From assembly GCA_043718785.1 (NCBI GenBank), contig JAYSVA010000426.1:1-44031 (forward strand): a stretch of DNA of 44,031 bases. Reading direction: 5' to 3'. The notes beneath the pieces are model-generated. The model did not search any database. It was not told where the DNA came from and saw only the letters and a list, made by a program, of their open reading frames with translations. This document shows positions 1 to 44,031 of this stretch, piece after piece; the stretch's first letter is position 1, and every line of letters begins with the position of its first letter. The stretch comes from Hyphomicrobiaceae bacterium. GTDB lineage: Bacteria > Pseudomonadota > Alphaproteobacteria > Rhizobiales > Hyphomicrobiaceae. The translations under genes were made by a program, and so were the position numbers.

Positions 1-721
1 TGGAGTGAAACCAGAACGCAAGACAGGCGATGCCGATGCCGACGCTCCACGCACGGGTCTCAGACCAGCGGCGATCATAGGCGGCCAGAACGGTCATCAT
101 CACAAGGTATGGCAGCGCTAGTTCGCGCAGCAGCACGGCCGCTAGTCCGGTCAAAACACTTAAGCCGATACGGCCTTGGACCCAAAGCCCAAGCGAGACG
201 ACAATCAGTGGTGCCGCCCAGCTTTCGTGAAAGAAGCGAAATGGCGGTGAAATGAGCAGCATCACTGACAAGATGATGATGGTGAAAGCAAGATACCCCT
301 CAAAGCCAATGCGGGTCATCTGCCCCATCAGCGGTAGCCAGCTCACCACGGCCGCGATGATCAGTAGGCCAAATAGGCCGAGCGTCAGCGTTGGGCCGAG
401 GCCAGCGTTGATCCATGCCAGCGTTGGCGGGCGCACCGTGATGAACGGCTTTAACGGGAAATTATGAAGGCGATGTTCCTCCGCCACCACCTCGTAATAG
501 CTGCGGCCGTCGCTGACACGGGCAATAATATTCTTGTACAGCTGGGTGTCGGACATATTCTTTGTCTGCCCGTCCGCTGTCACAATCTGCGGCGGTGTTG
601 ACCGATCAGGTGCGACATAGGTCGGCGAGAGTAGGCTGGCCAGCAGCGCCACGGCCAATGCCACCAGGGCAATAATGCTGCTGTGAACTGAGAAGTTGTC
701 GAAGCGGGTGTTTAGCGTCAC
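1..721 (-). CDS. Polytopic membrane protein, N-terminal part only (gene runs off the left edge). Possibly a GT-C-type polyprenyl-phosphate-sugar-dependent glycosyltransferase.
   Basis: Absent from the ORF track because no stop lies in the window. I translated the minus strand by hand from GTG (721..719), which is preceded by GGAG with a 5-nt spacer. The frame is open to position 1: VTLNTRFDNFSVHSSIIALVALAVALLASLL...SDTQLYKNIIARVSDGRSYYE...TLGLFGLLIIAAVVSWLPLM..., with several hydrophobic spans. It lies 62 nt downstream of the GT2 gene and runs in the same direction. Confidence 0.6.
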   Translation of the reverse strand, partial: MTLNTRFDNFSVHSSIIALVALAVALLASLLSPTYVAPDRSTPPQIVTADGQTKNMSDTQLYKNIIARVSDGRSYYEVVAEEHRLHNFPLKPFITVRPPTLAWINAGLGPTLTLGLFGLLIIAAVVSWLPLMGQMTRIGFEGYLAFTIIILSVMLLISPPFRFFHESWAAPLIVVSLGLWVQGRIGLSVLTGLAAVLLRELALPYLVMMTVLAAYDRRWSETRAWSVGIGIACLAFWFHS

Positions 722-783
722 GTGAGCTCCTGCTCAGTTTGCTCCAATGACGCACACACGCTGCCAACAGACGTTGAATTGTT

Positions 784-1914
784 TTATTTCTTCCAAGTCA
801 CGAATGACGACGCGGCAAAGTTCCAGACTGCACCGATCAACACGCCTGCCATGCCGGCCAAGAACCAGCGGCCGTCGTGCGCATTGACCCAGGTGCCGAT
901 GCCAACGTTAGCGACCGCGCCGACTGAGCAGATGGCGTAGAAGCTGAGGAGGCCGGTGACCATTCTCCAGCCTTTCAGCTGGCGGTCGCGATAGGTGAAG
1001 ACGTTGTTGAGGAAGAAGTTGAAGGTCATGGCGACCATCACGGCGATGATGTCCGCTGACAAGAACGTCAGGCCGAGTGCCATCGAGGTCCCGAGCGTCG
1101 CCATGTGAACGCCAACGCCCATGCCGCCGACGATCAGGAAGTTCAGAAGGCGAACAGGTATGTACTGACCAATGGTTTTGTCGAGCAGCAACGAGCCATA
1201 TTCCATGGCAACAAGCGCGCCAATTTTGCTCTCGCCGGCTTCGCGGACGCGAAACTTGTACGGCACCTCAGCGACGCGCAGTGGCTTTGGCGATGACGAA
1301 ACGATGTCGAGCAAGATCTTGAAGCCGACGCCGGATAGTTTCGGCATCGCGGCCATCAAGGTCGGGCGCGCCAGCACGAAGAAGCCGCTCATCGGGTCGC
1401 TGATTGAAGTTTTTAGAACCCACTGGCCGAGCTTGGTAGCGAACTGGCTGATGCGATGACGTGATTGGTCCCATTCGCCGACGCTGCCGCCAGCCGAATA
1501 GCGCGTGCCAATGGCAACATCGGCTTCACCAGAACTGATCTTGGCGAACAGCTGCGGCAGAATCGTTTCGTCGTGCTGCATGTCGCCGTCGATCACGGCC
1601 AACACCGGTGCTGACGTCGCCAGCATACCTTCGACAACGGCCGATGATAGGCCACGGCGACCAATGCGGTGAACGACGCGGACGTTGCGATTGGTCAAGC
1701 CGATCTGGCGGACGAGATCAGCGGTGCCGTCCGGCGAGTTGTCGTCAACAAACACTGCTTCCCAATTGATGCCGACCAGCGCGCGGCTCAATTTGTCGAG
1801 CAGTGGCCGGACGTTCGCCGATTCATTGAACGTCGGAATGATGATGGCGAGGGCCAACGGTGCGTCAGCTTCAGCGACACGCAGTGCTGATGATGAAATG
1901 ACTTCGTGCCGCAT
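784..1914 (-). CDS. Family-2 glycosyltransferase (polyprenyl/dolichyl-phosphate sugar synthase type) fused to a C-terminal GtrA-like 4-TM domain
   Basis: 376-aa ORF. The N-terminal half carries GT2 signatures (IIIPTFNESANV, FVDDNSPDGT, VIDGDMQHD). The C-terminal ~120 aa is hydrophobic (LLNFLIVGGMGVGVHM...FNFFLNNVFTYRD...VWNFAASSFVTW), which is typical of GtrA-like domains. Confidence 0.85.
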   Translation of the reverse strand: MRHEVISSSALRVAEADAPLALAIIIPTFNESANVRPLLDKLSRALVGINWEAVFVDDNSPDGTADLVRQIGLTNRNVRVVHRIGRRGLSSAVVEGMLATSAPVLAVIDGDMQHDETILPQLFAKISSGEADVAIGTRYSAGGSVGEWDQSRHRISQFATKLGQWVLKTSISDPMSGFFVLARPTLMAAMPKLSGVGFKILLDIVSSSPKPLRVAEVPYKFRVREAGESKIGALVAMEYGSLLLDKTIGQYIPVRLLNFLIVGGMGVGVHMATLGTSMALGLTFLSADIIAVMVAMTFNFFLNNVFTYRDRQLKGWRMVTGLLSFYAICSVGAVANVGIGTWVNAHDGRWFLAGMAGVLIGAVWNFAASSFVTWKK

Positions 1915-2123
1915 AAATGCCTCCGCCGCTTAACTGTGCGATGTGTACGCCGAGGCCCGTTGTAGATGATCCAGGTTAAGGACTTGTTGCGGACGGGACG
2001 TGGCGCGTGCGGATTGAGCAAATCGAGGAAACGGGCGGGTTACTTCGTTAAAGCCGGCTTACCTTTTTCGAGGACGCAGCGATTACTCCGGTTCAAGGTT
2101 CCAGCCGTGGAGACACGTTCTCG

Positions 2124-3125
2124 TCAGTCAAGCGTGCCGTACTTGCGGGCAAAGGCGACGGTCTCGACCCACCACGGTGCCTCCGGATCATAGGTTACCG
2201 CACGATTTTTGGGATAATCATAGCCCCATACAATGACGCCGTTGAAGTCGGCAGCTTTGTAGGATGTCAGCAGCTCGCCCCAGAAAGGAATGTGCTCGCC
2301 AGGATGCATTTTCGAGTGCTCAAACGAATATTCATGCATGATGAATGGGAGTACGGGGATACCTGGTGCCACGTCTTTTAGCACCCTAGCCGTCATGTTG
2401 GCGAAATGACGCGATCCAGCCAGAGTATGCGGTGAACTGTCGTTCGGTCCATAAGCCAGATAGAGCGTCGGCATCAGGATATCTTGCGCGTGTAACAGCG
2501 GCAGCATTGCCGTGATATTGGCCATGTCAAAGTCATAGACCTTGCCGCCGCCGGGCTGCGACCCTGCATATGACATGACGGGCAAATAGAAGCCGATTTT
2601 GGCTTTGGGTAACGCTTCTTTGGCCCAGCGGTTGAGTGTCAGGAAATAGTTCAGCCGAAGCTTGGTCTCTTCCTCGCAACCCGCTGGAGTGACGCAGCGC
2701 TTGTGTCCATCGTTGGGAAGGGCGCGAATGGGCAGGGTCGCTTCAACGTCAAGAAAGATAACCGACGCCCCTTTATCGTACATCTGGCGAAGTAGGTTCT
2801 TGTAGTGGGCCTCATCCGGCAGGCGCGCGTAAAACCAGGCATGCTGCTTGTTTGCTGGTAAGGCGCGGAATTCACGATTGTTGGCACTGTCCTCGTATAA
2901 GCGATGAAAAACTGCCTCGCCCAGACCTTTGATCACACGAAAACCATCAACTCTTAAATCGGGTGCACCCAGGAATTCCATTCCTGAGAACAGCCGAAAC
3001 CGGCCATCCCCAAGATTTGGCGCCTCTGGTGATTTGCCAGTTTCCGCGAGCGCGGAAGCAACAATTCCCAGCAATGCAAGGACAGCTATGATGCTTCGGG
3101 CAAAAATCCTGGTCATAATGGTCAT
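2124..3125 (-). CDS. Secreted hypothetical protein (weak resemblance to a TIM-barrel glycoside hydrolase)
   Basis: 333-aa ORF with an ATG start and an N-terminal signal peptide (MTIMTRIFARSIIAVLALLGIVASALA/ETG). Third-position GC is high. The product assignment is tentative and rests only on loose pattern similarity (VIFLDVE..., IGFYLPV..., ILMPTLYL). Confidence 0.55.
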   Translation of the reverse strand: MTIMTRIFARSIIAVLALLGIVASALAETGKSPEAPNLGDGRFRLFSGMEFLGAPDLRVDGFRVIKGLGEAVFHRLYEDSANNREFRALPANKQHAWFYARLPDEAHYKNLLRQMYDKGASVIFLDVEATLPIRALPNDGHKRCVTPAGCEEETKLRLNYFLTLNRWAKEALPKAKIGFYLPVMSYAGSQPGGGKVYDFDMANITAMLPLLHAQDILMPTLYLAYGPNDSSPHTLAGSRHFANMTARVLKDVAPGIPVLPFIMHEYSFEHSKMHPGEHIPFWGELLTSYKAADFNGVIVWGYDYPKNRAVTYDPEAPWWVETVAFARKYGTLD

Positions 3126-3264
3126 ACTGGCACCGTAGGAGACGTCGATGGTTGTGTAGTCGCGGTTTGATGGCGATAATGGCTTCTGCGAATTGGCAGG
3201 TCAACAACAGCTGGTCACCCAAGCTTGTCGTCAATACACTTGCTGACGATAGTCAGTTTTTACC

Positions 3265-4455
3265 TTACCAGTTCCGCCCTTGCCTTGGTTCCGCGTCCAT
3301 CAGCCAGTCCGGCCCCAGTTGAGCTACATCCGGGCAGCCCATTTGGCGCATGACGATGTCCATGTCGGTGCGGATCATGTTGACGGCGTGGTTGGCGCCG
3401 GCGTCTCCGCCGGCCACTGCGCCGTACAGCGTCCAGCGGCCGACCCAGCAGAAGTCGGCACCGAGGGCGAGTGCTGTCAAAATGTCGGACCCGCAACGAA
3501 TGCCACTGTCGAGCATCAGGCTGACCTTCTGGCCACGCGTGGTTTTCATCTCGCCGACGGCCTGCTTGATGCCGGGGAACACCTCCAGCGAGGACGGCGC
3601 GCGGTCGAGTTGGCGGCCGCCGTGGTTGGAGACGACGATGCCGTCTACACCCATCTGCACGGCGCGGCGGGCGTCGTCCGGGTGCATAATGCCCTTGATG
3701 ACGAAATTGCGCGGCCACAGCTTGCGAATGCGGGCCACGTCCTCCCAAGTCGACGGCACGGGATGCTGAGTTGTGACGAATTCAAGCACTTGCGCGGGTG
3801 TGCTGCCCGGCGGCGCGTACTTTGCCCAGTTGGCGGTGACGGAGCGTGGGCTGGTGTAGTATTCGAGCAACCATGCCGGATGAGTCAACGCTTCGATTTT
3901 GGTGCTGAGCGTCGGCTGGATGACGCGGGCAAAGCCGTTGCGCTTGTTGCGTTCACGGCTGGCATTGCCGGGCACGTCTACTGTCAGCATCAGGGTCGAG
4001 AGTTTGGCGGCGTCGGCGCGGGCGACCATGTCGTCGCTGATGGCCCGATCACGGGCGATATAGAGCTGGTACCAACTGTGATCCGGGGCTATCGCCGCGA
4101 TCTCCTCCAGGGTGGCAGTGCTGGCACCGGAGATGACGAACGGGATGTTGGCAGCGCGAGCGGCGCGGGCCAGCATCAAGTCGCCACCTTGCCGGAAGAA
4201 CGCGATGCCGCCAGTTGGGCCGATGCCGAACGGGCTGGCGTATTCGCGGCCGAACAGCGTGGTGGTCTGGACCGGCTGCGAGGCATCCACCAGATAACGC
4301 GGAACGAGGTGGTGGCGCTCGTAGGCCTTGACGATGTGAGTCAGTGCCTGCTCGCCATCAACGCCGCCCTCGATAAAATCAAACGCAATCCGCGGCAGGC
4401 GGCGCTTGGCGGCCTTGCGCAGATCCTCAAAGTTGATGGCCTTCTCGATGCCCAT
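3265..4455 (-). CDS. FMN-dependent alpha-hydroxy-acid dehydrogenase (L-lactate / (S)-mandelate dehydrogenase family)
   Basis: 396-aa ORF. It has the family N-terminus (NFEDLRKAAKRRLPRIAFDFIEGG) and the catalytic signature VVSNHGGRQLD. Confidence 0.9.
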   Translation of the reverse strand: MGIEKAINFEDLRKAAKRRLPRIAFDFIEGGVDGEQALTHIVKAYERHHLVPRYLVDASQPVQTTTLFGREYASPFGIGPTGGIAFFRQGGDLMLARAARAANIPFVISGASTATLEEIAAIAPDHSWYQLYIARDRAISDDMVARADAAKLSTLMLTVDVPGNASRERNKRNGFARVIQPTLSTKIEALTHPAWLLEYYTSPRSVTANWAKYAPPGSTPAQVLEFVTTQHPVPSTWEDVARIRKLWPRNFVIKGIMHPDDARRAVQMGVDGIVVSNHGGRQLDRAPSSLEVFPGIKQAVGEMKTTRGQKVSLMLDSGIRCGSDILTALALGADFCWVGRWTLYGAVAGGDAGANHAVNMIRTDMDIVMRQMGCPDVAQLGPDWLMDAEPRQGRNW

Positions 4456-4487
4456 GGTCTTTGCTCGTTATTCTGCCTGTGCCCGCC

Positions 4488-6152
4488 TCAAACCCGCCCA
4501 TCCACCACCACGTCCAGCAATGTCGGGCCGCCGCTGGCGATGGACTCTTTGATGGCGGGGGCAATGGCGTCGGGGTCGGTGATGCGGATGGCTTTCATGC
4601 CGAACCCTTTGGCGATGGCGAGGAAGTCGATCCCCGGATTGGCGAAGTCCATGCCGACGAAGTGGTCGTTCTTGTGGTAGGCTTTTAGGCGCTGTTTGAT
4701 GATGCGGTAGCCGCCGTTGTTGCACAGCACGGTGGTGATTGGCAGCTTGTGGTGGGCGGCGGTCCACAGCGCCTGGATCGAGTACATGGCGCTACCGTCG
4801 CCGACGTAGGTGACAACCGGGCGGCCGGGTTGCGCCATCGAGATGCCGACCGATGCGGGCAGGCTCCAGCCGATGCCACCAGAGGCGAGGCCGTGGAAGT
4901 TATAGCGGTCGCGGTAGGCGAACAGGTCGCTGATCCGGCGCGACGTGGTCAGCCCTTCGTTGACGATGATGACGTCCTTCGGGCAGGCGTCCACTAGTCG
5001 CAGCGATAACAGATCAACGTCGATCGGTTTTGTGCCGGAGCGGGTTTCGATTGAGCTGACGAGGGTCTTGCGTTTGGCCGTCCAGTTCTGGCTGGCGAGT
5101 GCTTTCAGGCGCTCGACCGTGCGCTCCTTCATCGCCTTGCCACCGCGCTTTTCGAGCAGCGGGATTAGCGCCTTCAGCGTTTCGCGGACGTCAGCACGCA
5201 GCGCCATCTCGGCGTGGTAGTTCTTGGCCAGGTCCCAATCGACCAAGCCGATCTGGACCATCTTCAAAGTCTCCGGCATCGGATCGACGTCGCTGTAGAC
5301 GGACATGCGGATCGGGTCGGCGCCGAGCACGATCATCAGGTCGTACTTCGACAGCACGGCGCGGACATCTGGCTGCTCGCGGGTCAGGTAACCGACGTAG
5401 CACGGGCTCTCGGACAGGAAGTGCGAGCCGTAGGCGATGCTCTGCTGCATGGCGGGCGCGCCGATCAGCTCGGCGAACGCTGCTGCCTCCTTGAGGGCGT
5501 TGCTCTTGACGATCTCGTCACCGGCGACGATCAGCGGGCGCTCAGCTTTGAGAATGCGGTCAGCCAACGCTTCGAGCGCTGAATCGGATGGGCGAACGCA
5601 GCTGTCAACGCGGGTCGACGTGCCGAGATCAATGCCCGCCTCCGCGTTCAGAATATCGCCAGGCAGCGAGATGAACACTGGACCGGTTGGCGGCGTCATT
5701 GCCACTTTGGCAGCGCGGCGCATGATGCGCGGCAAATCCTCCAGACGCGTCACTTCGACGGCCCACTTCACCAGCGGCTGGGCAATCGGCACCAGCGGGT
5801 CATACAGCAGCGGCTCGGTTAGGCCGTGGCCTTGCTCCTGTTGGCCAGCTGTCAGGATCATCGGTGTGCCCGTAAACTTGGCGTTGTACAGCGAGCCCAT
5901 GGCATTGCCGAGACCCGGTGCAACGTGGACGTTGCACGCGGTCAGCTGGCCCGACGCGCGGCTGTAACCATCAGCCATCGCGACCACGAGGCTCTCTTGC
6001 ATCGCCATCACATAGGTGAGGTCCGGATGCTCCTTCAGGGCGTGCATCACCGGCAGTTCGGTGGTGCCGGGATTGCCGAACAGATGCGTCACCCCTTCGT
6101 CCTTGAGCAGCGCCAGAAATGCTGAGCGACCAGTGATATTGTTGCGGGGCAT
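4488..6152 (-). CDS. Thiamine-diphosphate-dependent decarboxylase, benzoylformate-decarboxylase-like
   Basis: 554-aa ORF. It has the N-terminal PYR-domain motif HLFGNPGTTELP and the ThDP-binding motif GDGSAMYSIQALWTAA...NNGGY. The overall pattern lines up with my recollection of Pseudomonas putida MdlC. Confidence 0.85.
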   Translation of the reverse strand: MPRNNITGRSAFLALLKDEGVTHLFGNPGTTELPVMHALKEHPDLTYVMAMQESLVVAMADGYSRASGQLTACNVHVAPGLGNAMGSLYNAKFTGTPMILTAGQQEQGHGLTEPLLYDPLVPIAQPLVKWAVEVTRLEDLPRIMRRAAKVAMTPPTGPVFISLPGDILNAEAGIDLGTSTRVDSCVRPSDSALEALADRILKAERPLIVAGDEIVKSNALKEAAAFAELIGAPAMQQSIAYGSHFLSESPCYVGYLTREQPDVRAVLSKYDLMIVLGADPIRMSVYSDVDPMPETLKMVQIGLVDWDLAKNYHAEMALRADVRETLKALIPLLEKRGGKAMKERTVERLKALASQNWTAKRKTLVSSIETRSGTKPIDVDLLSLRLVDACPKDVIIVNEGLTTSRRISDLFAYRDRYNFHGLASGGIGWSLPASVGISMAQPGRPVVTYVGDGSAMYSIQALWTAAHHKLPITTVLCNNGGYRIIKQRLKAYHKNDHFVGMDFANPGIDFLAIAKGFGMKAIRITDPDAIAPAIKESIASGGPTLLDVVVDGRV

Positions 6153-6187
6153 GTTGTGTCCTCTTTGGCAAAAAGCGATACTTATTT

Positions 6188-6301
6188 GTAGGTTGGGTCA
6201 AGCCCAATTGCGCGACCCAACATTACACGGGTGACTGTCAAAGTTGTTGGGTCGCGAGCCCGCATGTCGCAGGCTCCATGCGGACGCTTGACCCAACCTA
6301 C
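6188..6301. repeat. Nested-palindrome REP-like element, copy 1 (intergenic)
   Basis: The outer inverted repeat is a perfect 16 bp: gtaggttgggtcaagc (6188..6203) and gcttgacccaacctac (6286..6301). The inner inverted repeat is cgcgacccaac / gttgggtcgcg. There is also an extra small hairpin, ccgcatg...catgcgg. A second copy lies at 19811..19899. Confidence 0.85.
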
Positions 6302-6318
6302 GTCCGGGCACATTGATT

Positions 6319-7464
6319 TCATGATCCCCGCTGATCGAATTTGCGGTCGAAGACGCTCTCCGCGATGCGGTTCTTTAGGATTTCGATGGAGCCGCCAGCG
6401 ATCATCCAGCCACGAGTGCGGCGGACACAGTATTCGACCAAGCTGTCCTGGCTGAAACCGGCGCCACCCATGATCTGCAGGGCCTCATTGGCGACCTCGA
6501 AACCGGTGGTGTTACAGGCGAGCTTGGCGACCGCTGTGTCATAGGGCGAGGGCAGCTTATCGGGGCTATTGGCAGCGCGATAGAGCAGCAGCTGGGCTGC
6601 GTCGAGCTTCATCGCCATCTCGGCGAATTTCCATTGCAGGCCTTGGAACTCACACAGCGGACGGCCGAACTGGTTGCGGGTCATCGCATGATCGCGGGCG
6701 ATGTTGAAGGCGTGGCGGCCGACCGCCAGTGAGCGTGACGAATTGCCGAGCCGCTCGACATTGAAGCCAGAGATTTGCTTTTTGAAGCCGCCGGGCCCCA
6801 GAAGCACGTTGGCCTTGGGGATGCGGCAATTGTCGAAGTACAGTTGCGCCCACTGTTCGCCGTTCATGAAGTTGGTCGGGCGGCCGATGGTGAAACCCGG
6901 CGTGTCGCGCTCAATCAGCACCGAGCCAATGCCGCCGACACCCGGCCCGAAGCGGACGTAGATGAGGAACAAGCCAGCCTCGGGACTGTGGGTCGAGAAC
7001 ACCTTGGTGCCGTTGATTAGAAAGTCGTCGCCATCCGGTTTGGCTGACGTTTGCAGGTCGGTGACGGCGGATCCGGCTTCCGGCTCGGTCATGCCGAGGC
7101 TGATCAGTTTGCGGCCGCCTAGCAGGTCCGGCAGGAAGCGCTGTTTCTGCTCCGGTGTGGCGTATTCAACGAAGGTGCGGATGGGTCCGAAGTTGCCAGC
7201 TTGGACGATGTCAGCACTTTTTGGGCAGACCAGGGCGATCTCCTGGATGGCGATGACCGCGTCCATCAGCGAGCCGCCCATGCCGCCATCGGATTCCGAA
7301 AACAAGATGCCAAGCAGGCCTTGCCCACTCAGTTGCTTGGCGGTTTCCCAGGGGTAGCTGGTGGCATGCGCACGGGCCAACGCGTCGGTGGCAAGGTTGG
7401 CTTTCGCGAACCGCCGGACGCTTTCAGCAAAGGCGGTTTGCTCTTCGGTTAGCTGGAAATCCAT
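6319..7464 (-). CDS. Acyl-CoA dehydrogenase
   Basis: The ORF-track frame is 6319..7581. I place the start at the internal ATG 7464 (MDFQLTEEQTAFAESVRRF...), which gives a typical 381-aa ACAD and has a G-rich RBS upstream. ACAD patterns are present throughout (GMTEPEAGS, ...QIMGGAGFS...). Confidence 0.9.
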   Translation of the reverse strand: MDFQLTEEQTAFAESVRRFAKANLATDALARAHATSYPWETAKQLSGQGLLGILFSESDGGMGGSLMDAVIAIQEIALVCPKSADIVQAGNFGPIRTFVEYATPEQKQRFLPDLLGGRKLISLGMTEPEAGSAVTDLQTSAKPDGDDFLINGTKVFSTHSPEAGLFLIYVRFGPGVGGIGSVLIERDTPGFTIGRPTNFMNGEQWAQLYFDNCRIPKANVLLGPGGFKKQISGFNVERLGNSSRSLAVGRHAFNIARDHAMTRNQFGRPLCEFQGLQWKFAEMAMKLDAAQLLLYRAANSPDKLPSPYDTAVAKLACNTTGFEVANEALQIMGGAGFSQDSLVEYCVRRTRGWMIAGGSIEILKNRIAESVFDRKFDQRGS

Positions 7465-7594
7465 CGTCGCGCGCCGCCCCCTCACTTGATCTTCGCAATA
7501 TGGTGCCACAGTCCGCTCTGATTGGAACCCTAGGAATTGCGCGGCAGGATTGTCGGCAGCGCTGGTCACCCAAGGTGACAACAGGTTGCGATCC

Positions 7595-9244
7595 TCAACC
7601 GTGGCCGATCAAAGCGGTGATCGTCTCTAGCGTGTCGGCTTCAGCAGCGGGCTTGTCCCAGCGGAGCCGATGGATGCGCGGGAACCGCATGGCGACGCCC
7701 GATTTGTGGCGTGTCGAGGCCTGCACCGCGTCAAACGCAACTTCGAGAACGAGGCCCGGTTCGACGGCGCGGACGGGGCCATAGGTCGAGGTGGTATGCG
7801 CCCGCACCCATTTATCCAGGCGGCGCAGTTCATCGTCAGTAAAGCCAGAGTAGGCCTTGCCGACGGGCACCAGATCGCGCGTACTGTCGGCACCGTCCAG
7901 GCCGAGCCCCACGTCGCTCGATCCCGTTTTTGCGGGCAAAGTGCGCCAAACCCCGAATGTGTAGTCTGAATAGAATGATGATCGCTTGCCGGAGCCGCGC
8001 TGGGCATACATCAGCACACAGTCTAGCGTCAGGGCCGCGCGTTTCCACTTGAACCACTCGCCGCGCACGCGGCCCGGCTGATACGGGCTGGCACGGCGCT
8101 TCAGCATCAGGCCTTCGATGCCCTCCGCACGGGTGTTGGTCCAGATCTGGTTAAGCTCGTCGAAGCTGTCAAACGCTACCAGTGATGATAGATCTGTCAG
8201 CGGCGGTTGGGCCTGAGCGTGCCATGTTGCTAAGCGCTGGCGGCGAGCGGTAAACGGCAGTGCCCGCAGGTCGTCTTGGCCATCGTGCAACAGGTCGTAG
8301 AGTCGAACGTGGGCCGGGAAATCCCGCTGCATCTTCGCTGTCACAATTTTGCGGTTGAGGCGCTGCTGCAAGTCGTTAAACGGGGCAATCACACCACCTC
8401 GCATCACTAGCAGTTCACCATCGATGATGCAGTCGATGTCAGGGTTGGCTCGCATCAAGAAGGCCGTATGAACGTCCGGAAAGGCGGCCGAGATATCATC
8501 GCCTTGGCGCGAGAACAGGCGCACTTCGCCGCCGCGCGCCGACACCTGCACGCGAATGCCATCCCATTTCCATTCGGCAGCAAAGTCTGCTGCCACCAGC
8601 TTCGGCCAGTCCGCGTCTTCGATCGGGTGGGCCAACATCACCGGTTTGAATATTGGTTTTGTCCCCGGGTCTGGTTTGGCGCTGGTCCCCTCCAACCAGC
8701 TGAACAGCTCCAAGTAGGGCGGTGTTAACGCGTGCCACAGTTCCTCGATGTCGCCGACGTCCGTGGTAAAGGCGTCGGCTAACGCAGTCTTTGCCAGCCG
8801 CGCCGACACGCCAACCCGGGGCGCGCCGCCCAACAGCTTGATCAACGCGAACCGCCCGGCGACATCGAGCTGGTTGAGCAGTTGGCCGAGGTTCGCAGTG
8901 CGTTGTGGCGTGGTGCCCAGCCGCATCGTTTGCACGACCAGGTCAAGGGTTGGCGGTGTCGTCACCGGCTGGTCAGGCCACAGCAGTGCCACCGTCTCGG
9001 CCGTGTCACCAACGTAGTCGCGGCTCATCTTGTACAGCACCGGATCGATGAACGTGGCGATCAGTTCGGTCAACATCCGGCGTAGCGGCAGGTTCGGCAA
9101 CGGCACGCCGTCCGTTAACGCCGCCAGCGCCCAACCGCGATCCGGATCGGGCGCACTTCTGAAATAGGCCGCCAGCAGTGCCACCTTGCGGTTGCGGCTT
9201 TGGGTATACACGAGGCTATCCAGCAGCTGGGCGAAGGCGCGCAT
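7595..9244 (-). CDS. ATP-dependent DNA ligase (ligase-associated DNA-damage-response type)
   Basis: 549-aa ORF. Adenylation motif I (KxDG) is present as AAEWKWDGIRVQV. The N-terminus MRAFAQLLDSLVYTQSRNRK is typical of this ligase class. The start overlaps the stop of the upstream exonuclease gene (TAATG). Confidence 0.9.
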   Translation of the reverse strand: MRAFAQLLDSLVYTQSRNRKVALLAAYFRSAPDPDRGWALAALTDGVPLPNLPLRRMLTELIATFIDPVLYKMSRDYVGDTAETVALLWPDQPVTTPPTLDLVVQTMRLGTTPQRTANLGQLLNQLDVAGRFALIKLLGGAPRVGVSARLAKTALADAFTTDVGDIEELWHALTPPYLELFSWLEGTSAKPDPGTKPIFKPVMLAHPIEDADWPKLVAADFAAEWKWDGIRVQVSARGGEVRLFSRQGDDISAAFPDVHTAFLMRANPDIDCIIDGELLVMRGGVIAPFNDLQQRLNRKIVTAKMQRDFPAHVRLYDLLHDGQDDLRALPFTARRQRLATWHAQAQPPLTDLSSLVAFDSFDELNQIWTNTRAEGIEGLMLKRRASPYQPGRVRGEWFKWKRAALTLDCVLMYAQRGSGKRSSFYSDYTFGVWRTLPAKTGSSDVGLGLDGADSTRDLVPVGKAYSGFTDDELRRLDKWVRAHTTSTYGPVRAVEPGLVLEVAFDAVQASTRHKSGVAMRFPRIHRLRWDKPAAEADTLETITALIGHG

Positions 9245-10284
9245 TACTCCGCCTCCTCGTCACGCCCGACCAGAGCAAGCGCGCGGGCTTTGCGGCCAAG
9301 CGTCGCCAAATGGTGCACCAACGCATCTTCGCGGCCGTGTGTGACCCAGATTTCCTCAGCGCCTGTTGCGATAATGGTGTCGATCAGCTCCGGCCAGTCG
9401 GCATGGTCGGAAACGATCAGCGGCAACTCAACGCCGCGCTGGCGGGCCCGTCCGCGCACCCGCATCCAGCCGCTGGCGAAGACGCTCACGGGGTCAGCGA
9501 ACCGGCGCGACCACCGATCACCGAGTGCTGATGGCGGGCACATGACGATGCTGCCAGCCATTGATTTCGGATCCTGCCCAGCCGCCGGGCGCAGGTCGCC
9601 AAGCTCCACGCCCAGATGCACATAAAGATCGCACAGGGCAACCATGGCCCCGTGTAGGTAGATCGGCTGGTCGTATCCAGCGTCTCGCACCAGCTTGATC
9701 ATTCGCTGACATTTGCCCAAGCCATAAGCGCCAACCATGTGGGTGCGCTCCGGTTCAGCGCGCATCGAAGCGAACAGTTTTTGTACCTCGCCATCGGCTG
9801 GCTCATGCCGGAAGACGGGTAGCGCAAACGTCGCCTCGGTGACGAACACATCACATGGCACCAACTCAAACGGGCGGCAGGTCGGATCGGCGGCGCGCTT
9901 ATAATCGCCCGATACAACGGCCCGCTGGCCGCCCCATTCAAGCACGATCTGGGCTGATCCGAGGATGTGTCCGGCAGGTGCCAGCCAAACGCGGACGTCG
10001 TCAATAACCAACGGCTCACCAAGGGCGAGTGCCTGGAACGTACCGGCGCAGGCGTCGCCGTAGCGCACCTTCATGATGGCGATGGTTTCGTCCGTTGCGA
10101 GCACGGCGCCGTGGCCGCTGCGGGCGTGGTCGGCGTGGCCATGGGTAATCACGGCTTTGGCAACCGGGCGGTGCGGATCGATGTAGAACCCGCCCGCCGC
10201 GCAAAACAATCCGGCCTCAGCCGGGTACAGCCAGGACGAGACGGGCAGTTTGGCTGAATAGATGGCGGAAAGTGCTGCGGTCAT
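9244..10284 (-). CDS. Metallo-beta-lactamase-fold (beta-CASP-like) ligase-associated exonuclease
   Basis: 346-aa ORF with the MBL motif VITHGHADHARSGH. It is translationally coupled to the ligase by a 1-nt stop/start overlap at 9244. Confidence 0.85.
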   Translation of the reverse strand: MTAALSAIYSAKLPVSSWLYPAEAGLFCAAGGFYIDPHRPVAKAVITHGHADHARSGHGAVLATDETIAIMKVRYGDACAGTFQALALGEPLVIDDVRVWLAPAGHILGSAQIVLEWGGQRAVVSGDYKRAADPTCRPFELVPCDVFVTEATFALPVFRHEPADGEVQKLFASMRAEPERTHMVGAYGLGKCQRMIKLVRDAGYDQPIYLHGAMVALCDLYVHLGVELGDLRPAAGQDPKSMAGSIVMCPPSALGDRWSRRFADPVSVFASGWMRVRGRARQRGVELPLIVSDHADWPELIDTIIATGAEEIWVTHGREDALVHHLATLGRKARALALVGRDEEAE

Positions 10285-10401
10285 TACTGCGTTACGCCGG
10301 ATGCCTGCGTGCGGGTCACTCCCCCTACCACAACCGCTACCCCCGGAAAGGATTGCAAAACAAACGGGATTGTCGCCGGCCGCTGATCATCGCGAAACGT
10401 G

Positions 10402-10434
10402 AAACGCGGCGGGCATGATGTGCCGTCCGCGTTT
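10402..10434 (-). terminator. Putative rho-independent terminator after the MFS gene
   Basis: The stem is aaacgcggcgggca (10402..10415) paired with tgccgtccgcgttt (10421..10434), 14 bp with 2 non-pairing positions and a 5-nt loop. It lies directly 3' of the MFS stop codon (10441..10443) on the minus strand and is followed there by T-containing sequence (cacgtttcg). Confidence 0.5.
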
Positions 10435-10440
10435 TGCGTT

Positions 10441-11676
10441 TCAGCCCACCTGCTTGCAATGAGTTTCGCGGATCATCAGGGCGGCGAGACAGCCCAGGAT
10501 CGGCCCGATGACAATCGCGGTGAGGGCGAAGCGGTAGGCGCTGGCATCGTAAATGCGGGCACCGGCAACCATCTCACCAGCCCAGGCAAGGTCTAGCAGC
10601 CAGCCGATCAGCGTCTGAAACACGGCGCCGGCGCCGGTCATTAAGCAGTTAACGAACCCGATGGTGGTGCCGCTGAGATGGACGGGGTTGTGCTCGCGCG
10701 CGGCGGCAAAGCCGATGGTCTGCACCGATCCGCCGATGCCGCCGAGCAAACACAGTGCTGCCACCACGCTGACGGGGAGACCGGGAATGTAGACGATGGA
10801 CGTGATGCAAATGGCGGAGACCACTAAACCCGCGACCAGCGGCTTCTGCCGACTTTGCAACCGGTCCGATAGCCAGCCGTTGACCGGCGCAGCCAAGCCC
10901 CAGCCAACGAACATCATCGAAGTAACCGCCGCAGCGGTCGTTTTATCGAGCCCGTGCGTGACGCCCAGATAAGGCACGCCCCACAGCGCTGCAAATCCCA
11001 GCAGCGGGGCACCTGCGCCCAAGCCGACCAGGGAAATCAACCAGGTCTGAGGTTGCCGTGCGACCTGCACCAGGCCTTTGAGTACTCGGCCCGTATTGCC
11101 TGACCCGCGCTGACGGTCGCGCACCGTTGCCCATGCCATCGCGGCAATCAACACGCCGCCGCCCGCAAACGCGACCATGACGGAACGCCACCCATAGGCT
11201 TCGACGCCGAGCCGCACCGGGGCTTGGCCGATGACGCCGCCTGCCATGCCCATGAATGTGGCTAGTCCGCTGAGCAGGGCGAACCGGTGCGGTGGGAACC
11301 ACTGGCCGGCCACCGCCATGGAGCCGACGAGGCTGAATGCAGCCGAGGCCCCGATCAGGAACCGGCCGGCGGCAACAGCCCAGAATGAGGTGCTGATGGC
11401 GCACATCACGCAGCCAAACGCGCAGACCAAAGCCGCCAAGGTTATCAGACGGCGCGGACCGAACCGGTCCAGCATCAGCCCAACGGGGATCTGCATCCCG
11501 GCATAGCCATAGAAATAGAAGGCGGAGAGATTGCCGAGCAATGTGCTGCTGACGCTAAAGTCGCGCATCAGCTCATCGATCATGACGCTGGGCGAAACGC
11601 GCAACACCCAGGCGTAGAAGAAAAATATGGCACCTGTCGCCCAACCGAGCAGCGGTAACAGTAGGCTGCGATGCAT
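10441..11676 (-). CDS. MFS transporter
   Basis: 411-aa ORF that is almost entirely hydrophobic, with about 12 TM spans. An MFS loop 2-3-like motif is present (GLMLDRFGPRRL). Confidence 0.85.
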   Translation of the reverse strand: MHRSLLLPLLGWATGAIFFFYAWVLRVSPSVMIDELMRDFSVSSTLLGNLSAFYFYGYAGMQIPVGLMLDRFGPRRLITLAALVCAFGCVMCAISTSFWAVAAGRFLIGASAAFSLVGSMAVAGQWFPPHRFALLSGLATFMGMAGGVIGQAPVRLGVEAYGWRSVMVAFAGGGVLIAAMAWATVRDRQRGSGNTGRVLKGLVQVARQPQTWLISLVGLGAGAPLLGFAALWGVPYLGVTHGLDKTTAAAVTSMMFVGWGLAAPVNGWLSDRLQSRQKPLVAGLVVSAICITSIVYIPGLPVSVVAALCLLGGIGGSVQTIGFAAAREHNPVHLSGTTIGFVNCLMTGAGAVFQTLIGWLLDLAWAGEMVAGARIYDASAYRFALTAIVIGPILGCLAALMIRETHCKQVG

Positions 11677-11716
11677 CGGCGGTCCCTACTCGGCGCGTGC
11701 CCGGTCTGGACATTTT

Positions 11717-11764
11717 AGGAAGGCTGCAACTCAGGAAGGCTGCAACTCAGGAAGGCTGCAACTG
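11717..11764. repeat. Three tandem 16-bp direct repeats (aggaaggctgcaactc), a candidate regulatory site upstream of the MFS gene
   Basis: Units lie at 11717..11732, 11733..11748 and 11749..11764. The first two are identical and the third differs at its last base. The array sits 41-88 nt upstream of the MFS start codon (11676, minus strand). Confidence 0.8.
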
Positions 11765-11841
11765 CCTGTCCGGAAGTGACTCCTGGACGTTGAAAGAACC
11801 ACGGCAACTGGCAATCGAAGCCGTTGGTTAGCCTGCCTCGG

Positions 11842-12120
11842 CTAGCAACGCATAGCGCTTCGCCGTCCCAATTGACCACGATGCAGGGCGATCGCAGCCC
11901 GACGCTCCGATGACGCGTCGAAATCGGTGGCACTATACTGCAGAGCGCGCGACCGGGCATCTGCTGCGCGCAGCTGTGACGTCAACTGCAACGCCGTCGA
12001 CGGCACCAATTTCGCCGTGCGGGCGTGGGCGCGCGCGTGATCAATTGTGATCGACGACAACACCATCAGTGTGGCAGCAAACAGCACGCCAAATGTCAAA
12101 AGTGTCATCGTCAGTGTCAT
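11842..12120 (-). CDS. Small hypothetical membrane-anchored protein (about 92 aa)
   Basis: The ORF-track frame is 11842..12138 and begins with TTG. An internal ATG at 12120 is preceded by AAGGA with a 7-nt spacer. The translation MTLTMTLLTFGVLFAATLMVLSSITIDHARAH... gives one TM span followed by a helical Arg/Ala-rich tail. Third-position GC is high. No family was recognised. Confidence 0.35.
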   Translation of the reverse strand: MTLTMTLLTFGVLFAATLMVLSSITIDHARAHARTAKLVPSTALQLTSQLRAADARSRALQYSATDFDASSERRAAIALHRGQLGRRSAMRC

Positions 12121-12343
12121 CGTCGTGTCCTTCGTCAACAGCTCGTTCAGCAGTCACATTCTTGCGCTTTTAGACTACCACAGAACACTGCTAACTCCAA
12201 CGAATTTATGGGCATTTGACGCGGGTCGAATTTATGCAAATCCCGTGCCTAAAGCGGTGGATTTGATTGCATTTTCGCGACGCCTCGATAGATTGGTTGT
12301 TGCCGAAAATGATCGGTTTTGGGACAGTCGAGCGGGGGCTTGG

Positions 12344-13291
12344 ATGGATCCGGATACGTCAGTCGAGCGCAGGTCTGCGCTAGAGTGGCCGACGCTGGCT
12401 TTAATCGCGGCAATCTATGCCGCGTGGCTGGCGCTGACTTGGTTCCATGCGGCTTTGCCGGTTTGGGCCTGGCTGGCCGCAGCCACCTGGTTGTCGGCTT
12501 GGTGGGGGTCGGTGCAGCATGAGGCGATGCACGGCCATCCAACGCGAAGCCGTGCGGTCAATTCGGCGCTGGCGACACCGCCATTTGCCCTATGGCTGCC
12601 GTTTGAGCGCTACCGGCAAACCCATTTAGCGCACCACAACGACGAACGGTTGACCGATCCGCTCGACGATCCCGAAAGCCGGTACTGGACGGCGGACGGC
12701 TGGCAACAGCTGGGCTCTGTGGGTCAACAGCTGGTCGCGCTTCAGGCAACATTAGCCGGGCGCGTGATTATTGGGCCGCTTTGGTCGATCTGGCGGTTCT
12801 GGGTCGACGACACACGACGGTTGATCGCAAACGAGCGCGGCATTCGCGGGGTCTGGGCATGGCACGTGGTGTGGTGCGCGCTGGTGCTTGGTTGGGTGAG
12901 CGGCATCTGTGGCGTGCCGCTGTGGCTGTACGTGGCGGGATTTGTCTACGGTGGCACAGCCATCACGCTGGTGCGCTCGTTCGCTGAACATCTGGCGACG
13001 GATGCCGTGCACCAGCGCACTGCCATTGTCGAGCAAAGCCCGGTGCTGGGATTGCTCTATCTTCACAACAATTTGCATGTCGTCCATCATCGTTGGCCCA
13101 GCATCCCGTGGTATCGGCTACCCGGGGTCTATCGCGCTAATCGTAGTGCTATGATCGCGCTCAACGGTGGTCTGGTTTATGCGGGTTATGGCGATGTCGC
13201 GCGCCGCTATCTGCTGCGGGCGTACGACACGCCGGTGCATCCGCAGGATCGGGTGACCAAACCGACGCAGCACTATGCGGGCACAGAGTAA
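12344..13291 (+). CDS. Membrane fatty-acid desaturase family protein (di-iron histidine boxes)
   Basis: The ORF-track frame is 12047..13291. The first 99 codons overlap the oppositely oriented small ORF and the AT-rich promoter region, so I start at ATG 12344. The three His boxes are HEAMHGH, HLAHHN and HNNLHVVHH. Confidence 0.8.
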   Translation: MDPDTSVERRSALEWPTLALIAAIYAAWLALTWFHAALPVWAWLAAATWLSAWWGSVQHEAMHGHPTRSRAVNSALATPPFALWLPFERYRQTHLAHHNDERLTDPLDDPESRYWTADGWQQLGSVGQQLVALQATLAGRVIIGPLWSIWRFWVDDTRRLIANERGIRGVWAWHVVWCALVLGWVSGICGVPLWLYVAGFVYGGTAITLVRSFAEHLATDAVHQRTAIVEQSPVLGLLYLHNNLHVVHHRWPSIPWYRLPGVYRANRSAMIALNGGLVYAGYGDVARRYLLRAYDTPVHPQDRVTKPTQHYAGTE

Positions 13292-14088
13292 CCGGCGGCT
13301 TTGGCGTCGCGGTCCCAGTTCAAGGTGACGGCGAAGTCAGCATGATCGACGGCAGCAAAGCCTTGGATCAGCAAGGCACTGCCGAGCGCGGGGAACCACG
13401 GTTTGGTGCTGGCATTGGCGAAGGCGGCGCGGAGGCGAGCGACGGCTGCGGGGGCTAACGTTTTCGCCGCAACGAAAGCGGGCATCGGCGCTAGGTCAGT
13501 CGAGTCGAGTACCCGGACTCCGGCCGTCAACTCGGGTTTGTACTTGGCAATCAGGGCATGCCAGTAGCCATCAAGCGGCCCGACATCGATGCTACCATCA
13601 AGCACGGAATCAAGGATCTTCCGGGCTGTGATCAGATTGCCAACCGCCCCTGCGTAGACGTTGGGCCGGGCGGCAGTGCGATAGGGTAGCAGGTGGTGGC
13701 GCAACGCGTTGAAGCCTGAGTGCGAATGCGCCACCGTCCAGCCGACGCGTCCGCCAAACGTGTCGGCCAGAGCGCGGTAAGGACGATCTGCCCTGACGAT
13801 CAGATCCGAGCGATAAACCGCGCGTCCCGCAGCCCAAGCGAGTGCTGGAATAGGTGCTGCCAACGGCGTCACGTCGGCAATTTTGAGGGCAATGGGATAG
13901 CCACACATTTGCACGCAGCCGAGGTCATCGCGACGCCACAAGTGCTCGAGTGGCTGCGGTGCGGGGTAGGGCAAATAGTCCAGTGGCACGCCCGCATCGC
14001 TGCTGATGTGCGCGATCAGCGTCTGCCACGCGGCCTCAGCCTCGGGCGCCACCGCATACATCCGTGCGTTGGCGATCAGGCTGGTCAT
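13273..14088 (-). CDS. PhnD-like (phosphate/phosphonate-type) substrate-binding-fold protein with no signal peptide
   Basis: 271-aa ORF whose N-terminus (MTSLIANARMYAVAPEAEAAWQTLI...) is typical of the PhnD-like family. There is no hydrophobic leader. Its start overlaps the OCD-family stop as ATGA (14085..14088). Confidence 0.7.
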   Translation of the reverse strand: MTSLIANARMYAVAPEAEAAWQTLIAHISSDAGVPLDYLPYPAPQPLEHLWRRDDLGCVQMCGYPIALKIADVTPLAAPIPALAWAAGRAVYRSDLIVRADRPYRALADTFGGRVGWTVAHSHSGFNALRHHLLPYRTAARPNVYAGAVGNLITARKILDSVLDGSIDVGPLDGYWHALIAKYKPELTAGVRVLDSTDLAPMPAFVAAKTLAPAAVARLRAAFANASTKPWFPALGSALLIQGFAAVDHADFAVTLNWDRDAKAAGYSVPA

Positions 14089-15116
14089 GCGAACCTCAGC
14101 CGTTGGCCGACGCCGAGTTTCTCGCCCTTCGCAAGCATGGCATGGCCGAGGGCAATATCTGAAAGCGAAAGCCCGCGATGCCAGAACAGGATGGTTTCAT
14201 CGTCACGCTCGCGGCCGGGTTTCAGGCCAGCCACCACTTGGCCGATCTCGGCGTAGAAGCGGTCGGGGCCGAGCTTGCCGGCGTCGAATAGGGGCTTGAG
14301 CGCGCCGAACCGACCGGCCCGGGCTTGGCCGAAGTCGTCCATCAGGAACTTGTCGGCGATGTCGGCCAGCGACAGCTCGACGGCGCTCATCGTACCGTAC
14401 GGCATCACCAGTGCGCCCTTTTTGATCCATGCGGTTTTCAGCAGCGGTTCCGGCTGCGCCAGTCGCGAAGCTTCCACCACGATGTCAGCGCCGCGAACAC
14501 AACTCTCCCAGTCGTCAGTGACGATAATCTTCTTGCCCAGATCATGTTCGAGGCGCGCGCCAAACGCATCGCGGCTTTCCGGGCGGCGGGAATGCACGCG
14601 AATTTCGTCAAAGTTGAACAGCTTGTCCATCAAGCGCACGTTCCAGTAGGCGGTGCCGCGCGCGCCGATATGGCCAAGGATTTTCGCGTTCTTTGGAGCC
14701 AGATACTTGGCGCCAATGGCCGTAACCGCCCCGGTCCGCATGTCGGTGATGGCGGAGGCGTCGATGATCGCTTTCGGCACGCCGATGCGGCGATCAAACA
14801 GCAGCAGCAGTGCCAGTTCGGAGGGTAACTTGTGCAAGTAGTTGTCGTAGAAATCGGACACAACTTTCACCCCGGCTGCATCAACCTCGCCGCCGAGTGA
14901 CCCGCGCAGCACGTTGAAATGGCCGCGTGCCACCCCTGGCTCCAAATGCATGCGCGGCTCGATTACCGCTTCGCCGCGCCCTTGCGTCGCGAGCTGACCT
15001 TCGATGGCAGCAAGAATTTCATCATCGGTGATGTTCAGTGCTTCGACGTCAAACCGGTTCATGTAGGTGAAGTACAGCGGCGGCATGCCGGCGTAGTCTT
15101 TGCCATACTCGTTCAT
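14085..15116 (-). CDS. Ornithine cyclodeaminase / mu-crystallin family enzyme
   Basis: The ORF-track frame is 14085..15242. I place the start at ATG 15116 (MNEYGKDYAG...), preceded by AAGGAG, giving 343 aa. The family pattern includes a Rossmann region (ILGHIGARGTAYWN). Confidence 0.85.
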   Translation of the reverse strand: MNEYGKDYAGMPPLYFTYMNRFDVEALNITDDEILAAIEGQLATQGRGEAVIEPRMHLEPGVARGHFNVLRGSLGGEVDAAGVKVVSDFYDNYLHKLPSELALLLLFDRRIGVPKAIIDASAITDMRTGAVTAIGAKYLAPKNAKILGHIGARGTAYWNVRLMDKLFNFDEIRVHSRRPESRDAFGARLEHDLGKKIIVTDDWESCVRGADIVVEASRLAQPEPLLKTAWIKKGALVMPYGTMSAVELSLADIADKFLMDDFGQARAGRFGALKPLFDAGKLGPDRFYAEIGQVVAGLKPGRERDDETILFWHRGLSLSDIALGHAMLAKGEKLGVGQRLRFA

Positions 15117-15229
15117 TGTGGCTCCTTGAGGCGACACCCTGGTGCGTTCAACGTGTAGTCTGTCGCATATTGCGCGGCATGAAAAGCACGTCATGATGCG
15201 GGACGGGGGCGAGGAACAGCGATCAAACC

Positions 15230-16513
15230 ATGACGACACCACAAAACACTGGGCAAAGTTCCGGGCGCTATTCGGGGCTGCGGCTGCTGATGGAAGCGCT
15301 GCGGGGCAACCGCGGCTGGTCGGCGGCGTGGCGCGATGCGAGCCCGCAAGCTGCTTATGACGTGGTCATTGTCGGCGGCGGTGGGCATGGTCTCGCGACG
15401 GCGTACAACCTCGCCAAGCAGCACGGTATCACCAACGTCGCGGTGGTCGAAAAGGGCGTGATTGGCCTTGGCAATGTCGGGCGTAACACCACGATCATCC
15501 GCTCGAATTACTTCTCAGCCGAGAACATTCGGTTCTATGACGCCTCGCTGAAGCTGTGGGAGCGGTTCGAGCAGGAGCTCAACTTCAACGCCATGGTGAG
15601 CCAACGGGGCACCCTCAATCTGGTGCATTCCGATGGCCAGCGCGACCTGTTCGCCCGCCGGGCCAACGCCATGCGGCTGGAGGGCGTCGATGTCACCTGG
15701 CTGGATAAGGCGGCGGTGAAAGCCAAGGTGCCGCTGATCGAGACGGAACAGGGCCGCTATCCGGTGCTCGGCGGATTTTTCCAGCAGCGCGGGGGTACGG
15801 TGCGTCACGATGCGGTGGTGTGGGCCTATGCCCGGGCGGCGAGTGCGCTGGGCGTCGATATCATCCAACACTGTGAAGTGACCGGCGTGCAGCGTGACGG
15901 CGATGCCGTCGCCGGGGTGGAGACCACGCGCGGCGTCATCAAGGCCAGGAAGGTGCTATTCGCGGTCGCTGGGCATTCGTCGCGGCTGGCCGAGATGGCC
16001 GGGTTCCGGCTGCCAATTGAGACGCACGTGCTGCAGGCCTTCGTCACCGAGAGCATCAAGCCCTGCCTCGATTGCGTCGTGACCTACGGTGCCGGGCACT
16101 TCTACGTCAGCCAGTCGGATAAGGGTGGGCTGGTTTATGGCGGCGCCACGGACGGCTACAACAGCTACGGCCAACGCGGCACTATGCCGATGGTCGAGGA
16201 GGTGCACGCTGCCGGTCGGACACTGATGCCGGCGCTGTCGCGGCTGCGTGTCCTGCGGCAGTGGGGCGGGGTGATGGACATGTCGATGGACGGCAACCCG
16301 ATCATATCGACGACGCCGGTGCGCAACCTCACGATCAATGGCGGCTGGTGCTATGGCGGCTTCAAGGCGATTCCTGCGGGCGGCATGGTGACGGCGCATC
16401 TGGTGGCGACTGGCCAGCCCCACCCGCTGGCCAGCCATTTCGGCCTCGACCGCTTCCGCTCTGGCCACACCATCGACGAGCGCGGTGTCGGCCCTTATCC
16501 GTGGATGCATTAA
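15230..16513 (+). CDS. soxB: Heterotetrameric sarcosine oxidase, beta subunit
   Basis: 427-aa ORF. The stretch RYSGLRLLMEALRGNRGW...YDVVIVGGGGHGLATAYNLAKQHGITNVAVVEKG...GRNTTIIRSNY matches the SoxB N-terminus and FAD-binding fold. Confidence 0.9.
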   Translation: MTTPQNTGQSSGRYSGLRLLMEALRGNRGWSAAWRDASPQAAYDVVIVGGGGHGLATAYNLAKQHGITNVAVVEKGVIGLGNVGRNTTIIRSNYFSAENIRFYDASLKLWERFEQELNFNAMVSQRGTLNLVHSDGQRDLFARRANAMRLEGVDVTWLDKAAVKAKVPLIETEQGRYPVLGGFFQQRGGTVRHDAVVWAYARAASALGVDIIQHCEVTGVQRDGDAVAGVETTRGVIKARKVLFAVAGHSSRLAEMAGFRLPIETHVLQAFVTESIKPCLDCVVTYGAGHFYVSQSDKGGLVYGGATDGYNSYGQRGTMPMVEEVHAAGRTLMPALSRLRVLRQWGGVMDMSMDGNPIISTTPVRNLTINGGWCYGGFKAIPAGGMVTAHLVATGQPHPLASHFGLDRFRSGHTIDERGVGPYPWMH

Positions 16514-16516
16514 ATC

Positions 16517-16798
16517 ATGCTGCAAATCAAATGCCCACATTGCGGCCCGCGCGACGAGGCTGAATTCCGCTATCGCGGCGATGCGACGCTGACGCGCCCG
16601 GCTGTCGATGCAGGTATCAATGCGTTCGCGTCGTACGTGTTCGAGCGTGCCAATCCGGCAGGTTGGCAGACCGAGTGGTGGCAGCATGCCCACGGCTGCC
16701 GCGCGGTGCTGAAGGTGGTGCGGCACACCCTGACGCACGAGATCTCTGGCGTGGGGCTGCCGGGCGAGACGCTGGCGGTGCCGGAGGGGGCGGCATGA
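16517..16798 (+). CDS. soxD: Sarcosine oxidase, delta subunit
   Basis: 93-aa ORF. MLQIKCPHCGPRDEAEFRYRGDA...WWQHAHGCR is the SoxD zinc-ribbon pattern. The gene sits in the canonical position between soxB and soxA. Confidence 0.9.
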   Translation: MLQIKCPHCGPRDEAEFRYRGDATLTRPAVDAGINAFASYVFERANPAGWQTEWWQHAHGCRAVLKVVRHTLTHEISGVGLPGETLAVPEGAA

Positions 16799-19683
16799 GT
16801 GGATTTCGGCTGCCGAACGGCGGCACAAACATCAACCGCGACCAGTCGATGCGGTTCCAGTTCGACGGTAAGTCATATGCAGGATATCAGGGCGACACGC
16901 TGGCGTCGGCACTGCTAGCGAACGGCGTGCGGCTGACGGGACGAAGCTTCAAATATCACCGTCCGCGCGGCATCGTCACAGCCGGGTTAGAAGAGCCGTG
17001 CGCACTGGTCGAGATGGCAGCCGGGGCATGGCGCACGCCTAATCTGCCCGCAACCGCTGTCGAGCTGTTCGATACGCTGACGGTCACGAGCCAGAACCGG
17101 TTTCCATCGCTGCGTTACGATCTGATGGCGGTGAACGGGTTGATGGCTCCAGCGCTATCGGCGGGCTTCTACTACAAGTCGTTTATGTGGCCAGCGAAGT
17201 TCTGGGAGCGGATTTACGAGCCTGTCATCCGTCGCGCTGCCGGGCTTGGACGGCTGGCGAAGGGGGCGGTCGATGACCGCTATGACCATCAGCACCACCA
17301 TTGCGATGTGCTGGTGGTCGGCGCTGGCCCGGCTGGATGGGCTGCGGCGGCTATCGCTTTGGCCGGCGGACAACGCGTGATGGTGGTCGAGCAGGACAAC
17401 ATGCCCGGTGGCGGCTATCTGACAGCGCCAGCCATCGGCTTTGACAGCACCAAAGCGGCTGCGGGTTTTATCAGCTTTCCGAACGCTCAACTGCTCACGC
17501 GTACGGCGGTAATCGGCGCATACGATGGCGTGTTTGCAGCCGTTGAGCGGCACAGGCCCGGATTACCTGCCCGCGAAACCCTGCACATCATCCGTGCCCG
17601 CCAGACGATCTTGGCAACCGGGGCGGTGGAGCGGCTGATCGCGTTTCCGGATAACGACCGGCCCGGGGTGATGCTGGCGTCGGCAGCGCGGGCGTACCTG
17701 AACCGCTGGGGCGTGGCGGTCGGGCGGCGCGTGGCGCTGTTCGCCAACAACGATGAGGCCTATCAGACGGCGCACGAGCTGCGGGCGGCTGGCGTTGAGA
17801 TTGCGGCGATCATCGATCCGCGACCGGAGTCGTGGGTGGCAGCAGCAGCGATCAAGGCGGGCATCCGCGTGCTGCTGGATGAGGAGGTTTATAGTGTCGG
17901 CTACAGCCGGTCGCGCGGCCTGTACGAGGTCCACACCCGCCGTCGCGGCGACCAGGGTGGCGTGCCCGTCGCCTGCGATACGCTGCTGGTCTCCGGCGGC
18001 TATTCTCCGCAAGTGCAGCTGGCAACGCAGGCCGGTGCCAAGCTGGCCTGGGATGACCGCATTGCCGGGTTCGTGGCGGGTGCAACGGCAACCGTCCGAA
18101 CGGCAGGGGCCGCGCGCGGCGTGTATGGTCTGGCTGAAGCTATGGCAGATGGTGAGGCCGCAGGGCGGGGGGAGGCGACGGAACCGGTGCCACAGCACAC
18201 CCCCATGCTGCCATTCTGGGAGGTCCGGGTTGGCAGCGGGGCGAAGTCGTTTGTCGATCTGCAGCATGATGTGACGGCTGCCGACATGCGGCTGGCGCAT
18301 CAAGAGGGCTATTCGCATGTTGAGCATGCGAAGCGGTACACCACGCATGGCATGGGCACCGATCAGGGCAAGATCGGTGGGCTCGTTGGCTCGGCGGTGT
18401 TGGCGGCGGCGCGTGGCGCGGCGCTGGCGGAGGTGGGTCTGTCAAAGCCACGACCGTTCACCCAACCAGTGTCGTGGGGGGCGCTGGCCGGGCCGGACGT
18501 GGGCCATCATTTCAAGCCGCAACGGCTGCTGCCGCTACACGACTGGCACACGCGGAACCACGCCGTGTTCGTCAAAATTGGCCTGTGGATGCGGCCGCTG
18601 GTGTATTCGGCGACGGGTGATACCAGCTGGGGGCCGGTGCTGGCGGAGGCGCGCGCCGTGCGCCGCTCGGTTGGCGTCACCGATATGTCGTCGCTCGGCA
18701 AGATCGACGTGCAGGGGCCTGATGCGGGCCAATTCCTCGACCGCATTTATGCGAACACGTTCTCAAGCCTGCCAGTAGGCCGTGCCCGCTACGGCATCAT
18801 GCTGCGCGAGGACGGCATGATGCTGGATGACGGCACCACGGCGCGGCTCGGTGAGCAGCACTTTCTGGTGACCGCTACAACCCAGAAGGCCGCTGATGTG
18901 CTGGAGCATATGGAGTGGCATCTGGCGACCGTCTGGCCCGAGCTTGACGTGACTTTGACCAACGTCGCCGATCAGTGGGCGCAGTTTGCCATCGCCGGGC
19001 CGCAGGCGCGGAAGGTGGTGGAGAAACTGGTCACGGGGCGTGCGGTGACGAACGAAGCGTTCCCTTTCATGGCGGCGGGCGAGGCGACCATCGCCGGTGT
19101 CGCTGGTCGGTTGTTCCGCATCTCGTTCTCAGGTGAGGCGGCATACGAGGTGGCCGTGCCCGCGCAGCACGCTGAGGCGGTATGGGTTGCCATTCTGGCC
19201 GCAGGCAACGCGTTCGATATCGTGCCGTATGCGCTGGATGCGCTTAACTTGATGCGGATCGAGAAAGGCCATGTCACCGGTGGCGAAATCAACGGCCAGA
19301 CCACGGCGGCCGACCTCGGCTTTGGTAAGATGCTGAAGAAAAAGGGCGATTTCGTTGGCAAAGCGCTGAGCCAGCGTGATGGTCTGCTCGATCCCAAACG
19401 GCTACAACTGGTCGGCATCACGCCGGTCGATACGGCGAAGCGGCTGCGTGGCGGCGGGCATCTGGTGGGGCTTAGCGGGGCTGGGCCAAGCCAGGGTTAC
19501 GTGACCGCCGCCTGCATGACATCGGAAGGCGAGGGCTGGATCGGCTTAGCGCTACTGAACGGTGGCCATAGCCGCTACGGCGAGCGACTGATTGCCGCCT
19601 CGCCCGTATTCGATGAAGTCGTCGAAGTTGTGATCAGCAGCCCCCATCGCCTCGACCCGGAGAATGCCCGTGTCAAAGCCTAA
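16795..19683 (+). CDS. soxA: Sarcosine oxidase, alpha subunit
   Basis: The ORF-track frame starts at 16663 and overlaps all of soxD. The ATG at 16795 forms an ATGA overlap with the soxD stop and gives MSGFRLPNGG...FQFDGKSYAGYQGDTLASALLANGV, a typical SoxA N-terminus. The C-terminal half resembles the GcvT folate-binding domain. Confidence 0.9.
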   Translation: MSGFRLPNGGTNINRDQSMRFQFDGKSYAGYQGDTLASALLANGVRLTGRSFKYHRPRGIVTAGLEEPCALVEMAAGAWRTPNLPATAVELFDTLTVTSQNRFPSLRYDLMAVNGLMAPALSAGFYYKSFMWPAKFWERIYEPVIRRAAGLGRLAKGAVDDRYDHQHHHCDVLVVGAGPAGWAAAAIALAGGQRVMVVEQDNMPGGGYLTAPAIGFDSTKAAAGFISFPNAQLLTRTAVIGAYDGVFAAVERHRPGLPARETLHIIRARQTILATGAVERLIAFPDNDRPGVMLASAARAYLNRWGVAVGRRVALFANNDEAYQTAHELRAAGVEIAAIIDPRPESWVAAAAIKAGIRVLLDEEVYSVGYSRSRGLYEVHTRRRGDQGGVPVACDTLLVSGGYSPQVQLATQAGAKLAWDDRIAGFVAGATATVRTAGAARGVYGLAEAMADGEAAGRGEATEPVPQHTPMLPFWEVRVGSGAKSFVDLQHDVTAADMRLAHQEGYSHVEHAKRYTTHGMGTDQGKIGGLVGSAVLAAARGAALAEVGLSKPRPFTQPVSWGALAGPDVGHHFKPQRLLPLHDWHTRNHAVFVKIGLWMRPLVYSATGDTSWGPVLAEARAVRRSVGVTDMSSLGKIDVQGPDAGQFLDRIYANTFSSLPVGRARYGIMLREDGMMLDDGTTARLGEQHFLVTATTQKAADVLEHMEWHLATVWPELDVTLTNVADQWAQFAIAGPQARKVVEKLVTGRAVTNEAFPFMAAGEATIAGVAGRLFRISFSGEAAYEVAVPAQHAEAVWVAILAAGNAFDIVPYALDALNLMRIEKGHVTGGEINGQTTAADLGFGKMLKKKGDFVGKALSQRDGLLDPKRLQLVGITPVDTAKRLRGGGHLVGLSGAGPSQGYVTAACMTSEGEGWIGLALLNGGHSRYGERLIAASPVFDEVVEVVISSPHRLDPENARVKA

Positions 19684-20290
19684 CACCCTTCACGTTGAAC
19701 CATCGGGGCTGCTCGAAATCGCGGCCCGGCGCGGGCAGCTGGCGGTGCTGTCGGCGTTGCTTGAAAGCAAAATCGGTATCGGATTTCCTGGGCCTGGGCG
19801 TGCCACAGCCGTAGGTTGGGTCAAGCCCTCTCGCGCGATCCAACATTCCACGGGTGGTCGTGAAGTTGTTGGGTCGCGCCAAAGCTTGACCCAACCTACA
19901 GGCACTGGGCTCTGGATCGGGCCGGAGCGGGCGCTGCTGCTGGCCGACGCGTTGACGATTGCGGCCGTTCGGGAGGCAGTGACACCCGCCCGTGCAGCAT
20001 TGATCGACCAGACGAGCGGTTACGTTGTCTGGCAGCTGGCTGGCCCTGACGCCCGCCGCGTGCTGGCCCGACTTTGCCGCATCGATCTTGATGAGAGCGT
20101 ATTTGGCATTGCTCACGTCGCCCGCACGATCATGGCGCAGATCCCAACGATTCTACAGATGATTGACGACCGCCCGACTTTCCGGCTGATTGTTCCCAGC
20201 ACCCTCGCCCGCGCCTTCGGCGAAAGCATTGAACTTGCCGCTGGTGCTAGCGGCATCGACCTTCACACCAAGTCCGAGCTAGCCCCATGA
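19664..20290 (+). CDS. soxG: Sarcosine oxidase, gamma subunit, carrying an in-frame repeat-element insertion
   Basis: 208-aa ORF in the canonical position after soxA. A SoxG-like segment is present (...GLWIGPERALLLAD...). Codons for roughly AVGWVKPSRAIQHSTGGREVVGSRQSLTQPTGT are supplied by the repeat at 19811..19899. The stop overlaps the next gene's start as ATGA. Confidence 0.75.
   Translation: MPVSKPNTLHVEPSGLLEIAARRGQLAVLSALLESKIGIGFPGPGRATAVGWVKPSRAIQHSTGGREVVGSRQSLTQPTGTGLWIGPERALLLADALTIAAVREAVTPARAALIDQTSGYVVWQLAGPDARRVLARLCRIDLDESVFGIAHVARTIMAQIPTILQMIDDRPTFRLIVPSTLARAFGESIELAAGASGIDLHTKSELAP
19811..19899. repeat. Nested-palindrome REP-like element, copy 2 (inside the soxG reading frame)
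   Basis: It has the same perfect 16-bp outer inverted repeat (gtaggttgggtcaagc / gcttgacccaacctac), a similar inner inverted repeat (cgcgatccaac / gttgggtcgcg) and the same orientation as copy 1. It lacks the ~25-bp extra hairpin segment of copy 1. Confidence 0.85.
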
Positions 20291-22704
20291 AAACCCAAGC
20301 GCGTGTTGTCATTATCGGTGGTGGCGTGGTCGGCTGCTCGGTGCTGTATCACCTGGCGAAAGCCGGGTGGAAGGATCTGGTGCTGCTCGACAAGAACGAG
20401 CTGACGTCGGGGTCAACGTGGCATGCGGCGGGCGGGGTCACGACGCTGAATTCCGACGCGAACGTGTCGAAGCTGCAGAAGTACACGTTCGACCTGTACC
20501 GCGAACTGGAGACGGTGACCGGCCAGTCGTGCGGCATCCACCACAACGGCGGCATTTATCTGGCGGCGACTGATGGCCAGATGGACTTTCTCAAGCTGAT
20601 TCACAGCCGCGCCCGCTATCTCAGAATGGAAACCGAGCTGATCTCGGCGGCGGATGCGAAAAAGCGCAACGTGCTGATTGCCGACAAGTACTTCAAGGGG
20701 GCGCTGTGGCGTGAGGACGGCGGCTATGTCGATCCGTGGTTGGTGACGCAGGCCTATGTGACGGCGGCTAAGGCACTGGGAGCCGAGGTTGAGCGCTTCA
20801 CCAAGGTAACGGCACTCGATCAGAAGCCAACCGGCGATGGTTGGACCGTGACGACCGACAAAGGCACCATCCAGGCCGAGCACGTGGTCAACGCGGGCGG
20901 CCTGTGGGCGCGGGAAGTTGGCCGCCTGGTTGGCTTAAATCTGCCGGTGCTGGCGATGGAGCACCACTACATCGTCACCAACCCCGTGCCGGAGCTGAAG
21001 GGGCTATCGAAGGAAATCATCAACACCTCGGATTTTGAGGGCGAGATCTACCTGCGCCAGGAGGGCCAGGGCGTATTGCTTGGCACCTACGAGCAGGCCT
21101 CGCGACCGTGGGCCGAGCGCGTCACGCCAGATGACTTCCACAGCCAGCTGCTGCCGAACGATTTGGACCGGATTACGCCGGAGCTGGAGCGCGGGTTCAA
21201 GCATTTCCCGGCGCTGTCGAAGGTTGGCATCAAGAAGGTGGTCAACGGCCCGTTCACGTTCGCGCCGGACGGCAATCCGCTGGTCGGTCCGGTGAAGGGG
21301 TTGCCAAACTACTGGCTGGCCTGCGCTGTGATGGCAGGCTTCAGCCAGGGCGGTGGCATCGGTCTGGTGCTGTCGCGCTGGATGACTGAGAGCGATCCAG
21401 GCCAAGACGTGCTGGCGATGGACGCCGCCCGGTTCGGTAGCTTTGCAACGCCGAAATACACGCGCATCAAAGTGGAGGAGAACTATCGTCGCCGGTTCCG
21501 TCTTGCCTACCCGAACGAAGAAATGCCCGCCGCACGCCCGTTTCGCCAGTCGCCGGTGTATGGGCGGCTGAAAGCCAAGGGCGCGGTGTTTGGGGCCAAT
21601 TTCGGGCTGGAGAACGCGCTCTGGTTTGCGCCGCCCGGCATTGCCCCGGAAGAGACGCCGACCTATCGCCGCTCGAACGCGTTCCCCTACGTGAAAGCCG
21701 AGTGCCAAGCGGTGCGCAAAAGCGTCGGGCTGTATGAAACCACGAACTACGGCAAGTACGAAATCGTTGGGCGTGGCGCGCGGAAATGGCTGGACCGGGT
21801 GTTCGCGTGCCGCATCCCGAAACCCGGTCGCATGGGCATTGCGCCGATGTTGAACGCGCGCGGCCGGATTATGGGCGATCTGTCGATCGCCTGCCTCGCC
21901 GAGGACCGGTATCTGATTGTTGGTTCTGGCTTTGCCGAGGCGTTCCATATGCGCTGGTTTGCCGGTTCGAAACCGCCCGATGATGTGTTTATTCGCAGCG
22001 CTTGCTCAACGTTGGCAGGCTTTGCGCTGTCCGGCCCGAACGCCCGGAACTTGCTGCAGAAACTGGTCGAGGTCGATATCAGCAACGATCAATTCAAGTT
22101 TTTCGGCGTGACGGAGACCGCGGTCGGCATGTCGCCGGCGGTCATTCAGCGTTGCGGCTTTACGGGTGAACTGGGCTATGAAATCTGGGTGACGCCGGAC
22201 TACCAAGTGCAGCTGTACGAGGAGCTGTTGGACGCGGGCGCGGAATTCAATCTCGCGCACTATGGCGGGCGGGCGATTTCGTCGCTGCGGCTGGAGAAAA
22301 ACTACGGCTCGTTCAACAAGGATTTCCGGCCGGATTACACTCCCGGCGAAACCGGGCTGGATGCGTTTATCGACTTCACCAAGGGCGATTTCGTCGGCAA
22401 AGCGGCGGCGGTAAAAGAGAAGGAAAACGGCGCCGCAAAGAAGTTCGTGATGATGGTGGTTGACGCCCCGCATGCCGATGTGGTCGGCTATGAAGTGGTG
22501 CTAAAGGACAACGTTCCGGTTGGCCACGTGACGTCAGGCGGGTACGGCCATTGCGTCGGCAAGAGCTTAGCGGCGTGCTACGTGCCGACCGCGCTGGCGA
22601 ACGACGGCGAAACCTTCATTATCGATATCCTCGGCGAGCATTGTACGGCAACGATCACAGGTTCCGCCCTGCATGACCCCAAAGGTGCTAGGTTGCGCGC
22701 ATGA
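20287..22704 (+). CDS. Dimethylglycine/sarcosine-dehydrogenase-family flavoenzyme with a C-terminal GcvT-type folate-binding domain
   Basis: 805-aa ORF. It has an FAD fold (VVIIGGGVVGCSVLYHLAKAG), the covalent-FAD histidine context SGSTWHAAGG, and an aminomethyltransferase-like C-terminus (GFTGELGYEIWV). ATGA overlaps are present at both ends. Confidence 0.85.
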   Translation: MKTQARVVIIGGGVVGCSVLYHLAKAGWKDLVLLDKNELTSGSTWHAAGGVTTLNSDANVSKLQKYTFDLYRELETVTGQSCGIHHNGGIYLAATDGQMDFLKLIHSRARYLRMETELISAADAKKRNVLIADKYFKGALWREDGGYVDPWLVTQAYVTAAKALGAEVERFTKVTALDQKPTGDGWTVTTDKGTIQAEHVVNAGGLWAREVGRLVGLNLPVLAMEHHYIVTNPVPELKGLSKEIINTSDFEGEIYLRQEGQGVLLGTYEQASRPWAERVTPDDFHSQLLPNDLDRITPELERGFKHFPALSKVGIKKVVNGPFTFAPDGNPLVGPVKGLPNYWLACAVMAGFSQGGGIGLVLSRWMTESDPGQDVLAMDAARFGSFATPKYTRIKVEENYRRRFRLAYPNEEMPAARPFRQSPVYGRLKAKGAVFGANFGLENALWFAPPGIAPEETPTYRRSNAFPYVKAECQAVRKSVGLYETTNYGKYEIVGRGARKWLDRVFACRIPKPGRMGIAPMLNARGRIMGDLSIACLAEDRYLIVGSGFAEAFHMRWFAGSKPPDDVFIRSACSTLAGFALSGPNARNLLQKLVEVDISNDQFKFFGVTETAVGMSPAVIQRCGFTGELGYEIWVTPDYQVQLYEELLDAGAEFNLAHYGGRAISSLRLEKNYGSFNKDFRPDYTPGETGLDAFIDFTKGDFVGKAAAVKEKENGAAKKFVMMVVDAPHADVVGYEVVLKDNVPVGHVTSGGYGHCVGKSLAACYVPTALANDGETFIIDILGEHCTATITGSALHDPKGARLRA

Positions 22705-24269
22705 CCGAAACCTCCTCCCCTGAGATACCACCGATTCCGGCTGCCCCGAAACGCCGCGACCGTACCAAGCCGGTGCGCTCGGTCGGGCCGAGCCTCGCGC
22801 CGATCCAGCGGCTGACCAACCGCTGGGCGCCCATTGAGATCCTCACGTCCGAGCAGGTCGAGCGCATCCTCAACGCCGCGTTCCGGATTCTGGCGGAGGA
22901 TGGCCTCGAGATCCGCAACGAGGTGGCGCTGGAGATTTATCGCAAGGCCGGCTGCTTGGTGGATGATGTCACCCAGGTGGTGCGTATTGGCCGCGATATC
23001 GTCGAGGCGATGCTGGCGCATGTACCTGCCAGCTTCGTGCTGCACGCCCGTAACAGCACGCGCGATCTGCATGTCGGCGGTTCCGTCGTCAATTTCGGGC
23101 CGGTCAACGGCGCGCCGCACATCACGGATATGGATGGGGGGAGGCGGTATGGCGATCACGCTGCGTTCCGCGATATCCTCAAGATCACGCATACACTGGG
23201 CATTCTGCATTGGCAGGGTGGCGTGGTGGTGGAGCCGGTTGATCTGCCGGTGCCGGTGCGGCATCTGGCAATGTACCGCTCGCATATCGAGCTCTCGGAT
23301 CTCGTGTGGGCCGCGCGCGGCGTCGGTGGTGTGCAGGCGGCGGATGCCATCGCAATGTCGGCGATTGAGCACCAATGCTCCGTTGAGGATTTGGGCCGCC
23401 GCCCGACGCTGATGACGGTCACCAACGTCAACTCGCCGCGCCGCGTCGATGCCGAAATCCTCGACAATATCATGACGATGGCCGGTGCCGGGCAGTGTGT
23501 GGTGATTACACCATTCACGTTGATGGGGGCGATGGCCCCCGTCACGCTGGCGGGGGCGCTGGTGCAGCAGACGGCCGAGGCGCTGGGCATCATTGCGCTG
23601 TGCCAAATGGTGCGCCCCGGTGCGCCATGCGTGATGGGTGGGTTCACCTCCAACGTTGACATGCGCACGGGGTCGCCGGCATTCGGCACGCCGGAGTATG
23701 TCAATGCAACCTTGGCCACAGCACAGCTCGGCCGCCGCCTCAAGATTCCGGTGCGGACGTCGGCCGTGAATGCGTCGCCCGTGGTCGATGCGCAGTCGAC
23801 GTATGAGACGGCGTTCTCGCTATGGGCGGCAATTATGAGCCACAGCCACTTGATCAATCACGCGGCGGGGTGGTTGGAAGGCGGGCTGTCGGCCTCGATG
23901 GAGAAAATTATCGTCGATGCCGAGCTGCTGCGCGGGTGGGCGGAAATCCTCAAGCCGATTGAGTTCACCGATGATGACATCGGCATTGATGCGATCAAGG
24001 GTGTGCCGCCAGGTGGGCATTTCTTCGGCTCACCGCACACGATCGCGCGCTATGAGAATGCGTTTTACCGGCCGCTGCTGTCGGACTGGACCAATTTTGA
24101 AACCTGGACCGAGGCGGGCAGCAAAAACGCTACCGACCGTGCACGCGAGCTGTGGAAGAAGATGCGCGACCAATACGTGCCGCCGCCGCTTGATCCGGCA
24201 ATAGCTGAGGCGCTCGACGCCTACGTGGCCAAACGTCACGAGGAGATCGGACGCGCCCCGGTTGCGTAA
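22701..24269 (+). CDS. MttB-superfamily (trimethylamine methyltransferase-like) protein, non-pyrrolysine type
   Basis: 522-aa uninterrupted ORF with no in-frame TAG. The pattern LTSEQVERILNAAFRILAEDGLEI...EIYRKAGC... continues through to the C-terminal ...AIKGVPPGGHFFGSPHT..., which is characteristic of MttB-family proteins. Confidence 0.8.
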   Translation: MTETSSPEIPPIPAAPKRRDRTKPVRSVGPSLAPIQRLTNRWAPIEILTSEQVERILNAAFRILAEDGLEIRNEVALEIYRKAGCLVDDVTQVVRIGRDIVEAMLAHVPASFVLHARNSTRDLHVGGSVVNFGPVNGAPHITDMDGGRRYGDHAAFRDILKITHTLGILHWQGGVVVEPVDLPVPVRHLAMYRSHIELSDLVWAARGVGGVQAADAIAMSAIEHQCSVEDLGRRPTLMTVTNVNSPRRVDAEILDNIMTMAGAGQCVVITPFTLMGAMAPVTLAGALVQQTAEALGIIALCQMVRPGAPCVMGGFTSNVDMRTGSPAFGTPEYVNATLATAQLGRRLKIPVRTSAVNASPVVDAQSTYETAFSLWAAIMSHSHLINHAAGWLEGGLSASMEKIIVDAELLRGWAEILKPIEFTDDDIGIDAIKGVPPGGHFFGSPHTIARYENAFYRPLLSDWTNFETWTEAGSKNATDRARELWKKMRDQYVPPPLDPAIAEALDAYVAKRHEEIGRAPVA

Positions 24270-24364
24270 AACAGGTTGCGTAAAATATCTTGCCGGGCTG
24301 ATGCCGTTAGTCTTTGATACCGGCAAAACGCAGAACACGTATCCGTTTAGGGGAGACTGCCACG

Positions 24365-25915
24365 ATGACACGCATGAACCGTCGCCAGGTGCTGGCTGGT
24401 ACAACCGTTGCTAGCTTGGCTGCCGTGCTCGATATGCAGGCAGGCCTGTTCGCTCAGGGCGCTGCCAAAACCAGCATCAATGTCCGCGTCGACCGCGACC
24501 TGGATGTGCTCGACCCCGGCTACCGCACCGGCCCGATGGATGGCAATGTCATCCGCGCCGTATTCCAACGTCTCGTCAAGCAGAAGGCGAACGCGGCGGA
24601 ACTGGAAAACGATGCCGCGTCGGAGGTCAAGCAGACCTCACCTACGACCATTGAATTCACGTTGAAGCCGGGCCAGATGTTCACCGACGGTTACGGCGAA
24701 ATGACCGCCGAGGATGTGAAATTCTCGTTTGAGCGCATTGGTTTGGCACCACAAGGTGGCCGCAAAGACTCGCCGTACAAAGGCGACTGGATCCATCTGG
24801 AAAAGGTTGAAGTGACCGGCAAGCTCACGGGTAAAATCACGCTGTCAAAACCCCGTGCCAACCTGTTCAACATTGCGTTGGCCGATGTGTCCGGCTCTAT
24901 CGTCTCAAAGAAAGCGGTTGAGGAGCGCGGACTTGACCATAACACTAAGCCGGTCGGTTCGGGTGCGTATCAGGTGACGGCGCTGGAAAAGCAAAAAGGC
25001 TGCACGCTGAAGCGTCATGCCGCCTATACCGGCCCCAAACCGGCGTTTGAGGAAATAGCGGTCAAGTTCATTTCAGACCCGAAAACGACGGAGTTGGCGC
25101 TGCGCTCGGGCGAGCTAGACTTCGCTGTGTTGCCGCCCGCCATCGCTGAACCGCTGAAATCAGTTGCAGGTTTGACGGTGTCGGAGCAGCCGAGCATCGC
25201 GTACCTCTGGATTGGCATGAACGTCGAAAAGGGGCCGCTTGCTGACTTGAAGGTACGGCAGGCGATCCGTCTCGGCCTCGATGTCGATCAGATGCTGCTG
25301 GCTGGTTACAACGGCAAGGCACCACGCCTCAACACACTGCTGCCGCCGCAAATCCAGGGCCACTGGAAGGACGCGCCGGTCTACAAGCGCAACGTCGCTG
25401 AGGCGAAGAAGCTGCTCACTGAAGCTGGAAAGACGGATGTAAAGCTCAAGATCACAGTGCTCAATCAGCCCGTGTATCAGAACATGGCGCTGGTGGCGCA
25501 GGCGCTACTGAAAGAGATCGGCGTGACGCTCGAAGTCGATGCGCAGGAGGGCGGCACCTACTGGTCGGCGGGTAAGGGCGATGCGGGCAAGAACCTGGAT
25601 CTGTTCATTATGCGCTTCAATGGCAAGCATGATCCGAACTTCATCATGCAGTGGTTTGTTCCTGGCCAAATCGGCACTTGGAACTGGCAGCGCTGGACGT
25701 CGCCGGAATTCGAGAAAGTCTACAACGATGCGGCGACCGAACTTGATCCGGCGAAGCGGGCAGCACTCGCCATCGAAGCCCAAAAGCTGATGGACCAGAG
25801 CGCCGCTTTCATCTGGCTGACCAACGAGGTCAATATGCTCGCCCACCGCAGTTGGTTGAAGCCAGCTGGCGTGCCCGGCTGGCTCGACTGGCAGTATGAG
25901 AACTTCGGGGCATAA
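24365..25915 (+). CDS. ABC transporter substrate-binding protein, family 5 (peptide/opine/nickel type)
   Basis: The ORF-track frame starts at 24314. The ATG at 24365 is preceded by GGGGAG and gives a Tat-like signal (MTRMNRRQVLAGTTVASLAAVL...). The 516-aa size and sequence pattern fit SBP family 5. Confidence 0.85.
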   Translation: MTRMNRRQVLAGTTVASLAAVLDMQAGLFAQGAAKTSINVRVDRDLDVLDPGYRTGPMDGNVIRAVFQRLVKQKANAAELENDAASEVKQTSPTTIEFTLKPGQMFTDGYGEMTAEDVKFSFERIGLAPQGGRKDSPYKGDWIHLEKVEVTGKLTGKITLSKPRANLFNIALADVSGSIVSKKAVEERGLDHNTKPVGSGAYQVTALEKQKGCTLKRHAAYTGPKPAFEEIAVKFISDPKTTELALRSGELDFAVLPPAIAEPLKSVAGLTVSEQPSIAYLWIGMNVEKGPLADLKVRQAIRLGLDVDQMLLAGYNGKAPRLNTLLPPQIQGHWKDAPVYKRNVAEAKKLLTEAGKTDVKLKITVLNQPVYQNMALVAQALLKEIGVTLEVDAQEGGTYWSAGKGDAGKNLDLFIMRFNGKHDPNFIMQWFVPGQIGTWNWQRWTSPEFEKVYNDAATELDPAKRAALAIEAQKLMDQSAAFIWLTNEVNMLAHRSWLKPAGVPGWLDWQYENFGA

Positions 25916-25999
25916 CCGGTCTGATTGCAGCAAGCGATGCCCCCCCTCTTCCCGCGCAAGAGCCGAGCACAGGGAGCGGGAGAAGAACGGAGCGCCTTT

Positions 26000-26968
26000 G
26001 TGAGCAGCCAGACCGTGAACTATGCGCTCAGCCGCCTGGTCACGACGGTGTTCATCGTGTTCGGAGCTATGTTGCTGCTGTTCACGCTATCGGCGATTGT
26101 GCCGGGTGACCCAGCAACCACACTGCTGGGTCCTCAGGCGTCGCCAGAATCGGTCAAGCGCTTTATCCAGGAGATGGGACTTGATCAGCCCATCCATGTG
26201 CGGCTAGCGCGATTTTTCGGCAACTTGCTGACCGGCAACCTTGGCACCGACGTGCTGTCCGGGCGCAGCGTCAACAGCATGGTGTGGGCTGTACTGCCGT
26301 ACACGTTCCTGCTGACGTTTCTAGCCATCGGGCTGGCGGTGCTGATTGGCGTGCCCCTCGGCGTGTTCGCGGCGACGCATCGCGGCTCTGTCATGGACCA
26401 TGTGTTGGCCTTCATCTCGGTAGCGTTCATCGCGGTGCCGAGCTTTGTCATCGCGATATTTCTGCTGCTGATTTTCTCGATCTGGCTCGATTGGCTGCCG
26501 GTTCTGGGCGCCGGCAAAACCGGCGACTGGGGGGATCAGGCCAAGCGGCTGATCTTGCCGACGCTGGCACTATCAGCGGGTTGGATCGGTTTCATCGCCC
26601 GGCTCGTCCGCACGTCGATGCTGGAAGTGCTGGCCGAAAACTATATCCGCACGTCGCGCGCCTATGGTCTTTCGGAGCGTCTAGTGACCTACAAATATGC
26701 ACTCAAAAACGCCTGCATCCCGACCATTGCCATCCTCGGCATGGGCATCGGGCGATTGTTGGGGGGCGCGGTGCTCGTCGAAATTGTGTTTGCCCGCCCG
26801 GGTTTGGGGCGGTTGATCTTTGACGCGGTGGCCAGCCGCAACTACCCCGTCGTGCAAGGTGCGGTGCTTGTTGTGGTGGTGATTTTCGTCATCGTCAATC
26901 TGATCGTGGATCTGTCATACTCGTTGATTGATCCGCGGATCAATCGTCATGGTGAGGGCGGCCACTGA
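26000..26968 (+). CDS. ABC transporter permease (DppB/OppB-like)
   Basis: The ORF-track frame starts at 25925. The GTG at 26000, preceded by GGAG, gives a typical 322-aa permease beginning ..NYALSRLVTTVFIVFG. The start is uncertain by about 25 codons. Confidence 0.8.
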   Translation: MSSQTVNYALSRLVTTVFIVFGAMLLLFTLSAIVPGDPATTLLGPQASPESVKRFIQEMGLDQPIHVRLARFFGNLLTGNLGTDVLSGRSVNSMVWAVLPYTFLLTFLAIGLAVLIGVPLGVFAATHRGSVMDHVLAFISVAFIAVPSFVIAIFLLLIFSIWLDWLPVLGAGKTGDWGDQAKRLILPTLALSAGWIGFIARLVRTSMLEVLAENYIRTSRAYGLSERLVTYKYALKNACIPTIAILGMGIGRLLGGAVLVEIVFARPGLGRLIFDAVASRNYPVVQGAVLVVVVIFVIVNLIVDLSYSLIDPRINRHGEGGH

Positions 26969-27822
26969 TGGGCATACTCCGGGATATCGCTACGGTGCTG
27001 CGCCGTGTCTGCGGCAGTTTTGCCGGAGCCATCGGCTGTGCCATTGTAACGGTGGTGATCCTAGCGGCGCTTCTCGCCCCCTGGATTGCGACGCATAACC
27101 CTGACCAGCTCGACGTGATGAACCGGTTCGCTAAACCGTCGTTGCAGCACTGGTTCGGTTCCGATCATCTCGGCCGTGATTTGTACTCGCGCATCGTGCA
27201 TGGTGCGTCGGTGGCCATGGTTGTGGCACTCACGGCAATTGCCGCAGCGCTGACCCTCGGGACGATGCTGGGCATTCTGGCCGCGTACCTACCCGCCCGT
27301 ACCGAGCGGTTGGTGCTGATCCTGTTCGACGTGATTTCATCGTTCCCGAGCCTCGTGCTGGCGCTCGCCATTGTTGCAGTGTTTGGCCCGTCGACGGGCA
27401 TCGTTGTGCTGATCGTTGCGATCACGTTGATCCCGCATTTTGGTCGCGTCGCGCGGGCCCAAGTGTTGACGTTGAGAAGCGCGCCGTTCCTGGAGGCTGA
27501 GCGCATTCTCGGCGCGTCGAACACCCGGATTGTGTTCCATCACATTCTGCCGAACATACTTGGACCACTGATCGTACTGGCGTCGATGGATATCCCCGTC
27601 GTGATCACCATCGAAGCTGGATTGTCGTTCCTGGGCCTCGGGGTCCGTCCGCCGCTGGCGAGTTGGGGTGGGCTGATCCAAGACGGTTATCAAACCCTTT
27701 CAGACAGCTGGGTGCCCGTTGTTGTCTCCAGCGCGGCGCTGGCGATTGCGACGCTCGGTTTCACGTTGTTCGGCGAAAACCTCCGTGATGCCGTGGATCC
27801 GCGCATCGGTCGGGAGCGCTGA
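26968..27822 (+). CDS. ABC transporter permease (DppC/OppC-like)
   Basis: 284-aa hydrophobic ORF. It overlaps the upstream permease gene as TGATG. It carries a DppC-like N-terminal region and an EAA-type loop (FLEAERILGAS). Confidence 0.85.
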   Translation: MGILRDIATVLRRVCGSFAGAIGCAIVTVVILAALLAPWIATHNPDQLDVMNRFAKPSLQHWFGSDHLGRDLYSRIVHGASVAMVVALTAIAAALTLGTMLGILAAYLPARTERLVLILFDVISSFPSLVLALAIVAVFGPSTGIVVLIVAITLIPHFGRVARAQVLTLRSAPFLEAERILGASNTRIVFHHILPNILGPLIVLASMDIPVVITIEAGLSFLGLGVRPPLASWGGLIQDGYQTLSDSWVPVVVSSAALAIATLGFTLFGENLRDAVDPRIGRER

Positions 27823-27824
27823 GA

Positions 27825-29828
27825 ATGGAACGGGCCAAGACCGGACCACTGGTCAGCATCCGCAATCTGACGCTCGATGCGACGACGGCACAGGGAACCG
27901 CGCATATTTTGCGTGGTGTCGATCTTGATATCGGGCGCGGCCGCATTCTTGGTGTGGTCGGTGAATCCGGCTCTGGTAAGTCAAGTCTCGCATCGGCTTT
28001 GACTGGACTGCTGAGTGCCAATGTGGCGGTAACGGCCGGTGTCATTGACTTTGATGGCACCGATTTGTTGCAGCTGAGCGACCGGCAGATGCACGCCCTT
28101 CGTGGTGACCGCATCGCCATGATTTTCCAAGACCCGATGACGGCGCTGAATCCGCTATTCACGATTGCAACTCACCTCATCGATGTGATCCAGCGCCAGG
28201 CGCCGGAGACGAGCCGACGGATGGCTCTGGCAAAGGCTGAGGCAGTTCTGACGACGGTCGGGATTGCCGACGCGGAGATGCGCCTACAAGCCTATCCGCA
28301 TCAGTTATCCGGTGGCATGCGTCAACGTGTGATGATTGCGATGGCACTGCTGGTGGCGCCAGATCTACTGTTGGCGGACGAACCGACCACGGCACTCGAT
28401 GCGACTGTCGAAGCGCAGATCGTGAGCCTGCTGGCGGATCTGCGGCGGGATTTTGCCGGCACGATCGTTTTTATCTCACATCATTTGGGTTTGGTTGCTG
28501 AGTTATGTGATGATGTTTGTGTGATGTATGGCGGCACCATCGTCGAGGCGGGTGGCGTTGCGGATGTTCTAGTCAACCCGAAGCATCCGTACACAGCAGC
28601 GTTGCTGGCCTGCGAGATTGACGACGATCCACCAGATGGTCGTCTTATCTCAGTGCCCGGTGACGTGCCTGATCCGCGCTTCGAGGGGGCGGGTTGCATC
28701 TTCGCGCCCCGGTGCACGCACGCAGTGGAGCGCTGCCGCACCGAAGTTCCGCGATCCCGCGCTGCTGGTATGGGGCGAACGGCGGCGTGCCATCGGCTAG
28801 AAGATTTGAACTTGGCGGCGGCAGGTGGTGTTGTGGCGGGCAAACCGCCTGAACGCGTTGCGGCGCGGGCGGAGCAGCCTCTGATTACTTTTGATGGCGT
28901 GTCGGTGGTCTATGATGGTCGGGTACGGGCGCTGGATGACGTCAGGCTCAACCTGAGCCAAGGTGAGATCGTCGGGCTGGTCGGCGAGTCCGGATCTGGT
29001 AAAACGACGCTGTGCCGTACGCTGATCGGATTGACGGCGCCAACGGATGGCACTGTGCTGTTTGATGGCGAGCCCGTTGCAGCGCATCTGGCGACCCAAC
29101 CTCTGGCCTTTCGCCGCCGCATGCAGATGCTGCTGCAGGATGCAGTGGCGTCACTGTCGCCGCGTATGACGATCGGCCAAGCGTTGGAGGAGCCGCTGCG
29201 CATTCATAGTCTGCCACTGAACGAAGGGCGAGAGCGTTTGCGCTACATCGTTCAGCGGTTAGGTCTTTCCCCTGAGATCCTGCAGAAGTTCCCGCATCAG
29301 ATCTCGGGCGGGCAGGCCCGCCGCATTGGCGTGGCGCGGGCGCTGGTGATGCAACCGCAGGTGATTATTGCTGACGAACCGACGGCTGGTCTTGACGTGT
29401 CCGTTCAAGGTGAGCTGCTCAATCTGCTGCTCGATCTACAGCGGGAGTTTGAACTGACGTATTTGCTGGTCAGCCACAACCTTAATGTTATCCGCCGCGT
29501 CACCCACCGGACAACGGTGATGTACCTTGGCCAGATCGTCGAAGACGGGCCGACCAGCAGCTTGTTCGAGCAACCGGCGCACCCGTATTCGGCGGCGCTG
29601 CTATCGACCAGCCCCTCAGTTGATCCGACGCGGCGGCGTAACCGCATTGTGCTATCGGGGGAAATTCCGAGTGCTGTTAATATACCCAGCGGCTGCCGCT
29701 TCCACAGCCGTTGCCCGGTGGTGATGCCGCGCTGCAGAGTTGAAGTGCCGGCGCTGCAGGCCGTTGCGCCTGGGCGGGCTGTGCGCTGCCATTTCCCGTT
29801 CACACTCGGCCGGGCGGAGGCAAGCTGA
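27825..29828 (+). CDS. Fused double ATP-binding-cassette protein (DppD-DppF-like)
   Basis: 667-aa ORF with two Walker A motifs (GESGSGKSS, GESGSGKTT) and two signature motifs (LSGGMRQR, ISGGQARR). Each half ends with the Cys-rich oligopeptide-ABC C-terminal motif. Confidence 0.9.
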   Translation: MERAKTGPLVSIRNLTLDATTAQGTAHILRGVDLDIGRGRILGVVGESGSGKSSLASALTGLLSANVAVTAGVIDFDGTDLLQLSDRQMHALRGDRIAMIFQDPMTALNPLFTIATHLIDVIQRQAPETSRRMALAKAEAVLTTVGIADAEMRLQAYPHQLSGGMRQRVMIAMALLVAPDLLLADEPTTALDATVEAQIVSLLADLRRDFAGTIVFISHHLGLVAELCDDVCVMYGGTIVEAGGVADVLVNPKHPYTAALLACEIDDDPPDGRLISVPGDVPDPRFEGAGCIFAPRCTHAVERCRTEVPRSRAAGMGRTAACHRLEDLNLAAAGGVVAGKPPERVAARAEQPLITFDGVSVVYDGRVRALDDVRLNLSQGEIVGLVGESGSGKTTLCRTLIGLTAPTDGTVLFDGEPVAAHLATQPLAFRRRMQMLLQDAVASLSPRMTIGQALEEPLRIHSLPLNEGRERLRYIVQRLGLSPEILQKFPHQISGGQARRIGVARALVMQPQVIIADEPTAGLDVSVQGELLNLLLDLQREFELTYLLVSHNLNVIRRVTHRTTVMYLGQIVEDGPTSSLFEQPAHPYSAALLSTSPSVDPTRRRNRIVLSGEIPSAVNIPSGCRFHSRCPVVMPRCRVEVPALQAVAPGRAVRCHFPFTLGRAEAS

Positions 29829-30817
29829 TGCGGCGGTACACTCTGGATGAAATTCAGCAGCTGGCGTTTGATGCGCTGACTAAGGCAGGAGCAGAGCCGC
29901 ACCAGGCGCTGCCCGTAGCGCGCTCGATCCGACGTGCCGAGGCGGATGATATTCGGTCTGTTGGCCTCGGATATCTGCCGACGTATTTGGCGCACCTGCG
30001 GTCTGGTCGTGTATCGGGTTTGGCGCGTCCGACGGTACAGGTTCCGCGCCCGTCAGCCGTGACTGTCAATGCTCATAATGGCTTCGCCCATCCGGCATTT
30101 GATGCGGGTCTCGCTGCGCTTGTCAGCGCTGCCCGCCTGAACGGTATCGCATGTCTCGGCATTTCCGGGTCGTATTCTATCGGCGTGTTGGGCCACCCGG
30201 TGGAGGACATCGCCGATTTTGGCCTTGTCGCGTTGGCTGCCACCAACTCACCACCAAACATGACAGCATGGGGTGGGCGACGGAAATTGTTTGGCACCAA
30301 TCCGCTGGCCTTCGCTGTGCCGCGTGACGGGGCCGCGCCGCTTGTGGTTGATCAGGCGACGACGCAAGTGACCAAAGTGACGTTGGCCGCTGCCGCAGCG
30401 AGGGGCGAGGCGATCCCCCATACGTGGGCGTTCGATGCTGATGGGGTGCCGACCACCGATGCAAGCCGAGCATTAGCTGGATCGATGGCACCGTTCGGTG
30501 GCGTCAAGGGTGCCAACATGGCGCTGCTGGTCGAGTTGCTCGCGGTGGTGTTGACGGGGGCAAATTTGTCGATGAACGTTCACCCCTATGCAGCCACTGA
30601 GGGCCCGCCGCCGCAGGTCGGACAGTTTTTTCTGGCCATCGATCCCGGTGCGCTTTCGGGTGGCTTTGGGGAACGGCTGACGGAGCTGGCGTCAGCGATG
30701 AGTGAGGAGGGGGCGCGCCTGCCGGGTGATCGGCGGTTGGCTGCCCGCACCCGGAACGCCCGCGACGGTCTGACCATCGACGATGCGTTACTGGCGCGCA
30801 TAATGAGCGAGACTTGA
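29828..30817 (+). CDS. Ldh_2-family (malate/L-lactate/ureidoglycolate, Pyr2C/Pip2C-reductase family) dehydrogenase
   Basis: 329-aa ORF that overlaps the ATPase gene as TGATG. Family pattern: ...NAHNGFAHPAF...LFGTNPLAFAVP... Confidence 0.8.
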   Translation: MRRYTLDEIQQLAFDALTKAGAEPHQALPVARSIRRAEADDIRSVGLGYLPTYLAHLRSGRVSGLARPTVQVPRPSAVTVNAHNGFAHPAFDAGLAALVSAARLNGIACLGISGSYSIGVLGHPVEDIADFGLVALAATNSPPNMTAWGGRRKLFGTNPLAFAVPRDGAAPLVVDQATTQVTKVTLAAAAARGEAIPHTWAFDADGVPTTDASRALAGSMAPFGGVKGANMALLVELLAVVLTGANLSMNVHPYAATEGPPPQVGQFFLAIDPGALSGGFGERLTELASAMSEEGARLPGDRRLAARTRNARDGLTIDDALLARIMSET

Positions 30818-30820
30818 ACC

Positions 30821-32008
30821 ATGAAGATCAAAGCCATCCGAGCAACGCCGGTCAATATTCCGTTGGAGCTGCCATATCTTTGGTCATACGGATCGTTGGC
30901 TGGGTTCTCGAAAACGATTGTCGAAGTCGAAACTACCGATGGGTTGATTGGGCTAGGTGAGGGGCCATCGCCGGCCAACGTTGCGACGATTCTCAACAGC
31001 TTCGCGCCGCGATTGATTGGTCGCGATCCCGTAGATATCCAGGGGGCGGAGGAGTTGTGCTTGCCGTCGTGGCGCGGTGTCGGCACTATTGATGTGGATT
31101 TAGCGTCGATCCGCGCATTTGGTGCGATTGAAATGGCGCTGTGGGACCTTCGCGGCAAGGCCTGGGGCCGGCCGCTGTACCAGCTGTTCGGTGGCGCGCA
31201 CCGCAAGTTGATACCTTTCACGGACTACTTCGCGTTTCGCGAATCTCAGGGCGAGCTGAAGGGGGAAGCGACACCTGAGGCGGTGGTCGACTATTGCCTG
31301 CAACTCGAGGCCGACCACGGCACAACGATGTTTGAAGGAAAATTATCGACGACGGATCCAACGCCATCGATCCGGACACTAGAGCTGCTGCGACAAAAAT
31401 TGAAGCCCGGCGCCGTCTTGCGGATCGATTCTAACAAGGCCTATTCCTTAACCGAAGCGCGCCGGATTGCATCGGCGATCGAACCTCTCGACATTCGCTG
31501 CTGGGAAGACCCGGTCGGTACGTTCGAGGAGATGCAGAAGCTGCGCCAGCACACGGCTATTCCGTTCTCAGTGCATACGCCCGACATCCGCCGTGCCGTA
31601 GCATTGGGCGTCCCCGATGCATTTTGTACAGATGTCAATGTGCACGGCGGTATCGGCCGAACCCTACGGTTTATCGGCGCTTGTGAACAAATGGGTCTCG
31701 ATTACTGGTGCTATTCGGGTGACAGCGGCATCGCTAGCGCCGTTTACCTGCATCTCGCCGCCGCGCATGCCCACATCCGCGAGCCGTCGCAATCGTTGTT
31801 CCGCATGCAGCCACTCGACGTGATTGAGGACGGCCCGTTCCGCCCCCGCAATAATCTCGTCGCAGTTCCGGAAGGGCCAGGGCTCGGCGTGACGCTGTCG
31901 GCCGAGAAACTGGCGCATTGTCACAAGCTCTTCTTGGAGCATGGGCCGTTTGATAAGTTTCACGATCCTGAGCGCGTCGGCGTTTTTCGTCGACTGCCGC
32001 TGCGGTAG
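30821..32008 (+). CDS. Enolase-superfamily enzyme (mandelate racemase / muconate lactonising enzyme subgroup)
   Basis: 395-aa ORF. It has an N-terminal capping-domain pattern (GLIGLGEG..., AIEMALWDLRGKAWGRPLYQLFGG) and barrel metal-ligand contexts (LRIDSNKAY, CWEDP). Confidence 0.8.
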   Translation: MKIKAIRATPVNIPLELPYLWSYGSLAGFSKTIVEVETTDGLIGLGEGPSPANVATILNSFAPRLIGRDPVDIQGAEELCLPSWRGVGTIDVDLASIRAFGAIEMALWDLRGKAWGRPLYQLFGGAHRKLIPFTDYFAFRESQGELKGEATPEAVVDYCLQLEADHGTTMFEGKLSTTDPTPSIRTLELLRQKLKPGAVLRIDSNKAYSLTEARRIASAIEPLDIRCWEDPVGTFEEMQKLRQHTAIPFSVHTPDIRRAVALGVPDAFCTDVNVHGGIGRTLRFIGACEQMGLDYWCYSGDSGIASAVYLHLAAAHAHIREPSQSLFRMQPLDVIEDGPFRPRNNLVAVPEGPGLGVTLSAEKLAHCHKLFLEHGPFDKFHDPERVGVFRRLPLR

Positions 32009-32018
32009 GGCTTGGTCT

Positions 32019-34172
32019 TCACGCTGCACTTTCGCGAACGAAGACCTTGAGAACGCGCCGCCACGTCGCAGCAAAAAAGCTTTCCGCTGCGCCCTGGACA
32101 TTAACCACGCCGCGCAACCGAACGGACGGCACGGGTTCCGTTGGCGCAACCGCAAGCGTGACGAGGTATTGAGCGTTCACCGGCACAAGACGTTGGCGAT
32201 TGTCCGGCATCGCTTCGATGCGGCCGCTGTGGGCACTGGTCAACTCGGGTGGTTCGATGTGCGCAGTGCCACTGACGGCGATTGACTGCAGTACCGCTGA
32301 CACCGAGGACGCCTGCGGTACATCCGGAACAAACTGCCCTGGCGCTCCGATTTCAATTCGCCACAGGTCCGCCTCGGCCACATATCCCGTGATGGCCAGC
32401 CGTTCCGCACCACGGAGCAACGCAATCCGCTCTTTCGCAGCAATCCATTGTTGAGGCCGCAGGTTCGGATTGAGCTCGGCGATGATCCCATCGGCTGGAG
32501 CACGGACGTCGAGCTCCTGCTGCTCCTTATTCAACCCGTCGAGTTTTTTTCGCAATGATTGGACGGCGCTTTCCAGGACGAGGCTGTCATCCCGGTCTTC
32601 CTTATCAGCGAACCGGCGCGCCAGCCGCATCTGAACAGCCTCAAGCTTGGTTATCGCAATTCGCCGCTCGCTCTCAAGGTCGGTTGAGCCTAATTGCACC
32701 AATTTATCGCCTTTTCGGACGCTCTGACCTGCTGTTGTGTAGATGGTAATCACCTGCGCGGCCCGTGGCGGGTAGATGTGGGTAACATCAGCGGCCTCAA
32801 GCATTGCCGGAATTTTTACCGTCGATGACCATGGCACCACAAACAGTAGCGCCAAACCGAGAGCGCTCGCCATGGTGACGCGCGCCCTGCTGGATTTTAT
32901 GATCAAATTTCGCATGGCCCACCATTGAGTCAGTTCACCAAATACTGGTTTAGCAACGAAATATCCGATCTCGAACACGAACAGGATAACGCCGAGCGCT
33001 TTGAAGAAATATGCGTAGACCGCTAGCGCGATTCCCGTAAACAGGATTAACCGGTATAGCCACACGGCCCATGCATAACCGATTAGAAAACGCTGGCGGA
33101 GGGGTGGGAATACTTCTGGCGGTGGACTTTTGATACCTAGTAAGACACGTCGCATTTTCCAGACGCCGAGATCAAACGAGCGCGATTGTAGATTTTCAAC
33201 TCCCAGCAAATCAGAGAAAATGTAGTACCCGTCAAACCGCATAAATGGATTGAGGTTGACGCCAATACTCATGATCCAACTCGACGTCGCAATCATAAAA
33301 GCGGTTTGGCGCATAAATCCGTCTGGCAGAAAAACCCAGAGGAAAGTCGCTAGGCACGCCAGGGCAAGTTCGACGCCGACGCCAGCGATATCGATTGCGA
33401 AACGCTGACGGCGGTCGGTGAGCCGCCAAGCATCGGTGACGTCGGTATATAGTATCGGCGCCATCATCATAAATGCGATACCTATGACCGGCACGCGGCA
33501 ACCATAGCGCACGGCGGTGTAGGCATGACCAAGCTCATGTAGGATTTTGACGCAGAACAACGTGACGGCAAATTGGGCAATTCCCGCCGTCGTCGCGAGC
33601 CCTTGAGCACCCCGCAGGAACTCATCCCACTGCCTCGATATCAACATTAGCCCGATCAATCCGAGCAACCCGATAGCCCACTGTACGCCCCGGTGCGCAC
33701 CAAAATCCGCGACCCATCGTGTTGATTGCAGAAAACGTTCAGGGGAGAACAACGGGATCTTGAAGAACAAATAATTGTGCGCCAGTGCCATCACAGCGCT
33801 GTGTTTCCGCTGCTTGGTTGGATCGAAGTGTTGACGCCAGTCATCGGTTTTGGTTTGCGTCAGATTATGTTGATCAAGAAAGCTCGCGAGTTCTTCAATA
33901 TCTGCTGGTGTGAATGGCTGTTGCAATCGAATTGACGCGGCGGCGCAAAGTTGAGCAACCGTCGGATGCTCGCGCCAAATTGACAGAATGGTGCATGTGG
34001 CGTGATCAATGGCTACAAAGCGATGTCGTAGCATGTCGTAGACGCGCCACGTTGGTTGGCCGTCCGCGTCCGGCGGTCCAGCGCTTATCGACAGATCTTC
34101 GCGTAGTTGCGGCAGCTGACCCGTTGGTGCTGCAGAATTCTTTGGTGGTAGGTTGGTCACAGTCCGACCCAT
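32019..34172 (-). CDS. Fusion protein: cytoplasmic N-domain, M50 (site-2-protease) polytopic core and a C-terminal HlyD-type periplasmic adaptor
   Basis: 717-aa ORF with an ATG start. HELGH is encoded at 33525..33539; I confirmed this by reverse-complementing atgaccaagctcatg. The second M50 motif, NLNPFMRFDG, is at 33228..33257. Multiple TM spans are present. The C-terminal ~280 aa has lipoyl-like, coiled-coil and barrel character (VRKGDKLVQLGSTDLESERRIAITKLEAVQMRL...DVRAPADGIIAEL). Confidence 0.85.
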   Translation of the reverse strand: MGRTVTNLPPKNSAAPTGQLPQLREDLSISAGPPDADGQPTWRVYDMLRHRFVAIDHATCTILSIWREHPTVAQLCAAASIRLQQPFTPADIEELASFLDQHNLTQTKTDDWRQHFDPTKQRKHSAVMALAHNYLFFKIPLFSPERFLQSTRWVADFGAHRGVQWAIGLLGLIGLMLISRQWDEFLRGAQGLATTAGIAQFAVTLFCVKILHELGHAYTAVRYGCRVPVIGIAFMMMAPILYTDVTDAWRLTDRRQRFAIDIAGVGVELALACLATFLWVFLPDGFMRQTAFMIATSSWIMSIGVNLNPFMRFDGYYIFSDLLGVENLQSRSFDLGVWKMRRVLLGIKSPPPEVFPPLRQRFLIGYAWAVWLYRLILFTGIALAVYAYFFKALGVILFVFEIGYFVAKPVFGELTQWWAMRNLIIKSSRARVTMASALGLALLFVVPWSSTVKIPAMLEAADVTHIYPPRAAQVITIYTTAGQSVRKGDKLVQLGSTDLESERRIAITKLEAVQMRLARRFADKEDRDDSLVLESAVQSLRKKLDGLNKEQQELDVRAPADGIIAELNPNLRPQQWIAAKERIALLRGAERLAITGYVAEADLWRIEIGAPGQFVPDVPQASSVSAVLQSIAVSGTAHIEPPELTSAHSGRIEAMPDNRQRLVPVNAQYLVTLAVAPTEPVPSVRLRGVVNVQGAAESFFAATWRRVLKVFVRESAA

Positions 34173-35593
34173 TGGCGCAGGAACGCAACGGGACGACGCA
34201 AGATGTAGTAAATCGTCGGCACCCGATCACCGTAAAGTTGGGCTGTACCGCGGATCCCGAGCCGTGGTGGCGTCACCGTACCATCGGCGAATGTTGCAAC
34301 AACGCGAAAGGCGACGCTGCCCCCCTCCCGTAGTTTTGCTTGATAGTCGGCATGGACAATTGTTGCTTCGCGTGGGCGCAGAGGATCAGAGTCAAGAAAA
34401 AGTGTTACGCGCTTATTGTCAGATAAAATAATCGAATCAGCGACTGGGACATCGATGCGAACTTCGACTTGCGCCGGATCGGCAATCTCCATAATGCGTT
34501 CGCCGGTCGAAACCGGTTTGCCCATAAGGTCGCGTTTGTCGCCGAATATAGCGATGCCTGACCGAGTGGCAGTAATTTGGGCGCGCCCCAATAGGTCGCG
34601 GGCATAGTCGCGCTCGGCGAGCTTTACGGTCAGTTCGGAACGAGCGAGCGCTAAGTCATGGCGACCACGGACGTCGGTCATCGCCAACAGCATATTTTTT
34701 TTAATTCGCGCATCGGCAACTTGTAATTCACGTTCGGCGACTTCCATCCGGTTACGTAGTACCGTGTCGGCGAAACGGATCAAAACGTCGCCAGGCGCAA
34801 CCGTGCTGTTCGGTGCGATGGGAATTTCTTGAATCACACCGTCGATGGGTGCGGTGACGACGCTTGGCTCGCGTGCACCAATTTCAAATGGCGCGAGCGT
34901 CGTCATTGAGACGGGGAATAGACATACGATCGTCACCGCTAAAGCTGAAGCGGCGGCGCGTTTGCGGCTGATCTGAAATCTCGGCCGGACCGCCTTGGAG
35001 GTCGCGATCCAATACCAGGCGTGTGCGAATGTTATGGATAATCTCTGAACCAGCGCCGTCTCGCCGGATGTCCAAGGCTCCGAGCGGACGAGCAGTACGC
35101 CTGCGAACAATGCGCTCGTTCTGTCAAGGAGTGGAAACCATAGAGCTTCTCGAAATGGGTAGGATGACGTCAGTGGATCGCCAGCATCACCGTAACTGGG
35201 TAGCGTGAACTCGCGTACACTGCTTAATCCGACATCGGCGTTGGCTCGAGCGACAGTACGTTCTAGCCACTGCATGAGCGGGACTTGGCGGTCCACAGCT
35301 AGCATCGCCGAGGCTGCTTCAATTTGTAGGTCGCCGACAGCGGCTTGTCGCAGTACGAACACCTGCTGTGCCCGTGTCAACTTGCGCGTCTCATTGGCGA
35401 TCAACTGAGCCAGCTCCGCGACCGAGGCGGCGGCGCGCGCTTCGCCTTCGACGCGTAACAGAACAACAACGGGACTGGACTCGCTGCTGGTTTTCTGAGC
35501 CCCAGCTGCAACTTGGGCGATATCGAGCCGCACGGGCTGTCCGGTGCGGGTCGCATTGCCAGGGGAGCCTTTCGGCGGCGGAGATGCGGTCAT
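34157..35593 (-). CDS. HlyD-family adaptor with a ~200-aa cytoplasmic N-terminal domain (GAF-like pattern) and one TM span
   Basis: 478-aa ORF with an ATG start 3 nt after the upstream stop. The TM span is around residues 213-235 (AAASALAVTIVCLFPVSMTTLAPF). An HlyD pattern follows (VTAPIDGVIQEIPIAPNSTVAPGDVLIRF...coiled coil...ITATRSGIAIF). The N-domain ends with ALWFPLLDRTSALFAGVLLVRSEPWTSGETALVQRLSITFAHAW, which resembles the C-terminal half of a GAF fold. Confidence 0.75.
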   Translation of the reverse strand: MTASPPPKGSPGNATRTGQPVRLDIAQVAAGAQKTSSESSPVVVLLRVEGEARAAASVAELAQLIANETRKLTRAQQVFVLRQAAVGDLQIEAASAMLAVDRQVPLMQWLERTVARANADVGLSSVREFTLPSYGDAGDPLTSSYPFREALWFPLLDRTSALFAGVLLVRSEPWTSGETALVQRLSITFAHAWYWIATSKAVRPRFQISRKRAAASALAVTIVCLFPVSMTTLAPFEIGAREPSVVTAPIDGVIQEIPIAPNSTVAPGDVLIRFADTVLRNRMEVAERELQVADARIKKNMLLAMTDVRGRHDLALARSELTVKLAERDYARDLLGRAQITATRSGIAIFGDKRDLMGKPVSTGERIMEIADPAQVEVRIDVPVADSIILSDNKRVTLFLDSDPLRPREATIVHADYQAKLREGGSVAFRVVATFADGTVTPPRLGIRGTAQLYGDRVPTIYYILRRPVAFLRQWVGL

Positions 35594-35596
35594 GGC

Positions 35597-36394
35597 TCAC
35601 CGTTTCTCGTCGGCGAAGTGGGCGGTGCCGCTCATTCCGGGCAGCACGCCCTGAGCTTGCCGCTTGAAGATTGCCGCAAGTTTGATGGTTTGACTTATTG
35701 GGTCAACCGCCGCGCCCGTGCGCGTCACTTCAGCGTCAAACGCAACGTTGAGTTCATCAACGAAGAATTGAAACGGCAACCCAGGTTTCATCCAACGTGC
35801 CCATGAAGAGGGAACGATCAAATCGATTTCGGGGCTTTCAGTCGAGGCTATCGCGAGGAAAGGCTTGCCGGGCTGCGCTGTTTCATACTTCTGCAGATTA
35901 AGTTCAACAATGCGGCCATCAAAAGGTGCGATAACCGTGCATTGATCTAAAGGACTCCGCAATCCGGAACTCTCGGCGATAGCTTTGGCGAGCCGTGCTT
36001 CGGCGACTTCGAGATCATTTTTGCCGACTGACTGCGCGCGTTGCAAGAGGCGGTATTTATCAAGTGTGAGTTGCATTTCGAGCTGTTGGGCTTCAGCGGC
36101 CGCCAAAGCTGCGCGCTGACGGCGACAATCAAACTCAAGAATTGTACTGCCTTTTTTGAAGGCCTCACCTTCTTTGAGATGAACTGCGGACACGCGTGTC
36201 GCCAATTCAGTCGAAATCGATGCCTGTTCGACAGCGTGAATAATACCGCGCGCCGCACTGGAACGGGCGGTAGCGTTTTCAGTGGTTGGACGCGGTTCGC
36301 TCTGCACTGGCGCGGCAACGACCCACAATGTTGCGAGAGTCAGGACGTGCCAGCCCGGATTAACGCAGCGCCAGACTGATCTTGCGATTTGCAC
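35597..36394 (-). CDS. Small periplasmic HlyD/RND-type adaptor subunit
   Basis: The ORF-track frame is 35597..36412 and begins with TTG. I prefer GTG 36394, preceded by GAGGGG with a 6-nt spacer, which gives a signal-peptide-like N-terminus (..WHVLTLATLWVVAAPVQS). Adaptor pattern: LKEGEAFKKGSTILEFD...coiled coil...VIAPFDGRIVEL. Confidence 0.7.
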   Translation of the reverse strand: MQIARSVWRCVNPGWHVLTLATLWVVAAPVQSEPRPTTENATARSSAARGIIHAVEQASISTELATRVSAVHLKEGEAFKKGSTILEFDCRRQRAALAAAEAQQLEMQLTLDKYRLLQRAQSVGKNDLEVAEARLAKAIAESSGLRSPLDQCTVIAPFDGRIVELNLQKYETAQPGKPFLAIASTESPEIDLIVPSSWARWMKPGLPFQFFVDELNVAFDAEVTRTGAAVDPISQTIKLAAIFKRQAQGVLPGMSGTAHFADEKR

Positions 36395-37883
36395 CGAATT
36401 CCCCTCGCTCAAACGACAGTGTTTTCAGTTGCTGGGCGAGTTCTTTAACACCTGCATCGACTGGTTTCTCGCTGTCGAATGGGTCGAGCCCAACGGAAAC
36501 GAACACATTAGCGAAGGCATTCTGCATATTGGCAAATGCGATATCGCGTTTGACTTCAGCAACAAGGGTGTTGAGCTCTTCGCGGATTAGAGTTTGTTCA
36601 CTGATGCGGTCAGCGGATGCTTCTTGGCGCATCTGGCGCACTAATCGATCCTGCACATCGAGATAATCTCGCGCAGTAACCAGCTCTGCTGACATGTTGA
36701 GATAGCGAATACGGCTCACGTAAACCTGGGTCATCACGGCCATGGTGAGCGCCAACGCGCGGGCATTGAGCAGGGCATCCTGACCGTGGACCACATCGCG
36801 TTTCGCTGGGTATTGGAATACGCGCAGCACATTCCAAGATGCCTTTGTACCCCAGCTAACCCACTGGTTATGAGCTAGATACTTATTGGCGTCATGGCTG
36901 GCCCCGGCATACAGCTGGATGCCCGGCAATAGCTCTAGTAGTGCCGCATGCGCTTCATGCTGATTAATGCGTTGTTGGTAGGCGATATCCCGAAGTTCAG
37001 GACGGTTCAGTAACGCTGCAGCCGTCATGTCCTTCGCATCGATCTCGATGACCGGCGCTTTAGCGTCGAGGCCTTCGCCAGCAAGCGAGAAGTCTGTGCC
37101 AGGTGCCAAGTTCATCAGCGCTGCGAGTTGGGTTTTAGCCACGCTCAATTCGTGCTGTAGCTGCTGGGCGGTACGCCGGATTTCGATTAATTCGCGTTCG
37201 TACGTCAGGGCGGTAATCGGCGAAGCATCTGGCGATTGCGACAATTTCTTTGCATTCGACTGTGCAGTCTTAGTACGTGCTTCAAGTGATCTGAGTTTGT
37301 GGACCATGCGGTCTGAGCTGACAGCGCGCCAATAGGCTGTCCGGGTATCTTCGATGATTCGTTGCATGACTTTACGGCGCGTTTCCGCGGCAATTAGAAC
37401 TTTGTCGGCTGACTGCCGTGCGCGCACATACGATAAACCGAAATCAAGAATGTTCCAGCTGAACGTGATGTCTGATGTGGACGATTGGCGCTCACGTGAA
37501 ATCGTGCGCGGCGCTGATTCGCGGCCGGTGTCCAGCCGACGTTCGCCGACTGAGTGGTCATTATTGCGTTGCGCGAAACCCGAATTGACAACAGCGCCCG
37601 GCAACATCGCATAATGCGCCAACTTTAACTCGGTTGTGCGTAGTTGGGTCTGCATCATCTCAACCTTGTGATCGAGATTATATTTGACCGCGCGCGCCAT
37701 CGCTTCGTGCAACGAAATAGCGCCGTGAACGGGTTCCTGGTTCACTGTAACTTTGGCCATGTTGCTGTTGGTAATAATATCCAACTGGCCGAACGAAAGA
37801 GGTTGAGGCGATAATGCGCACGCCGACAAACTTGTCGCCAAGAGCGTGGCAACGATGACAGTTTGGGTCGTTTTGTACGGCAT
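36360..37883 (-). CDS. TolC/NodT-family outer-membrane channel lipoprotein (paralogue 1)
   Basis: The ORF-track frame is 36360..37922 and begins with GTG. The ATG at 37883 gives MPYKTTQTVIVATLLATSLSAC with an LSAC lipobox. It has the two-repeat OEP-like helical pattern and is closely similar to the upstream paralogue (for example DITFSWNILDFGLSYVRARQ versus DATFSWNVLDFALSYVRAQQ). Confidence 0.8.
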   Translation of the reverse strand: MPYKTTQTVIVATLLATSLSACALSPQPLSFGQLDIITNSNMAKVTVNQEPVHGAISLHEAMARAVKYNLDHKVEMMQTQLRTTELKLAHYAMLPGAVVNSGFAQRNNDHSVGERRLDTGRESAPRTISRERQSSTSDITFSWNILDFGLSYVRARQSADKVLIAAETRRKVMQRIIEDTRTAYWRAVSSDRMVHKLRSLEARTKTAQSNAKKLSQSPDASPITALTYERELIEIRRTAQQLQHELSVAKTQLAALMNLAPGTDFSLAGEGLDAKAPVIEIDAKDMTAAALLNRPELRDIAYQQRINQHEAHAALLELLPGIQLYAGASHDANKYLAHNQWVSWGTKASWNVLRVFQYPAKRDVVHGQDALLNARALALTMAVMTQVYVSRIRYLNMSAELVTARDYLDVQDRLVRQMRQEASADRISEQTLIREELNTLVAEVKRDIAFANMQNAFANVFVSVGLDPFDSEKPVDAGVKELAQQLKTLSFERGEFGANRKISLALR

Positions 37884-37947
37884 GGTACCTGCGATCACAT
37901 TGAGTGTTAGGACGTGACGCACAACGCTAGCTGATGATAAAGTATAA

Positions 37948-39834
37948 TTACTTCGTTCCGGTGTAAGGGCCAGTTTTCTTACTGCCCTTATCCTTCATAC
38001 TACCGGCGGTTGGAGCGGTATCACCGGGCCAGAGCCAATCCCACGCTGATGTTTCAGCAGGCTTCGGTGCGGCCTTCCTTGGAGTTCCGCCGCGTGCCGC
38101 AAGTGCGGCCTGCCGGGCTTGCGCCGCCTCTTGTTTGATGCGGTCGGTCGCAGCTTTCCTAAGTTGAGCCGCCTCGTCATGAGCGCGTTTCGCTTCGGCC
38201 TTTTGCAGGTTGACTTGTTCGGCCTTCAGGCGCGCAGCAGCTTCGGCAATCCGCTGTGCTTCGGCACGGCGGCGGCGATCCTCTTCGGCCTGACGGCGAC
38301 GTTGCTCCTCGCGGGCTTTTTCTAATTCGAGCATGTAGCGGCCGCGGTCGGAAACCGCGCTGCGGTTCGACCAATGTGAACTCAGATGCTGTGCCAGCAC
38401 CTTCACGTCCATTTTGAGATCGACGGATTTGCCTTGAAGGTCGTAGCCCATTGATGTCATCAGGTTCGACGACGCTGTCTGAAGGCTGCCGACAGCCAAG
38501 TCGTGTTGAACCTCTGCAACAAGAAGGTTCATCTCTTCACGAATTAGGGTCTGCTCACCAATCAATTCGGCTGACTTTTCGGCGCGAAGATGTTGGACAA
38601 GTTGCTTTTGAACGCTCAGATAGTCCCTGGCTGTTACAACTTGTTCAGCGAGATGATTATAGCGGGTGACGCTGATGTAGACCTGCGTCATAATCGTCAT
38701 AGTAATCGCTAGTGCTTTTTGGCTGAGCACATCTGCCTGTGCTTCAATAGCCGTGCGCTTGGCGGGCAGCTGGACGATCTTCAAAAGATTGCCAGCCGCC
38801 GACACACCCCAATCGAGCCAATTGTTATTCAGCAGCAACGACGTGTCATCGAATGCGGCAGTGCCATAAACACGCAAGCCAGGCAGTAATTCCACAATAG
38901 CCGCAGTGGCTTCACGCTCGGTAATGCGTTGCTGGTAGGCAATGTCGCGAATCTCTGGGCGGTTGAATATTGCCTCAGCAACCATTTCGCGTGGCGACAT
39001 GCTGAATACGGGGGGATCAGGATTATAATCTCTATCGACTAACGCGAATTCCGTACCCGGTGGCACGTTCATCAGTGCGGCTAACTGCGATTTGGCAAGG
39101 CGTAGCTCGTTGCTCAGGCGTTCGGCGGTTTGTCGTATTTGAACGAGTTCTCGCTCGTAGGTCAGTGCGGTCAGTGGTGTTTCTGCGCCGACTTTCGCCG
39201 CTGCTCGTGTACTAGCGACGCTGCGTTTGACGCGAGTTTCGAGAGTTTCGAATTTCTTGACCATCCGGTCGCAGCTCACGGCGCGCCAATAAGCAGTTCT
39301 GGTGTCTTCTATAATACGTTGCGTTACTTTGCGGCGGGCTTCCTGGGCGATTAGATGCTGGTCGGCAGCCTGCTGCGCACGTACATATGAAAGTGCGAAA
39401 TCTAGGACGTTCCAGCTAAACGTTGCGTCGCCAGAATTGAAGGCTCTGTCTTGCGACGTGGAAAAAGCGGGGACTTCGATCCCGGTCGGAAGGTCAAGAC
39501 TTGCAGTTGATAAATCATTGTTGCGTGCGCTGTAACCGGCGTTAGCAACAATTCCCGGCAGCATAGTGCTAGCGACCTGGCGAGATTCTTGAGCGCGCAG
39601 TGCTGCCTGCATCACGGCGACTTGGTCATCCAAATTGTACTTAAGCGCCCGGGCCACCGCTTCATAGAAGGAGATTTGCCCCTGGACAGGCGTTTGATCG
39701 GCTGTGAGGTGACTCAAATTGGCTTCTGTCAATCGCGAGAGATGCTCGTCGGACAGCGGCGACGGAGCCATCGCGCAGCCACCCACCATCAACGGCAGTG
39801 CAAACAATCCTGTGATGGTGTGCAAGCGTTTCAT
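37948..39834 (-). CDS. TolC/NodT-family outer-membrane channel lipoprotein (paralogue 2) with a ~128-aa charged C-terminal extension
   Basis: The ORF-track frame is 37948..39870 and begins with GTG. The ATG at 39834 gives MKRLHTITGLFALPLMVGGC with a lipobox. The body is paralogous to 36360..37883. The tail is LELEKAREEQRRRQAEEDRRRRAEAQRIAEAAARLKAEQVNLQKAEAKRAHDEAAQLRKAA... Confidence 0.8.
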   Translation of the reverse strand: MKRLHTITGLFALPLMVGGCAMAPSPLSDEHLSRLTEANLSHLTADQTPVQGQISFYEAVARALKYNLDDQVAVMQAALRAQESRQVASTMLPGIVANAGYSARNNDLSTASLDLPTGIEVPAFSTSQDRAFNSGDATFSWNVLDFALSYVRAQQAADQHLIAQEARRKVTQRIIEDTRTAYWRAVSCDRMVKKFETLETRVKRSVASTRAAAKVGAETPLTALTYERELVQIRQTAERLSNELRLAKSQLAALMNVPPGTEFALVDRDYNPDPPVFSMSPREMVAEAIFNRPEIRDIAYQQRITEREATAAIVELLPGLRVYGTAAFDDTSLLLNNNWLDWGVSAAGNLLKIVQLPAKRTAIEAQADVLSQKALAITMTIMTQVYISVTRYNHLAEQVVTARDYLSVQKQLVQHLRAEKSAELIGEQTLIREEMNLLVAEVQHDLAVGSLQTASSNLMTSMGYDLQGKSVDLKMDVKVLAQHLSSHWSNRSAVSDRGRYMLELEKAREEQRRRQAEEDRRRRAEAQRIAEAAARLKAEQVNLQKAEAKRAHDEAAQLRKAATDRIKQEAAQARQAALAARGGTPRKAAPKPAETSAWDWLWPGDTAPTAGSMKDKGSKKTGPYTGTK

Positions 39835-39870
39835 GAGTTCCAGAGCCGGAGGGCTGGTTCGAACGCGCAC

Positions 39871-40336
39871 AGGTGTTTGCTGGGAGTGTCAAAATTTGCG
39901 GAAAAACTTGCCGAAGCGCTTTGTAACCGACAGCATTCTTTAATCGAATAGGTGATTCGGTGTGGATGATTACTGTGTTTTGGGGATAACTGATGTTTGA
40001 ATAGTATTGTACGTGCAGCCCAAGCGGCGGCTCCTGTCGGGTCCGGAAAATCTGGGAGGTGAGCAATTGAGGCGTTAACAGGTCTAATGGCGTCATATCA
40101 CGAAGCGAGGACAAATTTGAAAAGGGAACGATTGCGGAATTGTGTCGTATTTTCATTTGTTTGTGGTGTTTCGTTGTATTTCTGCACACATATCATGTGT
40201 CTTGGCATATCACCTGTGCTCGGAGTGTGTTGATCGTGCAGGACAATCTCTACTGCTTGTTAACCGAATTGTCTCATTTCTGGACGTTGAACAGTGGCGC
40301 GTCATCCGCAGCAACGACCAAATTCGGACAATTAAA
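39871..40336. promoter_or_regulatory. AT-rich divergent intergenic/promoter region between the envelope operon and the giant adhesin gene
   Basis: My spot counts give 24/60 GC for 39961..40020 and 21/60 GC for 40141..40200, against 40/60 in a typical left-hand line (3541..3600). Short palindromes are present (cgaat-aggtg-attcg near 39944; acacat-atc-atgtgt near 40185). No convincing ORF. Confidence 0.45.
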
Positions 40337-43300
40337 ATGTCGATCTTTCAGCGCATTGTGGGTTCTAGCAAAGTTATGAAGTCCGCTAAGGACGCTGACG
40401 TAACTGTTGCTGCCTCGCGGCATCGGCTGGTTTACCGTGCTCTTGAGCCACGTATGGTGTTTGACGCGGCCATGCAGGCGACCATTGCTGAAGCCTCTGC
40501 GACTGATAATACCGTGATCGCCGACCCGGTTAGCCAAGTGGTCCCGCCGACGCAGGATATGGCGGTCGTTCAGGCGCTGTCGGACATTGCGGCGGCAGCC
40601 GGGGCGGGGATGTCTGCGGTCACAGGCGGCGAAACGTTCGTTTTCGTTGATCCTCGCGTTGCGAATTTTCAGGATATCGCCTCGGCGCTGCCCGCCGGCG
40701 CAACGATTGTGATGCTAAACAGCGAAGTGGGCGGATTCGAGCAAATCGCTGCCTACCTTGAAGGGCGCACGAATGTTGCTGGCATTCAGATTTTCTCGCA
40801 CGGCTCAGCGGCGCACCTGCAATTGGGTGCGGACATTCTGGATAATACGAATGTCGCGGAGCACACCGCCGCACTTCAGCAAATTGGCTCTGCTCTGAGC
40901 GAAAATGGCGATATCTTGCTCTATGGCTGCGATATTGCGGCCGGAAACGACGGGTTGCAATTCATCGAAGCGCTTGCTGCCCTCACCGGTGGCGACGTTG
41001 CGGCATCGACCGACGCAACAGGTGCCGCTGGCCTCGGCGGCGACTGGATTCTCGAATTGTCGACCGGCGCGATTGAGAACGCTGTGGTTGCCGCGCCCGA
41101 TTACGGTGCATTGCTGGCGCTCGTCGCGGCCAATGACGTCGCCACCGTTCAGGCCAATGCGACAGTCGGCGTCAACGGTAACGTTTTGACCAACGACACC
41201 GGAACGGGCGCGAGGACCGTGACTGAGGTGCATGGCCGTGCCACGTCAGTCGGGGTGGCGTACGCGACGTCGTACGGGTCAATCACGATGAATGCTGACG
41301 GCACATACGTCTATACTGTGAACGTCAACAATGCCACTGTTCGTGAACTTGCTGCCGGTCAAACGATTACCGACATCATTTCTTACACGGCGCGGGATAC
41401 AACAACCGCTTTGCCCGATTTTGGCTATTTGACGGTGACAATCAATGGTGTGACGGATGCGCCTTTGGCATTTGACAACTTTGGTTCGGTCACTCCGGGC
41501 ACTGTGCCCACAAGTTCCGGCAACGTGCTGCTGGACGCAGGCGCGGGCGTCATCGATAGTATTGACCGGCCACAATCGCAGTTCCGATGGGAAAACCTAT
41601 ACGCGAACGGTGCAACGATTGTTGGCAACCAAACTGTTGATGGCGTTGGCGTTGCGGTGACAACGACAAACGCTTCGGGCATTTCTTACACGGCAGTTGC
41701 GCAGACCACTGCAACGCAGGGTGGCCATACTGGTTATGCAGCGCTCACGATTGATCCGACAGTGCTTGTGTATACCGCCCCTACAGTCGGGTTCGCATTT
41801 GCGCAACCCGTCATAAACCTCTCATTTGGTCTCCTTGACGTCGATAGTGGCGCGCCGAGCTGGCAAGACCAAGTGACCATCACTGGTACACGTGGCGGTG
41901 TCCCTGTCGCTTTCACAGCGCAATTCTCAGGATATGACACGCGGGCAGGCAACTCATTTTTCGGCAACAACGGTGGCGTCGGCAATACTGATGCGCTCGG
42001 CAATATCGTCATTGTCTTCAGTGGCGCTGTCGATAACGTCGTTATCGCTTACAATGACGGCCCTGGCGCGACCGCTGCAAACCCAGGCGGCCATCTAGTC
42101 GGGATTACGGATCTAACCTGGCAGAACCCGAACGCGGTCACCACGATCCAGATTGCCGGCACGACGGTGCCTGTCGGTGGCGTTACCGTCGCAACACTGT
42201 ATGGCAGCATCACCATGCAGCCGAGCGGATCGTATGTTTACACCGTTGATCCGACCAACCCGGCGGTTATCGCATTGCCGACTGGCGCAACGTTGATCGA
42301 CAGCATCCCTTATACAATCCGGGATGCGCTGCTTCAGACCGCCAGCGCGTTTCTCAGCATCACTGTCAATGGTGTTAACGAGGTGCCAGCCCTGGATCTT
42401 GACGCGAACAATTCATCGGGCGTCACGGGTTCCGGCTATACAGCCACTTACGTTGAAAATGGCGCAGGTGTCAGCATTGCCGATGCCGACACCGCAATTG
42501 CTGATCTTGATACATCCAGCTCTATTGCGTCCGCGACCATCGTGCTGACGAACCGCCAAGTTGGCGACGTATTGAACGTTGGCGTATTGCCAGCTGGTGT
42601 GACTGCCGTGATTGACACGTCAAATCCGGCGAGCGTTTCCGTAACCCTGACCGGGGTTGATAGCAGGGCTAACTACGCCAGCTTCATCAATGCAATCCGC
42701 TTCTCTAACACGTCGGACGCATTGGTTGGAGTTGATCGGAACATCACCGTTGTTGTCAACGACGGCATCGCCAATTCAAATGTTGCTACGTCAACTATTA
42801 GAGTTACCCCCGTCAACGACGCGCCGGTTTCGACGGTGCCCGCAGCCCAGACCACGCTCGAGGACACAGCGCGTGTATTCTCTGCAGCCAACGGTAACGC
42901 TATCACGATCAGCGATATTGATGCAGGCACCGTCGGTGTGCAGACGGTGGCCTTGTCAGTTGCGCGCGGCACACTTACGCTTGGTGCAACAACCGGACTG
43001 ACTGGCTTAACCGGCAACAGCACGGGTACGATCACGTTTACCGGCACCGTCGCCCAGGTTAACGCGGCTATGGACGGCCTTTCGTATCTGAATACGGCTG
43101 ACTACAACAGCACCGGTTCAGGCACGGCGGGGGCTGATGTTCTTACGGTGAGCGTCAGAGATGACGGCCGGGACTCCGGCGTGTTGGCAACCAATGGTGT
43201 TCAAACTGGGCTTGTCCGGACTGTCGATATCAACATCACCGCCGTTGCCGATATCACCGACGATACGCTGACGACGCTTGAAGACACGGCCGTCGTATTC

Positions 43301-44031
43301 AATGCTATCACCGGCACTGCAGGAGCCACGGTCGATAGCTTCGAGAATGCCGGGCGTGCTGTGACCGCGGTCACACAAGGCGCGCGTGGCACAGTCACCT
43401 TCCTGGCCAACGGTCAGATCACCTACACACCAAATCCGAATACTAACGGCCCGGATACGTTCACCTATACCGTGACGTCTGGTGGAGTTTCGGAGACTGC
43501 AACCGTTACGGTCAATGTCACGCCCGTCAACGACGTGCCTGTCGCCGTGAACGACATTGCATCGACACTCGAAGACACGCCAATCACAATCCCCGCTACA
43601 ACGCTGTTGTTGAACGACACCGATCTTGACGGCGATGCATTGACGATCACATCGGTGCAGGCACCCGTCAACGGCACTGTTGCGCTGGTCGGCGGCAATC
43701 CGGTGTTCACGCCGACGCCGAACTACAACGGCCCGGCGAGCTTCACCTACACCATCTCTGACGGCAACGGCGGCACCGCGACCGCAACCGTCAACATCAC
43801 TGTCACACCTGTCAATGACCCACCGGTCGCGGTCAACGACATCGGCTCGACGCCGGAAGATATTGCGATCACGATCCCGGCTACGACGCTGCTCTCGAAT
43901 GACACAGATATTGATGGCGATACACTCACCATCACCTCCGTCCAGGGTGCAGTCAATGGTACGGTCACGTTGGTTGGCGGCAACCCCGTGTTCACGCCGA
44001 ACGCCAATTACAACGGCCCGGCAAGCTTCAC
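40337..44031 (+). CDS. Giant secreted repeat adhesin, 5' part only (DUF4347-type N-domain, VCBS repeats, tandem-95/cadherin-like repeats); runs off the right edge
   Basis: Absent from the ORF track because there is no stop in the window. I verified by hand that the frame is open from the in-frame TGA at 40118..40120 onward. Candidate starts are ATG 40337 or ATG 40376 ([32 protein letters not shown]...). The DUF4347-like block runs [16 protein letters not shown]...[15 protein letters not shown]...[39 protein letters not shown]...GGDWILE. VCBS-type units are [16 protein letters not shown]...[10 protein letters not shown] and [16 protein letters not shown]...DSIPYTIRD. Repeated VTPVNDxPVAVND...LLxNDTDxDGDxLTITSV... 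modules follow. Confidence 0.85.
   Translation, partial: [1231 protein letters not shown]
43517..44031 (+). repeat. Tandem 285-bp (95-codon) coding repeats inside the adhesin gene
   Basis: Unit starts are gtcacgcccgtcaacgac at 43517 and gtcacacctgtcaatgac at 43802, a period of exactly 285 nt. The encoded units are near-identical ([48 protein letters not shown]... versus [48 protein letters not shown]...). More diverged modules begin near 42797 and 43231. Confidence 0.85.

Follow-up and report, generated by a model that had tools for sequence, protein, structure and literature searches.

Our analysis of a 44,031-nucleotide stretch of Hyphomicrobiaceae DNA (the window, meaning the whole stretch at its full length) indicates that the 89-bp palindrome at 19811-19899 on the plus strand is, by its sequence, a REPIN, i.e. 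a doublet of REPs, rather than an orphan palindrome, and that it lies in frame inside a soxG-like gene. The best explanation, to which we assign a probability of about 80%, is that a REPIN of a RAYT-associated family inserted in soxG, with a single origin and a later flip, and is tolerated there as a loop of the protein.

The initial annotation described a nested palindrome lying in frame. The exact coordinates, the arms and the stop-free ORF all stand (Table 1). The element is not a new kind of palindrome, however: it is a doublet of REPs from a family linked to RAYTs, called a REPIN or an 'HH dimer' of GTAG type. Its ends are exact, with the G of GTAG at 19811 and the C of CTAC at 19899. Each REP half, 33-35 nt in total, consists of GTAG, the stem GTTGGGTC, a loop of 12-14 nt, GA(T/C)CCAAC and a final A; the pair, each member GTAG plus GTTGGGTC-loop-GACCCAAC, is inverted around the spacer with both GTAG ends facing outward. 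In the left REP, GTAG (19811-19814) is followed by the stem GTTGGGTC (19815-19822), the 14-nt loop AAGCCCTCTCGCGC (19823-19836) and the closing stem GATCCAAC (19837-19844), then A. In the right REP the stem GTTGGGTC (19868-19875) is followed by the 12-nt loop GCGCCAAAGCTT (19876-19887), the closing stem GACCCAAC (19888-19895) and CTAC (19896-19899), which is GTAG on the minus strand. The spacer, which tells the orientation of the element and makes a small apical hairpin in the predicted fold, has relatives in several other copies (L111, L112, L090, L053 and L099). Folding as RNA gives the very stable hairpin that had been anticipated: the 89 nt alone reach -58.5 kcal/mol (z -9.1), and a 101-nt region reaches -65.3 kcal/mol against -30.9 +/- 3.4 for shuffled sequences (z -10.05, with 0 of 200 shuffles as good).

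Table 1. Coordinates of the soxG element, of the gene row around it and of the second family copy in the window.
Feature	Position	Strand	Basis or remarks
Left REP	19811..19845	+	Sequence; architecture regex; same REP beside RAYT genes
Spacer between REPs	19846..19867	+	About 22-23 nt; includes CCACGGGTGG
Right REP, inverted	19868..19899	-	Sequence; inverted-arm pair; family architecture
Outer inverted arms	19811-19835 / 19875-19899		25 nt, 84% identity
Inner inverted arms	19828-19845 / 19867-19884		18 nt, 83% identity
soxB	15230-16513	+	Same gene row, upstream
soxD	16517-16798	+	Same gene row, upstream
soxA	ORF 16663-19683	+	Upstream; likely start further downstream
soxG-like gene	19664..20290	+	208 codons from ATG 19664; SoxG-type gamma subunit
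DMGDH-like FAD/folate enzyme	20287-22704	+	Downstream, overlapping stop/start
MttB-family methyltransferase	22701-24269	+	Downstream, overlapping stop/start
Second REPIN copy	6188..6301	+	114 bp; intergenic; same family

The element appears to be a dispersed repeat. Its terminal 16-mer GTAGGTTGGGTCAAGC occurs four times in the window, in both arms of two elements, against 0.19 expected, and it is found in more than 120 stretches of public (GTDB) genomes, mostly Hyphomicrobiaceae/Alphaproteobacteria MAGs, with several loci each from CAVTAS01, JANMVX01, JANYHF01 and CAWHBI01, which amounts to many copies per related MAG. The second copy in the window lies between two minus-strand genes, with 17 nt separating it from the preceding stop (of 6319-7581) and 36 nt from the following start (of 4488-6152); the loop of its right REP contains one more small hairpin. 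A regex for the REP-spacer-REP architecture captured 62 of 86 doublets, in which the loops measure 10-15 nt and the spacer is most often 22 nt. In 22 of the 86, a frame without stops runs for 40 codons or more to either side of the doublet; an intragenic location was verified for the soxG doublets only. The ten longest of the other spanning ORFs were considered as coding hosts, but none has Pfam domains flanking the element to the left and to the right, and they are read as antisense or frame-shifted ORFs or as 5'-leader read-through. One apparent doublet (L092) looks like a chance match, two mismatches being allowed, inside an ordinary protein-like ORF. A 60-residue query for other in-frame REPINs, joining both orientations, gave only one word-sharing candidate, which did not score, and a literature search with GTAGGTTGGGT gave only unrelated primer matches.

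REPINs are hairpin-forming REP doublets moved by RAYTs, or 'REPtrons' (Bertels & Rainey 2011, PMC3116915; Ton-Hoang/Corneloup et al., PMC8266576), and REPs like those in soxG do stand beside RAYT genes. Two proteins, encoded at the loci L264 (in an alphaproteobacterial MAG) and L117, score 199-201 bits against NCBIfam NF047646 'REP-associated tyrosine transposase' (cut-off 80), and both genes are flanked by GTAGGTTGGGTC... REPs: L117 by GTAGGTTGGGTCAAGCGTAGCAGACCCAACA, and L264 on both sides by GTAGGTTGGGTCGAGCCCTTGCGAGACCCAACA, which is near-identical to the left REP of soxG. More broadly, REPs of the form GTAGGT[TC]GGGT[TC] flank most of 80 sampled genes of that RAYT clade, the sample being the best 80 of at least 600 from an alignment-based scan. 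No alphaproteobacterial RAYT was among these best 80 of at least 600, and a single-protein search gave only anammox and gammaproteobacterial relatives; L264 was recovered by a combined DNA pattern of REP and NPV motif. Another candidate, L129, looks like a RAYT split by REPs, but all it has is a second copy of the 3' end lying upstream of the gene itself. By tblastn there is no RAYT gene in the 44-kb window, the sole part of the genome read, so the cognate RAYT is documented in other organisms only. Flanking direct repeats measure 0 nt in 45 of 61 copies and 1-3 nt in the remainder, as by chance; the conserved sequence extends no further than GTAG/CTAC, with a pyrimidine at position -1 in 87%. 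This lack of target-site duplication fits the single-strand HUH mechanism described for REPtrons (PMC8266576).

The host gene, as judged from sequence comparison, is the gamma subunit of a SoxBDAG-type heterotetrameric amine oxidase/dehydrogenase whose substrate class is putative, the candidates being sarcosine, methylglutamate or another N-methyl amine. Its product matches PDB chains 3ad7_C, 1vrq_C and 2gag_C (E 3e-9 to 1e-7) and scores 55 bits against TIGR01375, below the subfamily cut-off of 143.95 bits; with the predicted structure as query, Foldseek places 1vrq_C and 2gag_C on top (E about 2e-12, TM 0.70-0.77). The gene row soxB-soxD-soxA-soxG-DMGDH-like-mttB (15230 to 24269, plus strand) has the same synteny in L310-L313; the soxG start overlaps the soxA stop, the soxG stop overlaps the following ATG, and soxG homologues are called from GTG 19670. 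The element is stop-free in the soxG ORF, which reads ...RATA-VGWVKPSRAIQHSTGGREVVGSRQSLTQPT-GTGLWIGPE..., and codes for VGWVKPSRAIQHSTGGREVVGSRQSLTQP before ending two bases into a Thr codon, about 29 residues in all; the peptide given in the initial annotation matches this translation. The predicted tryptic peptides of the insert region are AIQHSTGGR, EVVGSR and QSLTQPTGTGLWIGPER.

An alignment of orthologues places an insertion of 25-27 residues exactly between ...PG(R/S)A and (A/G)LWIGPE, which confirms the insertion point proposed before the conserved GLWIGPE segment. It had also been proposed that an insertion of about 30 residues would be unique to this lineage: the insertion is there, and the uniqueness fails, since the insertion is common to several diverged lineages. 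The site is filled in the window, in P0002/P0003/P0157/P0158 and in P0004, and empty in P0005-P0007; in all, four lineages or alleles are filled and three are empty. Among about 80 more distant SoxG-family representatives, the segment has 16 residues in 59 and 41-43 residues in none, and because the short 16-residue form prevails in about 60 of 80 we regard the insertion as derived. Alignment-based scans of genome and metagenome contigs for more SoxG alleles gave no relative; all that is known of this lineage comes from JGI metagenome contigs.

What has the insertion done to the protein? The initial annotation recognised that its reading would fail if soxG were a pseudogene. It is not one: every allele is intact and free of stops, and dN/dS is 0.13-0.28, alike in filled and empty alleles, with dS about 0.8 between filled alleles. 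An AlphaFold2 model built from 81 sequences, used in place of a 7-sequence run set aside as uninformative (mean pLDDT 46), has a mean pLDDT of 90.7 and a pTM of 0.83; the strands flanking the insert (46-49 and 80-86) are at pLDDT 95 or above, and the insert region (blocks 51-80) is at 60-67 and without secondary structure. On this model the insert is a hydrophilic loop at the surface, probably disordered. Since the fold, the translational coupling and the purifying selection are all kept, we infer that the insert is translated and that the protein tolerates it instead of being destroyed by it; the loop is presumably neutral.

How could a mobile hairpin come to be part of an enzyme? We propose that REPs act as recognition sites of the RAYT, an IS200/IS605-like HUH enzyme that would work on single-stranded DNA without target duplication, and that RAYT-mediated insertion may have brought the element to a short turn between two SoxG beta strands, just ahead of the (A/G)LWIGPE strand, in the element's one stop-free frame (GTA GGT TGG GTC...). 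About 8 nt of target would have been lost or overlapped, and hence the net gain would be 81 nt, or 27 codons. There would have been one insertion, most likely, in the ancestor of the filled lineages; the left junction would then have shed 0-2 more codons, lineage by lineage, and in one lineage the element would have turned round where it stood, by a flip between the inverted arms. Being a palindrome, it would have come out of this with length, frame and terminal residues (VGWVK...TQPT) unchanged. The data to be explained are these. The right junction (...CCTAC + 1 nt + 3 codons + LW) is the same in all three lineages, the left junction retains 2, 0 or 1 ancestral codons by lineage, and the net insert lengths across filled alleles are 81, 75 and 78 nt. 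In L002, a short metagenome-assembled contig, the soxG element matches only as its reverse complement, with the same right junction. All soxG copies are 89 bp and align without gaps, at 94%, 88% and 84% identity; they are mutually nearest relatives, closer to each other than to about 80 other sampled copies, the second copy of the window included. The eight-allele gene tree is star-like, with no support for monophyly of the filled alleles, and the grouping of the window with L003, an empty allele, has a bootstrap of 46-87% that varies with the partition; the case for a single origin is thus carried by the element and its junctions, not by the tree.

The same data have to be weighed against other readings. 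The linker could be a hot spot into which REPINs from similar masters inserted independently two or three times (window, L001 and the inverted L002), and several observations point that way: the gene tree without filled-allele monophyly, the unequal net lengths, the opposite orientation of one copy, the occurrence of GCAG or ATAG at the element's GTAG position in two of three empty alleles, a hint of a GTAG-like target, and the precedent of recB in two Xanthomonas species, in which different REPs lie at about the same site (Di Nocera et al., PMC3733652). Moreover, the window and L001 elements differ at only 5 of 89 nt, against the 18.7 that the divergence of the flanks would predict (P about 5e-5), as if the elements were younger than lineages separated by a dS of about 0.8; this low divergence could reflect recent independent insertions or gene conversion rather than old orthology. 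However, independent events would have to reproduce a right junction identical to the nucleotide phase in three lineages, would have to involve gapless 89-bp copies nearer to one another than to the other sampled copies, and would have no counterpart in another verified intragenic case among the 86 doublets. With intragenic insertion so rare, three events in one 20-nt linker need strong target specificity, and the flank logo has none beyond the pyrimidine at -1, so that we regard recurrent insertion as improbable. Another reading is exaptation, the element being kept by selection for a function of its own. It could serve as an RNA hairpin in the soxBDAG-DMGDH-mttB transcript, where it would mark a processing site, block 3' exonucleases or pause translation so that upstream and downstream genes are uncoupled, or else as a useful SoxG loop. 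Nucleotide conservation far above the synonymous rate, in the 5 versus 18.7 differences just given, speaks for this, as do a hairpin of about -58 kcal/mol kept in all three diverged copies, the inverted one included, substitutions that fall mainly in loops, spacer, small apical hairpin or G-U positions, and the proposal in the literature that transcribed REPs act on mRNA (PMC3733652). On the other side, three sister lineages lack the element while their genes are equally constrained, there is no U-tract and no terminator signature, and the element is drifting in L310-L313, where one GTAG is mutated and one stem position changed; the conservation of REPs may also arise via RAYT recognition, gene conversion or young age. 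The transcript hairpin is a prediction of the fold, a part for it in mRNA processing or translation is hypothetical, as is the effect on mRNA stability or ribosome transit raised in the initial annotation, and we consider exaptation distinctly unlikely.

Two further readings concern what the sequence is. If the segment belonged to ancestral SoxG, merely looked palindromic and was later deleted in shorter homologues, its presence in 4 of 8 close alleles would be accounted for, but the dispersed repeat and the predominance of the short form contradict this: the same sequence is intergenic in the window and stands at hundreds of unrelated loci, the 16-residue segment of 59 of about 80 family representatives has no long counterpart outside this cluster, and the alignment of PDB SoxG chains begins only at the residues directly after the insert. 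We give this reading next to no weight. Bacterial MITEs with terminal inverted repeats and target-site duplications, such as the Neisseria Correia elements and cyanobacterial Nezha, occasionally lie in frame in genes. Like them, the soxG element is small and non-autonomous, has terminal inverted repeats (perfect over 16 bp) and would form a hairpin when transcribed, and it might accordingly be a deletion derivative of an IS with a DDE transposase, moved via these 16-bp repeats. Unlike them, it has no target-site duplication and points to a Y1/HUH rather than a DDE transposase; each arm is itself an autonomous GTAG-tagged REP hairpin, the same arms occur singly beside RAYT genes, and across the family doublets the REP stems are constant where spacer and loops differ. 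A classical MITE is on these grounds very improbable. As to other hairpins, the intrinsic-terminator reading is rejected because there is no U-tract, the hairpin being followed by AGGCACTGGG, and a terminator scan has no site at the element. In Rfam 15 there is no gathering-level match in the window, and matches to eukaryotic miRNA-precursor models (16-31 bits versus 48-100 required) were treated as generic hairpin matches.

The soxG case brings together filled and empty orthologous sites, outgroup polarity, purifying selection and a confident loop model, and so illustrates how a bacterial non-autonomous element can add a peptide to an enzyme subunit. The inverted copy at the same junction, and an element that diverges much more slowly than the gene around it, are relevant to what keeps a REPIN in one place, for which selection on structure, gene conversion and re-insertion are the candidates. 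That soxG holds a long-kept coding REPIN, its hairpin intact over a flanking dS of about 0.8 and flipped in place without a break of frame, we regard as improbable: if true, REPINs would be orientation-neutral, frame-preserving insertion modules, and selection would act on nucleic-acid structure within an ORF, through RNA processing or stability inside the operon or through continued interaction with a RAYT. For annotation, the lesson is that a REP or REPIN can be genuinely coding and should not automatically be masked or used as a gene boundary.

The initial annotation likened the element to the Rickettsia palindromic elements, which Ogata et al. reportedly described in 2000 as RPE-1 to RPE-8. 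The likeness is real in that a palindromic repeat lies in frame in a functional gene and adds a peptide at an insertion-tolerant region. There are differences too: the tag is GTAG, against the CGTC type of RPE-4 and RPE-6 (PMC3733652), the sequence family and the host clade are others, and RPEs are often intragenic whereas the family of the soxG element almost never is (a single locus in about 80 sampled). With its GTAG tag and a lineage other than Rickettsia, the soxG element is unlikely to belong to an RPE family. The accompanying claim that such in-frame insertions are rarely noted elsewhere overstates the novelty, since in-frame REPs outside Rickettsia are documented: a survey lists, for many species, REPs that an ORF contains in full, and dimers or groups that code for 20-30 residues make up over half of these, as deduced from alignments with homologues of lesser length (Di Nocera, De Gregorio & Rocco 2013, PMC3733652). 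Within that scheme the soxG element corresponds to an 'HH dimer' of GTAG type coding for about 29 residues. The published list lacks soxG and the host lineage, in that the text supplementary files of that paper contain neither the word 'sarcosine' nor the stem sequence. GTAG-14 (Bradyrhizobium / R. palustris), one of the families whose consensus the paper gives in a figure, is a candidate for the same family. Our data go beyond that work in the orientation polymorphism at an orthologous site and in the dN/dS evidence. The element agrees with REPINs in its inverted REP pair and spacer forming one long hairpin with GTAG at the outer ends, in a family that appears multi-copy, dispersed and almost always extragenic and lacks target duplication, and in the occurrence of the same REP beside single-copy RAYT genes in other genomes. 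It departs from the REPIN models of Pseudomonas, E. coli, Stenotrophomonas and Marinomonas in that the GTTGGGTC-stem family is found mainly in Hyphomicrobiaceae/alphaproteobacterial MAGs, and in that the soxG copy is intragenic, apparently translated (to go by its reading frame) and fixed across diverged lineages, in one of them inverted. The soxG REPIN is, in short, a new example of a phenomenon known for REP elements and for Rickettsia RPEs.

On our analysis, REPIN is the fitting name for the palindromic element in the soxG reading frame, which is a GTAG-type doublet of repetitive extragenic palindromes (REPs) from a family associated with REP-associated tyrosine transposases (RAYTs). Its nested inverted repeats have 25-nt arms (84%) and 18-nt arms (83%), and each half forms its own hairpin, with GTAG, an 8-bp stem GTTGGGTC/GA(T/C)CCAAC and a 12-14-nt loop. 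Since the two halves are inverted, with their GTAG ends outward and a spacer of about 22 nt between them, the anatomy is that of a REP doublet. Such doublets were named REPINs by Bertels & Rainey 2011 (PMC3116915) and, when tagged by GTAG, 'HH dimers' by Di Nocera et al. 2013 (PMC3733652). The initial annotation, which had read the element as an in-frame palindromic repeat, is supported overall: its coordinates are exact, the ORF contains no stop, the encoded peptide is as it quoted, and the strong RNA hairpin that it proposed is recovered as a single long predicted hairpin of -65.3 kcal/mol with short flanks (z -10.05; 0 of 200 shuffles fold as stably) and -58.5 kcal/mol for the bare 89 nt. 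The window has four occurrences of the outer 16-mer where 0.19 would be expected, namely in both arms of this element and both arms of a second REPIN of 114 bp.

Coordinates of the soxG element, its host frame and related features (L-numbers are retrieved loci)
Feature	Location	Strand	Remarks
soxG-like ORF	window 19664-20290		208 codons, spans the element without a stop
REPIN in soxG	window 19811-19899		GTAGGTTGGGTCAAGCCCTCTCGCGCGATCCAACATTCCACGGGTGGTCGTGAAGTTGTTGGGTCGCGCCAAAGCTTGACCCAACCTAC
Second REPIN	window 6188-6301		
Open frame with tandem repeats	window 42800-44031	+	runs past the window end
soxG REPIN with mutated right GTAG	L310:6259-6347		
soxG REPIN with mutated right GTAG	L311:3175-3263		
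soxG REPIN with mutated right GTAG	L312:366-454		
soxG REPIN with mutated right GTAG	L313:2280-2368		
Empty soxG site	L003:~250-290		
Empty soxG site	L006:~725-765		
Empty soxG site	L007:~440-480		
Malate synthase G frame	L039:3-2597	-	
Duplicate upstream of RAYT gene	L129:1501-1745		

The host frame lies downstream of soxB (DAO domain), soxD (PF04267) and soxA (TIGR01372, 1129 bits) and upstream of genes for a DMGDH-like enzyme and an MttB-family protein, with stop and start codons overlapping its neighbours at either end. It scores 55 bits against the soxG model TIGR01375, which is under the family cut-off, and matches the solved SoxG chains 3ad7_C, 1vrq_C and 2gag_C at E values of 3e-9 to 1e-7, the alignment beginning directly after the insert. 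For an AlphaFold2 model built from 81 homologues (mean pLDDT 90.7), the top PDB hits are 1vrq_C and 2gag_C (E ~2e-12, TM 0.70-0.77). Taken together, these matches identify the product as a SoxG-fold gamma subunit of a putative amine oxidase or dehydrogenase; its JGI homologues are named either sarcosine oxidase gamma subunit or methylglutamate dehydrogenase subunit. The insert, which covers roughly residues 50-79, is modelled with a pLDDT of 60-67 and no secondary structure, and the bordering strands, 46-49 and 80-86, each reach at least 95. What was a short beta-turn has thus grown into a loop, presumably surface-exposed and tolerated. Elsewhere in the window, an open frame contains tandem repeats of ~95 residues (285-nt DNA period; motif VTPVNDxPVA...T(L/P)EDT) and resembles part of a giant repeat adhesin of the cadherin/VCBS type.

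Is the segment an insertion or an ancestral part of SoxG? Seven close homologues were found, every one from JGI metagenomes. As the initial annotation had expected, alignment of orthologues reveals the insertion: the segment is present in P0002, P0003 and P0004, and exactly that segment is missing from P0005, P0006 and P0007, the DNA running from GTAG to CTAC in the filled alleles and leaving a clean gap in the empty ones. P0157 and P0158, from the same cluster and on syntenic contigs of up to 31 kb, also contain it. In a search of 1.84 billion representative proteins the entire cluster collapses onto the empty allele P0007, and the next relative beyond is just 47% identical. In 59 of ~80 representatives of the family the PG-to-LWIG stretch spans 16 residues, in line with the short linker described in the initial annotation, and it reaches 41-43 residues in the four filled alleles only; thus the short form is ancestral and the insert derived, which contradicts an ancestral SoxG segment. 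A pseudogene reading of soxG is contradicted by the intactness of all alleles and by a dN/dS outside the insert of 0.13-0.28 in every pair, filled or empty. Since dS between filled lineages is about 0.75-0.86, the insertion has been carried through substantial divergence with no relaxation of selection. At two of the three empty sites GCAGGT or ATAGCG stands at the position of GTAGGT, followed by (G/A)C like the element's end; with n=3, this could reflect a GTAG-like target preference or coincidence.

Besides the window's second copy, at least 120 stretches of GTDB species genomes carry the 16-mer; the matches listed are mostly from Hyphomicrobiaceae and other alphaproteobacterial soil MAGs. 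These loci contain 86 doublets, 62 of which fit a REP-spacer-REP template, with loops of 10-15 nt, spacers of 16-32 nt (mode 22) and total lengths that fall evenly into the three classes modulo 3. Conservation ends exactly at GTAG and CTAC, a pyrimidine occupies position -1 in 87% of ends, and 45 of 61 copies have no target-site duplication, which argues against a classical MITE. These boundaries fit the way RAYTs act, by HUH chemistry on single strands and with GTAG guiding cleavage at a nearby CT or CA (PMC8266576). A stop-free frame spans the doublet in 22 of the 86 cases; the ten longest have no domains on both sides of the doublet and look mostly like antisense or leader read-through. Since the soxG locus holds the only verified coding copies among the matches listed (~0.9 Mb sampled), an intragenic location is exceptional for the family. 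In L039, from a long-read MAG, the reading frame of a malate synthase G gene is lost downstream of the TIM-barrel domain, and what follows runs on across a REPIN; this is more probably an indel of the assembly than a REPIN that codes.

The window contains no RAYT gene. A RAYT in a Brocadiaceae MAG (L117) has GTAGGTTGGGTCAAGCGTAGCAGACCCAACA before it and the same head after it, and a combined REP-plus-motif pattern found another in an uncultured alphaproteobacterial MAG (L264), lying between GTAGGTTGGGTCGAGCCCTTGCGAGACCCAACA and its inverse, a REP nearly equal to the left REP of the soxG element. Both proteins match NCBIfam NF047646, 'REP-associated tyrosine transposase', at 199-201 bits (cut-off 80), as well as Pfam Y1_Tnp, so this REP class is RAYT-associated, and we infer that the window's own genome has a RAYT gene. 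Alignment of the L117 clade retrieved at least 600 genes, spread over Cyanobacteria, Beta- and Gammaproteobacteria, anammox Planctomycetota, Nitrospirota and others (at least 600 GTDB species); GTAGGTTGGGTT or GTAGGTCGGGTT REPs flank most of the 80 genes sampled for flanks. In this clade (motif KDWQRHM) the flanking REP heads are nearly always present and differ by one or two bases, GTAGGT[TC]GGGT[TC], indicating that the REP recognition sequence is conserved across phyla. Upstream of a Scalindua RAYT gene (L129) there is a duplicate of that gene's last 14 codons with the flanking REPs; the REPtron's duplicated unit thus reaches into the gene's 3' end.

How did the three filled lineages arise? 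The 89-nt element brings a net gain of 81 nt in the window, 75 nt in the L001 lineage and 78 nt in L002, with 2, 0 or 1 ancestral linker codons kept at the left junction. The right junction is identical in all three: the terminal AC and one further base make up a Thr codon, after which come three codons and LW. Of the window copy's three frames only GTA GGT TGG is stop-free; a second is closed by a TAG at the left end, the third by a TGA inside the spacer. The L002 copy gives a gapless alignment with the window copy (84%) only when reverse-complemented; read forward, it needs gaps and reaches 73%. Its two REP loops have changed places, in keeping with inversion, and its peptide differs in the middle and keeps the ends VGWVK...TQPT. 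That the assembly itself flipped the copy in L002 is unlikely, since this copy also differs at 14 positions. Among all sampled copies the soxG copies, all of 89 bp, are mutual nearest relatives (94%, 88%, 84%), nearer to one another than to the window's second copy. This, with the shared right junction, leads us to favour a single REPIN insertion in soxG, after which the element would have flipped in place between its inverted arms in L002. Recurrent insertion at a soxG hot spot is still a live rival, since the gene tree is star-like and supports neither history.

The element has also diverged slowly. Window and L001 copies differ at 5 of 89 positions, whereas the 21% difference in flanking soxG DNA predicts 18.7 (P ~5e-5). 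The REP stems are unchanged except for one G-U/G-C position, the remaining differences falling in loops, spacer or a small apical hairpin, and all three soxG copies keep a predicted hairpin of ~-58 kcal/mol. Selection on structure, RAYT recognition, gene conversion from other copies, or an age younger than the lineages could each explain this. In L310-L313, close relatives of the L001 allele, the right GTAG is mutated (...CCTTC, QPT to QPS) and an inner position has changed, with a V-to-D change in the peptide; there the REPIN is drifting, either decaying or immobilised, and 16.7 kb of L310 contain no further REPINs. What makes the locus worth following up is the flip of orientation at a conserved junction, together with the slow divergence within a coding region.

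The transcript is predicted to form the hairpin, and no U-tract or terminator-like site was found at the element. The analogy of transcribed REPs makes it plausible that the hairpin affects the stability or processing of the mRNA, or the transit of ribosomes. More generally, the coding location is exceptional for this family and already known for REPs in general. The initial annotation had regarded such insertions as rarely noted outside Rickettsia; however, the survey of Di Nocera et al. (PMC3733652) includes many species with REPs, and also REP dimers, within ORFs; these encode 20-30 residues, as inferred from shorter homologues, and are equated in part with Rickettsia RPE-4 and RPE-6. The window's second REPIN has a small extra hairpin, CCGCATG...CATGCGG, in the loop of its right REP, which recalls the 'GCGG/CCGC-type loops' of Bradyrhizobium GTAG-14 REPs (PMC3733652).

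Follow-up and report, generated by a model that had tools for sequence, protein, structure and literature searches.

Growth on glycine betaine is lost in mtgC and mtgD knock-outs of the aerobic bacterium Ruegeria pomeroyi (Mausz et al. 2025, PMC12478193). MtgC is a shared corrinoid protein and MtgD a methyl-cobalamin:tetrahydrofolate (pterin) methyltransferase, and the pfam06253 proteins induced by betaine are SPO2108 and SPO2134, for which the evidence as B subunits is proteomic and not genetic (PMC12478193). The genes mtgC (SPO2160), mtgD (SPO1863) and ramA (SPO2041) and that for a DUF1638 protein (SPO2162) are located apart from SPO2108 and SPO2134, and up to seven pfam06253 ORFs occur per genome (PMC12478193). 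In MtgB of D. hafniense, the Arg and His that bind the carboxylate are functionally essential, and Y97 and F356 cage the quaternary nitrogen through cation-pi contacts (PMC13080624). In Eubacterium limosum, one corrinoid protein serves several donor-specific non-Pyl paralogues, MtpB, MtcB, MtyB and MthB, whose donors are proline betaine, carnitine, gamma-butyrobetaine and phosphocholine. Gene clusters for the catabolism of proline betaine and hydroxyproline betaine were reportedly the subject of HpbD-type work from the Gerlt laboratory in 2013-2014.

The stretch of DNA analyzed here, hereafter the window, is a 44,031-nucleotide contig of a Hyphomicrobiaceae bacterium. Its mttB gene (22701..24269, + strand) starts with ATG, encodes 522 aa with zero internal stops and matches the MTTB family PF06253 over the full length of the model (positions 5-500 of 500, E 1.8e-179). 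None of its 522 codons is an in-frame UAG (pyrrolysine) codon, and the score against TIGR02369, the equivalog of the pyrrolysine-containing trimethylamine methyltransferase, is 262 bits, far below the cut-off of 525, which bears out the initial annotation as a non-Pyl member of the MttB superfamily of quaternary-amine methyltransferases. Among solved structures, the encoded protein comes closest to 4yyc (E 2e-97) and to MtgB of D. hafniense (9yce/2qne, E 9e-88), and it matches Pyl-MttB (7xcl) far less well (E 5e-31). The window protein shares its fold and family with D. hafniense MtgB, of which R312 and H348 are conserved as R352 and H387. These two residues and W391 are invariant in an alignment of 121 members of the window MttB clade, and the window protein retains every clade-invariant pocket residue. 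The dN/dS ratio of mttB is 0.03-0.16 against four orthologues; the values of 0.03 and 0.07 obtained with the two closest relatives, both of which have the same junction with the preceding gene, indicate that mttB is a functional gene under strong purifying selection.

That junction is an ATGA overlap (GCATGACC) between the start of mttB and the stop of a gene for a DMGDH-family FAD/folate demethylase (20287..22704, +), which contains DAO, FAO_M, GCV_T and GCV_T_C domains and has rat/human dimethylglycine dehydrogenase as its best solved relative (E 1.7e-165). The previously noted translational coupling of mttB to folate-linked demethylases thus holds. Immediately upstream lie four genes related to those of sarcosine oxidase, and two more ATGA overlaps join soxD to soxA and soxG to the DMGDH-like gene. 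The soxB-like gene (15230..16513, +) belongs to the beta-subunit family (TIGR01373, 630.7 bits, above the cut-off of 529). It is followed, where soxD is expected, by a 93-aa ORF for a small subunit (16517..16798, +; MLQIKCPHCGPRDEAEF...), the Terrarubrum orthologue of which is annotated as sarcosine oxidase delta. The soxA-like gene (16795..19683, +) encodes Fer2_4, SO_alpha_A3 and GCV_T domains and scores slightly below the cut-off of TIGR01372 (1129 versus 1164 bits); its start is likely ATG 16795 rather than TTG 16663 of the listed ORF. The soxG-like gene for the gamma subunit (19664..20290, +) matches TIGR01375 with an E value of 7.7e-15. soxBDAG, the DMGDH-family gene and mttB constitute a single overlapping operon, in which the later steps of dimethylglycine and sarcosine demethylation are colocated.

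The donor subunit in this operon is unaccompanied by a methyl carrier. Pfam scans of 29 window ORFs, mostly of at least 150 aa, found no corrinoid protein, pterin methyltransferase or activase; phmmer searches with the four E. coli MetH domains against all stop-to-stop window ORFs of at least 60 aa found no partner gene; and tblastn of the MtgC, DUF1638, RACo, MtgD, MTHFR and Bmt proteins of relatives against the window (E <= 1) returned only noise. Not even a remnant of a corrinoid protein, pterin methyltransferase or activase was detected in the 44 kb, as the initial annotation had stated, and an Rfam scan of the window found neither a cobalamin riboswitch nor any other RNA family. The annotation went further and left the methyl acceptor, and hence the chemistry, unsettled, on the premise that characterized non-Pyl MttB proteins belong to anaerobes with linked partners. 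This inference falls because its premise is out of date: D. hafniense is indeed an anaerobe with a linked operon (MtgB with MtgC and MtgA), unlike the window, but R. pomeroyi, whose mtgC and mtgD knock-outs have a phenotype, is aerobic and carries both genes unlinked to its MttB-family genes (PMC12478193). The R. pomeroyi MtgBCD(E) system resembles the window in its pfam06253 donor subunit, its aerobic proteobacterial host and its linked dimethylglycine and sarcosine demethylation genes. Its corrinoid protein, pterin methyltransferase, RamA/RACo and DUF1638 proteins are encoded apart from the donor subunit, and the window holds none of them. We propose, with a probability of about 0.8, that the window MttB is a corrinoid-dependent quaternary-amine (betaine) methyltransferase and forms the B subunit, specific to the methyl donor, of an aerobic system of the MtgBCD type. 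The data show its family membership, the anatomy of its operon, the lack of partner genes in the window, their occurrence beside or within orthologous systems, and purifying selection; its corrinoid dependence, its partner and its substrate are inferences.

Database matches to the window were fragmentary metagenome contigs only, and the GTDB collection contained no genome closer than ∼80%. The closest cultured orthologous cluster, on plasmid NZ_CP091854.1 of Terrarubrum flagellatum, has the same gene set as the window, with identities of 78% for MttB, 83% for DMGDH, 80% for SoxB, 88% for the ornithine cyclodeaminase-family protein, 81% for the MR/MLE protein, 72% for the PhnD-like protein and 66% for the FA_desaturase-family protein. 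Here, bmt (homocysteine methyltransferase) lies immediately upstream of mttB, and the FA_desaturase-family gene is immediately followed by genes for a B12-binding protein (PF02607 and PF02310), a DUF1638 protein and a RACo-type activase. A corrinoid cassette adjoins the orthologous cluster in eight more relatives: it abuts the cluster at L063/L171, L170, L174, L176, L172 and L173, it is divergently upstream of mttB at L025, where it comprises MtgC, MTHFR, Pterin_bind and RACo, and it is upstream at a distance of ∼7 kb, partly inside the locus, at L028. In seven further metagenome-assembled genomes (MAGs), the cluster at the orthologous mttB locus includes no cassette gene, and MtgC is encoded at another site, ∼43-52 kb or 430 kb away on the same contig or on another contig. 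Across the loci surveyed, MtgD was present in ∼56/80 and MTHFR in ∼46/80 of the gamma/mixed loci, and in 39/80 and 34/80, respectively, of the alphaproteobacterial ones. The initial annotation had named a cognate, co-regulated corrinoid operon elsewhere as evidence against its own reading; as far as gene content goes, such a cassette occurs in relatives, contiguous in nine genomes and unlinked in seven MAGs.

These genomes bear directly on whether the partners are truly lacking, in which case MttB would be corrinoid independent and would hand the methyl group straight to tetrahydrofolate, possibly that bound to DMGDH, or to another acceptor. What the GCV_T domain of DMGDH takes up is a C1 unit at the formaldehyde level rather than a methyl group, which argues against such a transfer even though the two genes are coupled through ATGA and the enzyme carries its own folate domain. 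The absence of corrinoid, pterin methyltransferase and activase genes from the 44 kb, together with that of bmt, speaks for it, but orthologues 69-78% identical to the window MttB adjoin MtgC, DUF1638 and RACo in the nine genomes, the cassette is present but unlinked in the seven MAGs, and the superfamily members described in the literature cited here use either cobalamin or a cognate corrinoid protein (PMC12478193, PMC13080624). We consider corrinoid independence extremely improbable.

Synteny between the window and its relatives breaks off precisely at the position of mtgC-DUF1638-RACo in the latter, and the window lineage lacks bmt and DUF1289, two genes that the four closest syntenic relatives have between the DMGDH gene and mttB. 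Such a rearrangement might have removed the cassette and bmt and left mttB as an orphan that is decaying or has been recruited for a pure binding role. The low dN/dS against relatives with the same junction, the intact ORF with its full set of pocket residues, the translational coupling kept inside a compact operon and the frequency of unlinked cassettes in other genomes make this very unlikely. Another partner is conceivable, for instance a classical MetH, through its cobalamin domain, or some other stand-alone corrinoid protein, given that Hyphomicrobiales frequently carry metH together with mtgBCD (PMC12478193). Yet, in every relative that has a B12-binding gene near the cluster, this gene is of the same highly conserved MtgC type, with 72-94% identity, and we regard a non-MtgC partner as improbable.

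Under the proposed MtgBCD-type reading, the betaine would be imported via an Opp-type ABC system and bound in the TIM-barrel pocket of MttB, its carboxylate being held by R352 and H387. A separate corrinoid protein of the MtgC type would attack one N-methyl group with its Co(I), and methyl-Co(III) would then deliver it to tetrahydrofolate via the pterin methyltransferase MtgD, followed by MetF, or to homocysteine via Bmt/MtgE, a module of the R. pomeroyi type that is present in relatives of the window cluster. Oxidized cobalt would be re-reduced by a RACo/RamA-type activase together with DUF1638. The dimethylated product would pass to the cotranslated DMGDH-family enzyme and on to SoxBDAG, and these enzymes would take off the other methyl groups oxidatively and load them onto folate of their own. 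The cassette would be absent from the window because this lineage was rearranged where relatives carry it, and we expect the organism to carry it at another genomic site. The chemistry of the window MttB is probably ordinary, since aerobic bacteria are now known normally to encode their B12 carrier at a separate site in the genome.

Corrinoid-independent transfer, had it been true, would have meant that a very abundant protein family includes a new chemistry of methyl transfer; the evidence instead assigns the window MttB to a recently described aerobic, cobalamin-dependent system of betaine demethylation. A pfam06253 gene with no neighboring corrinoid gene should thus not be called corrinoid independent. 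The soil-proteobacterial clade of the window MttB is large and highly conserved (a single search scored eight thousand homologues, and those nearest to the window protein are all ∼75-80% identical), and it links betaine turnover in soil to the supply of vitamin B12. Cultured relatives (such as Terrarubrum, Falsiroseomonas and Labrys) make the substrate and the roles of two partner genes testable.

As to the substrate, the succession of mttB, DMGDH and soxBDAG genes suggests glycine betaine, and this context, with bmt in relatives, is compatible with the role of a glycine betaine-specific MtgB. The pocket differs, however: the aromatic pair Y97/F356 of D. hafniense MtgB is replaced by N136 and G395 in the window protein, position 136 being N, T, H, S, G or D and never aromatic in the clade and position 395 always G, and the window protein, unlike the D. 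hafniense enzyme, has an invariant Trp four residues before the F356 position. The E. limosum enzymes, as far as their description allows the likeness, also conserve the Arg and not the aromatic pair, although their context is that of an anaerobic acetogen, unlike the window. The window MttB belongs to another paralogue group than the MtgB type usually adjacent to the cassette (39% identity). This 4yyc-type proteobacterial paralogue, the usual neighbor of mtgC (e.g., L025:57-1691), shares the superfamily and the HxAGWLEGG motif with the window protein at an identity of at most 42% but retains the aromatic residue of the Y97 position and shows no linkage to PhnD-like or FA_desaturase-family genes; at L025, both paralogues flank one cassette. 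Glycine betaine and a bulkier amino-acid betaine appear roughly equally probable as substrates, and candidates for the latter are compounds of the proline betaine type and trimethylated amino acids. A bolder view, which we find possible but doubtful, is that the window MttB represents a distinct clade, not the canonical glycine betaine enzyme, whose substrate would be another acidic quaternary amine, probably a bulkier one, and which would work with PhnD-like and di-iron oxygenase partners.

Both partner genes are conserved in the window clade and do not feature in the description of the R. pomeroyi system (PMC12478193). The cytoplasmic PhnD-like protein (13273..14088, -) has a periplasmic-binding-protein fold (PF12974, E 2.6e-22) and no signal peptide, and 85 columns are invariant among 23 sequences. 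Its gene follows mttB in 62/80 loci of the clade and precedes mtgC at L170, L171, L174 and L176. Under the bolder view above, the protein might form a novel accessory subunit of an aerobic corrinoid methyltransferase system that delivers the substrate or serves as a docking adaptor.

The remaining genes recall the HpbD-type clusters, in which an enolase-superfamily enzyme, flavin demethylases, Pyr2C reductase-type enzymes and a betaine importer are likewise grouped; the window ORFs scanned with Pfam include no Rieske-type first demethylase (HpbB/C), which the MttB homologue would replace. The Opp/Dpp-type ABC importer (24314..29828, +; Pfam and NCBIfam) consists of an SBP_bac_5 binding protein, the start of which is likely ATG 24366, two permeases and a fused double ATPase, and it is syntenic in Terrarubrum, L063, L070 and L059 with 63-79% identity. 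The Ldh_2-family oxidoreductase (29828..30817, +; PF02615, E 9e-87) is closest to delta1-piperideine/pyrroline-2-carboxylate reductase (DpkA; PDB 1wtj/2cwf, E 6e-53). The adjacent enolase-superfamily (MR/MLE) racemase, epimerase or dehydratase (30821..32008, +; MR_MLE_N and MR_MLE_C) has the "isomerase" 4dye/2oqh as its best PDB match (2e-41), is only distantly similar to solved HpbD (2pmq/4h2h, 2e-13) and weakly matches cis-3-hydroxy-L-proline dehydratase. Divergent from soxB, a gene of the ornithine cyclodeaminase/mu-crystallin family (14085..15242, -; PF02423, E 1.8e-49) encodes a ketimine reductase or cyclodeaminase with 79-88% identity in syntenic relatives and PDB matches to alanine dehydrogenase (1omo) and Pyr2C reductase (6t3e). 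The membrane FA_desaturase-family di-iron oxygenase (12047..13291, +; PF00487, E 3e-31), whose gene occurs in 53/80 loci of the clade, has three His boxes in its sequence and is weakly similar to CrtR and the arginine hydroxylase GntB; the start of its ORF is probably over-extended, since the orthologue has 318 aa.

The mttB gene (22701-24269, forward strand) encodes 522 residues without an internal stop codon, and its product matches the Pfam MTTB family (PF06253) from end to end (E 1.8e-179). The protein scores 262 bits against the equivalog of the pyrrolysine trimethylamine methyltransferase, far under the cut-off of 525. By sequence, its closest solved structure is PDB 4yyc (E 2e-97), and the glycine betaine methyltransferase MtgB of D. 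hafniense (9yce/2qne) matches with E 9e-88, the pyrrolysine enzyme 7xcl being much more distant (E 5e-31). The dN/dS of mttB amounts to 0.03 and 0.07 in comparison with the nearest two relatives, at 97% and 87% identity, and to 0.12-0.16 with remoter orthologs, values that indicate strong purifying selection on mttB. A 12-base string that includes the mttB stop codon, GGTTGCGTAAAA, is directly repeated two bases further on (24260-24285), probably as a trivial duplication.

The start codon of mttB overlaps the TGA of the preceding ORF (GCATGACC), a DMGDH-like gene (20287-22704, forward strand) which carries DAO, FAO_M, GCV_T, and GCV_T_C domains and whose best solved relative is the mammalian dimethylglycine dehydrogenase (E 1.7e-165). 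This ATGA junction is common to the two closest relatives, both of which also lack bmt, the homocysteine methyltransferase gene. Upstream of the DMGDH-like gene and mttB lie soxB, soxD (16517-16798), soxA, and soxG, with further ATGA overlaps at soxD/soxA and soxG/DMGDH. On the 3' side, mttB is followed, across few-base gaps or overlaps, by genes for an Opp-type ABC importer, an Ldh_2-family reductase, and an MR/MLE enzyme. The mechanical start of the ABC binding-protein ORF (24314-25915, forward strand) is probably too far 5'; the ATG at 24366, preceded by the ribosome-binding-like motif GGGGAGA, is better. Upstream of the sox operon, the OCD gene (ornithine cyclodeaminase/mu-crystallin family) and a PhnD-like gene are divergent, and an FA_desaturase-family gene is convergent with both.

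The initial annotation described an MttB homolog with no corrinoid partner genes in the window, and this description proved correct. Pfam scans of 29 window ORFs returned no B12-binding, pterin-binding, RACo, DUF1638, or homocysteine methyltransferase domain, and no window ORF of at least 60 aa was matched by phmmer with four E. coli MetH domains. Searches of the window by tblastn (E ≤ 1) with the relatives' MtgC, DUF1638, RACo, MtgD, MTHFR, and Bmt proteins yielded only noise, and Rfam found no cobalamin riboswitch, which was sought in the window as a hint of a B12 linkage. The cassette of corrinoid-system genes (MtgC corrinoid protein, DUF1638, RACo activase, MtgD pterin methyltransferase, and MTHFR) is missing at a synteny break, since genes for an MFS transporter, an MBL-fold protein, and a DNA ligase occupy the position after the FA_desaturase-family gene and the OCD-PhnD segment has the opposite orientation to its Terrarubrum counterpart; tblastn with the relatives' proteins detected no cassette pseudogene remnants at this break. 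The ATP-dependent DNA ligase gene and, after it, a weak metallo-beta-lactamase match (E 3.6e-4, under the Pfam cut-off; 7595-10284, reverse strand) both sit where relatives hold the corrinoid cassette.

The same annotation concluded that the methyl acceptor and the chemistry of the enzyme were unresolved, a view that is not supported in light of a precedent in Ruegeria pomeroyi and of the cassette found beside mttB or elsewhere in relatives. In aerobic R. pomeroyi, the pfam06253 proteins SPO2108 and SPO2134 were induced during growth on glycine betaine, together with the corrinoid protein MtgC (SPO2160), the pterin-binding methyltransferase MtgD (SPO1863), MetF2, RamA (SPO2041), and DUF1638 (SPO2162) (Mausz et al. 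2025, PMC12478193). Strains with mtgC or mtgD knocked out did not grow on glycine betaine and displayed methionine auxotrophy, the genes of the system are scattered over the genome, and up to seven pfam06253 ORFs per genome were proposed to use one common MtgC (PMC12478193). Given this precedent, a proteobacterial MttB homolog without an adjoining corrinoid gene is the described norm and not an anomaly.

The best mttB orthologs in the GTDB collection are 75-80% identical. The window itself matches short metagenome contigs only, the exact-protein match being one 8.4 kb Logan contig. The closest cultured orthologous cluster is carried by the Terrarubrum flagellatum plasmid NZ_CP091854.1, with identities of 78% for MttB, 83% for DMGDH, 80% for SoxB, 88% for OCD, 81% for MR/MLE, 72% for the PhnD-like protein, and 66% for the FA_desaturase-family protein. 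Read across the plasmid origin, the order is LysR, soxBDAG, DMGDH-like, DUF1289, bmt (PF02574), mttB, MR/MLE, M24 peptidase, ABC importer, Ldh, MR/MLE, OCD, PhnD-like, and FA_desaturase, followed by a B12-binding protein (PF02607 and PF02310), DUF1638, and a RACo-type activase. The cluster is the gene set of the window plus exactly those parts that the initial annotation found lacking. In this plasmid (loci L081 and L166 of our genome scans), the additional MR/MLE gene, next to mttB, overlaps the mttB stop codon by 4 nt. The M24 peptidase is creatinase/prolidase-like, creatininase and gamma-glutamyltransferase genes lie further along, and the whole has the look of a broader island for the catabolism of N-methyl compounds.

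Among the other relatives' loci, the cassette lies 3' of the PhnD-like gene in Falsiroseomonas (L063/L171 and L170), in a Roseomonas MAG (L174), and in L176, and 3' of the FA_desaturase-family gene in L172 and L173. In two gammaproteobacterial MAGs (L025 and L028) it is divergent and upstream of the orthologous mttB; that of L025 comprises MtgC, a PF13769 protein, DUF5981, MTHFR, Pterin_bind, and RACo, and that of L028, ∼7 kb upstream of mttB, comprises only MtgC, DUF1638, and MTHFR inside the locus. Terrarubrum, L063, and L070 have a Bmt/MtgE gene immediately 5' of mttB. In at least seven MAGs, the cluster genes at the orthologous mttB locus include no cassette gene and MtgC lies elsewhere in the MAG: at ∼43-52 kb in CAWCJE01 and CAVQVZ01, at ∼430 kb on one contig in CAWGSX01, and on separate contigs in DASPRP01, MNCZ01, CAYNCY01, and JBIKXN01. 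With 80 loci listed per scan, the numbers of genomes with a linked or an unlinked cassette are lower bounds. Plasmid copies in Leisingera and on S. meliloti pSymA were considered as leads to a linked corrinoid gene and set aside, no corrinoid gene being annotated near the Leisingera copy and the pSymA record carrying no annotation. We therefore find the locus best read, from its sequence and from the relatives' genomes, as a probable new representative of the MtgBCD-type systems for aerobic, cobalamin-dependent betaine demethylation, with a corrinoid cassette that would be unlinked in this lineage.

Sequence conservation in the MtgC-type corrinoid protein is unusually high, with 72-94% identity across Gamma-, Beta-, and Alphaproteobacteria (MtgC loci listed among L086-L249), a range that also takes in MAGs labeled Actinomycetes, Acidimicrobiia, Chloroflexi, and Ca. 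Udaeobacter. Such conservation suggests either a strong constraint or a wide horizontal spread.

As for the substrate, glycine betaine is favored by the presence of three demethylases in one overlapping operon, which fits a route from betaine through dimethylglycine and sarcosine to glycine, by the closeness of the DMGDH-like protein to authentic DMGDH, by an OpuAC-type betaine importer in Steroidobacteraceae relatives, and by the bmt gene that adjoins mttB in relatives. D. hafniense MtgB holds betaine by Y97, F356, R312, and H348 (PMC13080624). The window MttB keeps the Arg and the His as R352 and H387, but N136 and G395 stand at the aromatic positions, which counts against a simple glycine betaine assignment. 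Over 121 members of the clade formed by the window MttB and its close orthologs, R352, H387, W391, and G395 are invariant and position 136 is N, T, H, S, G, or D, aromatic in none. A further point against it concerns the paralog normally next to the cassette (e.g., L025:57-1691), which is ∼70% identical to 4yyc, keeps the Tyr, and shares only 39% identity with the window MttB; in L025, both paralogs (57-1691 and 10010-11548) flank one MtgC-MTHFR-MtgD-RACo cassette. Over many phyla, the 4yyc-like paralog is the usual neighbor of the cassette (L086-L165).

Also counting against a simple glycine betaine assignment, the alphaproteobacterial clusters contain in addition a DpkA-like Pip2C/Pyr2C reductase (E 6e-53), an OCD-family enzyme, and an MR/MLE enzyme, from families whose substrates are N-alkyl amino acids and cyclic imino acids. 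Proline betaine, considered through HpbD, was rejected as the main reading and is likewise not established, because the MR/MLE protein is only remotely akin to the solved HpbD (E 2e-13). Literature searches on this MttB clade, stachydrine, and soil clusters found nothing relevant. We leave the substrate as a presumed acidic quaternary amine, with glycine betaine and bulkier amino-acid betaines as the candidates.

Two further genes accompany mttB, encoding the PhnD-like protein (13273-14088, reverse strand), cytoplasmic and of ∼270 aa without a signal peptide, and the FA_desaturase-family membrane di-iron protein (12047-13291, forward strand), which has three His boxes. A PhnD-like protein of 268-271 aa, again without a signal peptide, is encoded immediately 3' of the orthologous mttB at 62 of the 80 loci listed, and a membrane protein of the FA_desaturase family with three His boxes is encoded beside mttB at 53 of these 80; the loci of remoter MttB homologs (47-50% identity) have neither gene. 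Conservation in the PhnD-like family is tight, 85 columns being invariant over 23 sequences and many of these columns holding aromatic or charged residues; the solved proteins closest to the family are oxyanion binders of the AioX/PtxB type (E 3e-11). In several genomes the PhnD-like gene is flanked by mttB or OCD on one side and by mtgC on the other, a placement which suggests that the protein has a part in this methyltransferase system. A weak NCBIfam match to the arginine hydroxylase GntB hints that the di-iron oxygenase may act on a small molecule. The start of its ORF at 12047 is probably too far 5' (414 aa versus 318 aa in the Terrarubrum ortholog).

At the right end of the window, a frame of more than 1300 aa (40121-44029, forward strand), open to the end and with repeated ...TPVNDxPVAVND... 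modules, looks like a putative giant adhesin. Beside it (32019-39870, reverse strand) lie two genes for outer-membrane efflux (OEP) proteins and three of the HlyD family, one of the latter with a fused peptidase M50 domain, and the ensemble resembles a type I secretion locus.

Follow-up and report, generated by a model that had tools for sequence, protein, structure and literature searches.

We suggest that five co-directional genes on the minus strand of a Hyphomicrobiaceae contig and a divergent gene for a giant cadherin-like surface protein constitute a machine that exports and processes this giant adhesin under the guidance of its leader. This reading draws on gene linkage and fold prediction, and we give it an even chance of being right. 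The domain composition, the intact catalytic motifs, the synteny of the adaptors and the linkage to giants bearing a leader box are directly observed, as is the absence of an ABC, RND or MFS pump from the operon and from the 10 kb on either side of 80 orthologous loci; the module resembles a T1SS minus its ABC transporter. We found no published description of such a system in the literature, and the initial annotation of the window (the whole 44,031-nucleotide stretch analysed) had likewise known of no characterised system of this composition.

The loci came from 80 genomes (Alpha- and Gammaproteobacteria, Nitrospira and others) and were surveyed over ±10 kb; the 43 with at least 6 kb present on either side are called full loci here. 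The arrangement recurs in all 80 genomes and is therefore not a product of chance. With 5129 clusters at E ≤ 1e-30 the family is a large one, the gene set standing next to a leader-bearing giant in thousands of bacteria, and the system is also carried on E. coli and Citrobacter plasmids, including a 69-kb E. coli plasmid with the cargo and four machine genes.

The operon and its protease fusion

The initial annotation had described five packed minus-strand genes between 32019 and 39834, one of them an M50-HlyD fusion with both catalytic motifs, and our open reading frame check and profile searches bear out their coordinates, composition and junctions. In order, the junctions are a 25-64 nt gap, a 35-53 nt overlap, a 3-nt gap and a 16-nt overlap; the first overlap, between the second outer-membrane factor and the small adaptor, turns into a gap if the latter starts at 36328.

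The fusion (32019-34172, minus strand; 717 aa) was dissected with Pfam, NCBIfam, AF2 (pLDDT 83.9), Foldseek and a PDB profile search, and consists of a PqqD-like leader-binding domain (a RiPP recognition element, RRE), a seven-TM site-2-protease (S2P) core and a HlyD-type adaptor. Peptidase_M50 matches residues 201-316 with 29.4 bits (cut-off 27.2) and is found in 39 of 39 fusion homologues, HlyD_3 in all 38 that are full-length; Foldseek aligns the S2P core with MjS2P (3b4r, prob 1.0). The zinc-binding and catalytic motif HELGH (residues 212-216; 33525-33539, minus strand) and the second S2P motif NLNPFMRFDG (residues 306-315; 33228-33257, minus strand) are intact, with H212, E213 and H216 of the one and N306, P309, D314 and G315 of the other invariant in 39 sequences, and Asp314 is the third zinc ligand.

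The RRE (residues ~25-105; 33858-34100, minus strand), located by AF2 and Foldseek, is predicted to be cytoplasmic. It is modelled as β-β-β-α-α-α (E28-32, E41-46, E51-55, H57-64, H72-83, H89-101) and matches TbiB1-leader complexes with prob 0.84-0.96 and TM 0.61-0.69 at weak E-values (0.5), 5v1v being the best (prob 0.96). The PqqD profile PF05402 stays below the Pfam threshold in the window fusion, is weak in two of 39 close homologues and reaches the cut-off in a Methylosinus homologue from a sister family, which is 28% identical. The adaptor part (residues ~450-717; 32019-32825, minus strand) has lipoyl, short hairpin and β-barrel elements, with HlyD_3 at 556-634, HlyD_D23 at 461-614, and PDB profile matches to ZneB, MacA and HlyD over residues 447-646.

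Accompanying adaptors and outer-membrane factors

Two further adaptors are encoded upstream of the fusion. The GAF-MFP (34157-35593, minus strand; HlyD_3 47.5 bits) joins a ~200-aa GAF-like cytoplasmic domain to a periplasmic adaptor through a single TM segment (213-231), and is present in 43 of 43 full loci. Its GAF match lies below the cut-off (16.8 bits); GAF is matched by seven and GAF_2 by three of 37 orthologues, and the sister-family orthologue matches GAF with E 5e-13. The small periplasmic adaptor (MFP; 35597-36412, minus strand; 265-271 aa) has an N-terminal signal peptide, matches HlyD_3 (43.4 bits), HlyD_D23 (35.4 bits) and, over its cut-off, TIGR01730 RND_mfp (98 bits), and occurs in 40 of 43 full loci. 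HlyD_3 recognises all three adaptors at 40-47 bits (cut-off 22.2). Several non-identical adaptors encoded together suggest a mixed adaptor ring, which the three probably form. TriABC-OpmH of P. aeruginosa, a tripartite pump, likewise has two different adaptors encoded together; unlike the module, it has an RND transporter at its base and small-molecule substrates.

Outer-membrane factor 1 (37948-39834, minus strand) is a TolC/NodT-type lipoprotein of 628 aa, as also called on the source contigs, with OEP in two stretches (84.3 bits), an NCBIfam outer_NodT match and a charged TolA-like C-terminal extension of ~130 aa; its frame (37948-39870) is open to a GTG at 39870, and the ATG at 39834 leads to the lipobox LMVGG/C. 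Outer-membrane factor 2 (36360-37922, minus strand; alternative start ATG 37883) is a TolC-type lipoprotein with OEP at 94.4 bits and the lipobox LSA/C. A second copy is confined to the window and the two loci most closely related to it (L004 and L005), and an outer-membrane factor adjoins the module in only 24 of 43 full loci. Of the gene context first described, the three-adaptor part recurs; the pair of TolC genes is a peculiarity of this lineage, one being the norm.

The giant protein and the proposed mechanism

The giant cadherin-like protein is probably the cargo of the module. Its gene lies just past the segment covered by the initial annotation, which missed it, and its 5' part (40337-44031, plus strand) runs off the window as 1231 codons without a stop, with Pfam matches to DUF4347 (E 5e-49), Cadherin_5, Big_9 and Cadherin_4. 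An orthologous giant adjoins the module in 38 of 43 full loci, and in three more the neighbours are other large open reading frames cut by the locus edge. The intergenic stretch that separates the operon from the divergent giant gene, read from the sequence (39871-40336), is presumed to be a shared regulatory region; a promoter consensus scan there gave nothing above chance.

Motif scan, alignment and charge profile define an N-terminal leader (40337-40501, plus strand) made of a basic stretch, the box ALEPRMVFDAA (40442-40471) and an acidic linker; its hydrophobicity is too low for an ordinary Sec signal. The box (consensus LEPRxxFDGA) is carried wherever the N-terminus of an orthologous giant is visible: a six-frame scan found it in 48 of 81 sequences, once per locus and at giant N-termini only, with no occurrence elsewhere in any of the six frames of the 81 sequences. 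Behind the leader lies DUF4347 (residues 102-252; 40640-41092, plus strand; Pfam; AF2 core pLDDT ~90), with the invariant columns SHG (His155) and YGC (Cys198). Foldseek matches it to Tce1 (9qpe_G, E 6e-5), itself a putative cysteine protease (PMC13323088), to the TcdA CPD (3ho6), caspase-3/-7 and legumain. We predict a CPD/caspase-like cysteine protease fold, and this domain could remove the leader instead of the M50 enzyme. The passenger domains of the giants differ (Cadherin, Big_12, VWA, beta-helix, LamG), and the leader and DUF4347 are constant.

In our model, the cytoplasmic PqqD-like domain of the fusion would capture the leader of the giant, the seven-TM site-2-type zinc protease would cut it at the inner membrane, and the adaptor domain would connect the duct with the outer-membrane channel. 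The giant would then cross the adaptor/TolC duct, with one or two TolC-type lipoproteins as the channel, and the GAF-like domain of the GAF-MFP may gate the process as a sensor. The option originally put forward, in which cleavage would release a leader-bearing substrate into a TolC duct, fits these components: there is a PqqD-like leader-binding domain on the fusion and a conserved leader on the neighbouring giant.

Energy source, alternatives and known systems

No translocation channel or motor was identified in the window's family, and neither the window nor its 80 loci has a SecA-like gene. The sister family shares the adaptors, the protease fusion and giants with a similar LEPR box, and adds a short SecA paralogue, located inside the operon in six of six loci. 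An ATPase acting in trans is therefore a real possibility for the window's module, and because of this paralogue we regard a SecA-type ATPase, the housekeeping SecA, as the most likely source of energy, to which folding-driven ratcheting on the outside of the cell might contribute. The earlier view of the protease itself as the inner-membrane partner was accordingly overstated. The accessory Sec system (SecA2/SecY2) serves giant serine-rich adhesins of Gram-positive bacteria; in the sister family, too, a dedicated SecA paralogue is encoded next to giant adhesins, whose N-terminal leaders are long and unusual. The likeness extends to glycosyl-, acetyl- and sulfotransferase genes at some loci of the window's family, which differs in having neither SecA paralogue nor SecY2, in its outer-membrane hosts and in the added adaptors, outer-membrane factor and M50 protease.

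T1SS for giant adhesins (LapA/LapBCE with LapD-LapG; SiiE/SiiCDF; MpIBP) also combine a TolC-family channel and HlyD-family adaptors with a giant repetitive adhesin encoded next to them. Whether the adhesin is retained or released may depend on a protease and on an element at its N-terminus, and a cytoplasmic sensor domain may allow inside-out control. The module could be a Lap-like switch, in which the giant is exported otherwise, its leader is held at the envelope with the adhesin threaded through TolC, and M50 or DUF4347 cuts the tether and frees the adhesin when the GAF-like domain senses a cytoplasmic signal. The N-terminal position of the conserved cargo element, the sensor-like domain fused to an adaptor, two proteases at the tether point, a locus without a motor, and the diguanylate cyclase and EAL genes that accompany the system on its E. 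coli plasmids would all suit such a switch. We nevertheless think it unlikely, since a separate export system is linked in 0 of 80 loci, Pfam and NCBIfam detect no LapG/LapD-like genes, the giants have no RTX repeats, and the SecA-type translocation ATPase of the sister operon speaks for export over simple tethering. The module also differs from these T1SS in having three different adaptors rather than one, no ABC transporter, an adaptor-fused M50 enzyme in the inner membrane where LapG is a periplasmic cysteine protease, and an N-terminal LEPR-box leader as the conserved cargo signal, with no recognised C-terminal signal in a window cargo read as its N-terminal 1231 codons.

That partial reading leaves room for a C-terminal T1SS signal and, the window stopping within the cargo gene with the remaining genome outside view, for a T1SS or tripartite system of the ordinary kind, with its pump (ABC or other) encoded elsewhere in the genome; outer-membrane factors and HlyD-type adaptors are standard T1SS parts, and M50 would be an accessory leader peptidase, comparable to the C39 domain of PCATs. 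This is less likely still: there is no ABC exporter in the ±10 kb surveyed in 80 diverse genomes, nor in ±16 kb around the Azospirillum locus, no ABC, RND or MFS pump on the whole 69-kb E. coli plasmid, and the cargo has an N-terminal signal and no RTX repeats. The pumpless composition first reported is upheld, as is the single ABC system of the window, where the sole Walker-A/LSGGQ protein is a double-NBD Opp-type ATPase (27825-29828); a 12-TM MFS_1 gene (10441-11676) lies 20 kb off, unlinked. PCATs with a CvaA-type adaptor and TolC (colicin V, microcins) share the recognition and cleavage of an N-terminal leader by a protease domain within the export machine and a duct completed by adaptor and TolC, but their C39 cysteine peptidase sits on the ABC pump, whereas the module has an RRE-bearing zinc intramembrane protease on an adaptor, and their cargo is a small peptide rather than thousands of residues.

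The best sequence relatives of the fusion are RiPP M50 leader peptidases (daptide MpaP, NF041824; YydH/EpeP; TglG), which also have a PqqD-like domain ahead of the M50 core; EpeP is thought to cleave as well as export its peptide (PMC10885120). The closest curated family, NF041824, matches residues 44-401 with 150 bits, well under the equivalog cut-off of 300. With an RRE, an M50 core and such relatives (LiaK among them), the module might be a RiPP-like exporter or maturase, in which the RRE binds a short unannotated precursor, M50 cuts it and the adaptor/TolC duct expels it, the giant gene being an unrelated neighbour. We regard this as very improbable: no modifying enzymes or conserved small open reading frames recur at the surveyed loci, the sole conserved leader-like peptide in six-frame scans is the N-terminus of the giant, and two diverged families both show the linkage to the giant. 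The module further differs from those peptidases in its Gram-negative hosts with outer-membrane factor genes alongside, its adaptor fusion, which is undescribed among them, and its lack of a precursor peptide.

SpoIVFB cleaves an N-terminal pro-sequence off a non-membrane protein, and site-2 proteases (RseP, SpoIVFB, MjS2P) share HExxH and NxxPxxxxDG in transmembrane helices with the fusion, which differs by its lack of PDZ (none detected by Pfam) or CBS domains, its extra TM helices and its N-terminal RRE and C-terminal adaptor. Such proteases classically signal, but the envelope-spanning signalling device also envisaged at first, with regulated intramembrane proteolysis of a regulator, is hardly credible and unsupported, since no sigma/anti-sigma pair or other membrane-tethered regulator is conserved beside the module, PDZ is lacking and a peptide-leader-binding RRE precedes the protease.

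On the leader-guided reading, the module looks like an undescribed route by which giant surface proteins may be exported or released without the usual transporter pump.

The operon and its fusion protein

The five co-directional open reading frames on the minus strand (32019-39834) lie exactly where the initial annotation had placed them, and the tight packing described there also stands: the first two genes are 25-64 nt apart, the second and third overlap by 35-53 nt, 3 nt separate the third from the fourth, and the last two overlap by 16 nt. Profile searches agree with its assignment of the products. Two are TolC-like lipoproteins (OEP in Pfam, 84.3 and 94.4 bits; lipoboxes LMVGG↓C and LSA↓C, respectively), one is a small adaptor of 265-271 aa with a signal peptide (TIGR01730, 98 bits), and one is a 478-aa adaptor that has a cytoplasmic domain of ~200 aa, a single transmembrane segment (213-231) and, after it, the HlyD_3 adaptor part. 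In the 717-aa fusion (32019-34172, minus strand), both the protease and the adaptor are supported, by Peptidase_M50 (29.4 bits, cut-off 27.2) and HlyD_3 (40.4 bits), respectively. By the HlyD_3 matches in three products (Pfam) and the two OEP matches, the operon encodes a HlyD-family membrane fusion protein and a TolC-family outer-membrane factor, two of the parts expected of a type I secretion system (T1SS). The 478-aa protein, which we call the GAF adaptor, scores 16.8-19.5 bits against GAF (PF01590), below the cut-off of 22.4; GAF is matched in 7 of 37 orthologues (best 3.9e-5), and the orthologue from a paralogous sister family, considered below, scores 50.1 bits. The first outer-membrane factor ends in an Ala/Glu/Arg/Lys-rich, TolA-like extension of ~130 charged residues with a Lys/Gly-rich tail (residues ~505-628; 37948-38340, minus strand), which is uncommon in such a protein. 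A promoter and terminator scan of the sequence gave nothing above chance.

The motifs HELGH (212-216) and NLNPFMRFDG (306-315) of the fusion are invariant across 39 homologues of 45-82% identity, all of which match Peptidase_M50 (PF02163); HlyD_3 is matched by all 38 that are full length. Residues 1-445 were modelled with AlphaFold2 (pLDDT 83.9, pTM 0.74); both site-2-protease motifs sit in predicted helices, within a set of seven long helices, and a β-hairpin comes after the HExxH helix. A Foldseek search of the PDB relates this core to MjS2P (3b4r_A, prob 1.0, E 1.6e-3). The model also has an N-terminal β-β-β-α-α-α domain at 28-101, and its matches are TbiB1-leader complexes (5v1v/5v1u, prob 0.84-0.96, TM 0.61-0.69). 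TbiB1 is a PqqD-like RiPP recognition element (RRE) of a lasso-peptide pathway, and its crystal structure includes the leader peptide. The domain thus has the three-stranded sheet followed by three helices of an RRE and resembles the leader-bound form. PqqD (PF05402) is not listed for the window fusion and is weakly matched by 2 of 39 close homologues; a Methylosinus homologue (28% identical) scores 28.7 bits, above the cut-off of 23.4, and PGAP names several relatives 'PqqD family protein'. In NCBIfam, residues 44-401 best match the daptide intramembrane leader peptidase (NF041824, 149.8 bits against an equivalog cut-off of 300), and no daptide precursor or modifying genes were found adjoining the module in the surveyed loci. 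The C-terminal adaptor, for which profile matches in the PDB are to HlyD, MacA and ZneB, would be periplasmic if, as predicted, the RRE is cytoplasmic and seven transmembrane helices follow. As modelled, the single chain is therefore a predicted leader-binding domain, intramembrane zinc protease and periplasmic adaptor in one.

A giant surface protein as probable cargo

The initial annotation overlooked the adjoining gene (40337-44031), which starts at 40337 on the plus strand, diverges from the operon and is still open after 1231 codons at the window end, beyond which the source contigs do not reach on this side. Its product begins with a basic N-terminus and the box ALEPRMVFDAA (40442-40471), continues with DUF4347 (E 5e-49, Pfam) and then consists of cadherin-like/Big_9 repeats. 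We regard this giant protein as the probable cargo of the module.

The giants of other loci have a common N-terminus made of a basic stretch (mean 5.1 K/R vs 1.4 D/E), the box (consensus sL.aLEpRi.FDgAaaAT) and an acidic low-complexity linker. A six-frame scan of the loci located one box per locus, or two where there are two giants, only at the N-termini of giant ORFs; it found no small ORF with the box. The small precursor gene that the initial annotation had proposed to look for was not found in the neighbourhoods, the leader motif occurring on giants only. The passenger domains vary (Cadherin, Big_12, VWA, LapA domain, β-helix, Laminin_G), and there are at least three unrelated kinds of C-terminus (L013-L083). 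One is a conserved domain of ~100 aa in Alphaproteobacteria ('...DG..V....I.VD..TGEI...'). In Nitrospira and others, the second is a hydrophobic segment containing P.W..FDPLPVL, and Pseudomonas giants have a Gln/Leu-rich tail as the third; no RTX-like ending is among them. Each of the 27 giants with a complete C-terminus has 0-2 GGxGxDxUx motifs, with none among its last 400 residues, and the giants gave no HemolysinCabind match. In this they differ from T1SS cargo, which has a C-terminal, uncleaved signal and usually RTX repeats; the C-terminus of the window cargo lies beyond the window. As passengers and C-termini are diverse and RTX is absent, the N-terminus is the common denominator of the giants and, from sequence, the obvious candidate for both ligand and substrate of the RRE-protease fusion.

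DUF4347 (40640-41092, plus strand) has invariant SHG (His155) and YGC (Cys198) motifs. Its modelled core (pLDDT ~90) is closest in Foldseek to Tce1 of Pseudomonas aeruginosa (9qpe_G, E 6e-5), with further matches to the TcdA cysteine protease domain (CPD), caspases and legumain, that is, a His-Cys dyad on the caspase/CPD-like fold of clan CD; a PDB sequence search with the region gave no match. Tce1 (PA0256), a type VI secretion system effector, carries DUF4347 (PMC8262886) and, according to PMC13323088, is a putative cysteine protease of the CPD-like type. The dyad and modelled fold therefore suggest that the cargo probably carries its own putative processing protease right behind the leader, and either of two proteases, M50 or DUF4347, is a candidate for leader removal. 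In DUF4347 proteins of Cyanobacteria, the domain is at the very start, without the leader. A 540-aa Sphingomonas protein (P0139; L084-L087) consisting of the leader, DUF4347 and the C-terminal adaptor part of the fusion (35% identity) was considered as a Rosetta-stone fusion and rejected: the gene is isolated and resembles a deletion relic, probably of a giant-to-fusion operon.

Conservation of the module, absence of a pump and a sister family

We surveyed 80 genomes (Hyphomicrobium, Rhizobium, Methylobacterium, Azospirillum-like, Nitrospira, Zetaproteobacteria, Pseudomonas, Halomonas and Pelagibacteraceae). Across them, the genes keep the order small adaptor, GAF adaptor, fusion, so the adaptor context of the fusion does recur, a point on which the initial annotation had called for a neighbourhood survey; a giant with the shared N-terminal region adjoins the module on its upstream or downstream side. 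Where at least 6 kb was available on each side of the fusion gene (43 loci), the GAF adaptor is adjacent in every locus, the small adaptor in 40, a giant in 38 (in 3 further loci, other large ORFs run off the edge of the locus) and an outer-membrane factor in 24, its gene coming after that of the giant in Pseudomonas. The two TolC paralogues of the initial annotation are present in the window, and the neighbourhood survey confines this pair to the window and its two nearest relatives. In Pseudomonas (L049, L040, L054 and others) and on Azospirillum brasilense Sp7 p2 (L089), genes for 'phage tail collar'/tail-fibre-like proteins and for a GNAT acetyltransferase recur between fusion and giant, as do PMT_2 glycosyltransferase and sulfotransferase genes in Pseudomonas; these accessory genes hint that the cargo is modified. 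The fusion family has at least 5129 clusters at 50% identity (E<=1e-30; a separate search gave >4781 matches), and the best 150 of the 5129 are nearly all full-length fusions of ~700-750 aa. The module is known from Pseudomonas, Azospirillum, rhizobia, Methylobacterium, Nitrospira, Halomonas and plasmids of Escherichia coli and Citrobacter, under generic annotation only ('HlyD family...', 'site-2 protease family protein', KO yydH).

That the operon has no pump, as the initial annotation held, was borne out: no ABC, RND or MFS transporter is encoded in it or linked nearby, and apart from the Opp-type importer (27825-29828) the window indeed encodes no ABC ATPase. A 12-TM MFS_1 transporter (10441-11676, minus strand) and an ATP-dependent DNA ligase (7595-9244, minus strand) are encoded in its metabolic part, both unlinked to the operon, the former 20 kb away. 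When all ORFs of the 80 loci were scanned for motifs and the flanking genes searched with Pfam, neither an ABC exporter nor an RND transporter was found and no MFS transporter recurred, so that a displaced pump was not seen in these orthologous loci. The Walker-A/signature matches in these loci are peripheral importer-type ATPases of 248-369 aa, apart from one false match inside an adaptor, and the candidate flanking genes encode kinases, TPR, AAA, DUF6638, CheA and anthranilate synthase. An EmrAB-OprM-like set upstream in Pseudomonas GM18 was rejected as the pump, since it recurs within Pseudomonas only. Plasmid p2 of A. brasilense Sp7 has the giant (4195 aa), TolC and three adaptors in an operon, with no transporter within 16 kb of the module. 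On plasmids of E. coli and Citrobacter, the same five genes are present, encoding a giant of 3,668-4,459 aa starting MTTIKNRRLRPRAHRFALESRQLFDGAA... and four machine components (NZ_CP060066.1 of E. coli G5, L090/L091; NZ_CP081785.1, L099); diguanylate cyclase and EAL genes are found on the same plasmids. Among 5426 complete E. coli genomes, 24 have the module at >=99% identity, in 21 plasmid and 4 chromosomal places, and one 69-kb E. coli plasmid that has it encodes no ABC exporter or SecA-like protein. Neither the dedicated ABC transporter of a T1SS (operon, window, 80 loci, Azospirillum and the E. coli plasmid) nor the energised inner-membrane transporter that a tripartite efflux pump encodes with its adaptor was therefore found.

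The sister family occurs in Methylosinus, Methylocapsa, Rhodoplanes, Mesorhizobium, Aminobacter and one uncultured genome (L092, Methylosinus pMSC49a; L094-L098). Its operon encodes, in order, DUF3467, a GAF adaptor (GAF E 5e-13), a PqqD/M50-adaptor fusion with HEIGH and NPLLRFDG intact, a ~665-aa SecA paralogue (SecA_DEAD E 1e-103, PPXD, P-loop_SecA), a small adaptor and, in some loci, an outer-membrane factor. PGAP frequently names this SecA paralogue a 'prepilin peptidase', apparently in error. A PDB sequence search with DUF3467 gave no match. Proteins of 7,800-9,900 residues adjoin the operon in all six loci examined, and the two visible N-termini (...LLFDPLEPRLLLNADV and ...IIFDTLEPRVLLNADV, after a basic stretch) show a LEPR box of the same kind but no DUF4347; the leader box is therefore tied to the shared core of fusion and GAF adaptor. 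SapC-family genes adjoin the sister system in L095 and L098, SapC being known from the Campylobacter S-layer T1SS locus, and in L098 a contractile-injection-system gene cluster directly follows it.

The presence of SecA in the sister operon argues that these machines translocate protein and makes a SecA-type ATPase a plausible motor. There is no SecA-like gene, and hence no accessory SecA, in the window or the 80 window-family loci, and no DUF3467 in those loci except one in L032; if SecA is used by the window family, it must be the housekeeping enzyme.

Proposed mechanism, alternatives and significance

We suggest that the module may be a leader-guided export and processing machine for the giants, a reading in which our confidence is evenly balanced. 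The RRE would capture the leader, the M50 protease would cleave it at the inner membrane, the three adaptors would form a mixed ring joined to the outer-membrane factor, the GAF-like domain would gate export, and a motor would act in trans. We hold only tentatively that this amounts to a new type of secretion system of diderm bacteria, in which LEPR-leader giants would be handled by an RRE and fused site-2 protease and pass through a pump-free adaptor/TolC duct driven by a SecA-type ATPase, a dedicated short paralogue with its DUF3467 partner in the sister family and housekeeping SecA in the window family.

The main rival is a Lap-like device that tethers and releases a surface protein; we consider it unlikely, as a LapG-type (BTLCP) protease or LapD receptor was not found in the five products or their recurrent neighbours. 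A conventional T1SS with its ABC transporter encoded elsewhere would share the outer-membrane factor and adaptors, as would a tripartite pump, but the transporter that defines them is not in the module, and the lack of a pump in the 80 loci and on the small E. coli plasmid makes this explanation somewhat less likely still. An exporter of RiPPs, with whose maturation the module shares the RRE-M50 pair, is very improbable because the expected partner genes were not found. For the signalling device that the initial annotation had offered as an option, the expected partners were likewise missing, and we give it scarcely any weight. With peptidase-containing ABC transporters (PCATs), the module has in common a protease built into the export machine; it belongs to none of T1SS, tripartite pumps, PCATs and RiPP maturation.

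Neither a description of the module nor functional work on this operon type was found in the literature searched, which comprised papers available without subscription; apparent 'M50' matches in three reviews are residue numbers or DOIs. To our knowledge, envelope-spanning TolC/adaptor machines have been thought always to be based on an ABC, RND or MFS pump. The module would sit instead on a putative leader-binding intramembrane protease, to which the sister branch adds a SecA paralogue in the same operon, and the possibility that it is a secretion pathway of a categorically new kind is a real one. If the proposal is true, there would be an additional secretion route, a new N-terminal targeting signal from which cargo could be predicted by sequence, a role for DUF4347 and, in the E. 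coli plasmid, a tractable model. The module is not rare, and the giants with which it is linked (1,200 to >9,000 residues) rank among the largest bacterial proteins and likely influence adhesion, biofilms and the colonisation of hosts or roots.
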